From: Candidatus Sulfomarinibacteraceae bacterium
Lineage (GTDB): Bacteria; Acidobacteriota; Thermoanaerobaculia; Thermoanaerobaculales; Sulfomarinibacteraceae
Assembly (NCBI GenBank): GCA_963715955.1
Contig: CAVQSQ010000012.1
Coordinates: 211,050 to 275,049, forward strand
Direction of reading: 5' to 3'
Length of the DNA stretch: 64,000 nt
Part shown: positions 1 through 64,000 of the stretch, one piece after another
How positions within the stretch are numbered: the stretch's first letter is position 1
Layout of the letters: each line of letters begins with the position of its first letter
Translations under genes and position numbers: made by a program
Notes under the pieces: model-generated
Databases searched by the model: none
Seen by the model: only the letters and a program-made list of their open reading frames with translations
What the model was told of the DNA's origin: nothing

Positions 1-383
1 CTACCCGACCACCTTCATTCAGTCTGGTCACTTCCCGAAGGTGATGACGACTATCCTGCGCGATGGAGAAAACTCAAGGGGGTCTTTTCCCGCAATTACC
101 GCTCGATGGTGGTTCATCTGGTGAGGTGAACCCATCGCGACGGCGTAAAGGCGAGGTCGGCTTGTGGCAGCGGCGGTATTGGGAACACCGGATCCGGAAT
201 GCAGACGATTTTCGCCGCCACGTCGAATATACGCACTTCAATCCGGTCCGACACGGTTACGTTTCGAGAGCTGCGGATTGGCCGTATTCGAGCTTTCACC
301 ATCACGTCACAAAGGGGTGGATCGAACCGGACTGGGGAACCATCGAACCGGACGGACTTGTGGGCCTTGTCGCCGGAGAGTGA
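1..383 (+). CDS. REP-associated tyrosine transposase (RAYT, IS200/IS605-like HUH/Y1 enzyme); 5' end lies outside the window; apparent 1-nt frame break near 96-97
   Basis: Frame 1 from base 1 reads LPDHLHSVWSLPEGDDDYPARWRKLKGVFSRN, which includes the HUH motif HLH. Frame 3 continues LPLDGG...RRRKGEVGLWQRRYWEHRIRNADDFRRHVEYTHFNPVRHGYV..DWPYSSF, which includes the Y1 motif YxHxNPV. The frames join at AATTA (94-98). REP doublets follow immediately downstream. Confidence 0.8.
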
Positions 384-388
384 ATCAG

Positions 389-765
389 CTCTGATGGTGG
401 GCCGAGGCCCACCCTACCAGGCAACGGGTCCTTCGAGCCCGACGTAGGGTGGGCCTCGGCCCACCTTCAGAGCACTCGATGGACGCATGGCGCTGCAGCA
501 CGACGAGCGCGGTCCTCGATCCGCTGGGTTCGATACCTCTCCGTGAACGACTCTGATGGTGGGCCGAGGCCCACCCTACCAGGCAAGGGGTCCTTCGAGC
601 CCGACGTAGGGTGGGCCTTGGCCCACCTTCAGAGCACTCGATGGACCCATGGCGCTGCAGCACGACGAGGGCGGTCCTCGATCCGCTGGGTTCGATACCT
701 CTCCGTGAACGACTCTGATGGTGGGCCGAGGCCCACCCTACCAGGCAAGGTGTCCTTCGGGACCG
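389..765. repeat. REP-doublet (REPIN-like) tandem array, 162-bp unit, two full copies plus a partial third
   Basis: Units start at 389, 551 and 713. Each holds two inverted copies of GTAGGGTGGGCC(TC/GA)GGCCCACC, a hairpin of GGTGGGCC paired with GGCCCACC carrying a GTAG head, about 25 nt apart. The units differ by only a few substitutions. Confidence 0.9.
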
Positions 766-775
766 ACGAATGAGC

Positions 776-1237
776 TCACTCGGATGCGGAACAGCGTTCG
801 GCGTAGGTCTCGAGCACCGCGACCCAGCCGGTTTCGTAGTCCGCCCGGGTCTCTTCCGCGAGGTCCCCGAGAATCTCCCAGCCCCGGTGTTCGAGCTCGA
901 CGCGGGTCCCCTTTTTGGTGCCGATGAAGCGCAGTTCGATTTCCTGCGCGGTGGTGGCGTCCCTCCCCGGATGCCACGAAAAGACCACTCGGGCCGACGG
1001 CTCCCATGCCGTGATGGTGCCCCAAAGGTGAATCGTCCCGTCGTTGTGCGTCTCGTATATTCTGCCGCCGTCACGGCCCTCGAAATGACACGAGGCAGTT
1101 TCGGCCTGGCCGACCGAGTGCGTTGCCAGCGGCCACCAGCTGTCGATCTCATCGGTGAACAGACGGAAGGCGTCAGCCGGTCCACACGCCACCTCAACGG
1201 TCCTTCGAACCGGTTCAATGGTCGATTCAACGTTCAT
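776..1237 (-). CDS. SRPBCC / AHSA1 (activator of Hsp90 ATPase homolog 1-like) family protein
   Basis: Translation MNVESTIEPVRRTVEVACGPADAFRLFTDEIDSWWP... matches the family. GGAGG lies 5 nt upstream of the ATG at 1237. The gene overlaps the ArsR gene end by 11 nt, the usual ArsR-SRPBCC pairing. Confidence 0.8.
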   Translation of the reverse strand: MNVESTIEPVRRTVEVACGPADAFRLFTDEIDSWWPLATHSVGQAETASCHFEGRDGGRIYETHNDGTIHLWGTITAWEPSARVVFSWHPGRDATTAQEIELRFIGTKKGTRVELEHRGWEILGDLAEETRADYETGWVAVLETYAERCSASE

Positions 1238-1550
1238 CGCGTCCTCCGATCGTTGTTTCAGCACGAAGGGAGAAGGCCTGCAGGGCCTCTCCCCAGAACT
1301 CTTCCAGGTAGCGGCGGAGGGGTTCCAGTCCGCCGGGATCGATTTCGTAATAGTGCCTCCTGCCTTGCGCCCGTTCCCGAACCAGACCCGCCTCTTTGAG
1401 GGCCTTGAGGTGCTGCGACACGGCCGGCCGGCTCACCGGCAATCCTCGAGCCAACTCCCCCACCGACTGCGGTCCGTTGCGCAAGCTCTCGAAAACTGTT
1501 CTCCGCGTCGGATCGGCCAACGCTCGAAAAGGATCTTCGCGAGGTTTCAC
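1227..1550 (-). CDS. ArsR/SmtB family transcriptional regulator
   Basis: Winged-HTH signature FRALADPTRRTVFESLRNGPQSVGELARGLPVSRPAVSQHLKALKEAGLV. GTG start. Confidence 0.9.
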   Translation of the reverse strand: MKPREDPFRALADPTRRTVFESLRNGPQSVGELARGLPVSRPAVSQHLKALKEAGLVRERAQGRRHYYEIDPGGLEPLRRYLEEFWGEALQAFSLRAETTIGGRDER

Positions 1551-1654
1551 TAAGGGTAAGTATATACTTACGTATTACGTCTGTCCACCCTTCTCTTCCC
1601 GTGCAACCTGGAACTTCGGCGGCTGGTGATTTCCGAATCGGGCCGAATCGAGGA

Positions 1655-2503
1655 TCACACCTCGGTTCGCGCCCCGGTCGGGAATTCCCGCAACCTTTCG
1701 CCCATCACGCCTGCGAGGATGGGGAAAGCCTTCTTGCCGGTGCAGTGACCGGTGAAGACCGGCCCCGACACCCGCTCGAGGATCTCGCGGCCGAGCGCCT
1801 TCACTTCGCCCCGGCTGGCGGCCATGGAGTCGTAAAAAGGCAGACCGATGAGGTGGAAGCCCCCGAACACGGCCTTGATCGGTGTCGCGGGAAAGGCGTC
1901 GATCGCGGCGTCGATAAGATTGAGAACGCCGCTGTGCGAACACCCGGTGAAGACCGCCATGCCATCGTCCTCGCGCACCACCATCAGGAGCTCGTGGTCG
2001 AAGGGGTCGCGGACGAAGCCGGAGTCCCGCTGCACGTAGAGTTTGCGGTTGCCGCGGGGCCGCCGGTGGGCGGAACCGATCGCGGTCAGGAGAAACACGC
2101 CGGGGGCAATTTCAGTCGTATCGTTCACGAACTCGAACCGGTCCCGGTGGCGCTCGACGAGTTCGAGGTCGAGACCGATAGGTCGATCGATCACCGCAAA
2201 CGCCTTGAAGCGCCGGTCCGCGAGAGGGGCCTCACGAAGGTAGATCCCGGCACGGGTGTTCGCATTCAGGAAGTGCGCGAGCCCGCCTCCGTGGTCGAAG
2301 TGCTGGTGGGAGATGACCGCAGCGTCGACCGTTGATAGATCCACCGCAAGCCGGCCGGCGTTGTCGGCGAATGCCGACGACGAACCCATGTCGAAGAGCA
2401 CCGTTGACCCGCCGTGCTCGACGAGCATCGACAGACCGAATTCCGGCACCAGGTCATCGGCGGTTTCGAGCCGGCTGTTCTCGATCAGAGATGTCACCCG
2501 CAT
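1655..2503 (-). CDS. MBL-fold metallo-hydrolase
   Basis: HxHxDH motif (SHQHFDHGGG). AAGGAGG lies upstream of the ATG at 2503. The 427-aa track ORF is an upstream over-extension. Confidence 0.85.
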   Translation of the reverse strand: MRVTSLIENSRLETADDLVPEFGLSMLVEHGGSTVLFDMGSSSAFADNAGRLAVDLSTVDAAVISHQHFDHGGGLAHFLNANTRAGIYLREAPLADRRFKAFAVIDRPIGLDLELVERHRDRFEFVNDTTEIAPGVFLLTAIGSAHRRPRGNRKLYVQRDSGFVRDPFDHELLMVVREDDGMAVFTGCSHSGVLNLIDAAIDAFPATPIKAVFGGFHLIGLPFYDSMAASRGEVKALGREILERVSGPVFTGHCTGKKAFPILAGVMGERLREFPTGARTEV

Positions 2504-2623
2504 GAGCTTCCTCCTTTCGCCTCGTTCCCCGCCCATGCTACTCCAGTGAATCGGCGGACCGACCGGTCGTGTGGGTGATCCACACCACATTCCGTACTCT
2601 CGATCTCGGGTAGCCTGCCCGGT

Positions 2624-3430
2624 ATGAAGACAGAAAATCCGATTCGACTCGCCGGCGCGCTCTGCATCGCATCGATAGCTGCGTTCTCGGTGCGCCCGGT
2701 CTCGGCACAGGACACGTTTCGACCCGAGATCGTCGTCGCCGATGCCGCCGCCCACTGCCCGTCGGTGGCAGGCACGTTCGTGGTTCTGCTCGACCCTTCG
2801 CGAGGCATGCTGCTGTTGTCGGGCGCCCCCTTTCCGGGTGGTCACGTCATCGGTGATGCCCGCGGCGGCGAGCTGATGGTGAACCTCCCCGGCGGCACCT
2901 CTTGGAAACTCGACCGCGCGGGTTCCAACGCCGGGCAAACACCGCTGTGGGGTGCGCGCTACCCGTTCCTCGCCGCCAGCGGGTTCGGGTGCGTCGCCTT
3001 CGACCGCGACAACTGGTCGTCGGAGGGCGACCTCGTCACCTATGCAAGGTGGGTGGTCGAGGAGATCTACCTCCAGCTGCCCGCCGAGGAACGTCAGCGG
3101 CGACCGGACTTCCGGATCTCCAACCGCGACGTGGCGTTCCGTGTGGAACGCGACGGCTACCGGCCCCTGGAGATGAGCGGCAGGGAGGGTTCGACCCAGG
3201 CCGGCCGGTATCAGGACAGCCAGAGGACCTACCTCTTCATGCCCTTCGTGCTCGACGAGACCGAGGGACGGGTTGCCGTTCGGGTCTCGACCACCGACGG
3301 CGCCTATTTCGACACCACCGCAAAGACCGTTCTCGGGTGGGCCGTGGCCGCGCCAGGAGATCCCGGATCGCTGGCCGACACGACCGTCGTGGTGTTCGTC
3401 GACGGCGCTGCGGACGCCCCGAAGGAGTAG
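2624..3430 (+). CDS. exported hypothetical protein
   Basis: N-terminal signal peptide MKTENPIRLAGALCIASIAAFSVRPVSAQD. Non-repetitive, protein-like composition. No family recognised. Confidence 0.6.
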   Translation: MKTENPIRLAGALCIASIAAFSVRPVSAQDTFRPEIVVADAAAHCPSVAGTFVVLLDPSRGMLLLSGAPFPGGHVIGDARGGELMVNLPGGTSWKLDRAGSNAGQTPLWGARYPFLAASGFGCVAFDRDNWSSEGDLVTYARWVVEEIYLQLPAEERQRRPDFRISNRDVAFRVERDGYRPLEMSGREGSTQAGRYQDSQRTYLFMPFVLDETEGRVAVRVSTTDGAYFDTTAKTVLGWAVAAPGDPGSLADTTVVVFVDGAADAPKE

Positions 3431-3595
3431 AGCGGAGGGCCCGGTTCACGGCCTGTCGAAGGCCCCACGTCGGCTGGTGAATTGCTCGCTCGACCGTGGG
3501 CATCGACTGCAGCCGGAATGGTTGCATCTCGTGTCTGGGTTGCTTCGCACCGACCGGGCGCGGAGACGGTATCCGATGCGTCCGCACCGAGGCGG

Positions 3596-4546
3596 TCACA
3601 CGGTGAGCGCGGTCACCGCGAGGGTCAGGATCATGGTCACGATCAGGGCCACGAGATAGCCGATCAACAACACGACCATCTTGGCAACCGTCACGAGTCT
3701 GCCCTGTCCCTGAACCCTGCGCAGCGCGAGAAATGTGTAAACCGCGATGGCGACCACTGCCACGGCATTGCCGGGGTCGCTTCTCTCCGAAACGCCCGCG
3801 ACGAAATCGACAGAGAGCCCCGCGAGGAGAGCGAGGAAGGCGAAGCTGTGGAGGTGGAGCGAAAAGACCAACTCGGTGATGTAACTGCGGCGCCAGTACA
3901 GCAACCGGAGGAGCGCGGCGAAGACCGGAACCAGGATGACGATCGAATGTGCAAGCCGATCCGAAAACAACCGATCGAGACGTTTGGGCTCCTTCTCCGC
4001 CAGGCTCGTCAGTGGTTCAAACAGTCTGGAAAGGAACGAGTCGTCGTCGTCTGATTCGGCGATGGTGAGGTTTGCCGCACCGGCAGCGGCCTCGTCCCCG
4101 GGCGACTCGGTGTCCTGGTCAACACTGTCGCCGGCATCAACAGGCGGGACAGCGTCTTTTCCCTCGTCGATCGCGACCACGGTTTCGCCGGAATCGCTGA
4201 TGACAATCACCGAGTAGCCGGAGGCGGCCAACCCGATGAAGAGGGCCACGCAGATCGCGAAATACAGCTTGAACGGGTGGACGTAGCGCTTTCTCCGCCC
4301 GGCCATGAACTCGACGGTCAGAAATCCGGGGCGGGAGATCAGGGGCCACAGGGTCCGCAGGATCCGCGTGTCGAACGAGAAGAAGGCCTCCATCGCCTCG
4401 GCGCCGAGTTCTCGCAAAGGCCGGTCGAGATCGATCTGGCGCTGGCCGCACTTCGAGCAGAAGGGCCCACTCAGCTCGGCCGAGCAGTTGGGACACTCTC
4501 CTGCAATCGGTTGATTTTCAGGATCCGTTATCATCACGAGGGTCAT
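3596..4546 (-). CDS. DUF3667-like zinc-ribbon membrane protein
   Basis: N-terminal CPNC...CSKCG zinc ribbon, then PGFLTVEFMAGRRKRYVHPFKLYF and several TM helices. Confidence 0.75.
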   Translation of the reverse strand: MTLVMITDPENQPIAGECPNCSAELSGPFCSKCGQRQIDLDRPLRELGAEAMEAFFSFDTRILRTLWPLISRPGFLTVEFMAGRRKRYVHPFKLYFAICVALFIGLAASGYSVIVISDSGETVVAIDEGKDAVPPVDAGDSVDQDTESPGDEAAAGAANLTIAESDDDDSFLSRLFEPLTSLAEKEPKRLDRLFSDRLAHSIVILVPVFAALLRLLYWRRSYITELVFSLHLHSFAFLALLAGLSVDFVAGVSERSDPGNAVAVVAIAVYTFLALRRVQGQGRLVTVAKMVVLLIGYLVALIVTMILTLAVTALTV

Positions 4547-4554
4547 TCTACAGG

Positions 4555-5727
4555 GTGGAGGGAGAGCGTATGGCGGGAGTGGTCGTGTTTCAGAAGGGCT
4601 TTCGGCCGTTTTTTCTCCTCGGCGGACTGTGGGCGGCGTTCGCGGTGCCGTGGTGGGCGTTGACCTATCAGCAGCCGATGACGGGCGAACCGGGTCTCGA
4701 GAGCGTGTCCTGGCACAGCCACGAGATGATCTTCGGCTTTGCGATGGCGATCATCGCGGGCTTCCTGCTGACGGCGGTCGAGAACTGGACCAGCCGGCCC
4801 ACCGCACGGGGCTGGTTTCTGGCGGCCCTGGCCGGTCTGTGGATGATCGGGCGGTTGGTCGGTCTCGGCGGCCCGGTCGCGACGATCGCCGGCATGGCCG
4901 ATCTCACGTTCATTCCAGCCCTCGCCGCGGCGGTGGGTTTGCCGATCGTACTCGCCAGGAGCAAACGCAATTTCCTCCTCCTCGCCCTGTTGCCGGCCCT
5001 CTGGTTGTGCGACGTCTTCCTGCACTTGCGGACCTCCGGACTGCTGCCGGAATCGCGAATTCGCACCGACCTCGTCGCGGTCGACCTGATCGTCGTCATC
5101 CTGGTCATCGTCACCGGCCGCATCGTGCCGTTGTTCACCAGGAACGCGCTCAACGACGAGAGCATCCGCTCGAATGCGGCGATCAACACCGCCGCTGTTG
5201 CCGGCGTGCTGGCCGTGGCTCTCGTTGAACTGGTCGCCCCGGGCGGTTACCTGATGGCCGTCGTCGCCGGAATCGCGGCGCTCCTGGTCCTCGCCCGGTC
5301 GCTGCACTGGGGAGCCTTCAAGACCCTCCGCCAACCGATCCTGTGGGTATTGCATCTCGGTCACGCGTGGATCTGGCTCGGTCTCGCCCTCAAGGCCGCG
5401 TCCGCCGCCGGCCTGCCGGTACCACCGAGCGTCGCCACCCACGCTCTGACCGCCGGCGCGATCGGTACGCTGACTCTGGGCATGATGGCTCGGGTGACGC
5501 TGGGCCACACCGGGAGAGTCATCGTGGCAGGGCCTTTGATGACCCTCGCTTTCGCCGCCGTGACCGCGGCCGCGGTGCTGCGCGTGTTCGGCCCGTGGTT
5601 CCGCGCCGACCTCACGCAGCTCACCCTCGAGGTCTCAGCCGGGTTGTGGTCCCTCGCCTTCGCCCTTTACGTGATCGGCAACGCCCGCATCCTGATGACG
5701 CCGCGCCCCGACGGCAAGGAGGGGTAG
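4555..5727 (+). CDS. nnrS: NnrS family membrane protein
   Basis: FRPFFLLGG...WHSHEMIFGFAMAIIAGFLLTAVENWT pattern with about 12 TM helices. An alternative start is the ATG at 4570. Confidence 0.85.
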   Translation: MEGERMAGVVVFQKGFRPFFLLGGLWAAFAVPWWALTYQQPMTGEPGLESVSWHSHEMIFGFAMAIIAGFLLTAVENWTSRPTARGWFLAALAGLWMIGRLVGLGGPVATIAGMADLTFIPALAAAVGLPIVLARSKRNFLLLALLPALWLCDVFLHLRTSGLLPESRIRTDLVAVDLIVVILVIVTGRIVPLFTRNALNDESIRSNAAINTAAVAGVLAVALVELVAPGGYLMAVVAGIAALLVLARSLHWGAFKTLRQPILWVLHLGHAWIWLGLALKAASAAGLPVPPSVATHALTAGAIGTLTLGMMARVTLGHTGRVIVAGPLMTLAFAAVTAAAVLRVFGPWFRADLTQLTLEVSAGLWSLAFALYVIGNARILMTPRPDGKEG

Positions 5728-5759
5728 CCCGCTGGCATCCGCCGCGGGGCTGCGGCTCT

Positions 5760-6791
5760 TCACCGGCGCGGTCTTTTCAGACGGAGTTCGACAGTCATCG
5801 TGGGTGGGTGCAAGCAGCGGATATTCTCAGCTCGAAGGGCAGTCTCCGCACCCGGGGCCAGATCACCGTCGATGCGGATGTGGACCACCGCGTCGGGGGC
5901 AAGGGTCGAAAGCTCGTCCGCGAGACGTCGGGACAGGGCCGCAGCATCGAGTCCTGCGGGATCGACCACGATGGCGCACATGGGCCGGGTGGGAAGCTCG
6001 TGGAAGACATGATCGACGACCCTGCCGCCCCTCCCACCTTCCGCAGCCACCGTCATCGTGAAGAAGCCCTTGGTTTCGTGGCGTTCCGCAAGACTGGTGC
6101 GTTCGACCGAGCCCGGGTAGAACACCGGCGCCGCCAGCGCCCGGCCCGACAGGTCGCGCTCGAGCACCTGGCTGCGGTGGATGTGGCCGCTCAGGACCGC
6201 CGCGAACTGCCCCGGGATATCGCGGCCGCGGATGACATCGGCGCCTCCCCGAAAGGTGTAGTTCTGAACCTGCGCGCCCTCGACGGTCTGATGGAGGCAC
6301 AAGAGCCGGATATCGGCGTCCTGCTCCTGCCACCCCGTGGCACGGACCAGGTCCGCGAACCGGGACCGGATGCCGTCACGTTCGCAGGGAAAGGCGGAAA
6401 TCGCAACGCGGACGCCTCTGACATCCTGAAGCACTGTGCGCGGCCGGTCAAAGACGTGAAGATCGGCGTGGCTCGCCAACATCGGATATGGCAAAGCCGA
6501 ACGCTCGTGGTTGCCGGGCACCAGCAGCACCGGGACGCCGCGGTCCGCGACCTCGAGGAGAGGTTCCAGCGCAGCCGCCACCAACCCGGCCGAGACCTTC
6601 GATCGATAGAGCAGGTCACCGCCATGGACCACCAGGTCGACTTCGCCGCGAAGCGCGGGTTGGAGGGCGAGACGGGTGTTGGCGAAGAAGTCCGGGCCTC
6701 GTCGGCGGCGCTCGACCCGCGGTCTCACGGGCAGATCGAAGCCGAGGTGGGTGTCCGCGAGGAGCAGGATCTTGATCTGCCGATTCAACAC
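5760..6791 (-). CDS. metallophosphoesterase (SbcD/Mre11-like calcineurin fold)
   Basis: ILLLADTHLG, VVHGGDLL, LVPGNHE and SGHIH motifs. Confidence 0.85.
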   Translation of the reverse strand: MLNRQIKILLLADTHLGFDLPVRPRVERRRRGPDFFANTRLALQPALRGEVDLVVHGGDLLYRSKVSAGLVAAALEPLLEVADRGVPVLLVPGNHERSALPYPMLASHADLHVFDRPRTVLQDVRGVRVAISAFPCERDGIRSRFADLVRATGWQEQDADIRLLCLHQTVEGAQVQNYTFRGGADVIRGRDIPGQFAAVLSGHIHRSQVLERDLSGRALAAPVFYPGSVERTSLAERHETKGFFTMTVAAEGGRGGRVVDHVFHELPTRPMCAIVVDPAGLDAAALSRRLADELSTLAPDAVVHIRIDGDLAPGAETALRAENIRCLHPPTMTVELRLKRPRR

Positions 6792-6812
6792 CGCCTGAGT
6801 CTAGCCTGCATA

Positions 6813-8400
6813 TCACCAGCGGCGGCAGATGGTGCAGGCGTTGATACCGCCGACCCCCATGTTGATCTTGCCGGCGACGTCGCCTTCGATCTCCCGTTTC
6901 TCGTCGGCGACCAGACGGCTGAAGTAGGGCCGCACCTGTTCGTGGAACTCTTCGACCGTGGTGTCGACCGGGTGCAGCTCGCCCTTCGAGAAACCGATGT
7001 GCTGGGCGGTCAGCTCCCAGCCTCCGCACACCGACATGCCGTGGCCGAAGGATCCCTTGCGCGCGGTGAGTGCCGTGGTGTCGGGCACGACGGAAAGGAT
7101 GTTCTGCAGTTCGCTCCAGTCGCCCGGAGTCGCGGTGGCGTGCATGTCCCAGGTGGCCACCTCCCCGGGTGCCACGCCGGCCGTTTCCAGGGCCCTCCGC
7201 ATTGCCGTCCGCGGGCCCTCCTCGGACGGGGTGATGATGTGGTCCGCGTCCGATGACAGGGCCACGCTGAGAATCTCGAGACCGAGCGGTTCGAAACCGC
7301 GGCCCTTGAGGTAGTCGGCGTCGCCGACGATCCAGATGCAGGCCCCACCCGAAACGTGGGTGCCGCGGAATCCCGTCAGGGGTTTGGAGACTTCGCCGTC
7401 GTGCGACAACACCCTGGCTCCGTAGAACGCACCAACCGAGAGCGCGTGCGGTTCCGGGTCGGTCATGCCGAGAACCACCACCTTTGCCTGGTCCGAGCGG
7501 ATGGCATCGATCGCCATCTTGATCGCGACACCGAAGCCCGAACAGGCGGCGACCGGCGCGATGGCGGGCCCCGTGATGCCTCCGAGCATCGAAATCTGCG
7601 CGGCAGGTATGTTGGGGATGTTCCACAGCAACTTCGGGTCGACGGCGTTCCAGGGTTCGGTCGGGCAGCCGTACTCCTGATTCAGTTTTCGCCGGGTTGT
7701 CGCCTTGCGCCGAATCAGGTGGGATTTTCCGGAGTCGATGTCGCCGGTGATCCCGACCCTCTCAATCTCCTTCTGCCGTTCGAGGTAGGTCTTCAATCCG
7801 TCGCACCTCGCCACCCAGAATTCGTCCCATTTTTCCGCGGCCTCGTCGAAGTCGTCGCTCCACTGATCGAGGGTCTCCGGGTCCGGCGGCGCCGACAACC
7901 GCTGGCGGATCGCACTTTTCTCCCTGTCGTCGGACCTGCGGTATTCGGCGAGCTCGCTGTGGTGCTCGTCCTGGCACCAGAACCGGTTCCACCGCAATTG
8001 CGCACGGCGGTAGTGCTGGACGAGTTCGTACTGAAGAGGGAAGTCTCCCGAGCCCGGTCCCCACATAGACGTGGGCCTGCCCCCGAAGCTCTCTGAGCAC
8101 CTCGTCGATGCCGGGGTTCTGACCGAGCGCCTGGATGAAGGCGCCGACGGCGTATTTGACCGTGTTGCCCATCTTTTCCTGAAGCTGAGAAAACCTCCGC
8201 GGCTCGAACCGGGCCTCGATCCACGATCTGTAGTCCTCGAAATCGAATTCGGGTCGGCCGACCAGAAAGTTGCTGGGACCGAAGCCGTCGAAGGGCTCGA
8301 GCCAGGTGGTGGCCCGTTTCAGGTTGTCCTCGAAGGTCTCGATGTCGGGCGACTTCGGGGCGACGACGCCCCACCCGAAGATGCCGATGCGTTGTGTCAT
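6813..8400 (-). CDS. beta-ketoacyl synthase (KAS I/II-like) with a long charged insertion; split by a 1-nt frame break near 8048-8050
   Basis: The N-terminus MTQRIGIFGWGVVAPKS...AHVYVGTGLG lies in the frame of track ORF 7762..8487. The protein continues DFPLQYEL... in the frame of ORF 6813..8066. Catalytic triad motifs VAACSGF, DMHATATPGD and GSFGHGMSVCG are present. Confidence 0.8.
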
Positions 8401-8575
8401 ATGTGAATGCCTCTCGATATCGGTGGGACTCCACCAGCGGCAGAGGGTAGCAACGATTCCCGGCTTTCGAAAGACAAGGTGCGGCACGGCGACCGCCGCC
8501 TCGCACCACCCGCCCGCCCGTTTTTCCCCTTGTATTTCTGTTACGATACCGGAGGCGCCGCAACGGCGTCATCTC

Positions 8576-10793
8576 ATGTGGATGGGGGGTTCACAAATGC
8601 GCATCGTGCTATCGATTCTCCTTGTAATGCTACCGACCTTGATCGGCCACGCCGGCGAGGGCATGTGGCTGCCCGATCAGCTGCCGAAGCTCGGCGACCA
8701 ACTGGAGGCCGCGGGCCTCGACACACCACCCGAGGATTTTGCCGACCTCACCGGGCAGCCGATGGGGGCGATCGTGTCGCTCGGCGGTTGTTCGGCGTCG
8801 TTCGTTTCACCCCGAGGGCTGGTGGTGACCAACCACCACTGCGCCTACGGGACCATCCAGTACAACTCGACCGAGGACAAGAACCTGCTCACCGACGGTT
8901 TTCTGGCCGCCACCCCGGCCGATGAACTGGCGGCGGCGCCGGGATCGAGGATCTACGTGACGTTGGCCGTTGCAGACGTGACGGAAACGATCGCGTCGGC
9001 GGTGCCGGACGGCGCCGACGGATCCGCTCGTTTCGCGGCGATCGAAGAGGCCGAGAAGAAAGCTCATCGCTCAATGCGAGGAGACCCCCGGCCACCGCTG
9101 CAAGGTCGCTTCGTTCCACGGCGGCGCCGAGTACCGCCTCTACGACCAGCTCGAGATTCGCGACGTCCGTCTGGCCTACGCTCCGCCCTCTTCGATCGGC
9201 AAGTACGGCGGCGATATCGACAACTGGATGTGGCCCCGCCACACCGGAGATTTCTCGTTTCTGAGGGCGTGGGTGGGGCCTGACGGCCAACCCGCCGACC
9301 CCTCGCCGGACAACGTCCCGTTCCAACCGAAGCACTGGCTGCGGATCGGAACCGATGGCGTCGACACCGGTGATTTCGTGATGGTGGTCGGCTTTCCCGG
9401 CAGGACCAACCGCTACCGCCTGGCTTCGGAAGTGGCGGACGCGATCGAGTGGACCTACCCGCAGCGGGTCGCCAGCCGCCAGGAGAGCCTCGATATCATC
9501 GCCGCCGAGACCGCCGGCCGGCCCGATGCGGCCATCGCCTACGCGGCCACCGAGTCCTACCTCAACAACAGCCTCAAAAACGGCCAGGGCATGCTGGCAG
9601 GATTTGCGCACTCGAACTCGGTCGCCAGCAAACAGGCTCTCGAGGCCGAGTTCGCGGCCTGGATCGCCGCCGATGCCGAACGCCAGGCTGCCTGGGGCGG
9701 CGCTCTCGAGGAGGTCGAGGCCATCCTCGAGGAGCAACGGGCCCACCGCGCGCGCGACCAGGAGCTCTCGTCATTCAACTACAACCAACTGGTGTCGGCC
9801 TCGTGGATGGCCTACCGCCTCGCCCGCGAACGCGAAAAGCCCGATGCCGACCGCAAACCCGGCTACCAGGACCGCGACACGGACCGCATCAAGGCCCGGA
9901 TCAAGCGCTCGGCGCGAAGCTTCGACGCCCAGGTCGACATGGCCCTGATGCAGGACACCCTCGAAGACTACGCGGCGCTGCCGGAGTCGGAGCGACTGGT
10001 GGTCCTCGACGAGTGGTTCGGTCTCGGCGGCGACGTGCCGGCCTCGGAGTCCATCGCGTCCACCCTTCACCGCATGTACATGGCCACCGACCTCACCGAC
10101 CCCGAGGCCCGGATGGCGCTGCTCGATGCGGACCGCGCCACGTTGGAAGCCAGTGAAGACCCCTTCGTGGAGCTGGCCGTCGCCATGTATGACACCAAAC
10201 TCGCCCTGGAGGCCGAGGAGGAGATGCTCGACGGGCAGCTCCTCGAGGCGCGACCGCGGTACATGGAGGCGCTGCTGGCGTTCCAGGCCGACCGGGGCGT
10301 CGAGATCTACGCGGACGCCAACAGCACCTTGCGGGTGACCTTCGGCAACGTTCAGGGTTATGTGCCGCAGGACGCGGTGATCTACCTCCCCTTCACCACC
10401 GCCGAGGGCGTCGCGGCCAAGGCCACCGGCAAAGAGCCCTTCGACGCCCCGCAGGCCCTGCTCGAAGCGGTGGCCGAACGCGACTTCGGGCCCTACGCCT
10501 CCGACTCCATCAGAACCCTTCCGGTGAACTTCCTCTCCGACGTCGACACCACCGGCGGCAATTCCGGGTCGGCCACCATCGACAGCCAGGGCCGTCTGGT
10601 CGGGCTGCTCTTCGACGGCAACTGGGAGAGCATGATCGCGGACTGGGATTTCCTGCCCGAGGTGACGCGGTCCATCCACGTCGACGTCCGCTACGTCCTG
10701 TGGGTGATGGACCGCATCGATCACGCCTGGAATCTGTTGCAGGAGATGGGGGTCGAACCCGCCTTCAGGCCGACGGAGGGCGCCACCGACTAG
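8576..10793 (+). CDS. S46 family dipeptidyl-peptidase (DPP7/DPP11-like); split by a 1-nt frame break near 9059-9061
   Basis: GMWLPDQLP...GCSASFVSPRGLVVTNHHCA in frame 2. Frame 3 continues LIAQCEETPGHRCKVASFHGGAEYRLYDQLEIRDVRLAYAPPSSIGKYGGDIDNWMWPRHTGDFSF...GGNSGS. A signal peptide is present, and MRIVLS at 8597 is an alternative start. Confidence 0.85.
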
Positions 10794-10803
10794 CGCCGGA
10801 GAG

Positions 10804-10995
10804 ATGACCTACAACTTCGACCCCGAGCGTTGGTACGAGTCCCACCGCGCCGCCCTCGAAGGGCGGCGCGACCGGGGCGAGATCGGCGAAAGGGAGTTCA
10901 CCGCAGAGCTTCGGGACCTCGAGCGTCGGTACGAAGAAATGCTCGACCGCCTCGACGGCACGTTCACCATTCCCACGAGACCGACGAAACCGTAG
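10804..10995 (+). CDS. small hypothetical protein (63 aa)
   Basis: The ORF starts 10 nt after the S46 stop. It is charged and helical (ERWYESHRAALEGRRDRGEIGEREF...). There is no homology evidence. Confidence 0.4.
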   Translation: MTYNFDPERWYESHRAALEGRRDRGEIGEREFTAELRDLERRYEEMLDRLDGTFTIPTRPTKP

Positions 10996-11028
10996 CCAGC
11001 GCCGCAGAGCACCGCACCCTTTTCATGC

Positions 11029-11300
11029 CGACCGAGGGTGTGCAACACCTCTCTTCTCTCTGTCATCCCGACCGAGGGTGCGCAACACCTCTCTTCTCTC
11101 TGTCATCCCGACCGAGGGTGCGCAACACCTGCAACACCTCTCTTCTCTCTGTCATCCCGACCGAGGGAGCGCAACACCTCTCTTCTCTCTGTCATCCCGA
11201 CCGAGGGAGCGCAACACCTCTCTTCTCTCTGTCATCCCGACCGAGGGAGCGCAACACCTCTCTTCTCTCTGTCATCCCGACCGAGGGAGCGCAGCGACCG
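11029..11300. repeat. 40-bp minisatellite, about 6 copies (unit CGACCGAGGG(T/A)GCGCAACACCTCTCTTCTCTCTGTCATCC)
   Basis: Head-to-tail copies can be read directly. One copy carries a 9-bp internal duplication (GCAACACCT). There are no unique spacers. Confidence 0.9.
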
Positions 11301-11395
11301 AGCGGAGGGATCTGGGCCGCACTTCGCGGATCGGCGCTATCTGGAATCGACGCCCTGAGCGAGCACAGCAAGTCGAAGAGATCCCTCCGCTACGG

Positions 11396-11512
11396 CCCTG
11401 CGGGCCTTCGGTCGGGATGACAGGAATAGGAAGACCCTGCGGGCCTTCGGTCGGGATGACAGGAATAGGAAGACCCTGCGGGCCTTCGGTCGGGACGACA
11501 GGAAAAGGGCGC
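11396..11512. repeat. 39-bp minisatellite, 3 copies, carrying the inverted core of the 11029-11300 array
   Basis: Unit CCCTGCGGGCCTTCGGTCGGGATGACAGGAATAGGAAGA. The core CCTTCGGTCGGGATGAC is the reverse complement of GTCATCCCGACCGAGGG from the left array. Confidence 0.9.
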
Positions 11513-11567
11513 TCCTCTGTTCGAGATTCGTTCGCGGATACTCGTCGCGTGCGGCGGAGGTGCCGGA

Positions 11568-11622
11568 GACGTTCAACGTTCCAACGTTCCAACGTTCCAA
11601 CGTTTGAACGTTGCGACGTTGG
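11568..11622. repeat. 8-bp AACGTT-containing microsatellite ((C)CAACGTT, about 6 copies)
   Basis: Sequence gttcaacgttccaacgttccaacgttccaacgtttgaacgttgcgacgttgg. A shorter copy lies at 17129-17160. Confidence 0.8.
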
Positions 11623-11665
11623 ATACAACGTCGCGGTGGTGCCGGATTGCGCGTATGGTGGGCGG

Positions 11666-12586
11666 GTGAGCCGCGAAACCCGCCTCGGCCTTCTCTACGC
11701 CGCCAGCGCTTTTCTGATCTGGGGTCTGACTCCGGTCTACTGGAAGCTGCTGGTGCAGGTCCCGGCTGCGGAGATTCTCGCCCACCGGATCGTGTGGGGA
11801 CTGGTCGTGGTCGCCGGATGGATGAGTCTTCGCGGTCGCTGGCCCGAGCTCGCGGCCGGAGTCAGACAGCCGCGGACGGTGGCGGCTCTGGCTGCGTCAA
11901 CGGTGTTCATCGCCGTCAACTGGGGCCTCTTCGTGTGGGCCGTCAACAACGACCGGGTGCTCGCCACCTCGCTGGGTTACTACATCAATCCGCTGGTCAA
12001 CGTCGTGCTCGGCCTCGTGGTGCTCGGCGAACGGCTCAACCGGCGCCAGTGGATCGCGGTCTCGCTGGCCGCGGCCGCCGTCACCATCCTGACGATCGCC
12101 CAGGGTCGCCTGCCGTGGATCTCGCTGGTACTGGCTTTCTCGTTCGCCCTCTACGGTCTGCTCCGAAAGACGGTTCGGGTCGATGCGGTGGTCGGTCTCT
12201 CCTTCGAGACCATGGCCCTGGCGCCCATCGCCGCAGCTTTCCTGCTGTACCAGAAAGCTCGCGGAGAGGCGGCCTTCGGCAGCCAGACTGTGGGGATCGA
12301 CGTGCTGCTGGTGGCTGCCGGTGCGGTCACGGTTGTCCCCCTCATCCTCTTCACCCTCGGCGTGCGCCGGCTCCCTCTCTCGACGGCGGGTCTGATGCAG
12401 TACATCGCTCCGACGTGCACATTCATACTCGCCGTGTTTCTCTACAACGAGACCTTCAGCGCCGCCCACGCCGTCAGCTTCATCCTCATCTGGACTGCGC
12501 TCGGAATCTACACCTTCGATCTCCGGCAGCGGTTGCGCGATCGCCCGCGATCGACAACCGTCGCCGATCCTCCCGTCCGCGCCTGA
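11666..12586 (+). CDS. rarD: EamA/DMT transporter RarD
   Basis: GLLYAASAFLIWGLTPVYWKLL...SLGYYINPLVNVVLG...LYGLLRK matches the RarD pattern. GTG start at 11666. The N-terminal part of the 502-aa track ORF is a translation of the minisatellites. Confidence 0.85.
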   Translation: MSRETRLGLLYAASAFLIWGLTPVYWKLLVQVPAAEILAHRIVWGLVVVAGWMSLRGRWPELAAGVRQPRTVAALAASTVFIAVNWGLFVWAVNNDRVLATSLGYYINPLVNVVLGLVVLGERLNRRQWIAVSLAAAAVTILTIAQGRLPWISLVLAFSFALYGLLRKTVRVDAVVGLSFETMALAPIAAAFLLYQKARGEAAFGSQTVGIDVLLVAAGAVTVVPLILFTLGVRRLPLSTAGLMQYIAPTCTFILAVFLYNETFSAAHAVSFILIWTALGIYTFDLRQRLRDRPRSTTVADPPVRA

Positions 12587-12611
12587 CGGGCGCCTGAGGG
12601 TCTCGATCGAT

Positions 12612-12929
12612 ATGCCGACACCATTCCCACCATCGGCGGCGGCATTTTCGTCTCGACCACTTTACGATCCGGTTTCAGGACATATATTGGTAGAAGGCGA
12701 CCGACTTCGACTCGACAAGGGGGCCACCATGAGATCCACCGTCGAAATCAGCGAAATCGTCTGTCCGAAATGCGGCGAGGAGTTCGCAGACTGGCGCGCC
12801 GTGACGCTCCCGTCGAGTGGTTCAACGACCTGCCCGAGTTGCGGTTTCGACATTTCGTCCGACCCGTTGGCCTACGAAGAAGGGCTCTGGAGTCTCGATC
12901 TTTCTGGAGGAGAGAGCGGAGAGGCGTGA
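12612..12929 (+). CDS. small zinc-ribbon protein (hypothetical)
   Basis: CPKCG...CPSCG pair. The more likely start is the ATG at 12729 (MRSTVEISEIV...). Confidence 0.45.
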   Translation: MPTPFPPSAAAFSSRPLYDPVSGHILVEGDRLRLDKGATMRSTVEISEIVCPKCGEEFADWRAVTLPSSGSTTCPSCGFDISSDPLAYEEGLWSLDLSGGESGEA

Positions 12930-12959
12930 CGGCCGCACCGGCTGCCAACGACCTTGGAG

Positions 12960-13140
12960 TCAGCCTCTTGCAAAATCACCCGAAGTGAAAAGAATCGCGG
13001 CATGATGACCCTGAGAAGGGAGGGGATAAACCCCTCCCCTACGGCTGTTATGGACGGCATCCGTTCCCACAACCGATTCTGAACACCGTAGGGGCGGGGT
13101 TTATCCCCGCCCGCTCATGTCGAATTCTGCAAGAGGCTCA
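12960..13140 (+). repeat. MITE-like element, copy 1 of 3 (TIR GAGCCTCTTGCA; two internal GTAG-headed hairpins)
   Basis: Ends TCAGCCTCTTGCAAAA ... TGCAAGAGGCTCA. Internal hairpins GGGAGGGGATAAACCCCTCCCCTAC and GTAGGGGCGGGGTTTATCCCCGCCC. About 85-90 percent identical by eye to 52971-53151. Confidence 0.85.
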
Positions 13141-13154
13141 AGTGTCAGCCGGTG

Positions 13155-13715
13155 TCACTGCCAGCTGACGCGGTACCTGCAGACCTCTGAACCGCGAGCG
13201 CGGCACTCTTCCTCGAAAACACGCGGGTTGACGGCGCCGCACATCTCGAGCGCTTTCTTGTACCAACCGATCACCGTCAGGCAGTCCGCCTTCGAAAAGG
13301 TCTCGGCATCGTAGGTGGTGAGCACGCCTTCCTTCTCGCCGGTCTTTTCGTATTCGCGCCGCCCCACCTGGTAGTACATTCGGTAGATCTGCGGCGCTTT
13401 GCCGAGGAAGGCGTGCGGGTCGCCGGGAGCCAGGAAGGCCGCGTGGACCGTCCCGAGGTTCTTTTCGGCCGAGGACTCGCCAAGCCGTTCGAAATACGAA
13501 AGGCTGCCCTTCCCCAGGACCTGAACGATGGCGTCGTCCAGCCTCTTGCCGATCTCGAACGGCAGCCACGCCACCGGCACCACGTTGTGGAGGACCTTCT
13601 GATCCTCGGGGCTCAGACTTTCGATCACCTTCGCCATGGCGTCGTCGCCGCCTTGTTCGCGAACGAATTCCAGCCTCGACCTCAGCACGGAACCCTTGAC
13701 CTTTTGCTCGTTCAT
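13155..13715 (-). CDS. DUF2378 (TIGR02265) / V4R-like family protein
   Basis: KGSVLRSRLEFVREQGGDD...VAWLPFEIGKRLDDAIV...ECRARGSEVCRYRVSW. The family assignment is from memory of the pattern. Confidence 0.65.
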   Translation of the reverse strand: MNEQKVKGSVLRSRLEFVREQGGDDAMAKVIESLSPEDQKVLHNVVPVAWLPFEIGKRLDDAIVQVLGKGSLSYFERLGESSAEKNLGTVHAAFLAPGDPHAFLGKAPQIYRMYYQVGRREYEKTGEKEGVLTTYDAETFSKADCLTVIGWYKKALEMCGAVNPRVFEEECRARGSEVCRYRVSWQ

Positions 13716-13852
13716 CTATTCATTCTACATGCCTCTCGCCGCGACAATGGTCGGTGGAAACGAACCGCCGGCACGAAAGCAGAAAATGAGCTATTATTTG
13801 AACCGATTCTCAATCTCTGAAATTGTACAAATGCTGACGAGGGGTCCGGGGC

Positions 13853-14620
13853 GTGACGATGACTCGACAACAACGCAGCAAGGGCGGAGGCCGTTCGACG
13901 CTGATGGCGTGTCTCGTCACGGTCTGCGGGATCGTTCCCGCGATCGCCCAGATCCCCGCTCCGTCGAGCTACCCCTCGCCCTCTCCGTCCCCCACACCGA
14001 CTCCACCACCGCCCGGAGCGATCGCCATCGAGGTGGTCTTGACGGGAGGCAGGAAACCACTGCCCGGAGACGACTCGGTGGCGTGGATACCGACGCTGAA
14101 ATCGACCGGGGCGGGCAACGGCCACGTCAAAATCGCCCAGAACAAGAAACAGTTCGAACCGCGGATCGCGGTGGTCTCGACCGGTTCGACGGTTGAGTTC
14201 CCGAACTACGACCGCGTTTTTCACAACGTCTTCAGCCTTTCAAAGCCGCAGCCATTCGATCTCGGGCTGTATCGTCGGGGAAAATCGGAGTCCGTCAACT
14301 TTCGACAGCCGGGGTTGATTCAGATCTACTGCAACATCCACCCTCACATGGTCGCCTATCTGATGGTGGTCGATTCCCGGCGCCACGGCGCGGCCGACGC
14401 CGACGGCCGCATCACCCTCCGCGACATCCCACCCGGTCCGACCGCGGTCGAAGGCTGGAACGTGCGCAGCGGCATGTGGTCGCGCGAGGTCACGGTGCGT
14501 CCCGGACGTACCGTCGCACTTTCGGTCGAGCTCGATATCTCGAGTTGGCGCGAGGCCCCCCACCTCAACAAGTACGGGAAGGAGTATCCACCCCCAGATG
14601 ACGACGAATTCCGATACTGA
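13853..14620 (+). CDS. exported cupredoxin-fold protein with amicyanin-like type-1 copper ligand pattern
   Basis: Signal peptide plus a Pro/Ser/Thr linker. FHNVFS ... YCNIHPHM gives the ligand set His plus Cys-x2-His-x2-Met. The C-terminal part looks like a beta-sandwich. Confidence 0.7.
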   Translation: MTMTRQQRSKGGGRSTLMACLVTVCGIVPAIAQIPAPSSYPSPSPSPTPTPPPPGAIAIEVVLTGGRKPLPGDDSVAWIPTLKSTGAGNGHVKIAQNKKQFEPRIAVVSTGSTVEFPNYDRVFHNVFSLSKPQPFDLGLYRRGKSESVNFRQPGLIQIYCNIHPHMVAYLMVVDSRRHGAADADGRITLRDIPPGPTAVEGWNVRSGMWSREVTVRPGRTVALSVELDISSWREAPHLNKYGKEYPPPDDDEFRY

Positions 14621-16769
14621 CGTCACGCTCAAGGTCTCCGAAGACCACATCGACACCGTTGCCGCCGTCGAGCCGGCACGACGGACCGGCGCCGGTCGGC
14701 CGACCCCGAAGCGTCGGGGGCTGGGGCTTGCCGCTCAGTTCTTCCTGCTCGCGGCCGCCCTGCTCATCCTCACGCTCGGCCTCACCGTGGCGATCGCTTC
14801 CTGGCGGTCTGAACAGGTCGCGGAACAGACCATCCGTGAAGACCTCGCGCGCGTCCCCGAGGTGTGGGCGGGGTACTCGCTGACACGATCCAGCGCGCTC
14901 CTCGAACAGGTTCGATCGCTCGCGCGGGAACCCGGCACCCTTGCCATTTTCGCCGACGAGGTGGATCTCTCGACGCGGCTCAGTTTCGCCACCGAGGACG
15001 CGCCGCAGATGCTCCGGGAGGCGAGCACGATCTTCCTCTTCGATCGCTACAGCGGGGTGCTGGCCCGGTCCGACCGCCCGGACGGGAGCGGCGTCGGCCA
15101 GCCCTTCGCCGGCGTCGGTTGGGTCGCCTCGGTTCTCGACACCTGGCAGGGCACCACGGCGTACATCCGCGAAAAAGACTCGCTCGCCATGGTCGCAGCA
15201 GCGCCGGTCATTGCCGGCGAAGGAGACGGCGCACAGCTGCAGGGGGTCCTGGCGGTGACCTTTCCGATCGGAGAAGAGGCCCTCGCCGGACTTCAGCTCC
15301 TGACCCGCGGAGAGGTCGCGATCGTCGCCGACATGGCGCGCCGCGGTGAGGCGCCCCAACCGGCCCTCAGCGCCGCCAATCCCGGCGCCGACGGCGCCGC
15401 GCTGGTCGCTGCACTGGCAAACTCACCCGACGCCTTCGACGCGGTGTTTCTGGACGGAGCTGTCTACGGGCCGGTGACGGTCGGGCAAGCCGCCGATGCG
15501 AGCGAGGTCCTGGCGGTCCCGATTTTCAATTCCTCCGGGGAGAGTCTGGCAGCGCTGCTCGTGGCGCGATCGCGGGCGGAAGAGATGGCCTCCTTCTACG
15601 CCATCCGCCGCGGCCTCGTCATCGCCGGCGCTGTGATGTTGTTGCTCTCGCTGCCGATTTCCTTCCTCCTCGGCCGGCGCGTCGCCAAACCGCTCGAGAA
15701 GCTGGCCCGAGGGGCGGAGTTGATTCGCGACGGGCGCCTCGACGTCGAACTCCCCGAATCCGGCGGCGGCGAGGTCGGGGTCCTGGCCGGCGCCTTCGCC
15801 GCCATGGTCGAGGAGTTGCGGGAGAAGGACGCCCTCGAGCAGCTGGTGGCCGACATGCGGTCGCGCTCGGCCGACAGCGGATCCGCAGACACCCAGGCGG
15901 CCCCAGCGCCGGCCTCGATTGCCCGCGACGCGCGATTGCCCGCTCTCGGCGAGGTCTTCGGCGACCGCTACAAGATCCGTTCGGAGCTCGGGCGAGGCGG
16001 GATGGGTGTCGTCTTCCGCGCATCGGATCTCGAGCTCGAGGAAGATGTCGCCCTCAAGGTGATGCGACCCGAGGCCTTTGCGGAGGCCACCGATGGGGTC
16101 GCCAAACTCAAACAGGAAGTGCGCCTGGCACGGCGGATCTCCCACCCCAACGTGATCCGGGTCCACGACCTCGTGGAGGCTGGCGGTCTGCGCTGTCTGT
16201 CGATGGAATTCGTGCCCGGCACGACCCTTCTCGACGTCCTCAAACAACACGGCGGACTCCGTCTCGCACCCGGTCTCCAGGTCGCCAAACAGCTCTGCCG
16301 CGGTCTGACCGCCGTCCACACAGAGGGCATCGTCCACCGCGACCTCAAACCCCAGAATGTGATGGTCCTGCCCAACGGTGTGGTCAAGCTCATGGACTTC
16401 GGCGTCTCGAGCGGCCTCAAGAGCGCCGGGACCACCGACGACGGCGTGGTGGTCGGGACGCCCGCCTACATGAGCCCCGAACAGTGCCGCGGCCTCGACC
16501 TTGATTTCCGGAGCGATCTCTACAGTCTCGGGATCGTCCTCTGGGAGATGTTCGCGGGCAAGATCCCGTTCAGCGGTACCACCGTCGGTTCATTGATCCA
16601 ACAACAGCTGAACTCCGCTGCACCACCCCTCAGGGGCGCTCGTGCGGACATCCCCCCGGAACTCGAACAGGTGGTCATGGCGTGTCTCGCCAAGGACCCC
16701 GAACAGCGACCGGCATCGGCCAGCCTGGTCTACCAGAGTCTCAGGGACGTGCTCGTGACCGATTGGTAA
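14598..16769 (+). CDS. transmembrane sensor Ser/Thr protein kinase (periplasmic sensor domain, HAMP, kinase)
   Basis: GRGGMGVVFRA, VALKV, HRDLKPQNVMV, DFG and TPAYMSPE kinase motifs. TM helix, about 270-aa extracytoplasmic segment, second TM helix, then HAMP (RRVAKPLEKLARGAELIRDGRLD). The start overlaps the upstream gene by 23 nt. Confidence 0.9.
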   Translation: MTTNSDTDVTLKVSEDHIDTVAAVEPARRTGAGRPTPKRRGLGLAAQFFLLAAALLILTLGLTVAIASWRSEQVAEQTIREDLARVPEVWAGYSLTRSSALLEQVRSLAREPGTLAIFADEVDLSTRLSFATEDAPQMLREASTIFLFDRYSGVLARSDRPDGSGVGQPFAGVGWVASVLDTWQGTTAYIREKDSLAMVAAAPVIAGEGDGAQLQGVLAVTFPIGEEALAGLQLLTRGEVAIVADMARRGEAPQPALSAANPGADGAALVAALANSPDAFDAVFLDGAVYGPVTVGQAADASEVLAVPIFNSSGESLAALLVARSRAEEMASFYAIRRGLVIAGAVMLLLSLPISFLLGRRVAKPLEKLARGAELIRDGRLDVELPESGGGEVGVLAGAFAAMVEELREKDALEQLVADMRSRSADSGSADTQAAPAPASIARDARLPALGEVFGDRYKIRSELGRGGMGVVFRASDLELEEDVALKVMRPEAFAEATDGVAKLKQEVRLARRISHPNVIRVHDLVEAGGLRCLSMEFVPGTTLLDVLKQHGGLRLAPGLQVAKQLCRGLTAVHTEGIVHRDLKPQNVMVLPNGVVKLMDFGVSSGLKSAGTTDDGVVVGTPAYMSPEQCRGLDLDFRSDLYSLGIVLWEMFAGKIPFSGTTVGSLIQQQLNSAAPPLRGARADIPPELEQVVMACLAKDPEQRPASASLVYQSLRDVLVTDW

Positions 16770-16859
16770 CCTTCAGGCGTATTGTTCATCCCGAATTCCG
16801 TGGGGTGAAGAAAAGTCGACGACGTCGATCGAGGACACGAACACGACCATCAGACCGTG

Positions 16860-17085
16860 ATGTGAGCCGCGGAGTGGCGATAGAGAATAGCCTGGGGCGT
16901 GAGCCCCGGGGTTTTCGGGTTCTCTATTGAACCGAGCCCCGGAGGGGCGACAGATCAAGGCCGCGATGGAGTTTGTCCGTGTCGATGTTGAACACCTGTC
17001 GCCGCTCCGCGGCTTGGAAAATTTTTTTCCCATGTTCCTGGGGCTCACGCCCCAGGCTACAGCCTGTCGCTCCTTCGGAGCTCGC
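16860..17085. repeat. composite of short GC-rich hairpin modules (family shared with 55385-55625)
   Basis: Modules GAGCC(S)CGGAG(K)GGCGA(C/T)A at 16864 and 16934, with their complements at 16997 and 17065. CCTGGGGCGTGAGCCCCGG at 16891, with its complement at 17038. Confidence 0.8.
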
Positions 17086-17154
17086 GTCCAGCAATCCTCA
17101 GACCCCACGTCTTTCTGGATGGGCCGTACTTTCAACGTTTCAACGTTCCAACGT

Positions 17155-18507
17155 TTACCAGAAGATCCGCCAGGTGACGAGCCACTCGTTGGGTTCGAGA
17201 GTGGACCCGTCCTGCAGTTCGGCCTTGTTGAAGCTGTATTCGACGGTGATGTCGGAGGAACGGACGATCCCGATCCGCAGACCCACGTCGAGCTTCTGCC
17301 AGTCCCAGTACATCGAGGGCGTGATGAACGGGTCCCACACCCAGAAATCGTTGTCGATCTGCGAGTAGCGCACGGCCGGACGCAACCAGGTGAAGACCGG
17401 TGTGTCCCAGGCCGCAAAGAGCGCCGGTATCGGGATGTGAAACGCCGATTCGATCTCGAAGCCCTGGCGCTCGAGGGACGCGATGTCCTGTTTCACGAAC
17501 TGGGCAAAGCCCACCCAGCGGCCGAGCCGCCAGTCGACGTTGAGACCGGCCTCCCACTTCTCGTCGCCTTCGAATGGCAACGGCAACCCGGCTCCCCGCA
17601 ACAGCTCGAGGTCTCCCTGGTAGAAGGTGCCCTCGATCTCCGGTGCATCCTCCAGCGTCCGCGAGTAGTACCAGGCCATCACGTCGACCGACTTCTTGCC
17701 CTCGTCGTTGGCCCACCGCCACCCGAGGCCGCCACCCAGCTCGACCTCGCCGTCGAGACTGAAGTTCTTCGGCCGCGCATCGTACAGAATCGGGAACCCC
17801 GAGTTGTAGGCGGGATCCACGTCGCCCGGGACCCTGTCGAATGTCCCGTTGTCTCCGGCGAGAGCGTTCGGGTCGCGCATGAAGAGGGGCCCGGCGATCC
17901 CGTACTGGCCCCGGAAATAGAGGTTCCCCCCGAGGTTGACACCGAGCTGGATCTGCGGGATCTCGAAACGGTTGACCGCGGTGCCCCACAGCCCGTAACT
18001 CTCGAGGTGACGGACGATCTGTTTGGCGAAGCGGGGCGCCTTACCAGCCTCGACGTACCACGCCCACGGTTCGAGCTTTCTGTGCTGGCGGTCCACCTGA
18101 CCGTAGCGCAGCCAGAACTCCCGAACGAAGACCTCGTCATCGATCGACGAGGGATTTCGGTTGTAGAGGTCGAGGACGTGCACCAGGACCCGCCCGCTGA
18201 ATTTCTCGCTGAACCTGACGTCCAAGCCCAGCTCCACATCCGACATCTCGAAGTGGGACCCGGGATCGACGGTCCGCAGGTAGACGGCGTCGTCCCCCGC
18301 CTCCCAGAACTCCGGCGGAAACGGCACGTTCAGTCTGTGTTCGACGAACGTCGACTGGCGGAAGTTGAAATTCATCTCTCCGAAGAAGGTGAATCCCGTC
18401 TTCTCCTGGGCGTCGGCAGGCACAGCGGACAGACCCGCCAGGAGGACGAGGAGCCCTACGGAGAACCTCGTTACACGCGTCGCCGGAACGGACGTTTGCT
18501 CGGTCAT
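17155..18507 (-). CDS. outer-membrane beta-barrel protein (porin-like, uncharacterised)
   Basis: Signal peptide (...LSAVPADAQE). Alternating amphipathic strands rich in aromatic residues. C-terminal ...LVTWRIFW ends in an aromatic residue, typical of OMP C-termini. Confidence 0.7.
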   Translation of the reverse strand: MTEQTSVPATRVTRFSVGLLVLLAGLSAVPADAQEKTGFTFFGEMNFNFRQSTFVEHRLNVPFPPEFWEAGDDAVYLRTVDPGSHFEMSDVELGLDVRFSEKFSGRVLVHVLDLYNRNPSSIDDEVFVREFWLRYGQVDRQHRKLEPWAWYVEAGKAPRFAKQIVRHLESYGLWGTAVNRFEIPQIQLGVNLGGNLYFRGQYGIAGPLFMRDPNALAGDNGTFDRVPGDVDPAYNSGFPILYDARPKNFSLDGEVELGGGLGWRWANDEGKKSVDVMAWYYSRTLEDAPEIEGTFYQGDLELLRGAGLPLPFEGDEKWEAGLNVDWRLGRWVGFAQFVKQDIASLERQGFEIESAFHIPIPALFAAWDTPVFTWLRPAVRYSQIDNDFWVWDPFITPSMYWDWQKLDVGLRIGIVRSSDITVEYSFNKAELQDGSTLEPNEWLVTWRIFW

Positions 18508-18593
18508 TTTTCTTCCTTTGTGCGCCGCTGTTTGGTGACATCCTAGAGTGAGACGCAGTCGCAGTCAACCCTTCCGTTCGATTACGGTAGTCT

Positions 18594-19508
18594 TTGAGCG
18601 GCAACCACCAGTTCGACCCGTTTGCGACCGAGGAGTCGACCATGGGAAATTCACTCTCCATCGCCCACCTTTCGGACCTCCACCTCACCGCTACCGACAA
18701 CGGGGCGCGCAAGGAGGACCGGGCCCGCGGCATGAATGCGAATCTCGGACGCCTCCTCACCCACCCCGCCGTTCAGGAGGCGGATCTGGTGCTGATCACC
18801 GGCGATGTCAGCGACCGCGGGGAGGTCGCGGCGTGGAACGTCTTGTGGTCCTCGGTCCGGCAGGCCGGTCTCGATCTCGGGAGGATCCTCGTCATCCCGG
18901 GAAACCACGATGCGGCGTGTCTCGGTCTGCGGCGGTCCCGTCCCACTGCGGAGGATCTGGCCGTCGTCCGTGCCGGGCTCGAGAAAGGGCGGCAGCGGAG
19001 AAAACTCCCCTACGTGCGCTGGTTTGGCGACGGAAACATCGCGGTCTTCGCCGTCGACAGCGTCAACGCCGGCAATTTCAACCTCATCGACAATGCGGTC
19101 GGTCGCATCGGCTTCGACCAGCTCGCGGGCCTCGGCCGGCTGCTCAGGGAGAACTCGCACATCCCCTGCAAGCTCATCGCCCTCCACCACTCGCCCAACA
19201 TCCCGGCGTCGGCGACCTCGAAGCGACGGGGAGAAAAGGCGACGCCGTTCTGGCAGCGCGCCGCGTTGCAACTCGACCGCGCCGACCGGGTGGCCCTGCG
19301 GCTGCTCGCGCGGGTGTTCGCGGTCAAGGCCATCCTCCACGGCCACACCCACGACAACCTCGACCGCCGCGTCAACAACGTGCGCATCATCGGTACCACG
19401 GACTCGACGGTACCGAATTCGTCGGGAGTCTTGAGTTTCAAGACCTACACCTTCTACCCGGACTCGGCCCTGTTCAAGGCGACGATCAGGCGGGTCCGAG
19501 CGGTGTGA
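18594..19508 (+). CDS. metallophosphoesterase
   Basis: IAHLSDLHL, LITGDVSDRG, VIPGNHD, ALHHSP and ILHGHTHD motifs. The ATG at 18642 is an alternative start. Confidence 0.8.
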   Translation: MSGNHQFDPFATEESTMGNSLSIAHLSDLHLTATDNGARKEDRARGMNANLGRLLTHPAVQEADLVLITGDVSDRGEVAAWNVLWSSVRQAGLDLGRILVIPGNHDAACLGLRRSRPTAEDLAVVRAGLEKGRQRRKLPYVRWFGDGNIAVFAVDSVNAGNFNLIDNAVGRIGFDQLAGLGRLLRENSHIPCKLIALHHSPNIPASATSKRRGEKATPFWQRAALQLDRADRVALRLLARVFAVKAILHGHTHDNLDRRVNNVRIIGTTDSTVPNSSGVLSFKTYTFYPDSALFKATIRRVRAV

Positions 19509-19550
19509 ACCCCATTCCGTCCTCCTTCGTAGAATCTCTCAGGGGGTGAA

Positions 19551-21122
19551 ATGCAGGCGTCAGAACGGCCGTCAAACTCCGGTCCGCGATCACGTGACAT
19601 CCCAGCGCTCTCCCTCCCGGTGCTGACAGCCCTGGTCGCGGCCAAGATCGCCCTCCACATCCCGGGGCTCTTCCGCTACGGCTACTTCCGAGACGAACTC
19701 TACTTTCTCGACTGCGCCCGCCACCTCGACTGGGGCTATGTCGACTGCGCTCCGTTGGTGGCCGTCTACGCCAAGATCGCGCTCCTCCTCGGTGGTTCCC
19801 TGCCCGCCCTGCGCATGGTGCCGATGCTCGCCGGGGTGGGGCTGATCGCGATGACGGTGGTTCTGACCCGCCAACTCGGCGGCGGTATCTTCGCCCAGGC
19901 CCTCGCCGGAATGGCGATCCTGATCGCACCGGTTCACCTCATGATCAACAGTGTTCTCTCGATGAATTCCTTCGAGCCCATCTTCTGGATGGGCTGCGTG
20001 TGGGTCGTGATCCGCATCGTTCGCACCGGCGACTCGAGGCTGTGGCTTGTCTTTGGCATCCTCGCCGGCCTCGGGCTCGAGAACAAACACTCGACCCTTT
20101 TCTTCGGCGCCGCGGCCGCGGTCGGAGTGATCGCGACGCCCCTGCGACGCGAACTCACGAAGCCCTGGATCTGGCTCGGCGCAGCGGTCGCGTTGGCCCT
20201 TTTCATGCCCAACCTGTTGTGGCAGTGGCAGCACGACTTCCCGACCCTCGAGGACCTGCGTAACGTCCGGGAAAGCGGCAAGAACGTCGCCCTGGCCCCC
20301 GGGGCGTTCATGGTCCAACAGACCATGATGCTGAACCCGGCGACGCTTCCCGTCTGGCTCGCAGGGTTGTGGTTCCTTCTGCTCGGCCAAGGGCGACGGT
20401 TCCGGGTCCTCGGCTGGACCTACCTCGCACTGCTCGCGATGCTGATGGCGCTGCACGCAAAGGACTACTACCTGGCGCCGATCTACCCCATGCTCTTTGC
20501 CGCCGGCGGGGCCGCATTCGAAGGCTGGACCTCGGCCCTCGCCAGGGCTCGCGCACGACTTTCGGTCCAGGTAGCGTTGCTGCTCTCCGTCATGGTTCCC
20601 GGCGCCCTGATCGCTCCTCTCGCCCTGCCGATCCTGGAGCCCGCCGCCTATGTTGCCTACCAGCAGCGCCTCGGAGTCGCCCCCGAAAAGACCGAGGTCG
20701 CGCACGAGGGCCCACTGCCCCAGTTGTGGGGCGACCAGTTCGGCTGGCCGGAACTGGTGTCCGAGATTGCGGCGATCTACAACGCGCTGCCGCCGGAGGA
20801 GCGAGCCAGAACCGGAATCTTTGCCAGCAACTACGGCGAAGCGGGAGCGATCAACCTCTTCGGGCCCGCCCTCGGTCTGCCTCCAGCGATCTGCGCCCAC
20901 CAGACCCACTCGATGTGGGGCCCCGGGGACTTCGATGGTGACACCCTGATCTGGCTGCAGTGGGAGCCCGAATGGTTGGAAGACCGCTGCACCTCAGTTG
21001 AAATCGTCGGTGAACACCACCACCCCTGGGGCATGGCGGAGGAGAATCGTCCGATCCTCCTGTGCCGCAATCTCACCCCACCGCTCGCCGAACAGTGGCC
21101 GGACCTACGGCACTGGAACTGA
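19551..21122 (+). CDS. glycosyltransferase family 39 (ArnT/PMT-like) membrane protein
   Basis: YFRDELYFLDCARHLDWGYVDCAPL loop motif, at least 10 TM helices and a soluble C-terminal domain. Confidence 0.8.
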   Translation: MQASERPSNSGPRSRDIPALSLPVLTALVAAKIALHIPGLFRYGYFRDELYFLDCARHLDWGYVDCAPLVAVYAKIALLLGGSLPALRMVPMLAGVGLIAMTVVLTRQLGGGIFAQALAGMAILIAPVHLMINSVLSMNSFEPIFWMGCVWVVIRIVRTGDSRLWLVFGILAGLGLENKHSTLFFGAAAAVGVIATPLRRELTKPWIWLGAAVALALFMPNLLWQWQHDFPTLEDLRNVRESGKNVALAPGAFMVQQTMMLNPATLPVWLAGLWFLLLGQGRRFRVLGWTYLALLAMLMALHAKDYYLAPIYPMLFAAGGAAFEGWTSALARARARLSVQVALLLSVMVPGALIAPLALPILEPAAYVAYQQRLGVAPEKTEVAHEGPLPQLWGDQFGWPELVSEIAAIYNALPPEERARTGIFASNYGEAGAINLFGPALGLPPAICAHQTHSMWGPGDFDGDTLIWLQWEPEWLEDRCTSVEIVGEHHHPWGMAEENRPILLCRNLTPPLAEQWPDLRHWN

Positions 21123-21126
21123 CGTT

Positions 21127-22227
21127 CTACGGAACGGTCGCCGACCACGCGTTGCTGTTACCGGACTCGAAGCCATCGCTGAACACCCCGACCGGGACCC
21201 GGCACACGTGATCAATCCACGTTTCCTGACCGCCAATCGCAAAGCTCTCGATCACACCTGAAACAACCAGCGTGCCGGCCGTTCCGGTCGGTGGCTGGAG
21301 CGTGATCGTGGCACCACCTAGGGTTGTCAGGTGGAGATCCGTGAAATTTCCGACGTTGGCCAGAGTGTCGTTGACCACCAGATTCACGTTGCCGCCATAA
21401 TCCTCGTAGAGCAGTGTGATCTCGGCAAGCGGTTCATCGACGGCGAAGAAGATGTTCACATTGTTCGGCCAAATGTCCTGGCCCGTCCCGCCGGAATCTT
21501 GGGCGTTTTCGACTCTGGAGAAACCGGTCGTCGTCGAACCGGTTGGAAGCCAGAAGAACTCCTCGACCAACATCCCGACACCCGAGTCGACAAAGAACCG
21601 CCCGTATTCGTACTCTTCCCCCAGGGGCAGGTCCTCGAATTCGATGCAGCCTGTCGGACCAGTCGCTTCGCAGATGTCGTCGATCCACAGTTCCTGGCCG
21701 CCGATCGAGAACGAGTTCACGGTTCCATTGACGACCATGATTCCCAATCCGGTCGGCGACAGGCTCACTTCAACCAGCGTGCCGCCCACCATCTGATCGT
21801 TGAGTTCTTCCAGATCCAGTACGTTTCTGAAATCACCGTTGATCGTGAGATTGACGTTGCCGCCGTATTCTCCGAAAAACAAACGGAGATTCTCGACCGA
21901 ACGGCCGAAACCGAAGTTCACCGTGATGTTGTTGACCTCGAGGTCGTAACCGGTGCCTCCTGACAGACCGGCGTCATCGACCTCCGCGAACCCGGCTGAC
22001 GTCCACGTGCCGTTCGTCCATCGGAACGCCGAGGTGGTGATGGTTGTCCCCGACGAAGCAAAGGTCCCCGGAACGTTGTGGACCGCACCGAGCTGAAGAT
22101 CCTCGAACCCGACGCAGTCGCCCGGAGCGAGCGTCGCCGCAGCCGGACGAGTCGAAATCGCCAAGAGAAGAATCGCCGCAATCTTCACGGTTCGTTGAAA
22201 TGAACTCGAAACCGCACCATCGTTCAT
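21127..22227 (-). CDS. exported protein with two about 170-aa internal repeats and a C-terminal GFESGN..W tail
   Basis: AAGGGGG lies upstream of the ATG at 22227, and a signal peptide is present. Two Cys-bounded repeats (C.GFEDL.LG ... YGGNVNL ... SF.IGGQE.WID..C). The protein ends VGVFSDGFESGNSNAWSATVP. Confidence 0.65.
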   Translation of the reverse strand: MNDGAVSSSFQRTVKIAAILLLAISTRPAAATLAPGDCVGFEDLQLGAVHNVPGTFASSGTTITTSAFRWTNGTWTSAGFAEVDDAGLSGGTGYDLEVNNITVNFGFGRSVENLRLFFGEYGGNVNLTINGDFRNVLDLEELNDQMVGGTLVEVSLSPTGLGIMVVNGTVNSFSIGGQELWIDDICEATGPTGCIEFEDLPLGEEYEYGRFFVDSGVGMLVEEFFWLPTGSTTTGFSRVENAQDSGGTGQDIWPNNVNIFFAVDEPLAEITLLYEDYGGNVNLVVNDTLANVGNFTDLHLTTLGGATITLQPPTGTAGTLVVSGVIESFAIGGQETWIDHVCRVPVGVFSDGFESGNSNAWSATVP

Positions 22228-22388
22228 GATGACCCCCTTTGGTGGAGCAAAGACCGCCCTTTTCAGTTCTTGATGTGAAATCCGGTGTTCGTACAATCTC
22301 AATCATATCAGCAGTCAAGAACTGTAATTGCATGATTGAACAAGTAGTTACATGACCATGTTCGGGTTCATGTGGCAGCCGGCAGGCA

Positions 22389-23729
22389 TTACCCTGAGGG
22401 AGTTGACGCCCACCACGTCCAGTCACCGGACTCGAAGCCGTCCACGAAAATCCCCCATCCGAACTCGTCGGCGCCGATATCTGGTGTTGCGTCGCGATGC
22501 TGCCGATCGATATCGCCGTCACACAGCCCGGACGTCAGGAGCGTGCCGGCGTCGACCGGGCTCGAGAGCGGGTCGACCAGGTGGAGGTCGCCGCCGGCGA
22601 CATCCGAGAACAGACTCACCGGTTCGCCGCTGAGGTTGGTGGTGAGGACGGCAGTTCCGCCGCGATCGCGGATCGGACCGGTCGTCAGGTTGTTCACGAT
22701 GGTGACCGAGGTGTCGATGTACCGCCACTCGATGGAGGAAAACGGCGTCTCGGTCGAGGCCACGGTGTTGTGGTACACGGCGGCGCCCTCGGCGCCCCAG
22801 AGTGCGATGCCCGCGTCAAAGCCGTACTCGGACGCGAAGAGACCGGTATCGGAGGCGGCCACGAAGTTGTTGCGGATGATGCCGTCCGTGTGGCCGTCGG
22901 CACCCGAACCGAGCCCGAAGCCGATGCCACGGGCGCAGTCGACGATGACGTTTTCTTCCACCACGGTATCGGCCGACGCGCGCCACAGGTGGATCCCGTG
23001 TTCGGACAGCCCGGACTCGCACCAGAAGCCCTCGATGCGGTTGCGCCACACCCGCCACCCGGTGGCGGCGTGGGCGTCGAGCCCGCCGGTGTAACAGTTG
23101 TTGCGGATGTGCGGCCGCCCGGCATCGGTGAGTTCGATACGCGAACACTGGAGGGAGCTGTCATCGACCGTTCCCTCCCCCACCGGGTTGACCTTCACCG
23201 CCTGCTCTCCGGGGTCGATGATGTGGACGTTGTGGATCAGTACTCCGCTGATCGGCGTCCCCGGCCCACTCACGTGGATCGGGTGGTAGTACGCCCGTTG
23301 CAGCGTGAGGTCGGCGATCGTCGTGTTCGAGGCCTGGATGCTGATCAACTCACCCGAAACGTAGCCGCCGTCGAGAACCACCGCCTCGCGATCGCCGCCG
23401 GCTGACCTCAAGGTCAGGCCGGGGGTCGTGACGTGCAGGAATGCCCCGTCGAGGTCATAGGTGCCGTCGTGAAGCAGGATCGTCGTGCCGGTGGCGGCGT
23501 TGGCGACGATCCCGGGCAGGTCGCCCACCTGTGACGGCTGGACTTCGATCACCGGTCCGGTCGGAGGCGGCAGCAATGGGCAGGGCGCCTGGGCGACGAG
23601 GAGACCCGGCACGCCTATAGACCCGAGGAACGCGAGCGTCGCGATCACCGCACGGGATGACGTTCGCAACCAACTGAACACAACTCCAGTGTGCGCGTCC
23701 CCTGCATGGCTCGCGGTGTTCCCGGTCAC
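22389..23729 (-). CDS. exported right-handed parallel beta-helix repeat protein (pectate-lyase-fold) with a GFESGD..W tail
   Basis: Repeated NN.I/V..G.G beta-helix rungs (IRNNCYTGG, VEENVIVDCARGIGFG, IIRNNFV, VYHNTV). The start overlaps the S9 stop as ATGA. The protein ends FVDGFESGDWTWWASTPSG. Confidence 0.8.
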   Translation of the reverse strand: MTGNTASHAGDAHTGVVFSWLRTSSRAVIATLAFLGSIGVPGLLVAQAPCPLLPPPTGPVIEVQPSQVGDLPGIVANAATGTTILLHDGTYDLDGAFLHVTTPGLTLRSAGGDREAVVLDGGYVSGELISIQASNTTIADLTLQRAYYHPIHVSGPGTPISGVLIHNVHIIDPGEQAVKVNPVGEGTVDDSSLQCSRIELTDAGRPHIRNNCYTGGLDAHAATGWRVWRNRIEGFWCESGLSEHGIHLWRASADTVVEENVIVDCARGIGFGLGSGADGHTDGIIRNNFVAASDTGLFASEYGFDAGIALWGAEGAAVYHNTVASTETPFSSIEWRYIDTSVTIVNNLTTGPIRDRGGTAVLTTNLSGEPVSLFSDVAGGDLHLVDPLSSPVDAGTLLTSGLCDGDIDRQHRDATPDIGADEFGWGIFVDGFESGDWTWWASTPSG

Positions 23730-25915
23730 TCCTCAGAAGGGATGACCACGTCCTCGTCCCAGATCCACTTCGCAAAGAACCGCCAGTTGTGCCACACCGC
23801 CGCCAGCAGCTCCTTGGGTTTGGAGATCCCGTGACCGAAGCCCTTGTAGATCACCAACTCCACAGGGACGCCCACGTCCTGCAGACCCTGGTAGAGCTCG
23901 TAGGCGTTCGGCGTCGGCACCCGCCGGTCGAACTCGCCGTGCTGGATCAGGGTCGGCGTCGAAGCGTCATTGATGTAGGACATCGGCGACGTCCTGGCGT
24001 AGACCTCGGGATCGCTCCACGGCGTGCCCTGCAGGTAGTGGCGGGTGAAGGGGTGGATGTCGGTGTTGACGTAGTAGGTCATCCAGTTGGAGATCCCCGC
24101 CCCGACCGAGATCGCCGCGAACCGGTCGCTGGTGGTGGTCAGAAAGGCGGAGATGTAGCCGCCCTGGCTCCAGCCCATCGCCCCGATGCGATCGCCGTCG
24201 ACGAAACCCTGAGCCACCAGGTGGTCGACCCCCGACAGCACGTCCCAGGCGTCGCCGACGCCGAGGTTGCGGACGTTGAGGGAGCGGAATGCCTCACCGT
24301 ACCCTGCCGACCCGCGGTAGTTGGGCATCAGAATCACGGCCCCCTTCTCGAGCCACTGCTGAACCGGGTAGACGTAGGTGTAGGCGCGAACCGGGAACGA
24401 CAGCCACGACGGACCGCCGTGGATGATCACGAGCAGCGGGTGTTTCTCCGACGGGTCGAACCCGTCAGGTTTGAGCAGGATGCCCTCGATCGTCGCGCCG
24501 TCCTCGCTCGCCCACTCGACGACCTCGCGACTTCCCATCGCCCAGCCGTCGGTCTGCTCGGTGGAGCTGGGTGATGCGGCGAGCGCCCGGTCGTCACCGG
24601 GGTCGACCCGGTACACCTCATCCAGCGTGTCGATGCCTTCTCCCTGAAACGCCCACGTCCGCCCGTCCTTCGAAAAATCGACGCTCCAGATGATCCGAGG
24701 CGCTCCCTCGACCACCACTCGATCTATCTCGCCGCTCTCCGGGTCGAGCCGGAAGAGCCCGCGGGTCGTTCGATGAAGCGCCAGAAAGCGGATGCCGTCG
24801 TCGAGCCATGCCACCGCGGACGCGTCCTCGTCAAAGGCCTCGGTCAAGACGACCGGCTCGCCACCGCCGGCAGGCACCTTCGCCAGTTCGGAGTTGAGGT
24901 AGTACGACGGATCGCCGTCACCGGTGGAAAACAGCACCCAGGCGCCATCCGGCGACCAGTGCGGGTCGCGGTCCGGGCCCGCCTGCGCGACCAGTGCCTT
25001 GACCTCGGTGCTTTTCACGTCGACGACCGAGAGATCCGCCTCGGTCCGAGATTCGACGCGCGGGTCCGGCCGGTGGTCGAAGGCGATCCTGGTGCCGTCG
25101 GGCGACCAGCGAAAGGTGTCGACGGTGAATTCCGCGCCGCTCGTGAGACGTCGAAACGGCGAGGGTTTCTCGTCTTTCTTCCCATCGTGCTCCTCGTCAT
25201 CATCGCCGGTCGATTCGTCCGGGAGTTCGGCCCCTTCACCACCGGCGAGGGCGGCCCTCACATCCAGCAGCCACAGGTGGGTGTTGCGGAAGTCGTGATC
25301 CTCGATCGAATAGGCCCCGTAGGTCTCCTCGAGCTTCTTCCGTTCCGGGTCCTGGCGGTCGGTGATGGCGACGGCCATCCGGGCGCCGTCGGGCGCCCAC
25401 TCGAAAGCCGAAACTCCGTCTTCGACCGCCGTCAGGGGCCGGGCCTCGCCGCCACGAGGCGAGATCAACCAGATCTGCGAACCCTGGCCCCGGTCGGCCG
25501 CAAACGCGATCCAGGAACCGTCCGGCGACCATTTCGGGTCCGAACTGCTCTCGCCCTCGGTTCGCGTCAGCTGGAAAGGCTCCTCTCCGCGGCGGGCCAG
25601 CCAGAGCTCGGCGTCGAACCGGTTCTCCTCCCATTCTGCCCGGCGCACCGTGTACACAATGGCACTGCCGTCGGGCGAGATCTTCGGGTCGCCGGCGCTC
25701 TCCAGGCTGAGGACCTCCCGGAAACCCGGATCGGAAAAGGCGACCGGGCTGGCCTGCGTCTCTTCGGTCTCATCCGCCCCAACAAAGGAAGCGACCACCA
25801 GCCCACAGACCAGGGAGAACCACACCAACCTGAACACTCTGGGTCTCACACCGCCCTCCACGACTCCTCCGAATTCAGAACAACGTCCTGCGGCGGCAGC
25901 GTACCACGAGCCCAC
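23726..25915 (-). CDS. S9 family serine peptidase (beta-propeller plus prolyl-oligopeptidase catalytic domain)
   Basis: GWSQGGY nucleophile elbow. HGEFDRRVP and GFGHG motifs near the C-terminus. N-terminal TolB-like propeller repeats (SPDGS/W.PDG). The likely true start is the GTG at 25849 (VRPRVFRLVWFSLVCGLVV...). Confidence 0.9.
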   Translation of the reverse strand: MGSWYAAAAGRCSEFGGVVEGGVRPRVFRLVWFSLVCGLVVASFVGADETEETQASPVAFSDPGFREVLSLESAGDPKISPDGSAIVYTVRRAEWEENRFDAELWLARRGEEPFQLTRTEGESSSDPKWSPDGSWIAFAADRGQGSQIWLISPRGGEARPLTAVEDGVSAFEWAPDGARMAVAITDRQDPERKKLEETYGAYSIEDHDFRNTHLWLLDVRAALAGGEGAELPDESTGDDDEEHDGKKDEKPSPFRRLTSGAEFTVDTFRWSPDGTRIAFDHRPDPRVESRTEADLSVVDVKSTEVKALVAQAGPDRDPHWSPDGAWVLFSTGDGDPSYYLNSELAKVPAGGGEPVVLTEAFDEDASAVAWLDDGIRFLALHRTTRGLFRLDPESGEIDRVVVEGAPRIIWSVDFSKDGRTWAFQGEGIDTLDEVYRVDPGDDRALAASPSSTEQTDGWAMGSREVVEWASEDGATIEGILLKPDGFDPSEKHPLLVIIHGGPSWLSFPVRAYTYVYPVQQWLEKGAVILMPNYRGSAGYGEAFRSLNVRNLGVGDAWDVLSGVDHLVAQGFVDGDRIGAMGWSQGGYISAFLTTTSDRFAAISVGAGISNWMTYYVNTDIHPFTRHYLQGTPWSDPEVYARTSPMSYINDASTPTLIQHGEFDRRVPTPNAYELYQGLQDVGVPVELVIYKGFGHGISKPKELLAAVWHNWRFFAKWIWDEDVVIPSEE

Positions 25916-26050
25916 AGCACGGTGTTCTCAACTCTGGTCAACACAGGGTGTGATGGCCGTCACCGCTGATACCGGACCACCTCGACATCGAGGAAGCGTG
26001 GCATATACTGGGAGGTGCAACCAAGAAAACCATCGAGAGGGGAATTCTGA

Positions 26051-27274
26051 ATGAGGGCTCAACTCCTGGCCGCGGCATTGATCATTGCTGTCGGGTTCGG
26101 CGCGGCTGCGCCGTCGACAGCGTCCGACGAGACCCCATCCGTCAAGGCGATCGCGCTGATCGACGACTTCGAGGACGGCGACCTTGTCGGATGGGCAGCG
26201 CCCACCGGCGGCTGCACCGCCGTCAACACCGGGCTCACCGGCGCGAACGGTTCGTCACGCAGCCTCCAGGTGGACGGAGCGTGCGGCCATTACCAGGGGC
26301 CGTGGTTCGACCTCGTCAACTTCCAGGCGACCGGCGTCAGCTTCTGGGTGCGCCCGGGCTCGACCTCTTTGGCCGATACGTACGTCGTCATCGGCGACGA
26401 CAATGTGACGAACAACAATGGTGTGGTCTTCTTTTACGGCCACTCCACCGGTCAGTTCGTGCTCATTGGTCCCGGTATCGACGACTACTTCCTCGCGCCA
26501 TACGTCGCCAACCAGTGGTATCGGATCGACCTCACCCTCGACTGGGTCGGCCGCACCGTCGACGTCTTCATCGACGGCGTGGCGCGGCAGTACAACGTGC
26601 CCTTCCGGTCGCCGGCAACCACAACGCTGACCCAGCTCCACTTCTACAATTTCAACAACTCGACCGCATGGCTCGACTACATCGTGATGTCGTCGCCGCC
26701 CCCGTCTCTCGATCTCTTCGAAAACGGGTTCGAGTCCGCCGACACGACCGCCTGGTCGCTCACAACGCCGGCGCTGCCGTCGCGCCTCGTGCTCTACGAC
26801 GGCGGCGGCATCTCGGGCCCGATCGGGGGCCGCTCGGGGGCCGACGTCCTGTGCGGACAGACGGCCCTGACGGCCACGGGCATCCCCCTCAATGCCACCA
26901 CCCGCGCCTTTCTTTCGTTCTCGGCGTCCGACGAGATCCGTGATTTTCCGACGTTGTACGGTGTGCCCACGGACCGCCAGATCACCGGCCCCAACTGGAG
27001 TGTGGTCGCCGACGACTGGGCCGATCTTCTCGACGGAACGATCGATCAGACGCTGGTCGACGCCGGGGTTCTGACCGCGAGCAACTTCTGGTACACCGGC
27101 AGCAACCCGGACGGGGCCGTGGCACCCTACACCTGCAGCGGTTGGACCGACGGCGCCACCTTTTTCGACGGACGCTACGGCAGCAGCCAGGTAGGCGACG
27201 ACCGCTGGATCAGCACCGGAGAAGCGACCTGCGGCCTCGTTTCCTACCACGTGCTCTGCCTCGCCTGGAGGTGA
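26051..27274 (+). CDS. exported two-domain protein: ConA/LamG-like jelly-roll plus C-terminal endostatin/DUF1554-like domain
   Basis: Signal peptide. N-terminal domain DDFEDGDLVGW...WYRIDLTLDW...VFIDG. Linker LFENGFESADTTAWSLTTP. The C-terminal domain carries GGRSGADVLCGQTA..TRAFLSFS...W..LLDG...FWYTGSNPDG..YTCSGWTDG...ATCG..SYHVLCLA. Confidence 0.7.
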   Translation: MRAQLLAAALIIAVGFGAAAPSTASDETPSVKAIALIDDFEDGDLVGWAAPTGGCTAVNTGLTGANGSSRSLQVDGACGHYQGPWFDLVNFQATGVSFWVRPGSTSLADTYVVIGDDNVTNNNGVVFFYGHSTGQFVLIGPGIDDYFLAPYVANQWYRIDLTLDWVGRTVDVFIDGVARQYNVPFRSPATTTLTQLHFYNFNNSTAWLDYIVMSSPPPSLDLFENGFESADTTAWSLTTPALPSRLVLYDGGGISGPIGGRSGADVLCGQTALTATGIPLNATTRAFLSFSASDEIRDFPTLYGVPTDRQITGPNWSVVADDWADLLDGTIDQTLVDAGVLTASNFWYTGSNPDGAVAPYTCSGWTDGATFFDGRYGSSQVGDDRWISTGEATCGLVSYHVLCLAWR

Positions 27275-27335
27275 ACGACCCAGGCCGCGGTTGAGGCATA
27301 ATGGCGGCCTCGAGAAAATCTTCGCGGAGGCCTGA

Positions 27336-27854
27336 GTGCAACTGGAACACGCCATCACGACCGCCATAAAATTCGAGACCCGGGTCCACGCGACTTATGC
27401 CGAGGCTGCTGCACGCGCCGAAAATCCGGTGGCGCGGCGGGTCTTTTCGACCCTGTGCGAGGAAGAGAAGGGCCATATCCGATACCTCCGCGAACGCCTC
27501 GAGGAGTGGCGCGCCGACGGCAGGATCAATGTCGAAGAGATCGGCGGCGAACTCGGTTCACGCTCCGCCGTCGAGGCCGGAGCGGCCAGGCTCCGCACCA
27601 CCCTTGCGGGCGGCAGCCCCGGCGGCACCGGCGCCGAGCTCGAGAGCCTGAGAAAGGCCCTCCACGCGGAGCGCGAAACCAGCGACTTCTACAAACAGAT
27701 GGTTGCCACCTTGGATGCCGACGGCAAACGTCTCTTCGAGCGCTTCGTCGAGATCGAAGAGGGCCACCTGGCGATCGTCCAGGCGGAGATGGACCTCGTG
27801 ACCGGCTCCGGCTACTGGTTCGACACCGGAGAGTTCCGCCCCGAGGCGGGCTGA
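27336..27854 (+). CDS. ferritin-like / rubrerythrin-family di-iron protein
   Basis: Two E..H-containing helices (LCEEEKGHIRYL and FVEIEEGHLAIV). Confidence 0.75.
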   Translation: MQLEHAITTAIKFETRVHATYAEAAARAENPVARRVFSTLCEEEKGHIRYLRERLEEWRADGRINVEEIGGELGSRSAVEAGAARLRTTLAGGSPGGTGAELESLRKALHAERETSDFYKQMVATLDADGKRLFERFVEIEEGHLAIVQAEMDLVTGSGYWFDTGEFRPEAG

Positions 27855-27864
27855 CGAGCCGGCG

Positions 27865-28761
27865 TCACCGGCGCCGCGGCGAGTGCGAAGCCACGGCGAC
27901 CCCGATGACGACCATGGCCGAACCCACAAGGGTGCGCGCGGTCAGCGTTTCGTCGAGGAAAAGGACGCCCAACACGACCGCGACCACCGGCGTGCCGTAA
28001 CCGATCAGTGCCACCTGACGAGCTCGCATGTGCTCGAGCAGCCAGAAGTAGAGGGGAAAGGTGATCGCGGTCCCGGCCACGGCCATGTAGAGGATCGCCA
28101 GCACCGGCCAACGTTCCAAGACAATCGTCTCGTGCCCTTCGGTGAAAGCGGCGACAACACCCATGATGACCGATCCATAAACAACCGCCACCGCGTTGAA
28201 CGCAACCGGCCGGATGCCGTGCCCCCACTTCTTGTAGGCAACGGTCGAGATGGCTGCGACGAAAGGCGACACCAGCATGATGAGCGAGGCCACCAGGACC
28301 GAACGGCCTCCGAGCAGATCGAAATCCTCGGCAAAGATGGCGGCGATGCCGGCAAAACCCAGGGCCGTACCCACCATCACCTTGACGGTCATGCGTTCGC
28401 CAGGCAGCGCGAAGTGGGCCATCACCGCCACGATCAACGGAAAGGTCGCAAAAAGGACCGCTGCCAGCCCGGAAGGCACCCACTGTTCGGCCCAGAACAC
28501 GATCCCGTAGGAAATGCAGAACGACAGCACGGCGTGGACCACCCGCAACCACCGGTCGCGGCTGTTGATCGCAGCCAACGGGGTGCCGATTGCGCGCGCG
28601 ATCACGACGAGAAGAACGGCGGCAACGACGAACCGCAGGGCAACCCCCGTGAAGGGCGGGAAGCCGCGCAGCGAAATCCTCACCGCCGCCCACGTCGTCC
28701 CCCAGATCCCGACCAGGAGTGCGAGCGTCGCAGCCTTCAACGCGGGACCCGGTTCACCCAT
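27865..28761 (-). CDS. EamA/DMT family transporter
   Basis: Ten TM helices and two EamA halves (WGTTWAAVRISL...; ...LLEHMRARQVALIGYGTPVVAVVLGVLFLDE). The start is the ATG at 28761, and the track ORF is over-extended upstream. Confidence 0.85.
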   Translation of the reverse strand: MGEPGPALKAATLALLVGIWGTTWAAVRISLRGFPPFTGVALRFVVAAVLLVVIARAIGTPLAAINSRDRWLRVVHAVLSFCISYGIVFWAEQWVPSGLAAVLFATFPLIVAVMAHFALPGERMTVKVMVGTALGFAGIAAIFAEDFDLLGGRSVLVASLIMLVSPFVAAISTVAYKKWGHGIRPVAFNAVAVVYGSVIMGVVAAFTEGHETIVLERWPVLAILYMAVAGTAITFPLYFWLLEHMRARQVALIGYGTPVVAVVLGVLFLDETLTARTLVGSAMVVIGVAVASHSPRRR

Positions 28762-28833
28762 GACCGGCGACTCTACTCCCACCACTGGGCAAACGCCAGA
28801 TCGTCGGCCGTCGCGAGAGCCTGAAAATGCCGA

Positions 28834-28839
28834 TATAAT
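28834..28839 (+). promoter_or_regulatory. perfect TATAAT hexamer 7 nt upstream of the permease ATG (possible leaderless promoter)
   Basis: Sequence ccgaTATAATtccgcgcATG. There is no Shine-Dalgarno between the hexamer and the ATG at 28847. The -35 element is weak. Confidence 0.3.
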
Positions 28840-28846
28840 TCCGCGC

Positions 28847-31141
28847 ATGAACACCACATCCAGGGGACCGGTACCGGCCGCCGGAGAAACCACCTTTGCG
28901 CGCGACCTCGGTTTGTTCGACGCCACCATGATCGGGGTCGGCGCGATGATCGGCGCCGGCATCTTCGTCCTCACCGGGATCGCGGCCGGGGTCTCCGGCC
29001 CGGCTTCGATCCTCGCCTTCGCCCTCAACGGCGCGGTCACTCTGCTGACGGCCTTTGCCTATGCGGAGTTGGCCTCGGCCATTCCACGTGCCGGCGGCGG
29101 ATACTCCTACGTGCGGCTCGCCTTCCCCGGAGCGATGGGATTCATATCCGGCTGGATGCTGTGGTTTGCCTACACGGTGGCCTGCAGCCTCTACGCGCTC
29201 GGTTTCGCGGGGTATTTCTGGGAGGTCTTCCACAAATACACGCCGGCCCTTGCCGAGCACCTGTTCGGCGCCGCGGGGACCTACGTTCCGATCGTCGTCG
29301 TCACCGTGATCATCGGGTTCATCTTCCTCGGCCTCAACATCCGCGGCGCAGCGGTGACCGGCAAGGCCGAAAACGCCCTCACTCTCGCCAAGCTGGCGGT
29401 GCTCGGGATCTTCATCGCCTACGGGCTCAAGAAGATCTTCGGCGCCCCGGCGGAGGCGGCCGAGGGCTTCTCTCCGTTCTTCCCGCTCGGCGCCGGCGGC
29501 GTCATCGTCGCCATGGGTCTGACCTTCATCGCCTTCGAGGGCTACGACCTCATCGCCACCGTCGCCGAGGAGATCAAGGACCCGGAAAAGAACATCCCGC
29601 GCGCCACCTTCATCTCCCTCGCCGTCACCATCACCATCTATCTCCTGATCCTGTTCGTCTCGCTCGGCGCCATCCGCGTCGACGACCTGACGTCCTGGGA
29701 GTTTTTGGGCAGGTACGGGGAGACCGCCATCGTCCGCGCCGCCGAGCAGTTCATGCCGGCCTTCGGGGTCGCCATCATCGTCCTCGGCGGCCTGTTGTCC
29801 ACGATGTCGGCCCTCAACGCGACCATCCTCGCGGCTTCCCGCGTCGCCTTCTCGATGGCCAGGGACCGTTGGCTGCCCAGGCAGATCGCCCACATCGACC
29901 CGGTCCGCCGGACCCCCCGCGCCGCCATCGTCGTCACCGGCGTGATCCTGATCGTCATGGCAGTCACCCTGCCCATCGAGGCCGTCGGCTCGGCCGCGAG
30001 CCTGATTTTTCTTCTGACCTTTGCACTGGTGAACCTGTCGGTGATCGCGCTGCGGCGCAAGGCGCCCGAGATCGAGCGCAGGTACAGGGTGCCGCTGTAC
30101 CCCTTGACGCCGATCCTCGGCATCGTCCTCAACGTCTTCCTCGCCCTCTACCAGTTCACCTTCCAGCCCATCGCCTGGTACATCACGACCGGCTGGGTGG
30201 TGCTCGGTTTGTTGCTCTATTACGGCGTGTTCGAGAAGCTGGCCTCGGATGTCGAGCCGAAGGTGCTGGTGCCGTCGCGCCGCCCCGACGAACCACCGGC
30301 CGAGGACTCGGTGATGGTGGTCCTCCACAACCCCGACTTCATCGAGACGCTGCTCGACTTCGCGATCCCGGTGGCCGAGCTGCGCGGCCGGCGACTGGTT
30401 GCGATGACGGTCGTCGAGGTCCCGCAACAGCTGCCGATCCACGAAGGCATGCGTTTTGCGCACCACAAGGAGACGCTCCTGCGCGACGCCCAGCAGTACG
30501 GCAGAGAGCGTGGGGTCAAGATCGACACCGACCTCGTGATCGCCCACAAGGTCGAGGAGGGCATATTCACCGGCGCCGCCCGCCACCGGGCGGACGTCAT
30601 GGTCATGGCGTGGAAGGGCTTCAGCAACACCCGCGACCGCATCTTCGGCGAGACCGCGGACAACGTCATCCGCTACGCGCCCTGCGACCTGATGATGCTC
30701 AAGATCGAGGGTCGGGAGTTCAGGACCTGTCTCTTCCCGACCGCCGGCGGGCCCAACGCCCAGCTCGCGGCCGATCTGCTCAACGCCCTCGCCAAGTCCC
30801 ACAACATGGAGGTCACGGCGGGCTATGTCGTCCCGCCGGACGCCACCGACGAACAGCGCCACACCGCCCGCGCGTGGATCGACAAGACGCTGGCCCACAT
30901 GCACGTCGACCTGCCGGTCGAAAAGCAACTGATCGAGTCCGCATCGGTGGCCGGCGGTCTCGCCAAGGCGAGCCGCGACTTCGACCTCGTCGTCATCGGT
31001 GCGGCCAAGGAGCCGGTCTTCCGCAAGATGTTGATCGGTGAGATCCCGCAGAAGGTGGCACGGTACTCGCCGGCTTCCGTGCTGGTCGTCAAGCGCTACG
31101 AGGGCCCGTTCAAGACCCTCATCAAACGGATCATGGGCTGA
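28847..31141 (+). CDS. APC-superfamily amino-acid permease fused to tandem universal stress protein (Usp) domains
   Basis: LGLFDATMIGVGAMIGAGIFVLTG with about 12 TM helices. The C-terminal part of about 270 aa has two Usp-like halves (VMVVLHNP...MVMAWKG; ...VVIGAAKE...VLVVKR). Confidence 0.85.
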   Translation: MNTTSRGPVPAAGETTFARDLGLFDATMIGVGAMIGAGIFVLTGIAAGVSGPASILAFALNGAVTLLTAFAYAELASAIPRAGGGYSYVRLAFPGAMGFISGWMLWFAYTVACSLYALGFAGYFWEVFHKYTPALAEHLFGAAGTYVPIVVVTVIIGFIFLGLNIRGAAVTGKAENALTLAKLAVLGIFIAYGLKKIFGAPAEAAEGFSPFFPLGAGGVIVAMGLTFIAFEGYDLIATVAEEIKDPEKNIPRATFISLAVTITIYLLILFVSLGAIRVDDLTSWEFLGRYGETAIVRAAEQFMPAFGVAIIVLGGLLSTMSALNATILAASRVAFSMARDRWLPRQIAHIDPVRRTPRAAIVVTGVILIVMAVTLPIEAVGSAASLIFLLTFALVNLSVIALRRKAPEIERRYRVPLYPLTPILGIVLNVFLALYQFTFQPIAWYITTGWVVLGLLLYYGVFEKLASDVEPKVLVPSRRPDEPPAEDSVMVVLHNPDFIETLLDFAIPVAELRGRRLVAMTVVEVPQQLPIHEGMRFAHHKETLLRDAQQYGRERGVKIDTDLVIAHKVEEGIFTGAARHRADVMVMAWKGFSNTRDRIFGETADNVIRYAPCDLMMLKIEGREFRTCLFPTAGGPNAQLAADLLNALAKSHNMEVTAGYVVPPDATDEQRHTARAWIDKTLAHMHVDLPVEKQLIESASVAGGLAKASRDFDLVVIGAAKEPVFRKMLIGEIPQKVARYSPASVLVVKRYEGPFKTLIKRIMG

Positions 31142-31208
31142 AGTCCGCGTTTCGCCGTCGCGCCCAGACTTTCCAATTCCACTGTAGAATCATCCGCCGC
31201 GGAGGTTT

Positions 31209-32204
31209 ATGGGAATGAACGAACATCGAATCGGCATCCTCGGACTCGGCGCCTACCTGCCCGAGCGGGTGATGGGCAACGCCGAGTGGGCACAGTACGT
31301 GGACACCTCGGACGAGTGGATCACAAGCCGCACCGGGATCAAGAACCGCCGAATCGCCGCCGAAGACGAAACCACGGTCGACCTGGCCGCTGCAGCAGCA
31401 CGGGTGGCCCTCGAGGACGCCGGCATCTCCATCGATGCCATCGACGAGATCATCGTCGCCACCGACACTCCGGAGGTCAAACTCCCCGACACCGCCTCGT
31501 ATCTCCAAACCGCTCTCGGTGCGCGGGAGATACCCTCCTTCGACCTTGCCGGCAGCGGTTGTGCGGGCTTTGTCCTCGGTCTCGACATCGCGCGCTCGCG
31601 CGCGATCACCGGTGACAAGAAGGTCCTGCTGGTCGGAGTCGAGATGCTGACCCGCCTCGTCAACTGGAACGATCGCACGACCGCCGTCCTGTTCGGCGAC
31701 GCCGCCGGGGCGGCCGTTGTGGGGAAAGTCGAGGGCTCTTCGGAGCTCTTGTCGTTCACGGCCGGCACCGACGGCTCGCGGGCCGATATTCTGTGCCTCG
31801 AGACGGGCGGCACGAGGGCGCCGTTCACCATCGAGGCAGCTCAACGGGGCGATCACAAGAACCTCGTCATGAACGGCCGTGAGGTCTTCAAGGAGGCGGT
31901 CTCGAAGATGGGCGCCGCGTCGCGGAAGGTCCTCGCCGATGCCGGGGTCGAGGTCTCCGACCTCGCCCTTGTCGTACCGCACCAGGCGAATCTGAGAATC
32001 ATCAACGCGCTCCAGAAATCGCTCGGTATCGCCGACGACCGGCTTTTCATCAACGTCCAGGACTACGGCAACACAGGTTCTGCATCGGTTCCGTTGGCTT
32101 TGTGGGAGGCCCGTCACCAGGGCCGGGTCAAGGCCGGAGACCTGGTGCTGCTGACCGCCTTCGGCGCCGGCTTCCACTGGGCGGCGATGCTCATTCGGAT
32201 CTGA
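31209..32204 (+). CDS. fabH: beta-ketoacyl-ACP synthase III
   Basis: DEWITSRTGIKNRRIA, active-site GSGCAGF, VPHQANLRII and GNTGSASVP motifs. Confidence 0.9.
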   Translation: MGMNEHRIGILGLGAYLPERVMGNAEWAQYVDTSDEWITSRTGIKNRRIAAEDETTVDLAAAAARVALEDAGISIDAIDEIIVATDTPEVKLPDTASYLQTALGAREIPSFDLAGSGCAGFVLGLDIARSRAITGDKKVLLVGVEMLTRLVNWNDRTTAVLFGDAAGAAVVGKVEGSSELLSFTAGTDGSRADILCLETGGTRAPFTIEAAQRGDHKNLVMNGREVFKEAVSKMGAASRKVLADAGVEVSDLALVVPHQANLRIINALQKSLGIADDRLFINVQDYGNTGSASVPLALWEARHQGRVKAGDLVLLTAFGAGFHWAAMLIRI

Positions 32205-33337
32205 GTCGGCGCCGCGAAGCGGCCCACCCGCCTGGTCCACTGAGAGGCCGACAGCGCGCTGCCCACGGCGAAGATCACCAACACCACCAGCCCCAACGCG
32301 GTGCCTCGGCGATCGGGGAACCGCCTACAGACCGCTACGGCGACCAGCGCGAGCCCGACAGCGGGCAGGTAGGCGTAACGTTCAGCCCACGTCAGGCGGC
32401 ACACCGGAATGAACGACGCTGCAGCCCACAGCCAGCCAGACACCAGGACGCGGTCCCGGCTTCTCACGGCCATCCATATCCACCCACCGAGCGAAGCCAT
32501 GCAGACGACGACCAGGAACCGGCTCATCCCTTGCGCGGTCCACAGCCAGTCACCAACCTCGTTGCGAGCGATTGGAACGAGTGCCATCACGAGACTTTGG
32601 GTTGTCGCCGCCAGACACTGCCACGGGTTTCCCATGAGGATACCGACCGTTCCGATTCCGGGCACCCGGGTGGCATACCAACTCACATAGAGGAGGGTCA
32701 CGGCCGGGTAGGCGGCGATCCATCCCCATCCAGGACGCTTGGGTCCGAAGACCCAGACCGCAACCGGCACCAGAAGGCCGGCCACAACTGCCGTTTCCTT
32801 GGCGCCACATCCCAGGACAACCGCCGCCAATGAGGCCAGCCAGAGCCGCCACCCCACCGCCGCCCTCGCCTCCGCGGCCGCCAACGCCAACAGCACCGCG
32901 CTGATCACGAATCCTGTAGCCAACAGGTCCCCGACGCTTGCCGTCCAGGCAATGGCCTCGTTCAAGATGGGCAACATTGCAAAGGCAAGCGCCCCGTACA
33001 GAGCCGGCCAACCGAACCCCGCCACCCTCGAGCACAGCAGGAACACCAGCCATACGACGACCACATGGCACGTAATCGAAGCCAGATGGTAGCCCGGCGC
33101 CCACTCGCCGAATACTCTTTGACAGATTTCAAAGTATTGAGAAACGAGGGGCCGATAGTATCCAATCGGCCACGGCTCGAGGACCCCGGATACGAGACCA
33201 TCCGATTCGCCGGCGAGCTGCACATACATGGAATCATCTATCGAAAAGCCAGCCTGCACCAACGGCAGTCTCGGCAGCACCGCAGCCAGCGTCAGGACCG
33301 CGAACCACCAGAACGGCGCACTCCGCTTCATCGCCAC
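32114..33337 (-). CDS. polytopic membrane protein, GT39/PMT-like (uncharacterised)
   Basis: At least 9 TM helices and an N-terminal loop DDSMYVQLAGE...YYRPLV. The last roughly 30 codons run antisense through the fabH 3' end, so the true stop is uncertain. Confidence 0.6.
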   Translation of the reverse strand: MAMKRSAPFWWFAVLTLAAVLPRLPLVQAGFSIDDSMYVQLAGESDGLVSGVLEPWPIGYYRPLVSQYFEICQRVFGEWAPGYHLASITCHVVVVWLVFLLCSRVAGFGWPALYGALAFAMLPILNEAIAWTASVGDLLATGFVISAVLLALAAAEARAAVGWRLWLASLAAVVLGCGAKETAVVAGLLVPVAVWVFGPKRPGWGWIAAYPAVTLLYVSWYATRVPGIGTVGILMGNPWQCLAATTQSLVMALVPIARNEVGDWLWTAQGMSRFLVVVCMASLGGWIWMAVRSRDRVLVSGWLWAAASFIPVCRLTWAERYAYLPAVGLALVAVAVCRRFPDRRGTALGLVVLVIFAVGSALSASQWTRRVGRFAAPTQIRMSIAAQWKPAPKAVSSTRSPALTRPW

Positions 33338-33439
33338 ACCTCATACTGACCGAAGAGCCGCGTCGCCGCAACGCCGGAGTGATCGGCACCACCCGCGGGG
33401 TGGTGTACCATTTCTGCGATCGGAGCCAAAGGAAGAGCC

Positions 33440-33719
33440 ATGATTGCAGTCGGCGACACCGCCCCCGGATTCTCACTCAAAGACCAGTTCGGTCGCACCT
33501 TCTCCCTCGACCAGTTCAAAGGCAAACGGCACGTGATGCTCCTGTTCTACCCCCTCGATTTCACCCCCACGTGAAGCACCGATCCCAAAGCCCTCGAGGA
33601 CCTGACGGCGATTGCCGGCAAGGGCCAGGCCCCCTGCCTGGTGATCGGCGGCACTCCGCACCACGAGTCGGCCGAGATCATCACGCATCTCGCCGGCAGG
33701 GTCACGGAATTCAGCTAGT
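33440..33719 (+). CDS. peroxiredoxin (Bcp/AhpC-TSA)-like ORF with in-frame TGA (33572-33574) at the peroxidatic Cys position; candidate selenoprotein, C-terminally short (92 codons)
   Basis: AAAGGAAGAG lies upstream of the ATG. Translation is MIAVGDTAPGFSLKDQFGRTFSLDQFKGKRHVMLLFYPLDFTPT-TGA-STDPKALEDLTAIAGKGQAPCLVIGGTPHHESAE...TEFS-TAG. The family motif is FYP.DFTP.C(T/S).(E/D). Confidence 0.55.
33590..33625 (+). other. candidate SECIS-like stem-loop downstream of the UGA
   Basis: GCCCU (33590-94) pairs with AGGGC (33621-25). The inner stem 33603-33609/33614-33620 has one mismatch. The apical loop GAUU (33610-13) lies about 35 nt after the UGA. Folded by eye only. Confidence 0.25.
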
Positions 33720-33734
33720 TTTTCTGTTGACAAG

Positions 33735-33765
33735 AAAACGAGGCCGGTAAACCGGCCTCGTTTTT
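33735..33765. terminator. bidirectional intrinsic terminator
   Basis: AAAA-CGAGGCCGG-TAAA-CCGGCCTCG-TTTTT: a perfect 9-bp GC stem flanked by an A-run and a T-run. Confidence 0.7.
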
Positions 33766-33773
33766 CTTCACCG

Positions 33774-33802
33774 AAAAAGCCGGCCGCCTGGACGGCCGGC
33801 TT
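33774..33802 (-). terminator. intrinsic terminator for dcp (minus strand)
   Basis: GCCGGCCG-CCTGGA-CGGCCGGC hairpin preceded on the plus strand by AAAAA, which is a T-run on the minus strand. It lies 5 nt beyond the dcp stop. Confidence 0.55.
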
Positions 33803-33806
33803 CGGT

Positions 33807-35915
33807 CTATTTGAAGCCCTTTCTCTGCAAGAGGGGCTCGACGCTCGGCGGCTGGCCGCGGAAGCGCAGGTAGAGCTCCTCGGGATCTTCGGAGCCGCCT
33901 TTCTCCAGGATGTTGGTGCGGAAGGCCTGGGCGGTCTCCTGGTCGAAGAGGCTCGTCTCCTTGAATGCCTGGAACGCATCCGCATCGAGAACCTCGCTCC
34001 AGATGTAGGAGTAGTAGCCGGCCGAGTACCCGCCGGTGATGTGGCTGAAGTAGGGACTGCGGTAGCGAACCACGATCTCGGGCATGAGGCCGATCTTGTC
34101 CATCGACGCCTTTTCGAACTCCCTCACATCGACACCGGCCGGGTCCTCGAGGGTGTGCCAGTCCATATCCAGATAACAGGCAGCGAGGTACTCGACGGAG
34201 GTGAAGCCCTGGTTGAACTGTTCCGCAGCCTGGATCTTCGCCACCAATTCGGCAGGGATCACCTCTCCGGTCTCGTAGTGTTTGGCGTAGACGGCAAGCA
34301 CCTCGGGTTCGAGGAGCCAGTTTTCCATGATCTGCGACGGCAGCTCGACGAAGTCCCGCGTCACGCCTGCCGACCCACGGTACCGAACGTCGGAAAGCAG
34401 CGACTGCAGCCCGTGGCCGAGCTCGTGGAAGAGGGTGTGGACCTCCTCCAACGAGATCAGCGCCGGCGCATCGCCCACCGGGCGCGAGAAGTTGCCGACG
34501 TTGAGAACGATGGGCCGCACCTGCTGTCCGTCCTCGACCCACTGCCCCCGGATCCGGCGGCTCCAGGCGCCGCCGCGTTTGCCGGGTCTCGGGTAGTAGT
34601 CGGTCATGAAGACGCCGAGGTGGCTGCCGTCGACGTCGGTGACCTCGAAGGTCCTCACTTCGGGGTGGTAGGTGGGGATGTCGTCCCGCTCAGTGAACTC
34701 GATCCCGTAGAGACGGTTGGCCACGTAGAAAGCGCCGTCGATCACGTTGTCGATCATGAAGTACGGCCGGATCTCGGTTTCGTCCACGTCGTAACGCGCC
34801 TGACGGACCTTTTCCGCGTAATACCGCCAGTCCCAGGGCTCGAGCTTGAATTGGAAACCGTCCTCCTCGATCGCGGTCTGCAAGGCCGCCGCCTCCTCGC
34901 GAGCCACCCCGAGCGAAGGATGCCAGAGGTCATCGAGAAGCTCGTAGACCGTCTCCGGCGTCTTCGCCATCCGGCGTTCGAGGATGAAGTCGGCATGGGT
35001 CGGGTATCCCAGGAGCTTCGCCTTTTCCGCGCGCAAGGTCAGGATCTCCGACAGGATCGCCTTGTTGTCGTACTCGTCGTCGTGATCGCCACGCGTGATG
35101 TAGGCGGTGAAGAGCTGTTCGCGAAGCTCGCGGTTTTCGGCACTCTGGAGGAAGGGATAGATGCTCGGCCGGTGGGTCGTGAAGAGCCACTTGCCCTCCT
35201 GACCCGCCTCTGCGGCCGCAATGGCCGCCCCCTCGACCACGGCCGGAGGAAGGCCTGCGAGGTCTTCCTCGTTTTCGATGAAGAGCTGAAAGCGATTGGT
35301 CTCGGCCAGAACGTTGTCGCCGAATGCCAGCCCGAGAGTCGACAGCCTGGTATTGATCTCCCGCATCCGGGCCTGGTCCCGGGCGGACAGTTCGGCGCCA
35401 CCGCTGACAAAATCGAGGTAGGTCTCTTCGAGGAGATGGCGCTGCTCCGCGTCGAGGTCGAGCTCGTCGCGCTGCTCGTAGACGGCCTTCACCCGGGCGA
35501 AGAGCTGCGGATTCATGAGAATGTCGTCGCGGAGGTTCGAGGTCATGGGCGCGACCTCCTTGGCGATGGCCTGGATGTCGTCGTTGGTTTCCGCGCCGAC
35601 CAGGGTGTAAAAGACGCCGTTCACCTTGCTCATCAACGCCCCGGTGGCGTCGAGCGCTCCCAGTGTATTGTCGAAGGTCGGCGGATCGGGGTTGGCGGCA
35701 ATGGCCTCGACCTCCGCACGTTCCTCCGCAATGCCCTTCTCGAAGGCCGGCAGGAAATCCCCGTTCTCGATGTCGCCGAACGGCGGCACGCCGTAGGGCG
35801 TGGTCCACTCGACGAAGAACGGGTTCTCGCCCTCGGACGGCGCTTCCGTTCTCGCCCCGCAGCCCGACAACAGCACGACCGAAAAAACGAGACCGATCGC
35901 GATTGACTTCTTCAT
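33807..35915 (-). CDS. dcp: M3 family peptidyl-dipeptidase Dcp (lipoprotein)
   Basis: HTLFHELGHGLQ zinc motif (HExxH). Lipobox VVLLSGCGA. About 700 aa, typical of Dcp. Confidence 0.9.
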   Translation of the reverse strand: MKKSIAIGLVFSVVLLSGCGARTEAPSEGENPFFVEWTTPYGVPPFGDIENGDFLPAFEKGIAEERAEVEAIAANPDPPTFDNTLGALDATGALMSKVNGVFYTLVGAETNDDIQAIAKEVAPMTSNLRDDILMNPQLFARVKAVYEQRDELDLDAEQRHLLEETYLDFVSGGAELSARDQARMREINTRLSTLGLAFGDNVLAETNRFQLFIENEEDLAGLPPAVVEGAAIAAAEAGQEGKWLFTTHRPSIYPFLQSAENRELREQLFTAYITRGDHDDEYDNKAILSEILTLRAEKAKLLGYPTHADFILERRMAKTPETVYELLDDLWHPSLGVAREEAAALQTAIEEDGFQFKLEPWDWRYYAEKVRQARYDVDETEIRPYFMIDNVIDGAFYVANRLYGIEFTERDDIPTYHPEVRTFEVTDVDGSHLGVFMTDYYPRPGKRGGAWSRRIRGQWVEDGQQVRPIVLNVGNFSRPVGDAPALISLEEVHTLFHELGHGLQSLLSDVRYRGSAGVTRDFVELPSQIMENWLLEPEVLAVYAKHYETGEVIPAELVAKIQAAEQFNQGFTSVEYLAACYLDMDWHTLEDPAGVDVREFEKASMDKIGLMPEIVVRYRSPYFSHITGGYSAGYYSYIWSEVLDADAFQAFKETSLFDQETAQAFRTNILEKGGSEDPEELYLRFRGQPPSVEPLLQRKGFK

Positions 35916-38035
35916 CGTTGAGATCCCTTCTCGAGCTCATCGAGTTCCCATGGCGGAAGTTCAGTGTTCTCCTCGATCACGAAATGATCCATCCAACGCA
36001 TCAACCGCCGCGCGTAGTCGTCCCGCGAGGCGGCTCTCGAGTTCCCGTGCTTCTCACCGGGGTAGCGCACGTAGCGAACCGGGGTCTTGCCCGACAACTT
36101 GAGGGCCCGGTAGAGCTGCAGGCTCTGTGAAGGGTGGACCCGCGAATCGGCGGTGCCGCCGGCGATGAGCAACGGGGTCCGGGCGTTTTCGACGTATGCG
36201 ATCGGGCTGCGCTCGAGCCGGAACTGCAGCTTGGTCCACGGGTCCGCGAGAGTGTGGACCATCCGGTCTTCCACCGGAATTTCGGTGGTCAGCCCCTTGC
36301 TGATGTCGTTGCTGATGCCGACAAACATCACCCCCGCTTTGAAACGTTCGCTGTAGCGTGTGGCACACCAGGCGGTTGCGTAGCCGCCATAGGAGCCGCC
36401 GGTGATTCCGACACGGTCGGGATCCGCGATGCCGGCCTCCGCCAATGCGTCCACCGCGTCGAGCAGATCGTCGAACTCCGCCCCGGCGGCATCGGCCTGA
36501 CCGAGCTTCGAAAAGGCCACTCCGCGGCCGGTGCTGCCCCTGTAGTTTGGGAAAAACACGGCGTAACCGCGAGCGGCGGCAAGCTGAGCCGGCGCCGAAT
36601 ACGATGTCAGCCAACCGTTGCGGCGGTGGCCTTCGGGACCACCATGCACCATGAGCAACAACGGCGCGGGACCTTCGGTTTCACGGAGCGGCCGGAGCAA
36701 CACGCCGCTGAGGTCGAGCCCGTCCTTCGCCTGATGCCCGAAGACCTCCTGCAGTGCGAGATCCACATCCGCCAGCCAGGGATTGCTGTCGGTCAGCCGC
36801 CTCGGGCCTTCGTCGCCGTGGCTCATGACAAAGACCTCGGAAGGGTGGCGCGGCGAATCACCCACCAACACCGCGCGCTTCCCGTCACCGGCGACGGCGA
36901 GGCCCGTCATGACCGGGACCCGGGCGCTCCCCTGCTCGACGCCCGAGATTGCGTGGGTCTTTTGCGCGCCGGTGGAGATATCGACCTCGCCGAATCGCGT
37001 TTCCTCTCCTTCATCGGAGAGAAACATCAGGGTGTCGTCATCCTGCCACGCGAAGACGTTCACGTGGCCCTCGAGGTCCGGAAGCACGTCCTGCAGCGGA
37101 CCGCCCGCCGCCTCCGCCACCAGCAGCCGTCCGGCTGCAGGGTCGTTGGGATCGGCGGCCGATATCATCGCGAGGTGGGCGCCGTCTGGGCTGATTTCGA
37201 AATCGCCGAGCTTTCCGGGGTTGTCGAAGGACGACCGGGTTTCGCCGGTGTCCGCATCGACGATATGAACCCGGCGCGCCATGTACTGGTCGTCGATCAA
37301 CGGAGTCGGCGCCACATCCACCGCCAACCACTCTCCACCGGGGCTCCAGCGGACGTGGAAGACCGATCCCTCGATGGGAAGGGCGCGCGCCTCGACGTCG
37401 ACGCCTGGTGCCGTCGACGGATTCGCCGCTACCGGCTGAAACGGCGGCAAGGGTTGCAGCCAGACCCGCTTGGGCAACCAGTCCTCCTCGAAGACCTCCT
37501 GGGAAAAACCCTTCTCTTCAGCCTTGGTGCGGTCCTCGCTCTGCGGCTCTTTGGCAACGAAGGCGACCGTCGTCCCGTCGGGCGACACCCGGTAGTCGGT
37601 GATGTCGGTGCCGAACGAAATCAACCGCCTCGACTCACCCCCGGCGAGCGGGATCGCCCACAGCGCGGTGTGATCGTCTCCGTCGCGTTCGGCGAGATAC
37701 GTGATCAGCGAACCATCGGGGCTGAATCCGATCTGGGAGACCTTGACCTCGCCGCCGACAAAGGTCCGATCGCGGCCGTCGCCCCCGATCACGTGGAGCT
37801 CGACCCACGCGGGTCCGTCTTCGTCGATGCCGGGTCGGCGCGGCACGGTCAGAGCGTAGGCGATCGTGGCCCCGTCCGGCGACAGGACCGCTCCTCCCAC
37901 CGACCGCAGGGCGCCGAGTTGTTCAAAGGTCATCCCTTCGGCGCTTCCAGCCGCAGCGGGCGCGGCAGCGCACCACACGGCCGCCGCCAGCGCGGCCAGT
38001 CTCAAACGAAACGACGAATTGTGAATTCGCGACAT
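35912..38035 (-). CDS. S9 family serine peptidase (propeller plus alpha/beta hydrolase)
   Basis: GGSYGGY nucleophile motif. SPDG propeller repeats. Signal peptide. The stop overlaps the dcp start (ATGA). Confidence 0.9.
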   Translation of the reverse strand: MSRIHNSSFRLRLAALAAAVWCAAAPAAAGSAEGMTFEQLGALRSVGGAVLSPDGATIAYALTVPRRPGIDEDGPAWVELHVIGGDGRDRTFVGGEVKVSQIGFSPDGSLITYLAERDGDDHTALWAIPLAGGESRRLISFGTDITDYRVSPDGTTVAFVAKEPQSEDRTKAEEKGFSQEVFEEDWLPKRVWLQPLPPFQPVAANPSTAPGVDVEARALPIEGSVFHVRWSPGGEWLAVDVAPTPLIDDQYMARRVHIVDADTGETRSSFDNPGKLGDFEISPDGAHLAMISAADPNDPAAGRLLVAEAAGGPLQDVLPDLEGHVNVFAWQDDDTLMFLSDEGEETRFGEVDISTGAQKTHAISGVEQGSARVPVMTGLAVAGDGKRAVLVGDSPRHPSEVFVMSHGDEGPRRLTDSNPWLADVDLALQEVFGHQAKDGLDLSGVLLRPLRETEGPAPLLLMVHGGPEGHRRNGWLTSYSAPAQLAAARGYAVFFPNYRGSTGRGVAFSKLGQADAAGAEFDDLLDAVDALAEAGIADPDRVGITGGSYGGYATAWCATRYSERFKAGVMFVGISNDISKGLTTEIPVEDRMVHTLADPWTKLQFRLERSPIAYVENARTPLLIAGGTADSRVHPSQSLQLYRALKLSGKTPVRYVRYPGEKHGNSRAASRDDYARRLMRWMDHFVIEENTELPPWELDELEKGSQR

Positions 38036-38260
38036 ATCTCCTCCTCCTGCGATGAAACCTTCCGGGCCGTCGCCATTCTACAGAGTGTTTGCTTGCACCT
38101 CGAACCTTCGGCGCAGTTTTTCGTAGAACGATGCCAGGGAGGAGAGTTGTCATTTCGAACCTTTCGGGGCCCCTGCGAGGCCGAGGACACGATCGACGAC
38201 AACGCGGGTCTGCTCACCGCGCGGCGTTGCCTCTGCGGTCCGCGCACCGACAGCGACTCT

Positions 38261-38285
38261 GAAGGTGGGCCGGTGCCCACCCTTC
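38261..38285. repeat. solitary REP-like hairpin related to the 389-765 family
   Basis: GAAGGTGGGC-CGGT-GCCCACCCTTC. Confidence 0.5.
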
Positions 38286-38373
38286 GGACCAACCGGCCGA
38301 GCGGTCTTGGAGGTCGGACTTCAGCCTCCTCCAGAGTCGCTCCAGGTTCCGGGTGATTCGAGAGTGACGGGCG

Positions 38374-39261
38374 ATGGAAATCCGCCACCTCCGCCTGGTT
38401 CATACCCTCGCTACGGAGGGCACGCTGACCGCCGCCGGTCAGCGGCTCTATCTCTCCCAGTCGGCCTTGAGCCACCAACTCAAAGAGATCGAAAACGAGT
38501 TCGGGGTCAAGCTGTTTCGACGGTTCAGGAAGCGGATGGTGCTCACTCCGGCCGGCCAGAGATTCCTCGACAGCGCCGATGTTGTTCTCAACGAGATCGA
38601 AAAGGTGCGCGACGACATCTCGCGTCTGTCATCCGGGGAGACGGGGACTCTCCGCATCGCCGCCTGCCGCTCACTGGGTTTCAGGTGGCTCCCCGGCGTC
38701 GTCAACTCCTTCAAGAGCGCCTACCCGGATGTCGAATTGTCCATCGACCCACTGTGGGACCACGACCCGACCAACCGTGTGCTCACCGGAGCCGTCGACG
38801 TCGCCATCACGAATGCGAAGATCGACGACCGGGGGCTCGTCTATCTGAAGCTCTTTGACGACGAACTGGTGGCGGTCGTCCGTTCCGACCACCGGTGGGC
38901 CTGCAAAGACCACGTCGCGGCGCGCCTGCTGGCCGATGAGAACCTGGTCACGTTCGACTTCCCGGTGAACGGAACGGATATCAGGTCGACCACTCTCGCC
39001 CCTGCCGGAGTCACTCCGAAATCCGTCGTGACTCTGCCCACCATCGAGGCCATCGTCGACATGGTCAGAGGCGGCGCCGGCGTCGCCGTCCTCAACTCGT
39101 GGCCGGCCCGCCCGTTCCTGGCCGACGGCGGGTTGCGGATTGTTCGGCTCGGTCGCAGGGGCATTCAGCGATCGTGGTACGCCGCGGTGACCGAAGACGA
39201 CCAGAAACCTCCCTACATCGCCCGTTTCATCGGGCTCCTCGCCCACCAGGGGAAAAGCTAG
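38374..39261 (+). CDS. LysR family transcriptional regulator
   Basis: MEIRHLRLVHTLATEGTLTAAGQRLYLSQSALSHQLKEIE HTH region plus a LysR substrate-binding domain. Divergent from the S9-dcp operon. Confidence 0.9.
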   Translation: MEIRHLRLVHTLATEGTLTAAGQRLYLSQSALSHQLKEIENEFGVKLFRRFRKRMVLTPAGQRFLDSADVVLNEIEKVRDDISRLSSGETGTLRIAACRSLGFRWLPGVVNSFKSAYPDVELSIDPLWDHDPTNRVLTGAVDVAITNAKIDDRGLVYLKLFDDELVAVVRSDHRWACKDHVAARLLADENLVTFDFPVNGTDIRSTTLAPAGVTPKSVVTLPTIEAIVDMVRGGAGVAVLNSWPARPFLADGGLRIVRLGRRGIQRSWYAAVTEDDQKPPYIARFIGLLAHQGKS

Positions 39262-39284
39262 GAAAGGGAGAAAAGGGGCGACCG

Positions 39285-39322
39285 CAGATTTCGAATTTCG
39301 AATTTCGAATTTCGAATTTTCC
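39285..39322. repeat. AT-rich 7-bp microsatellite (ATTTCGA, about 4.5 copies)
   Basis: Sequence agatttcgaatttcgaatttcgaatttcgaatttt. A related array lies at 63033-63070. Confidence 0.85.
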
Positions 39323-39401
39323 ATCGCGGCTTCCCACCGCACACGAATGTTCGAGTGCTCACACCGCTCGAGAGTGCGGATACGAGTCGTGTGCGGATAC
39401 C

Positions 39402-39510
39402 GGTCGCGTGCGGCGGAGGTGCCACTTTCAACATTGTTGGACACGCGAACATCCAAGTCGGCGGGATCCGATGGGGGCCAACAATGTTGAGGGTGGCTCC
39501 TCCCGGGAAG
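39402..39510. repeat. long-hairpin MITE-like element, copy 1 of 3
   Basis: Arms GGAGGTGCCACTTTCAACATTGTTGG and CCAACAATGTTGAGGGTGGCTCCTCC (about 26 nt) around a variable centre of about 35 nt. Conserved left flank GCGTGCGGCGG. Other copies lie at 54564-54668 and 63284-63388. Confidence 0.85.
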
Positions 39511-39610
39511 CGAGAACGGAAAGCCGTGCCAGCTCGGATCCTGGTAAACGGCGTCCTTCAAGCCCATAGCCCAAGCCCCAGCTCAACGCCCCAGGCCTCA
39601 CTGCCTCACT

Positions 39611-39641
39611 GCCAAAAAAATACGGGGGCCCGAAGGCCCCC
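39611..39641 (-). terminator. intrinsic terminator of the TonB-dependent receptor gene
   Basis: On the minus strand: GGGGGCC-TTCG-GGCCCCC followed by GTATTTTTTT. Confidence 0.7.
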
Positions 39642-39666
39642 ATCCGGTCGTTTCGGGGCAACCGGA

Positions 39667-42628
39667 TCAGAAGGAAAGGCGAAGTCCGAGACGAACGGTG
39701 GTCGGGTTCTGCCACATGCTGGCCGTGTTCCAGCCCGGGTTCGTCGGCGGGCGGTCGGCTGAACTTGCGGTTATCGGGGCGAAGTCCACGTTGGTGTCCC
39801 AATCGAGAACGTTGTAGGTCTGGCCGTCAACCGCCGTGGTGTACTGGATGTCGCGCTGCGTCTCGCCCTGGTTGTTGAAGACGCTGAAGATATCGAGCAG
39901 CACGTTGAGTTCGAGGGCCGAACCGAATTTGATGCGGATAACCGAAATGGAGGTCGGCTTCCCACTGTGCGTCGACGCGACCGAAGGCACCGCGTTCGGA
40001 GAGGTAGAACTCCCAGTTGTTGTAGTCAACGGAATAGCCGTAAGCGGTGATCGGCGTGCCGTCGCGGTAGAAAGCCGAGAGACCCGCACTGAGCCCGAAG
40101 TCGAAACGGTAGATGCCGTCGAACTTGATCTGGACCGGAATATCGTTGGAGAGCGGGCCGTAGTTGTTGACCGCGAAGTCCGCGTAGTCATAGGCCGAGT
40201 TCAGGTTCGGATCGAGTTGCCCCGTCGAGGCCTGGAAGAGACCGTCATAGTTGCCCTCGAGGCTCGACCACAACATCGACGCGATGAACTGGTAGTTGTC
40301 GGAGAAACGCTTCTGGAGCGTCACCTCGACGCCCTCGAATTTGCGCTCGGGGGTCAGGATCTCTCGCGGATCGGCGTAGTTGTAACCCCACGCAGTCGCC
40401 ATGGTGAAGGTCTCGGTCATCTCACCGTAGCTCGGATTGCCGATGTAGTAGTCGCCGTCGAGGGTCAGGGCATCTTCGATCACCCGTTTGAGGTCGCGGG
40501 CGATGTATTTGGCACCCACCGCCCAGTTGGGTGCGAACTCGTACTCCGCGCCAATGATGGCCTCTTCGAGGTACTGGCCCTTGACGCCCGGATCGACCCT
40601 CGAGAACCCACCTCCGAGGACCCTGGAACCTCTGACCGAAAGGTCGGCCGCCACGTCTTCGGGGTTGTCGGAGAGATTGTAGGACCACAGCGAGATCTCG
40701 CCGCCGAAGGCGCGGATCACGATGTCCATGGGGATCGTCTCGTAGAAATATCCCCAGTGGCCGTAGAGCTTGGATTGGCCGTTGCCCAGAAAGTCCCACA
40801 CGAAACCGATTCGCGGAGCGATGTTGTCGTCGATATCCGCCGAAACCTCGCGATCGGCGTTGTACAGCTTCTGCTGCCCGAACCGGACGCCCAGGTTGAG
40901 GGACAGATTGGATCCGACCTGCCAGGTGTCCTGCAGGAAGAACGCCATATTGTCGGAGATCGTGTCGACGAGCTGCGGCGCCAGGATATCGGCCGTGGTC
41001 GCGGTCTCCGGATCGAGGTTGGGGTCGCTGACAAAGAAACGATGACGGAAGTAGTACGGCTGTCCCTGGCAGTCACGGGTATCGGAGTCGATGCAGTCAA
41101 AGCGGTAGATCCGCTGGCCGGTGCCGCCGTTCCAGACCTCGGAGTTGATCGAAATATCTTCATACTCGTAGCCGAACTTGAACTCGTGGGACCCCGCAAG
41201 ATTGGCAACGAACCACGACATGTCGGCGTTGTACTGTTCCCGACCGAACTCGTTGTTGTTGAAGTTCCCGAACCCGGCCTGTCGTTGGTGGGCATTGCCG
41301 TCGGCATCCCATCCCCACACCGTTGTTCCGTCGCCGAGCGGATCCGTAAAATCAATGTAGCCCACCGTCTCCGCACCGGGACCGCCCTGCAGGAACTTTT
41401 CGTCGTGGGCCGCCACCCGAGCGGTCAGAACGATGTTCTGGCCCAAGACGCCATCGTAGTTTGCGGAGTAGTTCGTGCCCCCGGTCTCGACCAACCCGGT
41501 GAAGTGGAGGGTCGTAGCGGCCAGCGATTGACCGGCGATGACCCCGCTGTTTTCCGTGGGGTCGCCGAACACTGATCCCGCCAGCGAGTGGTTGGCGGCG
41601 ATACGCCAGGTCAGCTTGGCGGCCCAGAGATCGCCGACGGTCGACTGAGGGATCTGCTCGCCCCTGTAGGTGCCGCCCTCGATGATCGAGGAGAAGTCCT
41701 TGAGAACCTCGAGGTTGTTCTCGTTGTCCACCCGGTCGTAGGCGGCGAAGAACCACAACGTGTCCTTGAGAATGTAACCTCCGAGATCGAACCCGTAGTC
41801 AGACCGGGTGAACGAGGTCTGCTTGAAGGAGGCGTTGACCGCGCCTACGTCCGGCGCGGCTTTGAGGGAAGCCTGCAATGAGTCCGCGTCGTAGTAGCCG
41901 AAGACATCGCCGTGGAACTCGTTGCCGCCCGACTTGGTCACCACGTTGATGACCGAACCGGTTGCCCGCCCGAACTCGGCGTTGTACGAACCGGTCTTGA
42001 CCTGGACCTCGTCGATGAACTCGAAGTTCAGCTGGGTGCCTTGCGTCCCGAACTCGATTCCGGTGGTGTTGGCGCCGTCGATGTAATAGGAATTTTCTGC
42101 GCCGGTCGAGCCATAGAAAGTCTGACCGGAGGCATCGGCCTGGGCCCCCGGAGTGACATTCGCAACTGCCGTGTAGTTGCGCCCGGTCGGCAGGTCGTCG
42201 TAGAAGTCCGAGGACAGGTCGACACCGATTGTCGTGTCGGAGGTGTTGACCAACGGAGTCTCGGAGGTCACCACGACCTCGTCCGAGAAGGCCGGCGTCA
42301 TGATGGCGTCGACACGGGTCGTCGACCCCATGCTGACGCGCATTTTCTCCTGCGACCGTGCCTGAAAGCCCGAGAGATTGAAGTTGACCGCATACTCGCC
42401 CGGCGGCAACGCCAGAAAGCTGTAGGCCCCTTCGTCCCCGGTCACGGTGGCTTGCGGGCCCTGAAGCGCTGCCGAAACCAGGTTCACGGTGACACCTGGA
42501 AGCCCGACGCCGGACTCGTCGACCACATTGCCCCGGATCTCACCCCTGGTTGCCTGCGCGGAGGCCAGGCCAGCGGCAAGACAAACAGCCGCTAATACAA
42601 CGAGAATTCTTCCGAATAACTTCATCAT
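39667..42628 (-). CDS. TonB-dependent receptor-like outer-membrane protein with N-terminal carboxypeptidase-regulatory-like domain (Oar type); split by a 1-nt frame break near 39936-39937
   Basis: Signal peptide. GNVVDESGVGLPGVTVNL...GEYAVNFNLSGF (CarboxypepD_reg). Plug motifs (YYIDGANTTG, NVVTKSGGNEFHG). The C-terminal barrel end ...TVRLGLRLSF lies in the frame of track ORF 39667..40191. Confidence 0.85.
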
Positions 42629-42978
42629 TTCCTCCTCTTCCCAAATCGAATATGCAACTAGATCGAGATCGCTATTTATTCAAAAAATAGTTTCAAATAA
42701 ACACTCCTCCCAAAAGACCGCGCACATATACGTCGAGGTCTTCCGGCCTATTACGTCGAACCATTTCGGATGTTGCGGTGTTTTTCGTGCGCATTTTTTG
42801 TGATAACCATGAGCAGAATTTGTAGAAGAAATGCTGCCGCGTCTCGTGTTCCCGGGAGCCGCGGCGCCCGAGGTCCACGAAGCTGCCCACCACGTCGACG
42901 CGGGCCGCAGGGACTGCTATAAGGAAGAGGTCAATTCCGAGACGGTGTCACAAAATATAACTCAACACGGAGGTGAAC

Positions 42979-43539
42979 ATGGTGTCGTTGACCGCACTCT
43001 GGCTCCCGATCGTGCTCTCGGCGGTGGTTGTCTTCATCGCCAGCTCGGTCATTCACATGGCGCTCAAGTACCACAACTCGGAGTACCGGCAGCTTCCGGA
43101 CGAAGGTCCGTGCTCGGCGCGATGCGCAACGGCAAGATCGCGCCCGGTATTCTATGCCTTTCCGTACGCGGGAAGCATGAAGGAAATGGGAACGCCCGGA
43201 CATGATGGAGAAGTACGCCCAGGGCCCGGTCGGGACGATGAACGTCAACCCGAGCGGGCCGCCAGCCATGGGCAAGGCTCTCGGTCTGTGGTTCGCCTTC
43301 ACGCTGGTCGTCGGCGTCTTCGCGGGCTACCTCGCGAGCCGGACTCTCGCCCCCGGCACCCACTACCTCCAGGTCTTCAGAGTCGGTCGGATGCTCGAGC
43401 TTCATGGCCTATTCCTTCGCGTACTTTTCGGACTCCATCTGGAAGATGAAACCGTGGAGCATGACGCCTCAAGCACGTCTTTGACGGACTGGTCTACGCT
43501 CTGCTCACGGCCGGTGTCTTCGGGTGGCTGTGGCCTTAA
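42979..43539 (+). pseudogene. small conserved membrane protein (about 185 aa, uncharacterised family) broken by five 1-nt indels
   Basis: GGAGG lies upstream of the ATG at 42979. The pieces read MVSLTALWLPIVLSAVVVFIASSVIHMALKYHNSEYRQLPDEG / VLGAMRNGKIAPGI / YAFPYAGSMKEMGTP / MMEKYAQGPVG...THYLQVFRV / CSSFMAYSFAYFSDSIWKMKPWSMT / LKHVFDGLVYALLTAGVFGWLWP-stop, across three frames. Confidence 0.6.
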
Positions 43540-43641
43540 CCTGCCGGGAGTGACGGGCAGGATGGGGCGGTGTGGCAATGGCCGACCGCCGTGCGGCCTG
43601 GCAATGAGGCCCAGGCTTCGGTAACCCCTCATTGCCCATTG

Positions 43642-44382
43642 TCATTGCCTCATTGCCTCACTGCCCATGCCATCGGAGGCCGCCCGTTCCACCGCATTCC
43701 CGGTGCGATACCCCATCCAGCCCATGATGGGGCCCATCAGAAAATAGACGAGGCCGGACAGGGCCGGGACCTGCGGCACCGAGACAGCGCCAGCAACACC
43801 GGGAACGACGCCGATGGCGACCGTCGCCAGGTGCCGCTGGAGCCGCCCCTTCGTCGCCGCCTTCTCGGCAGGGTTCAGGTGCAGCCGGTCGCGCAGCCGC
43901 CACGCCCGCCAATACATCACCGACAGGACGACGAAGATGCCGACGAAACCACCGCTGAAAAGCACCATCACAGTCGTTCCGCGGCTCATCTCCGAAACGC
44001 CGGGACTCCCAGCCAGCGGCGCCGTCACCAGGACCGAAGCCAGAAACTTCATCGGAAAGACGTAGAACACGATGAAGAAGAGCAGCACTCCGTTGAGCGC
44101 GACCGTCGTCGCGTCCTCGAAACCGTAGCGACGGTGGAAGAGGAAGTGCTCGTACCAGACCCAAAGCAGAAAGGCGAAGCACAGGATGAAGGCCGGAAAC
44201 TGCCAGAAGACGGCGACCAGGCCCTCGCCGGTCTTCGGCACCTCGAGAGCGACCACCAAGAGGGTCAACGAGAGTGCAAACACCGCGTCGGAAAGACCCT
44301 CGATGCGCGATACCTCACCGCCGCGCCACCGAAAATACCGCTCCTCACGGAGGCTTCTTGGCAGGAGTCCAGGTTCTACCAT
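43642..44382 (-). CDS. TMEM175 / DUF1211 family potassium channel
   Basis: RIEGLSDAVFALSLTLLV signature, repeated in the second half of a 6-TM protein. The start is the ATG at 44382. Confidence 0.8.
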   Translation of the reverse strand: MVEPGLLPRSLREERYFRWRGGEVSRIEGLSDAVFALSLTLLVVALEVPKTGEGLVAVFWQFPAFILCFAFLLWVWYEHFLFHRRYGFEDATTVALNGVLLFFIVFYVFPMKFLASVLVTAPLAGSPGVSEMSRGTTVMVLFSGGFVGIFVVLSVMYWRAWRLRDRLHLNPAEKAATKGRLQRHLATVAIGVVPGVAGAVSVPQVPALSGLVYFLMGPIMGWMGYRTGNAVERAASDGMGSEAMRQ

Positions 44383-44434
44383 GTGGGTGCAGTGTAGCCT
44401 GGATCTCTGAGGTTCTCTCCTCGGAACCGGCTGT

Positions 44435-46341
44435 TCATGAGTCAATCTGTTCCGCGTCTTCTTCAACCACATCGCCTCGGAGCGAACTCGAGTCCCAGGC
44501 GGCGTCGAGGTCGGCGCCGAGGTCTTCGAGATCTGCACTCATCACCTTCTCGAGAGCCGCGATCTGTTGTCTGACCAGGTGAATATAGGCCGTGGCGTCT
44601 TCCCTCTGTCCGCTCATCTCGCGCACCGCCGCCTCGTCGTGGCGGCGGAACCGCCGCACCCGGCGCAACGCCTCGAAGGCCGGCACTCCGAGTTCGCTCA
44701 TCACGTCGCCCCCGATGCGCAACGAGCTGTCGAGAGTCTCCCGGTAGACCCGATCCACCCCGGCCTCCAGAAGCTCATAGGCGTGGGTCCTGCCCACCGC
44801 ACGACAGAAGACAGCGAGGTGGGGGAAGTGTTTCTGCGCGGTTTCGGCGATCTCGAGGATCCGCTCCGGGTCGTCGAGGGCGATCACCAGCACCCGAGCG
44901 GTGTCGGCGCCCGCCGACCGCAGAAGATCGAGCCGCGATGCGTCGCCGTAGAAGACCTTGTGCCCGAGTTTGCGGAGCATCTCGACCTGGTCGGAATCCA
45001 CCTCGAGAACCGTCGCGCCGATTCCCGCGGCGCGCAGCAGACGTCCGATGATGGTGCCGACCCGGCCGTAGCCCGCGATGATCACCGGGTTCGACTCTTC
45101 GATGGCATCGGGCTCGCGTTCCGCTTTCTCGCGGGTACCGAACCGCGGCTGCACCAGGCGCTCGTTGATCAACATCAGGAGCGGCGTCAGGGCCATCGTC
45201 AATGCGACCACTGCGATCAGCGGTGTCGTGATTCCGATCGACAGCACGCCCTGTTGGGTGGCGAAGGAGAACAGCACGAACGCGAATTCGCCCGCCTGGG
45301 CGAGCGAGAAACTGAACAGGAGATTCTGATCCTGTCCGAGCCCGAAAACGCGCCCCAGAATCACCAGGATGATGAACTTGACGACGATGAGACCGGCCAC
45401 CAGAGCCCCGATGAGACCCGGGTGCTGCGCGATCTGGCCGAAATCGATCGAGGCCCCGACGGCGATGAAAAAGAGGCCGAGCAGCAGGCCCTTGAAGGGC
45501 TCGATATCGCCCTCGAGCTCGTGCCGGTACTCGCTGGTCGCCAGCACCACCCCCGCCAGGAAGGTCCCCAGCGCCGGGCTCAAACCGACCTTGGCCATGA
45601 GGAGGGCGATCCCGATCACCAGCAGCAGGGCCGCCGCGGTGAAGACCTCCGGCACGTGCGCCTTGGCGATGAAGCGAAAGGCCGGCCGCATCACCAGCCG
45701 GCCGCCGATCACGATCGCGGCCACCGCCGCAACCACGACCAGCGCCGCCGCCCACCCCGGCAGCCCCTCGACCCAGGTCGTCGAGTGACCGGTATTGACC
45801 GCCGGGTGGGCGCTCCCGCCGTGCGCCAGCAAGGGCAGGATGGCCAGCATCGGGATCACCGCCAGATCCTGAAAGAGCAGAACCGAAAAGGCACTGCGGC
45901 CGCCGCCGGTCTTCATCAGGCCCTTCTCCTGCAGGGTCTGCAGCACGATGGCGGTCGACGACAGCGAGAGGATGAGCCCGACGGCGAGGGCACTCCGCCA
46001 GTCGAGTCCGGCGCCGAGACCGATCGCGGTGAAGACCGCGGCGGTCACGCCCACCTGCAGCCCGCCGAGCCCGAGGATCGAGCCCCGCAACCGCCACAGA
46101 AGAGTCGGCTGCAGCTCGAGCCCGATCAGAAACAGCATCATCACCACGCCGAACTCGGCGAAGTGCAGGACGTCCTGGCCGTCCTCGCCCTACCAGACCG
46201 AGGGCGAACGGGCCGATGGCGATCCCGGCCATGAGATAGCCGAGCACCGAGCCCAGACCGAGTCGCTTGGCGATGGGCACCGACACCACCGCGGCCGCGA
46301 GATAGATCAACGCCTGAAAGAAGAAGCCCTTCGCCGTGCAT
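44435..46341 (-). CDS. kefC: glutathione-regulated K+ efflux antiporter KefC/KefB-like (CPA2 plus KTN/TrkA-N); two 1-nt frame breaks near 46327-46329 and 46188-46190
   Basis: The ATG at 46341 has GGAGG upstream (MHGEG). The next frame reads [45 protein letters not shown]. The third frame reads [27 protein letters not shown]...[16 protein letters not shown]. Confidence 0.85.
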
Positions 46342-46344
46342 CCT

Positions 46345-46972
46345 TCAACCTCCCAGCACAGCGTCGAGATCGGCGTTGATGCGATTCAGACCCGCTGTCA
46401 GGTCCGCCGTCACACGTCCATCCCGCAGGGCTTCGAGAAGCCGCCGATAGTCCGCCGCCTCGCGGTCGATTCCGTCGCGGGTGAGGGCGTGGGTGCCGTG
46501 GACGACGAAGGGCGGCAGGAAGTCCATCCCACAGAGCCGAGCGGTCTGCTCGATCGGCGCCAGCAGCTGCCGCATGGTGAAACGATTCGCGCCGTCTTGC
46601 GAGTACGATTCTTCCGGGGCCCCGGTCGACACGACGTTGAGCAGCGTCTTGCCTTCGAGAGCGTGGCCGTCGTGGCCATAGGCCCATCCGTGTTCGAGAA
46701 CCAGATCCTGCCACTCCTTGAGGATGGCCGGAGTCGAGTACCAATAGAACGGGTGCTGGAAGACCACCACGTCGTGATTCAGAAGCAGCCGCTGTTCGCG
46801 GGCGCACGTCGATGTCGAAATCCGGGTACTCCTGGTAGAGATCGTGGACCACCACCCCGTCGAGGCCGCGGGTGGCCTCCACCAGCCGGCGATTTACGCG
46901 AGACCTCCGCAGCGCCGGGTGGGCGAAGAGGACGAGAACAGTCCGAGGTATTCCTGCATGCATCCTCTTCAT
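46345..46972 (-). CDS. kefF: KefF/KefG-like flavodoxin-fold NAD(P)H oxidoreductase (Kef ancillary subunit); 1-nt frame break near 46799-46801
   Basis: [19 protein letters not shown]...[12 protein letters not shown] in one frame, then [42 protein letters not shown] in the next. The stop lies 3 nt before the kefC ATG. Confidence 0.8.
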
Positions 46973-47107
46973 AAACCCTCGGCCAGACATCCGGATTCCA
47001 TCGGTTCGCAGATCACCCTCCCGAAGGCGCGGCGGGGTTCTGGAATTGTCGGTGCCGGGCGGCCGTTGCACAACGGTGATTTACGCCAACGGACACCCGG
47101 AGACACC

Positions 47108-47749
47108 ATGAAGCATTCGAATCACCTCCTTTTCACCTGTCTCGTCATGGTGCCTTTGGTGCTGGTCACCGGAGGAGGCAGCGCCGTGGCCGTCGAAAAA
47201 GCAGACTACCGGGTGGCCGAGGTCCACGGTGACCTGGAGATCCGTCTCTACGCGCCCCAGATCCTGGCCGAAACCACCGTGGACTCGGATTTCGACGGCG
47301 CCGGCAATCAGGCGTTCCAGCGCCTCTTCAATTACATTTCGGGCGCCAACCGGACGCGGTCGAAGATCGCGATGACCGCACCCGTGAGCCAGGAAGCGGC
47401 ACCGCAGAAGATCGCCATGACGGCACCGGTGGTTCAGGAAGGCTCGAACGGGACATGGCGCGTCTCCTTCCTCGTGCCGTCGTCCTTCACCTGGGACACC
47501 GTCCCCGAACCCGTCGATCCGCAGGTTCGGCTGCGCAGGGTCCCGGAGAGAACCATCGCAGCTCTGCGTTTTTCCGGCACCTGGGGCGAGCAACGGTTTC
47601 GCGACCACGAATCGAAGCTCCGCAGTCTGCTCGCCGAGCAGGGATTCAAGGCCGACGGTGAGCCCATCTTCGCGCGCTACAATCCCCCGTTCACGCCGTG
47701 GTTCATGCGCCGCAATGAGGTCCTCATCCCCATTCAGCCGATCGAGTAG
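47108..47749 (+). CDS. SOUL heme-binding family protein (exported)
   Basis: YRVAEVHGDLEIRLYAP...AFQRLFNYISGAN...IAMTAPV (twice) ...FARYNPPFTPWFMRRNEV. Confidence 0.8.
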   Translation: MKHSNHLLFTCLVMVPLVLVTGGGSAVAVEKADYRVAEVHGDLEIRLYAPQILAETTVDSDFDGAGNQAFQRLFNYISGANRTRSKIAMTAPVSQEAAPQKIAMTAPVVQEGSNGTWRVSFLVPSSFTWDTVPEPVDPQVRLRRVPERTIAALRFSGTWGEQRFRDHESKLRSLLAEQGFKADGEPIFARYNPPFTPWFMRRNEVLIPIQPIE

Positions 47750-47795
47750 AATTCTCTCCCTGGCCTTGAACGGGCCTTTTCGAGGGAGGATTTCG

Positions 47796-48431
47796 ATGCG
47801 ATCTCTCGTCGCTCTCGCGCTGGCAATGCTCGTGTCGCCGGTCGCCGTCGCCGCCGATTCGGAACTCGAACAACTCTCGCAGTGGATGACGGGTGCATTT
47901 ACCTCCGAGGCTCAGTCGCTCGAGGATCCTGACTTCCGCCACATCGTGCTGCACATGGCCAGGATCTGGCCCGCCCGCACGGACGGCGTGTGGCTCTACG
48001 TCGAGCAGGCCGTCGCGGAGGCCGCCGACGAGCCCTACCGGCAGCGGGTCTACCACCTGCGAAGGGTGGGTGAGGACCTTTTCGCCTCCAGCGTCTACAC
48101 CTTCGACAAGCCACTTGCGAGAGCCGGGGCGTGGCGTCAGGAATCGCCCCTGGCAGACCTCGCCCCCTCCGATCTCAGCGAACGCGACGGCTGCACGATC
48201 TATCTGCTGCAGCGCGAAGACGGGGCCTTCGAAGGTTCGACCCTCGGCCGTCTGTGCACATCCACCCTCCGAGGAGCGACCTGGGCGTCTTCAGAGGTGG
48301 TGATCACGGCTGACGGAATGGTGAGTTGGGACCGCGGCTGGGACGATGCGGGCGCGCAGGTCTGGGGCGCCGAGAAGGCGGGCTACCATTTCCAACGGTG
48401 GTCCGATACGCCGGCATCGCCTCCCGAATGA
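47796..48431 (+). CDS. CpcT/CpeT (DUF1001) bilin-lyase-like lipocalin-fold protein (exported)
   Basis: GGGAGGA lies upstream of the ATG. Signal peptide. LSQWMTGAFTSEAQ...VWLYVEQAVAEAADEPYRQRVYHL... Confidence 0.7.
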   Translation: MRSLVALALAMLVSPVAVAADSELEQLSQWMTGAFTSEAQSLEDPDFRHIVLHMARIWPARTDGVWLYVEQAVAEAADEPYRQRVYHLRRVGEDLFASSVYTFDKPLARAGAWRQESPLADLAPSDLSERDGCTIYLLQREDGAFEGSTLGRLCTSTLRGATWASSEVVITADGMVSWDRGWDDAGAQVWGAEKAGYHFQRWSDTPASPPE

Positions 48432-48449
48432 TGCGCCGCGCCGGGTCGC

Positions 48450-49304
48450 TCAGAGCCCTCCCACCCGCGGCGGACTGTCGAGAGCGAGCGTGTCCCCGGT
48501 GCGGATCTTCTCGAGGGTCTTTTCATACAGTGCGAGTCGCGCCGCCTCGATGTCTCCCCAGTCACTCGCCGCAACCACCGTGTCACCGAGGCCTTCCAGC
48601 CGCATGACCTCGAGGGTGAACTGGAAATCGGGGTGGGGATCGATGAGCGTCACCCACTCCTGCTGCTCCGGTTCGATGCGCCAGAGGTCGCGCTCGCCCG
48701 GCGCGAGCCCCTCGAGCACGAGCTGGTCGAACTCCTCGACGAGCCACGGTTCTTCGCTGCCCGGCCTCAGGAGGGCGGCCCGAAAATGGATCAACCACAC
48801 CACCTCGTCCGTCCCGTTTTCGGCCCGGAACTCGATCACCGGCCACTCGAGGAAACTCTTGTTGCGCTTGAACACCCTGCTCGCCTTGAGGTGGAAGTCC
48901 TTCAGCTTCTCCCTGGCCTCCTCGGACTCGATGCGCCCCTGTTCGAGTTCGGCCACAGCCGTCTGCACCTGGTCCAACCGACGAAGCCTCGCCTCGCCGA
49001 TGATTCCGTCCGCGGTCATGCCCTTGAGGGGGCTGTAGAGAGCGAGAATCAACTCAGGGTGTTCAGGACGCTCCTCGGCCTTTTCATCGTCGATCAGCGC
49101 CGCGTCTCCGACGAAGAACGTCAATGCCTCGTCGAAGCGCGCCCGGTACTCCGGATCCATGGGTTCGCGCAGCTTGGTGACGGAGCTCTCGAGCTTCTTG
49201 AAACTCGAGGAATCCAGGGTGGGCGGACCGCATCCCGCCAGCGCGGCCACCAGGCACAGCGAGACGAGGGCGACGCGAACAGTTGCGAAACGGTTTCTTG
49301 TCAT
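48450..49304 (-). CDS. lipoprotein, function unknown
   Basis: Lipobox LVAALAGCGPP. Non-repetitive sequence. No family recognised. Confidence 0.6.
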   Translation of the reverse strand: MTRNRFATVRVALVSLCLVAALAGCGPPTLDSSSFKKLESSVTKLREPMDPEYRARFDEALTFFVGDAALIDDEKAEERPEHPELILALYSPLKGMTADGIIGEARLRRLDQVQTAVAELEQGRIESEEAREKLKDFHLKASRVFKRNKSFLEWPVIEFRAENGTDEVVWLIHFRAALLRPGSEEPWLVEEFDQLVLEGLAPGERDLWRIEPEQQEWVTLIDPHPDFQFTLEVMRLEGLGDTVVAASDWGDIEAARLALYEKTLEKIRTGDTLALDSPPRVGGL

Positions 49305-49396
49305 CTGTTCACCTTCTTCGGTTGCTTCTTCCCTACTGTAGCAGCCTGGAGGCCGCCCCTCGCCTCACCGCCCCGCTGTCTCAATGCCCCACTGCC

Positions 49397-50428
49397 TCAG
49401 TAGCTGTGTTTGTCGAGTTTCACCTTGCCGCGGAAAGTCCAGTAGATGATGCCGGTATACGCGATCACGAACGGCATGCCGATCACCGCGATGATCAGCA
49501 TGATGGTGAGGGTCTTGGCGCTCGAGGCCGCCGAGAAGACGGTCACCGAGTTCGCCGCATCGTTGCTCGCGGTGACCAGATTCGGAAACAGGGCCAGACC
49601 GAAGAGCATGACCAGGGTGGCGATCACGGCGCAACTCGAAATGAAGGCTTCGCCGGGCTTGCCCCAGTGCAGCGCTCGCGGGATGTTGGCCACCGCGAGG
49701 ACGTTGGCGATCACGACCAGCGCCGCCCAAGGCCAGTGTTGGAAGTTGGCGGTGGCGCGCGGAATCAAAGCCAGGGTGTACATGGTGGTCAGCATGTACA
49801 GAACCAGAAAGAATCCCCAGCTCCGCCACAACCAATCCCGGAGCCGCTGCTGGAACTCGCCCTCGGTCTTGAGGTACAAATAGAGACCACCGTGCATGGC
49901 CAGCATCGCCACGGTCATCAAACCGACGAGAACCGGGTAGGGGGCGAGCTGGTCGAAGAGAGTGCCGGTGAAATTGCCGGCCTTGTCGAGCGGCAGGCCG
50001 ATCATCGCGTTGCCCACGGCGACACCGAAGAGCAGCGCGGCCACGGTCGATCCACCGAAGAACGCCCAGTCCCAGAAGCGCCGCCATCTCTCGCTCTCGA
50101 CCTTGGATCGGAACTCCATGGAGACCGCGCGGAAGATGAGCGCCGCCAGCAACAGCATGAAGGCGATGTAGAAGCCGGAAAAAACGGTCGCGTAGGCCTC
50201 GGGGAAGGCGGCGAAGAGTGCGCCGCCGAAGGTCACCAGCCACACCTCGTTGCCGTCCCACACCGGGCCGATGGCATTGATGGCGGTGCGTCGTTCACGA
50301 TCGTTCTTGGGTACGAAAGGATGAAGAATGCCGACGCCGAGGTCGAACCCGTCGAGAATCGCATACCCGATCAGCAGCACGCCCTCGATCCCGAACCAGA
50401 TGACGGCCAGAGTCGCCCAGTCCATCAC
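49397..50428 (-). CDS. cydB: cytochrome bd ubiquinol oxidase subunit II
   Basis: [10 protein letters not shown]...[12 protein letters not shown] motifs. The start overlaps the cydA stop by 4 nt. Confidence 0.9.
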
Positions 50429-51948
50429 CGTCCTCCTTCCGCGTCCCCGACCAGGGAGGCACTGTGGTCGATCCTGCCGGATGCCGCCTTCAACAGACCG
50501 CCCTCGTCATCGTCCGATTCCGCTCCAACCGGCTCCGGTCCTTTGCGGATCTTGCGGTCGAGCACGTAGAGCCAGGCCAGCAGCAGGAAGAAGTAGATGA
50601 CGCCGAAACCGATCAGCGAACCCAACACCTGCTGCGCCGTGACCGATGTGCTCACGGCGTCGACGGTGCGCAAGGCGAGCTTCTCGTCATAATCGACGAA
50701 ACCTTCCGGCCCGACCACCACGTCTCCGTCCGCGGTCCACTCCACCGGAGGGTGCACGATCCACGGCTGGCGGCCGACCTCTGCCGACACCCAGCCGAGC
50801 TGGTTGGCGACCAGCGGACCGAGCACCGCGAAAACGAAGATCCACATCAGCCAGCGGGTTTGGTAGAGACTGCCTCGCCAATGCAAAAAGGCCGCGAGCA
50901 GCGTCAGTGCGATGAAGGCCATGCCGAGCCCGATCATGATGTGATAACTGGCATAGGAGATGAGAACCGGCGGACGGTCTTCAGGCCGGAATCGGTCGAG
51001 ACCGACCACCTGCTGTTCGAAATTCCAGTGGATGAGAAAGCTCAAGCCCCCCGGGATGGCTACGTTGAAGCGAATGCGCTCCGCCTCGTCGTCCGGCAGG
51101 CCGAAAAGGCTCATGTCACCGCGTCCGGTTTGATAGTGACCCTCGAAAGCGGCCAGCTTCGCCGGTTGGTACTCGTACACCTTGTTGGCCTGGGAATGGC
51201 CCGACACCAGGGCCGCCAGCGACGCGATGGTCGCGAAGATGAGCGCGCCGCTGAACGACTTCCTGGCAAACTCCTCATGCTTCCTCTTGAGCAGGTACCA
51301 CGCCGAGATGGACATCACGAAGAAGGTGCCCATGATGAAGGCGCCGATCCAGACGTGGACCAACCGTTCCACCGCCGAAGGGTTGAAGACCAGGGCCCAG
51401 AAATCAACGATCTCGGCCCGCAACACCGGTTCGCCGTCGATCACCAGCGGTTGGCCGTCCCGAACCATCTGAACGATGTGGTGGCCGGCCGGCGTCTGCT
51501 GCCAGCTGTTGGCGATCACGATCCAGACCGAAGAGAAGATCGAGCCCAGGCACACCATCGCCGTCGCGAAGAGGTGCATCCTGGCCGACACCCGGTCCCA
51601 ACCGAAAACCAGCAGCGCGAGAAAACCCGACTCGAGAAAGAAGGCGAAGATCCCTTCGGCCGCCAGAGCCGAACCGAACACGTCGCCGACAAATCGCGAG
51701 TAGGCCGCCCAGTTCGTACCAAACTGGAACTCCATCACGATTCCCGTAGCCACGCCGATGGCGAAGTTCAGGGCGAAGATGCTGGTCCAGAACTTGGCCG
51801 CTTTTTCGAACAGCGGGTCGCCGGTCCGAAGGTACTGAGCCTCGAGGTAGACCATGACCACGCTGATCCCGATGGTGAGCGGCGGAAAGATGTAGTGAAA
51901 AGCAATGGTGAATGCGAACTGCAGTCGCGACAGAAGCACGAGATCCAT
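50425..51948 (-). CDS. cydA: cytochrome bd ubiquinol oxidase subunit I
   Basis: [27 protein letters not shown]...[16 protein letters not shown]...[16 protein letters not shown] lies upstream of the ATG at 51948. The track ORF is over-extended. Confidence 0.9.
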
Positions 51949-52068
51949 TCTGAGACCTCCCGGTACTGAAATCCTCGACCAAATCCACCTGCGCGGCATG
52001 GTACACCGGCTGAGAAATTGTCGAGGCGACGCTTGTTCAATCGAACACTTCAGGGTAGGGTACCGCCC

Positions 52069-52884
52069 ATGAAGATCACACTCCTGCTCATCGTTTTTGT
52101 CGTGTTCGGTCTGACGAACTGCATCGCCAACACCGTCGAGACGCCGTCCGACGTGGCAGGCCCTCCGGACGACGCCGTGTGCGCGCCGAACGGACTGTGC
52201 TCCAAGGTCCTGACGCCCGGTACCGGCGACGCCCACCCCGACCCGTGGGACGACGTCACCGTCCACTATTCAGGCTGGACCACCGACGGCAAGCTCTTCG
52301 ACTCGTCCGTCCAGCGCGGGCAGACCGCGACCTTTCCGCTCAACAGGGTCATCCCTGGTTGGACCGAGGGCCTGCAACTGATGGTGGTCGGTGAGAAACG
52401 CCGGTTCTGGATCCCGAAGGAGCTGGCCTACAACGACATGCCGGGCAGACCTGCCGGAATGCTGGTTTTCGACATCGAGCTGTTTTCGATCCAGGACAAA
52501 CCCGAACCGCCACCGCCGCCGCCGGCTCCCGAAGACGTGGCGGGCCCGCCGGCCGGCGCCGAAGTGACCGCGAGCGGTCTCGCCTCCAAAGTGCTGCAGC
52601 CCGGAGTCGGCGACAAATATCCCACTGCGAGCTCGACGGTCACCGTCCACTACTCCGGGTGGACCACCGACGGCAAGCTCTTCGACTCTTCGGTGCAACG
52701 CGGTGAATCGATCTCGTTCCCGCTCAACCGGGTCATTGCAGGCTGGACCGAAGGGCTGCAGCTGATGGTGGTGGGCGAAAAGCGCCGCTTCTGGATTCCC
52801 GAAAACCTCGCATACAAGGGCCAGCCCGGGGCGCCCGCGGGCACGCTGGTCTTCGACGTGGAGCTGATTTCGTTCGCAGAGTGA
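52069..52884 (+). CDS. FKBP-type peptidyl-prolyl cis-trans isomerase, two tandem FKBP domains (lipoprotein)
   Basis: Lipobox [27 protein letters not shown]...[27 protein letters not shown] occurs twice. Confidence 0.85.
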
Positions 52885-52970
52885 GCGGAGAGGCCATGGG
52901 CTGTGGGCTGTGAGGTCAGCGCACAGATCCGGGTTCACTCGGACGACTGGAAACGGCCATGGCACATAGC

Positions 52971-53151
52971 TCAGCCTTTTGCAAAAACACCCGCAGTGAA
53001 AAGAACCGCGGCACGATGACACAGAGAAGGGAGGGGATAAACCCCTCCCCTACGGCTTTTATGGACGGCATCCGTTGTTACAGTCGATTCTGAACACCGT
53101 AGGGGCGGGGTTTATCCCCGCCCACTCATGTCGAGTTTTACAAGAGGCTCA
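52971..53151 (+). repeat. MITE-like element, copy 2 of 3 (same family as 12960-13140)
   Basis: Collinear with copy 1, including both GTAG hairpins and the TIRs TCAGCCTTTTGCAAAA ... ACAAGAGGCTCAG. Confidence 0.85.
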
Positions 53152-53250
53152 GCACATAGCTCATGGCTCATGGCTCAACGCCCCGCGATCGGGAACAACT
53201 CGAACGTTCTCGCTGTTGCCGACAACGATCAGCACTCCGGGAGTCACCCC

Positions 53251-53577
53251 ATGCCGAAACCCGAAAAACACGTTTTCGTCTGCCTCAACGAACGGCCGCC
53301 CGGCAACCCCAAGGGCTCGTGCACCGAACGCGGCGGCCCCGACCTGATGGACGAATTTGCCCGCATCCTGCAGGACCGCGAGGCCTGGGGCAAGGTCAAG
53401 ATCACCCGGTCCGGCTGTCTCGGGCCGTGCGAGCTCGGCCCGAACGTGCTGGTGTACCCGGACGGCGTCCTGTACGTCGGTGTCCGACCCGCCGACATCG
53501 CCGAGATCTTCGACGAACACCTGCTCGGCGGACGGCCGGTCGAGCGGCTCAAGGCACCAGCCCACATCTGGAGTTGA
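53251..53577 (+). CDS. thioredoxin-like [2Fe-2S] ferredoxin
   Basis: HVFVCLNERP...GSCTERGG...SGCLGPCELGPNVLVYPDGVLY gives the four-Cys pattern of the (2Fe-2S) ferredoxin domain. Confidence 0.8.
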   Translation: MPKPEKHVFVCLNERPPGNPKGSCTERGGPDLMDEFARILQDREAWGKVKITRSGCLGPCELGPNVLVYPDGVLYVGVRPADIAEIFDEHLLGGRPVERLKAPAHIWS

Positions 53578-53608
53578 ATTGTCGACTGCAGGCACGGGAT
53601 ACGGTTCG

Positions 53609-54535
53609 GTGAGGAGTCTGCCGCGTTTCGTCGCAAGCTTGGCGGCCGTCCTTCTCCTCACGGCGTGCTCAACAGCCCAACCCGGCGGCGAACCGGTCGC
53701 AGCGGCGGTCCCACCCGAGACCGACACGCTGGTCGTCATGCTCGGCACCGGGACGCCCAACCCCGACCCCGAGCGCTCGGGGCCCGCCGTAGCCGTCGTT
53801 GCCGGAAATCAGCCCTATGTGGTCGATTGCGGTCCCGGCGTGGTACGACGCGCTGCCGCGGCCGGGATCGAGATGCCCTCCCTGAACCGACTCTTCATCA
53901 CGCACCTCCACTCCGACCACACCATGGGCTACGCCGATTTCATCCTGACACCCTGGGTGCTCGAGCGGGAAGAGCCCCTCGTGGTCTACGGACCACCCGG
54001 CACGAAGGCCATGACCGACCACATCCTCGCCGCCTACGACGAAGACATCCAGAACCGGCTCCACGGCTCGCAGCCACAGAATGCCACCGGCATCCGGGTC
54101 GAGGTCCACGAGATCGCGCCCGGCCCGATCTACGCCGACGCCAACGTCGAGGTCTCCGCGTTCGCGGTCCCCCACGGCGCCTGGGACCACGCCTTCGGCT
54201 ACCGTTTCGAGACCGCCGACCGCACCATCGTGATCAGCGGTGACACCACGCCCACCGATGCGGTGGTCGAAGCCTGCAGCGGTTGCGACGTGCTGGTCCA
54301 CGAGGTCTACGCCAAGGCCGGGTGGGACCGCCGCACCCCCGACTGGCAGGCCTACCACGCAGCGTCCCACACCTCCGGCGTCGAACTGGGGAAGCTGGCG
54401 GCGCGGGCAAAACCCGAGCTCCTGGTGCTCTACCACCAGCTGATGTGGGGGGCCACCGAAGAAGAGCTCCTCGCCGAGATCCGTCAGAGCTTCGATGGCG
54501 AGGTGGCGTTCGCCGATGACCTGGATGTCTACTAG
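53609..54535 (+). CDS. MBL-fold metallo-hydrolase (RNase Z/ElaC-like), lipoprotein
   Basis: GTG start. Lipobox LLLTACS. LGTGTPNPDPER, ITHLHSDHTMG and LVLYHQL motifs. Confidence 0.8.
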   Translation: MRSLPRFVASLAAVLLLTACSTAQPGGEPVAAAVPPETDTLVVMLGTGTPNPDPERSGPAVAVVAGNQPYVVDCGPGVVRRAAAAGIEMPSLNRLFITHLHSDHTMGYADFILTPWVLEREEPLVVYGPPGTKAMTDHILAAYDEDIQNRLHGSQPQNATGIRVEVHEIAPGPIYADANVEVSAFAVPHGAWDHAFGYRFETADRTIVISGDTTPTDAVVEACSGCDVLVHEVYAKAGWDRRTPDWQAYHAASHTSGVELGKLAARAKPELLVLYHQLMWGATEEELLAEIRQSFDGEVAFADDLDVY

Positions 54536-54563
54536 CCTCTGAAGCAGCGGAAACGCCTCATGT

Positions 54564-54668
54564 CGATGTGCGGCGGAGGTGCCATTTTCAACATTGTTGG
54601 ACGAACGAACACTCCTGTCGGCACGGCGACGCGGGCCAACAATGTTGAAGGTGGCTCCTCTCGGGAAC
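54564..54668. repeat. long-hairpin MITE-like element, copy 2 of 3
   Basis: GTGCGGCGGAGGTGCCATTTTCAACATTGTTGG ... CCAACAATGTTGAAGGTGGCTCCTCTCGGGAA. Confidence 0.85.
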
Positions 54669-54785
54669 CGCGATCAAAACGTCGGGTGCTCACCGGGGTC
54701 AGGAAACGGTGACCGGCACGGAATGAACACCACACTGATGGTGTAGAATCTATTCGAACCCGTCCACGCCGGAAGGATTTCCGGC

Positions 54786-55346
54786 ATGAAAACCTCCAGT
54801 GCACACCAGTTTTTCTGGACAGTCATCCTGATCGGTGGCGGCGCGTTGCCCGTATCCGGCCAATCCACCGATGCCCCCTCTCCCACGCCGACACCACGCC
54901 CCGAAACTCTCTCGGAGTACGCACGCTGCAACTCGCTCAAAACCTCGGGTCTGGCCGATCCGTCCGGCAGAGTGGTCATCTCGACCGCCAACCTCACCGA
55001 GGTCGCCGACGGCGGGACGATCACCATCGGCGGCACGCCTCCTGCGGGGAAGAACCGGCACCCGACGCCATCGACGCCGAGCGCGACCGAGCGAGCCCGC
55101 TGGAGGGCCGCCCACGGCAGACAACGACAGGTGATCGCCGGGCTCGAACGGCGGCGCGCCCTCCTCTCAATCGAGATCGCTCACCTCGGCGACCAGAGCC
55201 TCACCATCAAGACCATGGCCCGCCTCCAACGCGCCGAGGCGAAGCTACGACAACTCGACGAAGAGATCTCCACCGAACGCAGGGAGCTCGCGCGAATCGT
55301 CCGCGAAGCCCGCCGCCACGGCGCCGAGCCGGGGTGGTTCCGGTAG
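54786..55346 (+). CDS. exported hypothetical protein with C-terminal coiled coil
   Basis: Signal-like N-terminus, a Pro/Thr linker, then a heptad-like segment (ARLQRAEAKLRQLDEEISTERRELARIVREA). Confidence 0.5.
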   Translation: MKTSSAHQFFWTVILIGGGALPVSGQSTDAPSPTPTPRPETLSEYARCNSLKTSGLADPSGRVVISTANLTEVADGGTITIGGTPPAGKNRHPTPSTPSATERARWRAAHGRQRQVIAGLERRRALLSIEIAHLGDQSLTIKTMARLQRAEAKLRQLDEEISTERRELARIVREARRHGAEPGWFR

Positions 55347-55384
55347 CCCAACTTGGAGGTAAGGCTTATCGAGAAACTCGTGAG

Positions 55385-55625
55385 ATATGCAGTCTCGAGA
55401 CCGAGCCCCGCAGGGGCGACAAAATGTAGCCCGGGGCGCAAGCCCCGGGTCCGCGGCAGAAAGTGAGTCCAAGCCGCGGAGCGGCGACAGACAGCCGCCT
55501 CCCACAGCCGCGGCTCACCGCGCAGCCAGAACCTGTCGCCCCTCTGGGGCTCTTCATTCTTGGTTCCGTGGTTGCCGGGGCTCACGCCCCGGCCTATTCT
55601 CTACCGCCGCTCCGCGGCTTCCTCT
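55385..55625. repeat. composite GC-rich hairpin-module repeat (same family as 16860-17085)
   Basis: GAGCCCCGCAGGGGCGACA (55403), AGCCGCGGAGCGGCGACA (55472), and their complements at about 55533 and 55603. GCCCGGGGCGCAAGCCCCGGG pairs with GCCGGGGCTCACGCCCCGGC. Confidence 0.8.
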
Positions 55626-55655
55626 GTCCAAGCATGAAATGAGGAACGACTCAGG

Positions 55656-55855
55656 TGAGCCTCTTGCAAAATTCAACCTGGGCGGGGATAAACCCCGCCC
55701 CTACGGCATTCAGGAACTCAGACGGAATTTAGACAAAACTTTCCCTTTGAGAGACTTAGCTTCTCAAACGTCGTAGGGGAGGGGTTTATCCCCTCCCATT
55801 TCGGTGTCTCTTTGGTGCGGTTCCATCCACTGCGGGTGTTTTTGCAAGAGGCTCA
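55656..55855 (-). repeat. MITE-like element, copy 3 of 3 (inverted, more diverged)
   Basis: TGAGCCTCTTGCAAAA ... GGCGGGGATAAACCCCGCCCCTAC ... GTAGGGGAGGGGTTTATCCCCTCCC ... TTTTGCAAGAGGCTCAG. Confidence 0.8.
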
Positions 55856-55902
55856 GGTGTCGCCGAGCGCGTCGAGGTTCTTCGATGAAACCTCAGAACG
55901 CA

Positions 55903-57108
55903 CTAGTTTGCGATCGTCTGCTCGACCAACTGCTGAGCCCGATCGCGATTTGTGGTGAAGACCCCGAGGTTGTTATCACCGATCTTGGTCGCGTTCTCCA
56001 CCGCCTTTGAGTAACTGGCCAGAGCCTCGTCGAGACGCCCGGCGTTTTCGAGGGCCTCGCCGAGGCTGTCGTAGACGTTGGCCGAGTCGGGATAAAGGCC
56101 GACGTTGTAGGTGAAGACCTCGATCGCGTTGGCGAAATCCTCACGGAACAGGTACTGATAGCCCAACTGGTTGATGGCGTTTTCACCCGGGATGACCTTG
56201 AAGCCGTATCGTTTCGACAAGTGAGCGTAGTGTTGCTCGAGGTCATCGATGCTGCCGCTGAAGACCCGGGTCTCGGGGTCGGTCGGCAGACGCCAGCCGT
56301 CGAAGACATCCCGCAGACCCCAGTACTGGGCACGCAGCACCACCGACCCGTGGTTCTCGTCGGGCATCCTCATCACGTGCCACCGGAAGTCCTTTGCTTT
56401 CGACGCGGCCAGCGCCGCTTCCAGCCGGTCGAGGAGGTTCGGCCGCGGATCTCCTTCTTCCTCATCGGCCATGGCGACAAAGAGAGCCGCGTTGGCGACC
56501 GCTTCCTTCTTGGAAAACGACGTCGCCTGACGAATCGACAGGGCGTCGTCCCAGTTCAGGCTCGGGCTGATGGCCAGGACCGCCCTGAACATCTCGGGGC
56601 GTTCGAAAAAGGCGTTGAGGGCGAAAAGCCCGCCAAAGGAGTGCCCCGAAAAGAGACGCATCGGCAGGGTGCGGTAGTGATCCTCGATGTGGGGGAAGAG
56701 CTCATCCTCGAAGAAGTCGAGGAATCTCCCTGCGCCTCCGCTGGCTGGAATCTGCGTCGTCCGACCGTTGATTTCTCGGCTCTCCACCCTGGTCGGCGTG
56801 AGGTCCCGGGTGCGATCGGTGTTGGCGACGCCGACGATGATGAGTTGGGGCATCAGCCCGTTGGCGGCCAGGAAATCGACCGTACCGCGGGTGTGGGTGA
56901 TGTGCTGATCGCCGTCCGTCATGTAGAGAACGGGATACCGTTCACTTCCCATACCGTACCCGGGTGGCGTGGAGACCAAGATCGTGCGTTCCTCGCCCAT
57001 GATCTTGGACTTCAGGGTGATCGTCTCCCCGATCGTGATGGGTTCGCTTGCACCTGACATTGCAGCCACAGTCCACAGCACCAGAATCGTCAACACACTT
57101 CTTTTCAT
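55903..57108 (-). CDS. exported alpha/beta hydrolase (putative-esterase family) with C-terminal TPR-like domain
   Basis: GGAGG lies upstream of the ATG at 57108. Signal peptide. YPVLYMTDGD and GHSFGGLFAL (GxSxG). C-terminal helical repeats. Confidence 0.8.
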   Translation of the reverse strand: MKRSVLTILVLWTVAAMSGASEPITIGETITLKSKIMGEERTILVSTPPGYGMGSERYPVLYMTDGDQHITHTRGTVDFLAANGLMPQLIIVGVANTDRTRDLTPTRVESREINGRTTQIPASGGAGRFLDFFEDELFPHIEDHYRTLPMRLFSGHSFGGLFALNAFFERPEMFRAVLAISPSLNWDDALSIRQATSFSKKEAVANAALFVAMADEEEGDPRPNLLDRLEAALAASKAKDFRWHVMRMPDENHGSVVLRAQYWGLRDVFDGWRLPTDPETRVFSGSIDDLEQHYAHLSKRYGFKVIPGENAINQLGYQYLFREDFANAIEVFTYNVGLYPDSANVYDSLGEALENAGRLDEALASYSKAVENATKIGDNNLGVFTTNRDRAQQLVEQTIAN

Positions 57109-57246
57109 GGGACCTCCGAGACTTCCGCTCCGCGCAATGTGTCCTGCGCACACCGGTGATACGCATCCTGACGCAACATGTTTGACCTGTTGAGGCTGCG
57201 ATCTCAGGACTGTAACTGATGGGCGAAGAGTCTCACGGACCGCAAA

Positions 57247-59346
57247 TCAATCGGCTGCTGGACCTCGCCTCGCCGGACCGCGGGTCCCGATCGCGGCAAA
57301 GGCGACGACCGCATCGCCTCCGGGCGACCCATCGCCGCTCGGGAGGACGGCGATCTTCAAGGGAGCGGTCAGTTCACCATCGAGGGCGAGACCGTTGCCA
57401 TCGACGACGCTGTCGCTGACGGTCAACTCGTAGTGTCCCCCGGCGAGTGGTGTCTGCGACGTGACGGTCGCCGTCATGGTGCCGGCATCGTAGGTCACCG
57501 CGACGTCGTACTCGGCGCCGCCGATGCGCTGGAGGGTGAAGGCCGAGCTTTCCAACACCACGTCCTCGTGAAACGTCAATGTCATCGACAACGGCTCGCC
57601 GGCGGGCAGGACCGAGCCAGGTGCGGGATTCACCGCCACCACCTTTGGCGGACCATCGGTGAAGGCTGCCTCGTCAACCGACCTGGTGAGAATCCAGACG
57701 TCGGGATCGAGAGCGAGAGCATCAACCGGCGCCGAAACCGGGACGAGATAGTGCTGGGTGGTTTCGGAGTTCCACACTGTCAGCCGCCGCCGCTGCCCAT
57801 CCTCACCGATCTCGATTTCGAGGGGCATGGCAAACGCGCCTTCGGTCTGGGTCTGCTCGAGCGAGATCTCGAGATAGCGCTGGCCTGCGATCTCGTGTTC
57901 CTGATGACCATACCTGTAGGCCGGCGCACCGCCGCCGTAGACCCACTCGTCGAAGAACCACTCGAGATCGCCCCCCCAGACCTCCTCGGCGACCTGGCGA
58001 AGGTCTTCAGTTGTCGCGGCGCTGTACTCGAAGCGATCACGGTAGGCATCGAGGATCTCGAAGAACGTCTCGGTCCCCACGATGCCCCGCAGCATGTGCA
58101 CCACCCACGCACCCTTTCGATAGCTGTAGTTGCCAGAGAAAATCCTGCCGACATCGACCGGGTTTTGGATGTAGATCGCCTCGTCGACCTCGTCCGGCCG
58201 CGCCTGCGACATGTAGCCGCGAAGACCTTCCGGATTCGATGTCCCGGATTGGTACTCGAACCACAGGGCCGCCGAGTACGTGGCAAAGCCCTCGTTGAGC
58301 CAGATGTCCGACCACGTTGCACAGGTCACCATGTCGCCCCACCACTGGTGGGCCGCTTCATGGGCGGTCAGGTTCTCCGAAAAAGCGTTGTCGCCACCCT
58401 GCCCGGTGGCGGTCTGGTGCTCCATGCCGCCGCCGAACGGGAAGTTGTAGATGGCGTACTTCTCCTCGACAAACGGATACAGACCGAACAGATCGCTGAA
58501 GGTGCCCAGCATGTCCACCGATCTTCGCCAGGCGTTTCGGTTCTCGGTTGTGTCCCGTTCCGGCCAGAGGAAGAAATCGACCGGCATCGAACCGCCGCTG
58601 TAGTTGAAATTCTCACTGAAAGTGTTGAAGCGCGTCGCCGCAAAGGCGAAGAGATAGGGGCTTGTCGGGTAGTCGGTCGCCCAGCGGAAACGCCGCCGTT
58701 CACCTGAAAGCGGGGTATTGCTCACGCGAACACCATTCGCGACCACGGTCAGGTTCGACGGCACGGTGATCAGCAGTTCGCCGGTCGCCTTGTCGCGGCT
58801 GTCCTCCTTGACCGCCCACCAGGTGTAGGAAAACCACGGTTCGGACAAGGTCGAGACGACCGGCCAGTCACCCTGGGTCCCGAACACGATCGAGGAGAGA
58901 CCGGTGGTCACCGGGTACCCCTCGTAATCGACGACGAGATCAAAGTCGTCACCGGTGTCACAGGTCCGGTCCAGATCGACTTCAACTGTGGCCTCATCCA
59001 AACGCGTCCAGTCGGCGGCACCGCCGTCCAGCTCCACCTCGTTGATGGTCAGGGAGGAGTGGAGCCAGAATCGGAAGGCCGTCACCCCGTCCTCCACGCA
59101 CGTCACCGTCATCGTGGTGCGGCCGTCGATGAACTGGGTCGTGGGTTCGACCTCGAGCTCGATCCGGTAGTGCTCGACGTCGGTCTGCAGCGTGAGTGGA
59201 TCGTTGAAGCTCTTGAGCTGCAGCTCCCTCGCCGCCGCCGCCCGCTCGACAGACGCGGTCTTGGCCCGCGAACACAACTCGGGCGAATCGGCCTGGGCGG
59301 AAACCTCAGCCACGTCGACCGGGGGCGTCAACCACGGCGCGACCAC
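57247..59346 (-). CDS. M1 family metallopeptidase (aminopeptidase N-like) with C-terminal Ig-like domains
   Basis: GGMEHQT, HEAAHQWWGDMVT (HExxH) and WLNEGFATY motifs. The N-terminal start is uncertain (see findings). Confidence 0.85.
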   Translation of the reverse strand: MVAPWLTPPVDVAEVSAQADSPELCSRAKTASVERAAAARELQLKSFNDPLTLQTDVEHYRIELEVEPTTQFIDGRTTMTVTCVEDGVTAFRFWLHSSLTINEVELDGGAADWTRLDEATVEVDLDRTCDTGDDFDLVVDYEGYPVTTGLSSIVFGTQGDWPVVSTLSEPWFSYTWWAVKEDSRDKATGELLITVPSNLTVVANGVRVSNTPLSGERRRFRWATDYPTSPYLFAFAATRFNTFSENFNYSGGSMPVDFFLWPERDTTENRNAWRRSVDMLGTFSDLFGLYPFVEEKYAIYNFPFGGGMEHQTATGQGGDNAFSENLTAHEAAHQWWGDMVTCATWSDIWLNEGFATYSAALWFEYQSGTSNPEGLRGYMSQARPDEVDEAIYIQNPVDVGRIFSGNYSYRKGAWVVHMLRGIVGTETFFEILDAYRDRFEYSAATTEDLRQVAEEVWGGDLEWFFDEWVYGGGAPAYRYGHQEHEIAGQRYLEISLEQTQTEGAFAMPLEIEIGEDGQRRRLTVWNSETTQHYLVPVSAPVDALALDPDVWILTRSVDEAAFTDGPPKVVAVNPAPGSVLPAGEPLSMTLTFHEDVVLESSAFTLQRIGGAEYDVAVTYDAGTMTATVTSQTPLAGGHYELTVSDSVVDGNGLALDGELTAPLKIAVLPSGDGSPGGDAVVAFAAIGTRGPARRGPAAD

Positions 59347-59460
59347 GACCAGAGCATCGTAAGGAACTTCAGCATCGAGTCTCCATCAACTGGACTTCTA
59401 CCGCTCCATGGAGTTACGCGGAAATCAGCCCGCGGTTCCGCAACCTGGATCCTCAGCCCG

Positions 59461-59712
59461 CACATGGCAGCCGGGACGGCTGCCCCACAAACCCTTTCAG
59501 AAACGGCTTGCTGGGCAGACACATGGCACGCGGGACGCGTGCCCCACAAACCGTTTCCGGGCCGTTTTGTGGGGCAGACACATGGCAGCGCGGGACGGCT
59601 GCCCCACAAACCCTTTCAGAAACGGCTTGCTGGGCAGACACATGGCACGCGGGACGCGTGCCCCACAAACCGTTTCCGGGCCGTTTTGTGGGGCGGCCGT
59701 CCCGGCTGCCAT
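59461..59712. repeat. about 119-bp tandem duplication (2.1 copies) built from GGCAGCC-GGGAC-GGCTGCC / GGCACGC-GGGAC-GCGTGCC hairpins
   Basis: Units start at 59461 and 59579. Related single hairpins lie at about 63148, 63246 and 63446. Confidence 0.9.
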
Positions 59713-59724
59713 GCGATTGATGAA

Positions 59725-62700
59725 CTAACGAGCGACGACCACCCTCGGCGCCTGGCTCTCTTCGAGCATCTGTTCGAGCTCGGGCAGCTGTTCGGTGATC
59801 ACCGCCTCGCAGCTCGGCGACGGAGCCGTCGAGCTCGGCTTCGAGCAGCGCGAAGACCTCTCGCGAACTCGTGTAGGGTGCGCCGAGGGCGCTTTCGACG
59901 ACGCTCTGCAGATTCAGGAGTTGATTGTCGATCTGGGGCTGGAAATTCAGCACGTCCTGGCTCGACTCGTTCTTGACCTGGGTGAGCTTTTCTTCGATCG
60001 CGGTCAGGGCCTTCGAAATCTCGTCGGCCTTTTCGGTGATCGCGTCATCATCCACGTGCGCTGAAACGGCCTCGATCTGGCCGCGCACGTCGCGGATCCG
60101 TTCGATGGTCTCGTGCGATCGGGTCAGGGCCTGCCAGATCTCGCGCGCAAGGGCGAACTGCTCGTCGAAGGCCGCCTGTGAGATGTCCGTCCGCGGGTCC
60201 TGGACCACGTCGAAATTCGCAGTCTCGGACCACTCGCCCACCGTCAGCCGCACCTGGTAGCTGCCGGGCGGCACCGTCGGTCCGCCGGGCCAGCCCCACA
60301 GGACCGCGTCCTCGACGAGACCGGCATCCGGCAGGGCGAGGTTCCACACCGCACGGTTGGCGCCGGCGCGGGCATCGAGCAGCGGTGGTTCGGCCAATTC
60401 GGGGAAGAAGCGCCGCCACGGGCTCGGCGCGCGTTTCTCGGGCTCCTGGCTGGAGAGGCTTCGCAGCACCTCGCCCTCCGCATCGAGGAACTCGAGCTTC
60501 ACTTCGTCGGCGTCTTCCTCATCGAGACCGGCCGGCAGCACGTAGTGGACGACCGCGCCGAAGGGCGGGTTCTGACCCACCGGGCCGCGGCCGCCGCCGC
60601 CCGATCCGTCGACCCAGCGCACGACCGTGCGCGGAGTGAAGAGGCGGGGGGTTGCGGCAGTGGCCTCGTCAGCCATCTGATGAAGAACCGTCAGATCATC
60701 GAGGATCCAGAACGACCGCCCCTGGGTGGCCACCGCGAGATCGCCGCGTTTGACGGCGAGGTCGGTGATCGGCGTGACCGGCAGGTTGAGTTGGAGAGGT
60801 CTCCACGTCGCGCCGTCATCGAAGGAGACGTACATCCCGAATTCGGTACCGGCGTACAGGAGGCCCTTGCGTTCGGGGTCCTCGCGCACCACCCGCACGA
60901 AGTGGTCGGCGGGGATGCCGTTGCGGCCGTCGGTCAAGCGCTTCCAGGTGGCGCCGAAGTCGTCGGTGCGGAAGATGTAGGGCTGGAAATCGTTCTCGCG
61001 ATATTTGTGGACCGCGATGAACGCACGTCCAGGGTCATGCGCAGACAACTCGATCGCGTTGACTGTCCCCCACTCCGGCATGCCGGCCGGAGTGATGTTC
61101 CGCCAGTTGGCACCGCCGTCATCCGAGATGTGGACGAGTCCGTCGTCGCTGCCTGCCCACAGGAGGCCGGCTCGCATCGGGGACTCCTCGAACGCGAACA
61201 CCGTGCCGAAGACCTCGACACCGGTGTTGTCGCGGGTGATCGGCTCGCCCGCGTAGCCCTGTCTGGACTCGTCATCGCGGGTGAGGTCGGGGCTGATCTC
61301 CGTCCAGTTGCGGCCTTCGTCGGTGGACTTCAGAACCACGTTGGCGCAGTGGTAGAGCACCGACGGATCGTGGGGCGAGATTCGGATCGGCGAGTTCCAC
61401 TGGAAGCGGTACTTGAGGTCCTTCGCCTGCTGCCCCACCGCCATCTGCGGCCACGCCATCACCTCCTCGGAGTGCTCGAGAGCGCGGTCGAAGCGGCTGA
61501 TCGAGCCGCCGTAGCAGCCACCGTAGGTGATATCGGGGTCGCGGGAGTCGACCGCCACCGTCGACGTTTCACACCCGGCCGGTTGGTACCAATCCTCGCG
61601 ATCGATGCCTCCGGGGGCGCGGCTCGGAATCGCCACTGCGCTGTTGTCCTGCTGCCCACTGTAGAGCCAGTAAGGCTGCTGGTCGTCCACCGTCACCCGG
61701 TACATCTCGGCAGTGGGTTGGTTGGACTGCACCGACCAGGTGCGGCCGCCGTTGAAGGTGACGTTGGCGCCGCCGTCGTTGCCCTCGATCATGTTCGTGG
61801 GATCGTCGGGGTTGATCCACAGCGCGTGGTTGTCGCCGTGCGGCGTGCGGATGGGTTTGAAGTTCTGGCCGCCGTCGATCGACTTCCAGAACATGACGTT
61901 GAGGACGTAGACCGTGTCGGCGTCTTTCGGGTCCGCCTCGAGGTGGGTGTAGTACCAGGCGCGCTGACGCAGTTCCCGTTCGCCCGAAACCAGCCGGAAC
62001 TTCTCGCCGCCGTTGTCGGAGCGGAAGAGCCCTCCCTCTTCGGCTTCGACCAGGGCCCACACCCGGTTGGGTGCAGACGGCGACACCGCGACCGCGATCC
62101 GGCCCATGACGCCCTCGGGCAGCCCTTCGGCGAGCTTCACCCAGGTGTTGCCGCCATCGTTGCTCTTGAAAAGCCCGCTGCCGGGACCGCCGGAGATCAT
62201 GTTCCACGGCGTGCGGCGGGCCTGCCACATGGCGGCGTAGAGGTTGCGCGGGTTGGCCGGGTCCATGGCGAGATCGACCGCACCCGATTCGTCCGAAACA
62301 AAGAGGACCTTGGACCAGGTGAGACCGCCGTTGGTGGAGCGGTAGACCCCGCGCTCGGCATTGGGCCCGAACACGTTGCCGAGGACCGCCGCGTAGACCA
62401 GGTCCGGGTCGTTCGGGTGGACCACGATCCGCCCGATCTGACCGGCCTCCGGCAGTCCGATGTGGCGCCACGTGTCACCGCCGTCGGTGGACTTGTACAT
62501 ACCGTCGCCGGGAGATACGTTGCCGCGGGGGCACGCGGAACCGGTGCCCACGTACACCACGTTGATGTCCGACGGTGCGACCGCGATGGCGCCGATGGAG
62601 CCGGCGCCGAACGCGTCGCCGGGACGTCGTTCCCAGCGAACGTCATCAGGCAGCCCGCCGATCGGCTCGCGCAGCAGGCCGAGCCCGGCCAGGGTGGGGT

Positions 62701-62992
62701 CCACCTCGCCCATGATCTCGGGGTCGGTCTTCGGTTCGAGCTCGCGCATGACGTCGGAGACGTTGTGCCACGACAGCCCGGCATCGGTGGTCTTCCACAC
62801 CCCGCCGCCGGTCGAGCCCATGTAGTAGGTCATCGGGTCGCCCGGCACCCCGGCCACCGCGGTGACGCGGCCGCCGCGGAAGGGGCCCACCAACCGGTAC
62901 TCGAGCGAGTTGAAGAGGTCGTCCGGTATATCAGCGGAGGCCGCTGCAGATGCAACCAGAACCACGGAACAGAAGAGCGCGCGAATTTTCAT
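59725..62992 (-). CDS. BNR/Asp-box repeat, sortilin-VPS10-like exported protein (about 1090 aa); 1-nt frame break near 59802-59806
   Basis: MKIRALFCSVVLVASAAASA signal peptide. YRLVGPFRGGRVTAVAGVPGDPMTYYMGSTGGGVWKTTDAGLSW. Many S.D.G.TW Asp-boxes. The true C-terminus ...AELR(G/A)VITEQLPELEQMLEESQAPRVVVAR-TAG lies in the adjacent frame. The 1208-aa track ORF reads through into repeats. Confidence 0.85.
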
Positions 62993-63032
62993 GAAATCCC
63001 CCCGGTCGATGTGCAGCGGAAAGAATAGCAAG

Positions 63033-63070
63033 GAAAAATTTTGAATTATGAATTTTGAATTTTGAATTCC
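63033..63070. repeat. AT-rich 7-8-bp microsatellite (TTTTGAAT-like) just upstream of the BNR-protein gene
   Basis: Sequence aaaaattttgaattatgaattttgaattttgaattcc, 40-80 nt upstream of the minus-strand ATG at 62992. Confidence 0.8.
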
Positions 63071-63139
63071 GGTCGGCATCCAAACAACGTGAGTCAGATG
63101 GGAACGCAGTGAGGGTTCCTCGGGGGTGGTGAAATCGGT

Positions 63140-63500
63140 GCGAGCTCAGGCAGCCGGGACGGCTGCCCCATCCGGCTCCGCCCGGGGCTTGCGTGACAAG
63201 CACTGACGGTGCTGTGTCGGCGTAGCGCGAAGCGCGAAGACGCATGGGGCAGGCGTCCCGCCTGCCATCTAGCGTGGGGAACGGGTCGCGTGCGGCGGAG
63301 GTGCCATTTTCAACATTGTTGGACTCAAGATCCTCCCCGTCGGCAAAACGACGCGGGCCAACAATGTTGAAGGTGGCTCCTCCCGGGAAGAACGTGCTGA
63401 TACGAACCGCGTGCCCCACAGCCGGGCCCGCCTTGATGATCGTTTGTGGGGCAGCCGTCCCGGCTGCCATCTAGCGTGGGGAACGGGTCGCGTGCGGCGG
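63140..63500. repeat. patchwork of nested repeat modules (GGCAGCC hairpins, long-hairpin element copy 3 at 63284-63388, direct repeat CATCTAGCGTGGGGAACGGGTCGCGTGCGGCGG twice)
   Basis: The 33-nt string at 63265-63297 recurs at 63468-63500. Hairpins lie at 63148-63176, 63246-63268 and 63446-63470. Confidence 0.8.
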
Positions 63501-63784
63501 GGCGCCCGGCCCTTGTGACCACCGTCACGATCCGCTGAACCGCGGCGCTGCGACAGTCCTATGGAATGTCGATGGATGGATCAGCGGTTAGTCCCGTATA
63601 CGGGGTAGAACAACGCACGCCGGTGAACGGCGCCGATGAATTCACACTCTACGCTCGGAGCCGGAGAACATGACCGCATACCCCGCACCAGCCGCACCCA
63701 TTCCCACGCCACCAGAGACCCGGCGGACGCCCGCCCCCACCCACCCTGATCGAGGCGACACCACGGGGCCGGTCCCGGCGCAAG

Positions 63785-64000
63785 GTGTCGGCGATCGTCA
63801 CCACCTACAACGAGGCCGACACGATTGCCGGCTGCCTGGATTCGCTCGCCTGGTGCGACGAGATCCTGGTCGTCGATTCCTACTCGACCGACGGCACGCG
63901 GGCCATCGCCCGTCGGAACGATCGCGTCAGGGTGCTCGAACGGCCCTACTTCGGGGCCGCCTCACAGAAGAACTGGGCGATCGACCGCTGCCGATTCGAT
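63785..64000 (+). CDS. glycosyltransferase family 2, N-terminal part (runs off the window end)
   Basis: Frame 2 reads (K)VSAIVTTYNEADTIAGCLDSLAWCDEILVVDSYSTDGTRAIA...RPYFGAASQKNWAI. It is absent from the ORF track because it has no stop in the window. The start is either the GTG at 63785 or the ATG at 63670 in frame 1 with a frame change. Confidence 0.7.
   Translation, partial: MSAIVTTYNEADTIAGCLDSLAWCDEILVVDSYSTDGTRAIARRNDRVRVLERPYFGAASQKNWAIDRCRFD

What the first reader, a model, noticed from the sequence alone, without database searches (positions are those of the whole stretch)
63030..63540. Intergenic space is saturated with at least seven unrelated short palindromic repeat families
Almost every non-coding gap longer than about 100 bp consists of repeats rather than unique sequence. 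Seven families can be distinguished. (1) REP doublets at 389-765. (2) 40-bp and 39-bp minisatellites at 11029-11512. (3) AACGTT octamer repeats at 11568-11622 and 17129-17160. (4) GAGCCTCTTGCA-TIR MITEs at 12960, 52971 and 55656. (5) GAGCCSCGGAGGGGCGACA / CCTGGGGCGTGAGCCCCGG hairpin composites at 16860 and 55385. (6) Hairpin elements with 26-nt arms at 39402, 54564 and 63284. (7) GGCAGCC-GGGAC-GGCTGCC hairpins at 59461-59712 and 63148-63470, plus AT-rich heptamer arrays. The 500 bp at 63030-63540 contains four of these families nested together and has no credible ORF. Translated, these repeats produce the long spurious low-complexity ORFs in the track, for example 385..1230 and the N-terminus of 11078..12586.
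Basis: seen in the sequence. Interest (0 to 1): 0.6.

Follow-up and report, generated by a model that had tools for sequence, protein, structure and literature searches.

The report
REP-type repeat mosaics between genes
The long gaps between genes in this acidobacterial genome are filled with small hairpin-forming mobile DNA repeats whose transposase gene sits at the edge of the window. These repeats are joined in a fixed order with an undescribed 105-base hairpin and with short tandem arrays that begin right at stop codons.

Summary
All seven repeat families are real, lie at the stated coordinates and are far beyond chance. They are dispersed in related genomes (Acidobacteriota, Thermoanaerobaculales, Ca. 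Sulfomarinibacteraceae), not confined to this window. Two claims are overstated. Only 11 of 25 gaps of 100 nt or more carry repeats. The families are also not unrelated.

Families 1, 4, 5 and 7 share one architecture: GT[AG]G followed by a 7-8 bp G-rich hairpin. This is the classical REP element. Window 1-383 encodes a REP-associated tyrosine transposase (RAYT), with the family-1 array starting 5 nt after its stop codon. Family 4 has its own RAYT in metagenome contigs. Family 5 is Rfam Acido-Lenti-1.

Family 6 is a strand-specific, strongly covarying 27-bp hairpin with no Rfam match and no transposase found nearby. There are at least 99 copies in about 570 kb of related loci.

The AT-rich heptamer arrays are not palindromes. 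They are polar, about 32 nt long, and often abut stop codons. Whenever one lies within 300 nt of a family-6 copy (56 of 102), it lies 5' of it.

The focal segment 63070-63513 is one such mosaic cassette. The closest orthologous locus has 35 nt in its place.

Verdict: a BIME-like REP mosaic with two apparently undescribed modules.

The parts
1..383 (+). 3' two-thirds of a RAYT (REP-associated tyrosine transposase) gene. It has the HUH motif LPDHLHSVW and the catalytic-Tyr motif YTHFNPVRHGY, with one apparent frameshift near position 100.
   Evidence: tblastn with E. coli TnpA_REP (PDB 4ER8) gives E=1e-24. NCBIfam NF047646 scores 127 bits against a cutoff of 80. The fragment is 79% identical to the full-length 183-aa ortholog P0122.
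388..768 (.). Family 1: array of five GTAG-tagged REPs (GTAGGGTGGGCCTCGGCCCACC) arranged as inverted doublets 26 nt apart. A 162-nt unit is repeated 2.3 times. The array starts 5 nt after the RAYT stop codon.
   Evidence: (D4, D5, I10). The same REPs flank RAYT orthologs on both sides in L112, L113 and L234.
38264..38285 (-). Solo, degenerate family-1 REP (GAAGGGTGGGCACCGGCCCACC).
   Evidence: (D5, I21).
11023..11512 (.). Family 2: a long inverted repeat with arms at 11269-11313 and 11379-11423. Its left arm is amplified as a 40-nt unit x6.6 (11023-11293) and its right arm as a 39-nt unit x2.9 (11396-11508).
   Evidence: (D1, D10, I7). The arm motif TCGGTCGGGATGACAG recurs next to family-6 units in other genomes.
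11525..11620 (+). GTGCGG leader (GTCGCGTGCGGCGGAGGTGCC) followed by an AACGTT octamer array x6.6 (family 3).
   Evidence: (D9, D12). The same leader-plus-octamer junction is present in L085.
12960..13140 (+). Family 4 copy 1: a 181-nt MITE-like unit with 16-nt terminal inverted repeats (TSAGCCTCTTGCAAAA). It encloses two inverted GTAG REPs (GTAGGGGMGGGGTTTATCCCCKCCC).
   Evidence: (D2, D11, D16).
16865..17082 (.). Family 5 composite: two inverted Acido-Lenti-1 units (16865-16910 on the minus strand, 17037-17082 on the plus strand) flanking two inverted small hairpins. It is part of a roughly 375-nt unit, 16784-17156.
   Evidence: Rfam RF01687 scores 41.8 and 55.4 bits against a gathering score of 37. 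An 80%-identical copy sits in an unrelated context in L085.
17128..17156 (.). AACGTT octamer array x3.4 (family 3). It abuts the stop codon of the minus-strand gene 17155..18507.
   Evidence: (D9).
39248..39532 (+). Polar cassette after the LysR gene stop (39261). In order: a purine 9-mer array at 39248-39277, a heptamer array (ATTTCGA) x4.6 at 39288-39319, a CCCACC/GAGTGCTCA module, 17-nt GTGCGGATAC repeats at 39374-39413, and a family-6 hairpin at 39400-39532.
   Evidence: (123 bits).
43627..43665 (.). Octamer array (CCTCATTG) x5.2 lying between the stop codons of two convergent ORFs.
   Evidence: Related CCTCAATG and TGAGGCAG arrays occur in the loci.
52971..53151 (+). Family 4 copy 2, 91% identical to copy 1. 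It is flanked by a 9-bp direct repeat, GCACATAGC. The orthologous gap in L110 is only 7 nt.
54560..54690 (+). Family-6 hairpin, about 25 nt after the stop codon of the metallo-beta-lactamase-fold gene.
   Evidence: 124 bits. The orthologous gap in L110 holds octamer and heptamer arrays instead.
55404..55619 (.). Family 5 composite with the same inverted architecture as 16865-17082.
   Evidence: (51.3 and 46.9 bits). The orthologous gap in L110 is 11 nt.
55656..55856 (-). Family 4 copy 3, inverted relative to copies 1 and 2, with a longer spacer between its REPs.
   Evidence: (I1, I3, I8, I18).
59461..59712 (.). Family 7 array: GTGG-tagged REPs (GTGGGGCASSCGTCCCGSSTGCC) with a 59/119-nt period and four copies. 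It starts about 12 nt after the true stop codon of the sortilin-like gene (TAG at 59725-59727 on the minus strand).
   Evidence: (D7, D17, I4). The array itself is not present at the orthologous sites in L110 and L111, which carry shorter, different gap sequences.
63037..63068 (+). Heptamer array (AATTTTG) x4.6, 45 nt upstream of the sortilin-like gene start. Its position is conserved in L110 and L111, but the unit sequence differs.
63146..63268 (.). Family-7 REP doublet: inverted copies at 63146-63171 (minus) and 63244-63268 (plus). It folds as one long hairpin of -45.8 kcal/mol (z = -5.2).
63282..63412 (+). Family-6 hairpin with its GTGCGG leader.
   Evidence: (129 bits on the plus strand, 47.7 antisense).
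63446..63500 (+). Third family-7 REP plus a truncated leader. This is the second copy of the 54-nt direct repeat (96% identical to 63245-63298), that is, 1.27 copies of a 202-nt tandem unit.
   Evidence: (D18, D19).

Best explanation
The large intergenic gaps of this Thermoanaerobaculales (Ca. Sulfomarinibacteraceae-like) genome are colonised by lineage-specific, non-coding, hairpin-forming mobile DNA. This DNA is assembled into mosaic cassettes comparable to the BIMEs of E. coli.

FOUR FAMILIES ARE REPs
- Families 1, 4, 5 and 7 share the form GT[AG]G plus a 7-8 bp G-rich stem plus a 2-5 nt loop. They occur mostly as inverted doublets (REPINs).
- Such elements are cut and re-inserted as single-stranded DNA by a RAYT, an HUH/Y1 transposase that recognises the folded hairpin and its 5' tag.
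- Shown: a RAYT gene lies at window 1-383, with family-1 REPs starting 5 nt after it. RAYT orthologs are flanked on both sides by matching, co-varying REPs. Family 4 has its own RAYT in metagenome contigs.
- Inferred: the mobilisation itself, and the existence of cognate RAYTs for families 5 and 7.

OTHER MODULES ARE JOINED TO THE REPs IN A RECURRENT 5'-to-3' ORDER
1. Short-period arrays, often starting at a stop codon: U-rich heptamers about 32 nt long, AACGTT octamers, and purine 8/9-mers.
2. A CCCACC...GAGTGCTCA...GGGTGGG hairpin.
3. Optionally, a family-7 REP.
4. GTGCGG leader repeats.
5. Family 6, a 27-bp strand-specific hairpin that shows compensatory evolution.

HOW THE CASSETTES CHANGE
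- Cassettes grow by local tandem duplication. The 202-nt, 162-nt, 119-nt and 40-nt units are examples.
- They turn over quickly between species.
- The focal 63070-63513 is one such cassette. It sits in the divergent gap between a sortilin-like gene and a glycosyltransferase gene, and the closest ortholog lacks it.
For: THE REP CLASS
- Among 1131 perfect hairpins, the 4-mer 5' of the stem is GTAG in 41 cases (2.2 expected) and GTGG in 34 (7.6 expected). These are the top two 4-mers. The stems fall into exactly the classes of families 7, 1, 4 and 5, with compensatory variants.

RAYT
- Searches identify the gene.
- REPs flank RAYT orthologs on both sides in L112, L113, L234 and L236, with stems that co-vary with the protein.
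- Family-4 REPs flank a distinct RAYT in inverted orientation in L156, L181, L198, L199 and L204.
- GTGG as a variant of the GTAG tag, several REP families each with its own RAYT, and REPs lying close to the 3' ends of ORFs are all described in PMC3733652.

MOBILITY AND TURNOVER
- The window has 444 nt, 367 nt and 556 nt where orthologous loci have 35 nt, 7 nt and 11 nt.
- The same gap holds different modules in the window and in L110.
- An 80%-identical 375-nt family-5 unit lies in an unrelated context in L085.

DISPERSAL.

MOSAIC ORDER
- Every heptamer array within 300 nt of a family-6 copy lies 5' of it, 56 to 0.
- The same neighbouring modules recur across species.

FAMILY-6 STRUCTURE
- 97.6% of cells are paired. 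There are 166 double-change cells against 48.8 +/- 9.7 in shuffles (0 of 500 shuffles reach the observed value). Controls with partners slid by 1-3 columns give covariation scores of 0.03-0.07 against 0.257.
Against: - No transposase was found near any of about 100 family-6 copies, and no target-site duplication was seen for that family. How it spreads is therefore unknown.
- Family 6 carries many U-G wobble pairs and shows UA-UG-CG substitution paths. These are more typical of selection on RNA than on DNA.
- No RAYT was found for families 5 or 7.
- The window's RAYT reading frame is interrupted. It may be inactive, or the interruption may be an assembly error.
- Only one of three family-4 copies has a flanking direct repeat.
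- The tight abutment of heptamer arrays to stop codons is not predicted by selfish insertion alone.
- The whole genome of the window was not available, so copy numbers for this genome are extrapolated from relatives.
Confidence: 0.7

Rival explanations
1. The cassettes are mainly functional RNA rather than selfish DNA. The U-rich heptamer array that begins at the stop codon, and the structured modules behind it (including family 6), would form a lineage-wide 3'-end or post-transcriptional system. Possible roles are an unstructured landing pad for Rho, RNase E or an RNA-binding protein, followed by protective hairpins. Alternatively, the cassettes are independently transcribed small RNAs.
For: - 44 of 120 heptamer arrays lie within 10 nt of a facing stop codon, against 6.9 +/- 2.4 expected.
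- 48 of 56 stop-proximal arrays have their T-rich strand in the sense of that gene.
- Array length is constrained: 67 of 143 arrays are 32-33 nt.
- 116 of 143 units contain R-N-W-U-U on the U-rich strand, against 70 on the other strand. I recall this as the RNase E consensus; that identification is from memory and was not checked.
- Family 6 is strand-specific, scoring 85-135 bits forward against 22-50 antisense, with about 11% G-U pairs.
- Arrays always lie 5' of family 6.
- An array is conserved in position upstream of the sortilin-like gene in three species.
Against: - Family 6 shows no orientation bias relative to flanking genes. In co-directional gaps it is sense 15 times and antisense 14 times.
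- Arrays in co-directional gaps are sense 29 and antisense 29.
- Elements are present or absent, or swapped, at orthologous sites. This argues against a fixed role for any given gene.
- No promoter-like or terminator-like signals were found in the cassettes.
- No expression data are available.
- My gene calls come from a crude codon-score caller.
Confidence: 0.25
2. The hairpins are transcription terminators or mRNA 3' stabilisers that arose independently at each gene and resemble each other only through convergence.
For: - Many elements lie just downstream of stop codons. Examples are the family-7 array 12 nt after a stop, family 6 about 25 nt after the lactamase-fold gene, and octamers abutting a stop.
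- E. coli REPs are known to stabilise upstream mRNA (established knowledge; see also PMC3733652).
Against: - None of the hairpins is followed by a T-run, yet the genome uses canonical terminators, for example 39612-39643.
- Copies share 80-95% identity across more than 100 nt, including loops and flanks, in different species and contexts. This indicates descent by copying, not convergence.
- Several elements sit in divergent promoter gaps, including the focal region.
Confidence: 0.04
3. The repeats are local duplications or assembly artefacts confined to this contig.
For: - Several arrays are local tandem duplications, with 162-, 119-, 40-, 39- and 202-nt units.
- The window shows apparent frameshifts in three genes, which suggests a long-read assembly with indel errors.
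Against: - Every family except family 2 has many copies in independent assemblies from other samples and species.
- Family 2's arm motif also recurs elsewhere.
Confidence: 0.01

Closest known systems
REP / REPIN-RAYT systems (E. coli REP with TnpA_REP; Pseudomonas REPINs; the GTAG-tagged REP superfamily of Di Nocera et al. 2013, PMC3733652)
   Same: - The form is a 5' GTAG (or GTGG) tag followed by a short G-rich palindrome.
- Inverted doublets occur.
- The elements are intergenic and close to the 3' ends of ORFs.
- REPs flank a single-copy RAYT gene.
- Several REP classes coexist in one genome, each with its own RAYT.
   Different: - The host phylum differs. PMC3733652 lists GTAG repeats in Proteobacteria, Cyanobacteria, Chloroflexi and the PVC group, and reports only TIR-flanked Y1 transposases in the acidobacterium Koribacter.
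- Here at least four classes coexist.
- They are embedded in larger fixed-order cassettes.
BIMEs (bacterial interspersed mosaic elements) of E. coli
   Same: REPs are combined with other short conserved motifs in a regular order, and tandem amplification of the composite unit occurs within a gap. This comparison is from established knowledge and was not tested here.
   Different: - The modules are entirely different.
- The cassettes here are polar, start with short-period arrays and include a 105-nt hairpin.
- No IHF or gyrase site information is available.
Rfam RF01687 Acido-Lenti-1 RNA motif (Weinberg et al. 2010, PMC2864571)
   Same: The four family-5 units score 41.8-55.4 bits against a gathering score of 37. 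The phylum also matches.
   Different: - Rfam files it as a candidate sRNA of unknown function.
- Here it appears as inverted pairs inside a dispersed unit of about 218-375 nt.
- Read on the opposite strand, both the window copies and the published seed sequences show GTAG plus hairpin, which is the REP signature.
- No RAYT link has been shown yet.
Hairpin MITEs with long terminal inverted repeats (Neisseria Correia elements, ERIC; also the TIR repeats mobilised by TIRYT transposases, PMC3733652)
   Same: - Family 6 is about 105 nt long with roughly 26-nt complementary arms.
- It has many copies and is intergenic.
- It is present or absent at orthologous sites.
- Family 4 has 16-nt terminal inverted repeats.
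   Different: - Family 6 shows no target-site duplication.
- It has a conserved asymmetric leader and trailer, strand-specific wobble pairing and an invariant CATTGT/ACAATG core.
- It occurs in head-to-tail arrays with a period of about 120 nt.
- No transposase partner was found.
Tandem heptanucleotide repeats of other bacteria: cyanobacterial STRR (from memory) and the TAACTGA direct repeats of Beggiatoaceae (PMC4679880)
   Same: They are abundant, intergenic, lineage-specific tandem heptamers with 2-6 copies per set. A post-transcriptional role has been suspected for them.
   Different: - TAACTGA repeats lie just upstream of start codons and have a single unit sequence.
- Here many different units are used: ATTTCGG, AATTTTG, AGTTTTG and GAATTMG.
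- Length is constrained to about 32 nt.
- The arrays abut stop codons in the sense orientation and head a cassette.

Membership tests
REP-RAYT system (family 1) | A RAYT gene, that is, an HUH/Y1 transposase of the REP-associated subfamily | tested here: met
   Window 1-383. NCBIfam NF047646 equivalog scores 127.1 bits against a cutoff of 80. It is 44-57% identical to E. coli TnpA_REP (4ER8), and the HUH and Tyr motifs are present. The gene is truncated by the window edge and has one frameshift.
REP-RAYT system (family 1) | A short imperfect palindrome with a conserved GTAG tetranucleotide at one end | tested here: met
   GTAGGGTGGGCCTCGGCCCACC occurs five times in the window. GTAG is enriched 19-fold 5' of hairpins in the lineage.
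REP-RAYT system (family 1) | REPs flank the RAYT gene on both sides | tested here: met
   Only the 3' side is visible in the window (388-768). Both sides are seen in the ortholog loci L112, L113, L234 and L236, and the REP stems co-vary with the RAYT.
REP-RAYT system (family 1) | Tens to hundreds of dispersed intergenic copies per genome | tested here: inconclusive
   One solo copy lies in the window away from the RAYT, at 38264. There are 23 perfect copies in the window plus about 570 kb of related loci. No whole genome was available for a count.
REP-RAYT system (family 1) | The RAYT binds and cleaves its REP as single-stranded DNA | not testable with these tools
   This requires biochemistry.
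REP-RAYT system (family 4) | A GTAG-tagged palindrome that flanks a cognate RAYT | tested here: met
   Six GTAGGGGMGGGGTTTATCCCCKCCC copies lie in the window. In five metagenome contigs a distinct RAYT is bracketed by inverted copies of the same REP. No such RAYT lies inside the window.
REP class (family 7) | A GTAG-type tag plus palindrome, compensatory stem variants, and a cognate RAYT | tested here: inconclusive
   The GTGG tag and three compensatory stem variants (GGCAGCC, GGCACGC, GGCAGGC) are seen in 31 copies. GTGG is accepted as a GTAG variant in PMC3733652. No RAYT was found next to any copy.
Rfam RF01687 Acido-Lenti-1 (family 5) | The covariance model scores above the curated gathering score | tested here: met
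   Four hits score 41.8-55.4 bits against a gathering score of 37.
MITE (family 4, 181-nt unit) | Terminal inverted repeats, no coding capacity, small size, target-site duplication | tested here: inconclusive
   16-nt terminal inverted repeats and sharp boundaries are present in all three copies. The element is absent from two orthologous sites in L110. A 9-bp flanking direct repeat is present in only one of three copies.
Intrinsic (Rho-independent) terminator | A GC-rich hairpin immediately followed by a T/U run | tested here: not met
   Family 6 is followed by CGGGAAG and family 7 by ATCTAG or CACAAAC. The scan flags none of them but does flag a canonical terminator at 39612-39643.
Known RNA family (family 6, family 7) | A match to any Rfam 15 model | tested here: not met
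   Nothing reaches gathering score in the whole window except RF01687. Nothing relevant appears at E<=1 in 62990-63680 or 39240-39830.
Structured single-strand element (family 6) | A conserved secondary structure supported by compensatory changes beyond controls | tested here: met
   There are 27 pairs. Seven have double changes, giving 166 double-change cells against 48.8 +/- 9.7 in shuffles (0 of 500). Slid controls give covariation scores at or below 0.071 against 0.257. The 78 sequences were selected with an exact 17-mer in the 5' arm, so the invariance there is due to ascertainment.

The most novel reading that the evidence does not exclude
The repeats may not be a random accumulation of selfish DNA. 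They may instead form a lineage-wide, polar 'gene-end cassette'. In this reading, a U-rich heptamer array of fixed length (about 32 nt), with interchangeable units such as ATTTCGG, AATTTTG, AGTTTTG and GAATTMG, starts at or within a few bases of the stop codon. It heads an ordered series of structured modules that ends in a covarying 105-nt hairpin unknown to Rfam. This would be a new kind of post-transcriptional device for 3'-end formation or processing, or for protein loading, in Thermoanaerobaculales. REP and RAYT activity would merely shuffle the modules.
Probability: 0.25. Interest if true: 0.8.

Novelty: new variant of a known kind. Interest (0 to 1): 0.55.

Why it matters
- It extends REP-RAYT systems to an uncultured acidobacterial lineage, with at least four REP classes coexisting in one genome.
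- It offers a concrete re-reading of an orphan Rfam family, Acido-Lenti-1, as a REP-type element.
- It yields two modules that appear undescribed. One is a highly covarying, strand-specific hairpin present at about one copy per 6 kb in the sampled loci. The other is the set of fixed-length heptamer arrays locked to stop codons. Both can be tested directly with metatranscriptomes from sediments rich in Sulfomarinibacteraceae.
- In practice, these repeats generate long spurious ORFs and break short-read assemblies. Most contigs carrying a RAYT ortholog are only 1-2 kb long.

Tried and rejected
- An exact-protein look-up of a window gene found nothing. The best ortholog of the sortilin-like protein is 89% identical, so the window's own genome is not in the collections. 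No locus overlaps the window.
- Pfam gave no hit for the RAYT fragment. NCBIfam did.
- I looked for a transposase partner of family 6 and found none. An IS3-like insertion interrupts one copy in L031 but is unrelated. Genes lying between inverted family-6 copies are housekeeping genes: an ABC-F protein and a ParA/NUBPL-type protein. tblastn with six RAYTs and my recalled IS608 TnpA sequence found nothing in the family-6 loci.
- Linking family-6 orientation to the replication strand gave only a weak result, 63 to 39 against local GC skew, and the copies are not independent.
- I rejected the idea that heptamer arrays provide stop codons in all three frames. The most common units, ATTTCGG and GAATTCG, contain no stop codon in any frame (checked by hand against the sequences).
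- I rejected the idea that the arrays are parts of bidirectional terminators. In both directions the U-rich array precedes the GC hairpin rather than following it.
- I rejected attC, CRISPR, ribozyme and riboswitch readings. There is no Rfam match, no attC R-box pattern, and the elements are not separated by spacers or cassettes.
- My GC3-periodicity segmentation was too noisy to define gaps. I used codon-score gene calls with manual additions instead.
Full report
1. CONTEXT

The window is 62-68% G+C, with no tRNA genes. A scan of species-representative genomes for the family-6 leader GTGCGGCGGAGGTGCCA placed the true hits in Acidobacteriota MAGs. These are mostly 'Candidatus Sulfomarinibacteraceae' (Thermoanaerobaculales), plus ChS5.bin.55 and a Thermoanaerobaculales bin.

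The window's own genome is not in any collection. The best ortholog of its sortilin-like protein is 89% identical, and no fetched locus overlaps the window.

Two syntenic loci were obtained: L111 (89% protein identity) and L110 (85%).

2. CHECK OF THE OBSERVATION

Repeat finding, TRF and motif searches reproduce all seven families at the stated coordinates.

| Family | Copies in window | Expected in shuffles |
|---|---|---|
| 7 | 7 | 0 |
| 4 (REPs) | 6 | 0 |
| 5 | 4 | 0 |
| 1 | 6 | 0 |

The focal gap, 62993-63670, lies between a minus-strand sortilin-like gene (ATG at 62992) and a plus-strand glycosyltransferase gene starting at 63671. In order, it contains:
- a heptamer array at 63037-63068;
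- an inverted pair of family-7 hairpins at 63146-63171 and 63244-63268, which fold together at -45.8 kcal/mol;
- a GTGCGG leader;
- a family-6 hairpin at 63282-63412 (129 bits);
- a trailer;
- a third family-7 hairpin with a truncated leader at 63446-63500.

The last segment is the second copy of a 54-nt direct repeat, which makes 1.27 copies of a 202-nt tandem unit (D18).

Relative to L111, the window has 444 nt (63070-63513) where the ortholog has 35 nt. The flanks on both sides align. So the focal segment is non-coding and is an insertion or expansion.

The saturation claim is overstated. With codon-score gene calls plus manual additions, 25 gaps are 100 nt or longer. Eleven carry repeats (48-98% covered) and 14 carry none. 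Still, 39% of gap bases are repeat against 2.3% of coding bases.

3. THE FAMILIES ARE NOT UNRELATED: FOUR ARE REPs

Families 1, 4, 5 and 7 all have the form GT[AG]G plus a G-rich stem plus a short loop.

| Family | Tag | Stem | Loop | Stem |
|---|---|---|---|---|
| 1 | GTAG | GGTGGGCC | TC | GGCCCACC |
| 4 | GTAG | GGGCGGGG | TTTAT | CCCCGCCC |
| 5 | GTAG | CCTGGGGC | GTGA | GCCCCAGG |
| 7 | GTGG | GGCAGCC | GTCCC | GGCTGCC |

I took a census of 1131 perfect hairpins in the window and the related loci. The tetranucleotide 5' of the stem is GTAG in 41 cases (2.2 expected) and GTGG in 34 (7.6 expected). These are the two commonest 4-mers. The tagged hairpins fall into exactly these four classes, with compensatory stem variants.

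This is the signature of repetitive extragenic palindromes. The GTGG variant, the coexistence of several families each with its own transposase, and location close to the 3' ends of ORFs are all described by Di Nocera et al. (PMC3733652).

4. THE TRANSPOSASE

- tblastn with E. coli TnpA_REP gives E=1e-24. I verified my recalled query sequence against PDB 4ER8.
- The HUH motif (LPDHLHSVW) and the catalytic tyrosine motif (YTHFNPVRHGY) are present.
- The frame-repaired fragment scores 127 bits on NCBIfam NF047646, against a cutoff of 80.
- There is one frameshift near position 100.

The family-1 REP array begins 5 nt after the stop codon.

Full-length 183-aa orthologs are flanked on both sides by the same REP in L112 and L234. 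In L113 and L236 they are flanked by co-varied REPs, GGTGGGGC..GCCCCACC and GGTGCGGC..GCCGCACC.

Family 4's exact 25-mer occurs in more than 120 metagenome contigs. In five of them, inverted copies bracket a different RAYT that is 27-30% identical to the family-1 type.

No RAYT was found for families 5 or 7.

5. FAMILY 5 IS RFAM ACIDO-LENTI-1

Its four units exceed the gathering score. Weinberg et al. listed the motif as a probable sRNA of unknown function with 89 representatives.

In the window it forms two composites of about 218 nt with the same architecture. Each has two inverted units enclosing two inverted small hairpins.

The larger unit, 16784-17156, is 80% identical to a copy in a different gene context in L085.

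On the strand opposite to the Rfam orientation, both the window copies and the published seed sequences read GTAG plus hairpin. I therefore suggest that Acido-Lenti-1 is a REP-type element. This is an inference, because no RAYT link was shown.

6. FAMILY 6

An alignment of 78 copies from eight genomes gives a 27-bp stem.
- 97.6% of cells are paired.
- Seven pairs carry compensatory changes. Examples are UA 35 / CG 34, and AU 36 / GC 18 / CG 11 / UA 6.
- There are 166 double-change cells against 48.8 +/- 9.7 in shuffles (0 of 500).
- The covariation score is 0.257, against 0.071 or less when partners are slid by 1-3 columns.

The CATTGT/ACAATG core is nearly invariant. About 11% of cells are G-U pairs, so the fold is strand-specific. 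The covariance model scores 85-135 bits forward and 22-50 bits antisense.

There are three copies in the window, all on the plus strand, and about 100 strong copies in the roughly 570 kb of related DNA that was fetched. That sample was chosen for carrying the element.

Units also occur head to tail with a period of about 120 nt, and in a short form, GGAGGTGCCTGGCATCCTC.

No Rfam family matches, even at E<=1. No transposase lies nearby. No T-run follows the hairpin.

Orientation relative to flanking genes is unbiased: 15 sense and 14 antisense in co-directional gaps. Orientation relative to GC skew is only weakly biased.

7. MOSAIC ORDER

The same neighbouring modules recur across species:
- a family-7 REP about 20 nt upstream of the leader;
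- a CCCACC..GAGTGCTCA..GGGTGGG hairpin;
- 17-nt GTGCGGAWACG repeats;
- the arm motif of family 2;
- AACGTT octamers joined to the leader in the window (11525-11620) and in L085.

Family 2 is itself a long inverted repeat whose two arms have been tandemly amplified (I7).

8. TURNOVER

At orthologous sites in L110, three window segments are missing.
- The family-4 copy at 52971: L110 has 7 nt between the genes, the window has 367 nt.
- The whole 556-nt gap 55347-55902: L110 has 11 nt.
- The family-7 array.

The gap after the lactamase-fold gene holds family 6 in the window. In L110 it holds octamer and heptamer arrays instead.

9. THE HEPTAMER ARRAYS

The arrays are not palindromes and behave differently from the other families.
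- TRF finds 143 period-7 arrays in 632 kb of the lineage's DNA, one per 4.4 kb. Only 3 occur in about 230 kb from unrelated taxa.
- 67 of the 143 are 32-33 nt long.
- 44 of 120 lie within 10 nt of a facing stop codon, against 6.9 +/- 2.4 expected for random placement within the same gap.
- Of stop-proximal arrays, 48 of 56 have their T-rich strand in the gene's sense.
- Every array within 300 nt of a family-6 copy lies 5' of it, 56 to 0.
- The array upstream of the sortilin-like gene is conserved in position in three species while its unit sequence differs.

I cannot explain these properties by insertion of selfish DNA alone. The rival RNA-level reading is given a probability of 0.25.

The closest precedent I found is the TAACTGA heptamer repeats of Beggiatoaceae. 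Those lie upstream of start codons (PMC4679880).

10. VERDICT

The repeats are a BIME-like mosaic of REP-type mobile elements. One cognate RAYT is visible in the window and another was found elsewhere. Two further modules, family 6 and the stop-codon-linked arrays, appear undescribed and have unknown function.

Limits of this analysis:
- Gene calls in the loci come from a simple codon-score caller.
- The loci were selected for family 6.
- No whole genome and no expression data were available.

Noticed in passing
window 1-383: A truncated RAYT (REP-associated tyrosine transposase) gene lies at the very start of the window, directly upstream of the REP array. It carries one apparent frameshift near position 100.
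   Followed up: yes
window 39288-39319 and 63037-63068; about 140 arrays in loci L001-L109: Period-7 tandem arrays with A/T-rich units are abundant in this lineage, about one per 4.4 kb. They are mostly 32-33 nt long. They abut stop codons with the T-rich strand in the gene's sense (44 of 120 within 10 nt against about 7 expected). They always lie 5' of family-6 hairpins.
   Followed up: partly
window 16865-17082 and 55404-55619; Rfam RF01687 seed sequences: Read on the opposite strand, the Rfam 'Acido-Lenti-1 RNA' motif has the REP signature of GTAG plus a hairpin, and it occurs as inverted pairs. It may be a REP-type mobile element rather than an sRNA.
   Followed up: partly
window ~100, ~9230-9283, ~59730-59800: Three genes show apparent frameshifts relative to their homologs. 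These are the RAYT, the S46 peptidase (the Pfam match begins in ORF 8270..9283, and a second long ORF, 9228..10793, follows in a different frame) and the 3' end of the sortilin-like gene. For the last, the true stop is TAG at 59725-59727 on the minus strand, but the open frame runs on to 59453 through the repeat array. This suggests indel errors in a long-read assembly, or pseudogenes.
   Followed up: partly
window 39612-39643 (minus strand): A canonical intrinsic terminator, GGGGGCCTTCGGGCCCCC followed by GTATTTTTTT, lies downstream of the 933-aa gene 39827..42628. The genome therefore uses ordinary terminators alongside the repeats.
   Followed up: no
window 52963-52971 and 53152-53160: The family-4 copy at 52971-53151 is flanked by a 9-bp direct repeat, GCACATAGC, which may be a target-site duplication. 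The other two copies have none.
   Followed up: partly
window 43627-43665: An octamer array, (CCTCATTG) x5.2, sits exactly between the stop codons of two convergent ORFs. Related CCTCAATG, TGAGGCAG and GCCTCACT arrays recur in the related loci.
   Followed up: no
window 42599-42804: This is an unusually AT-rich gap (41% G+C in a 64% G+C window) with no detectable repeat. It lies upstream of the 933-aa minus-strand gene.
   Followed up: no
window 52255-52319 and 52639-52703: A 65-nt direct repeat, 89% identical, lies inside the FKBP-type isomerase gene. It most likely reflects two tandem FKBP domains rather than a mobile repeat.
   Followed up: no
L031 67-1200: One family-6 copy in the ChS5.bin.55 MAG is interrupted just after its 5' arm by a different sequence that includes a 289-aa minus-strand ORF. 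I took this to be an IS3-family transposase from reading the sequence; I did not check it with a family search.
   Followed up: partly
L110 17455-17490, 17720-17760 and 17810-17845: The gap orthologous to window 54536-54785 carries two AACGTT octamer arrays, a purine-rich array and an (ATTTCGG) x4.6 array instead of family 6. The same gap is thus filled with different modules from the same set in two related species.
   Followed up: partly
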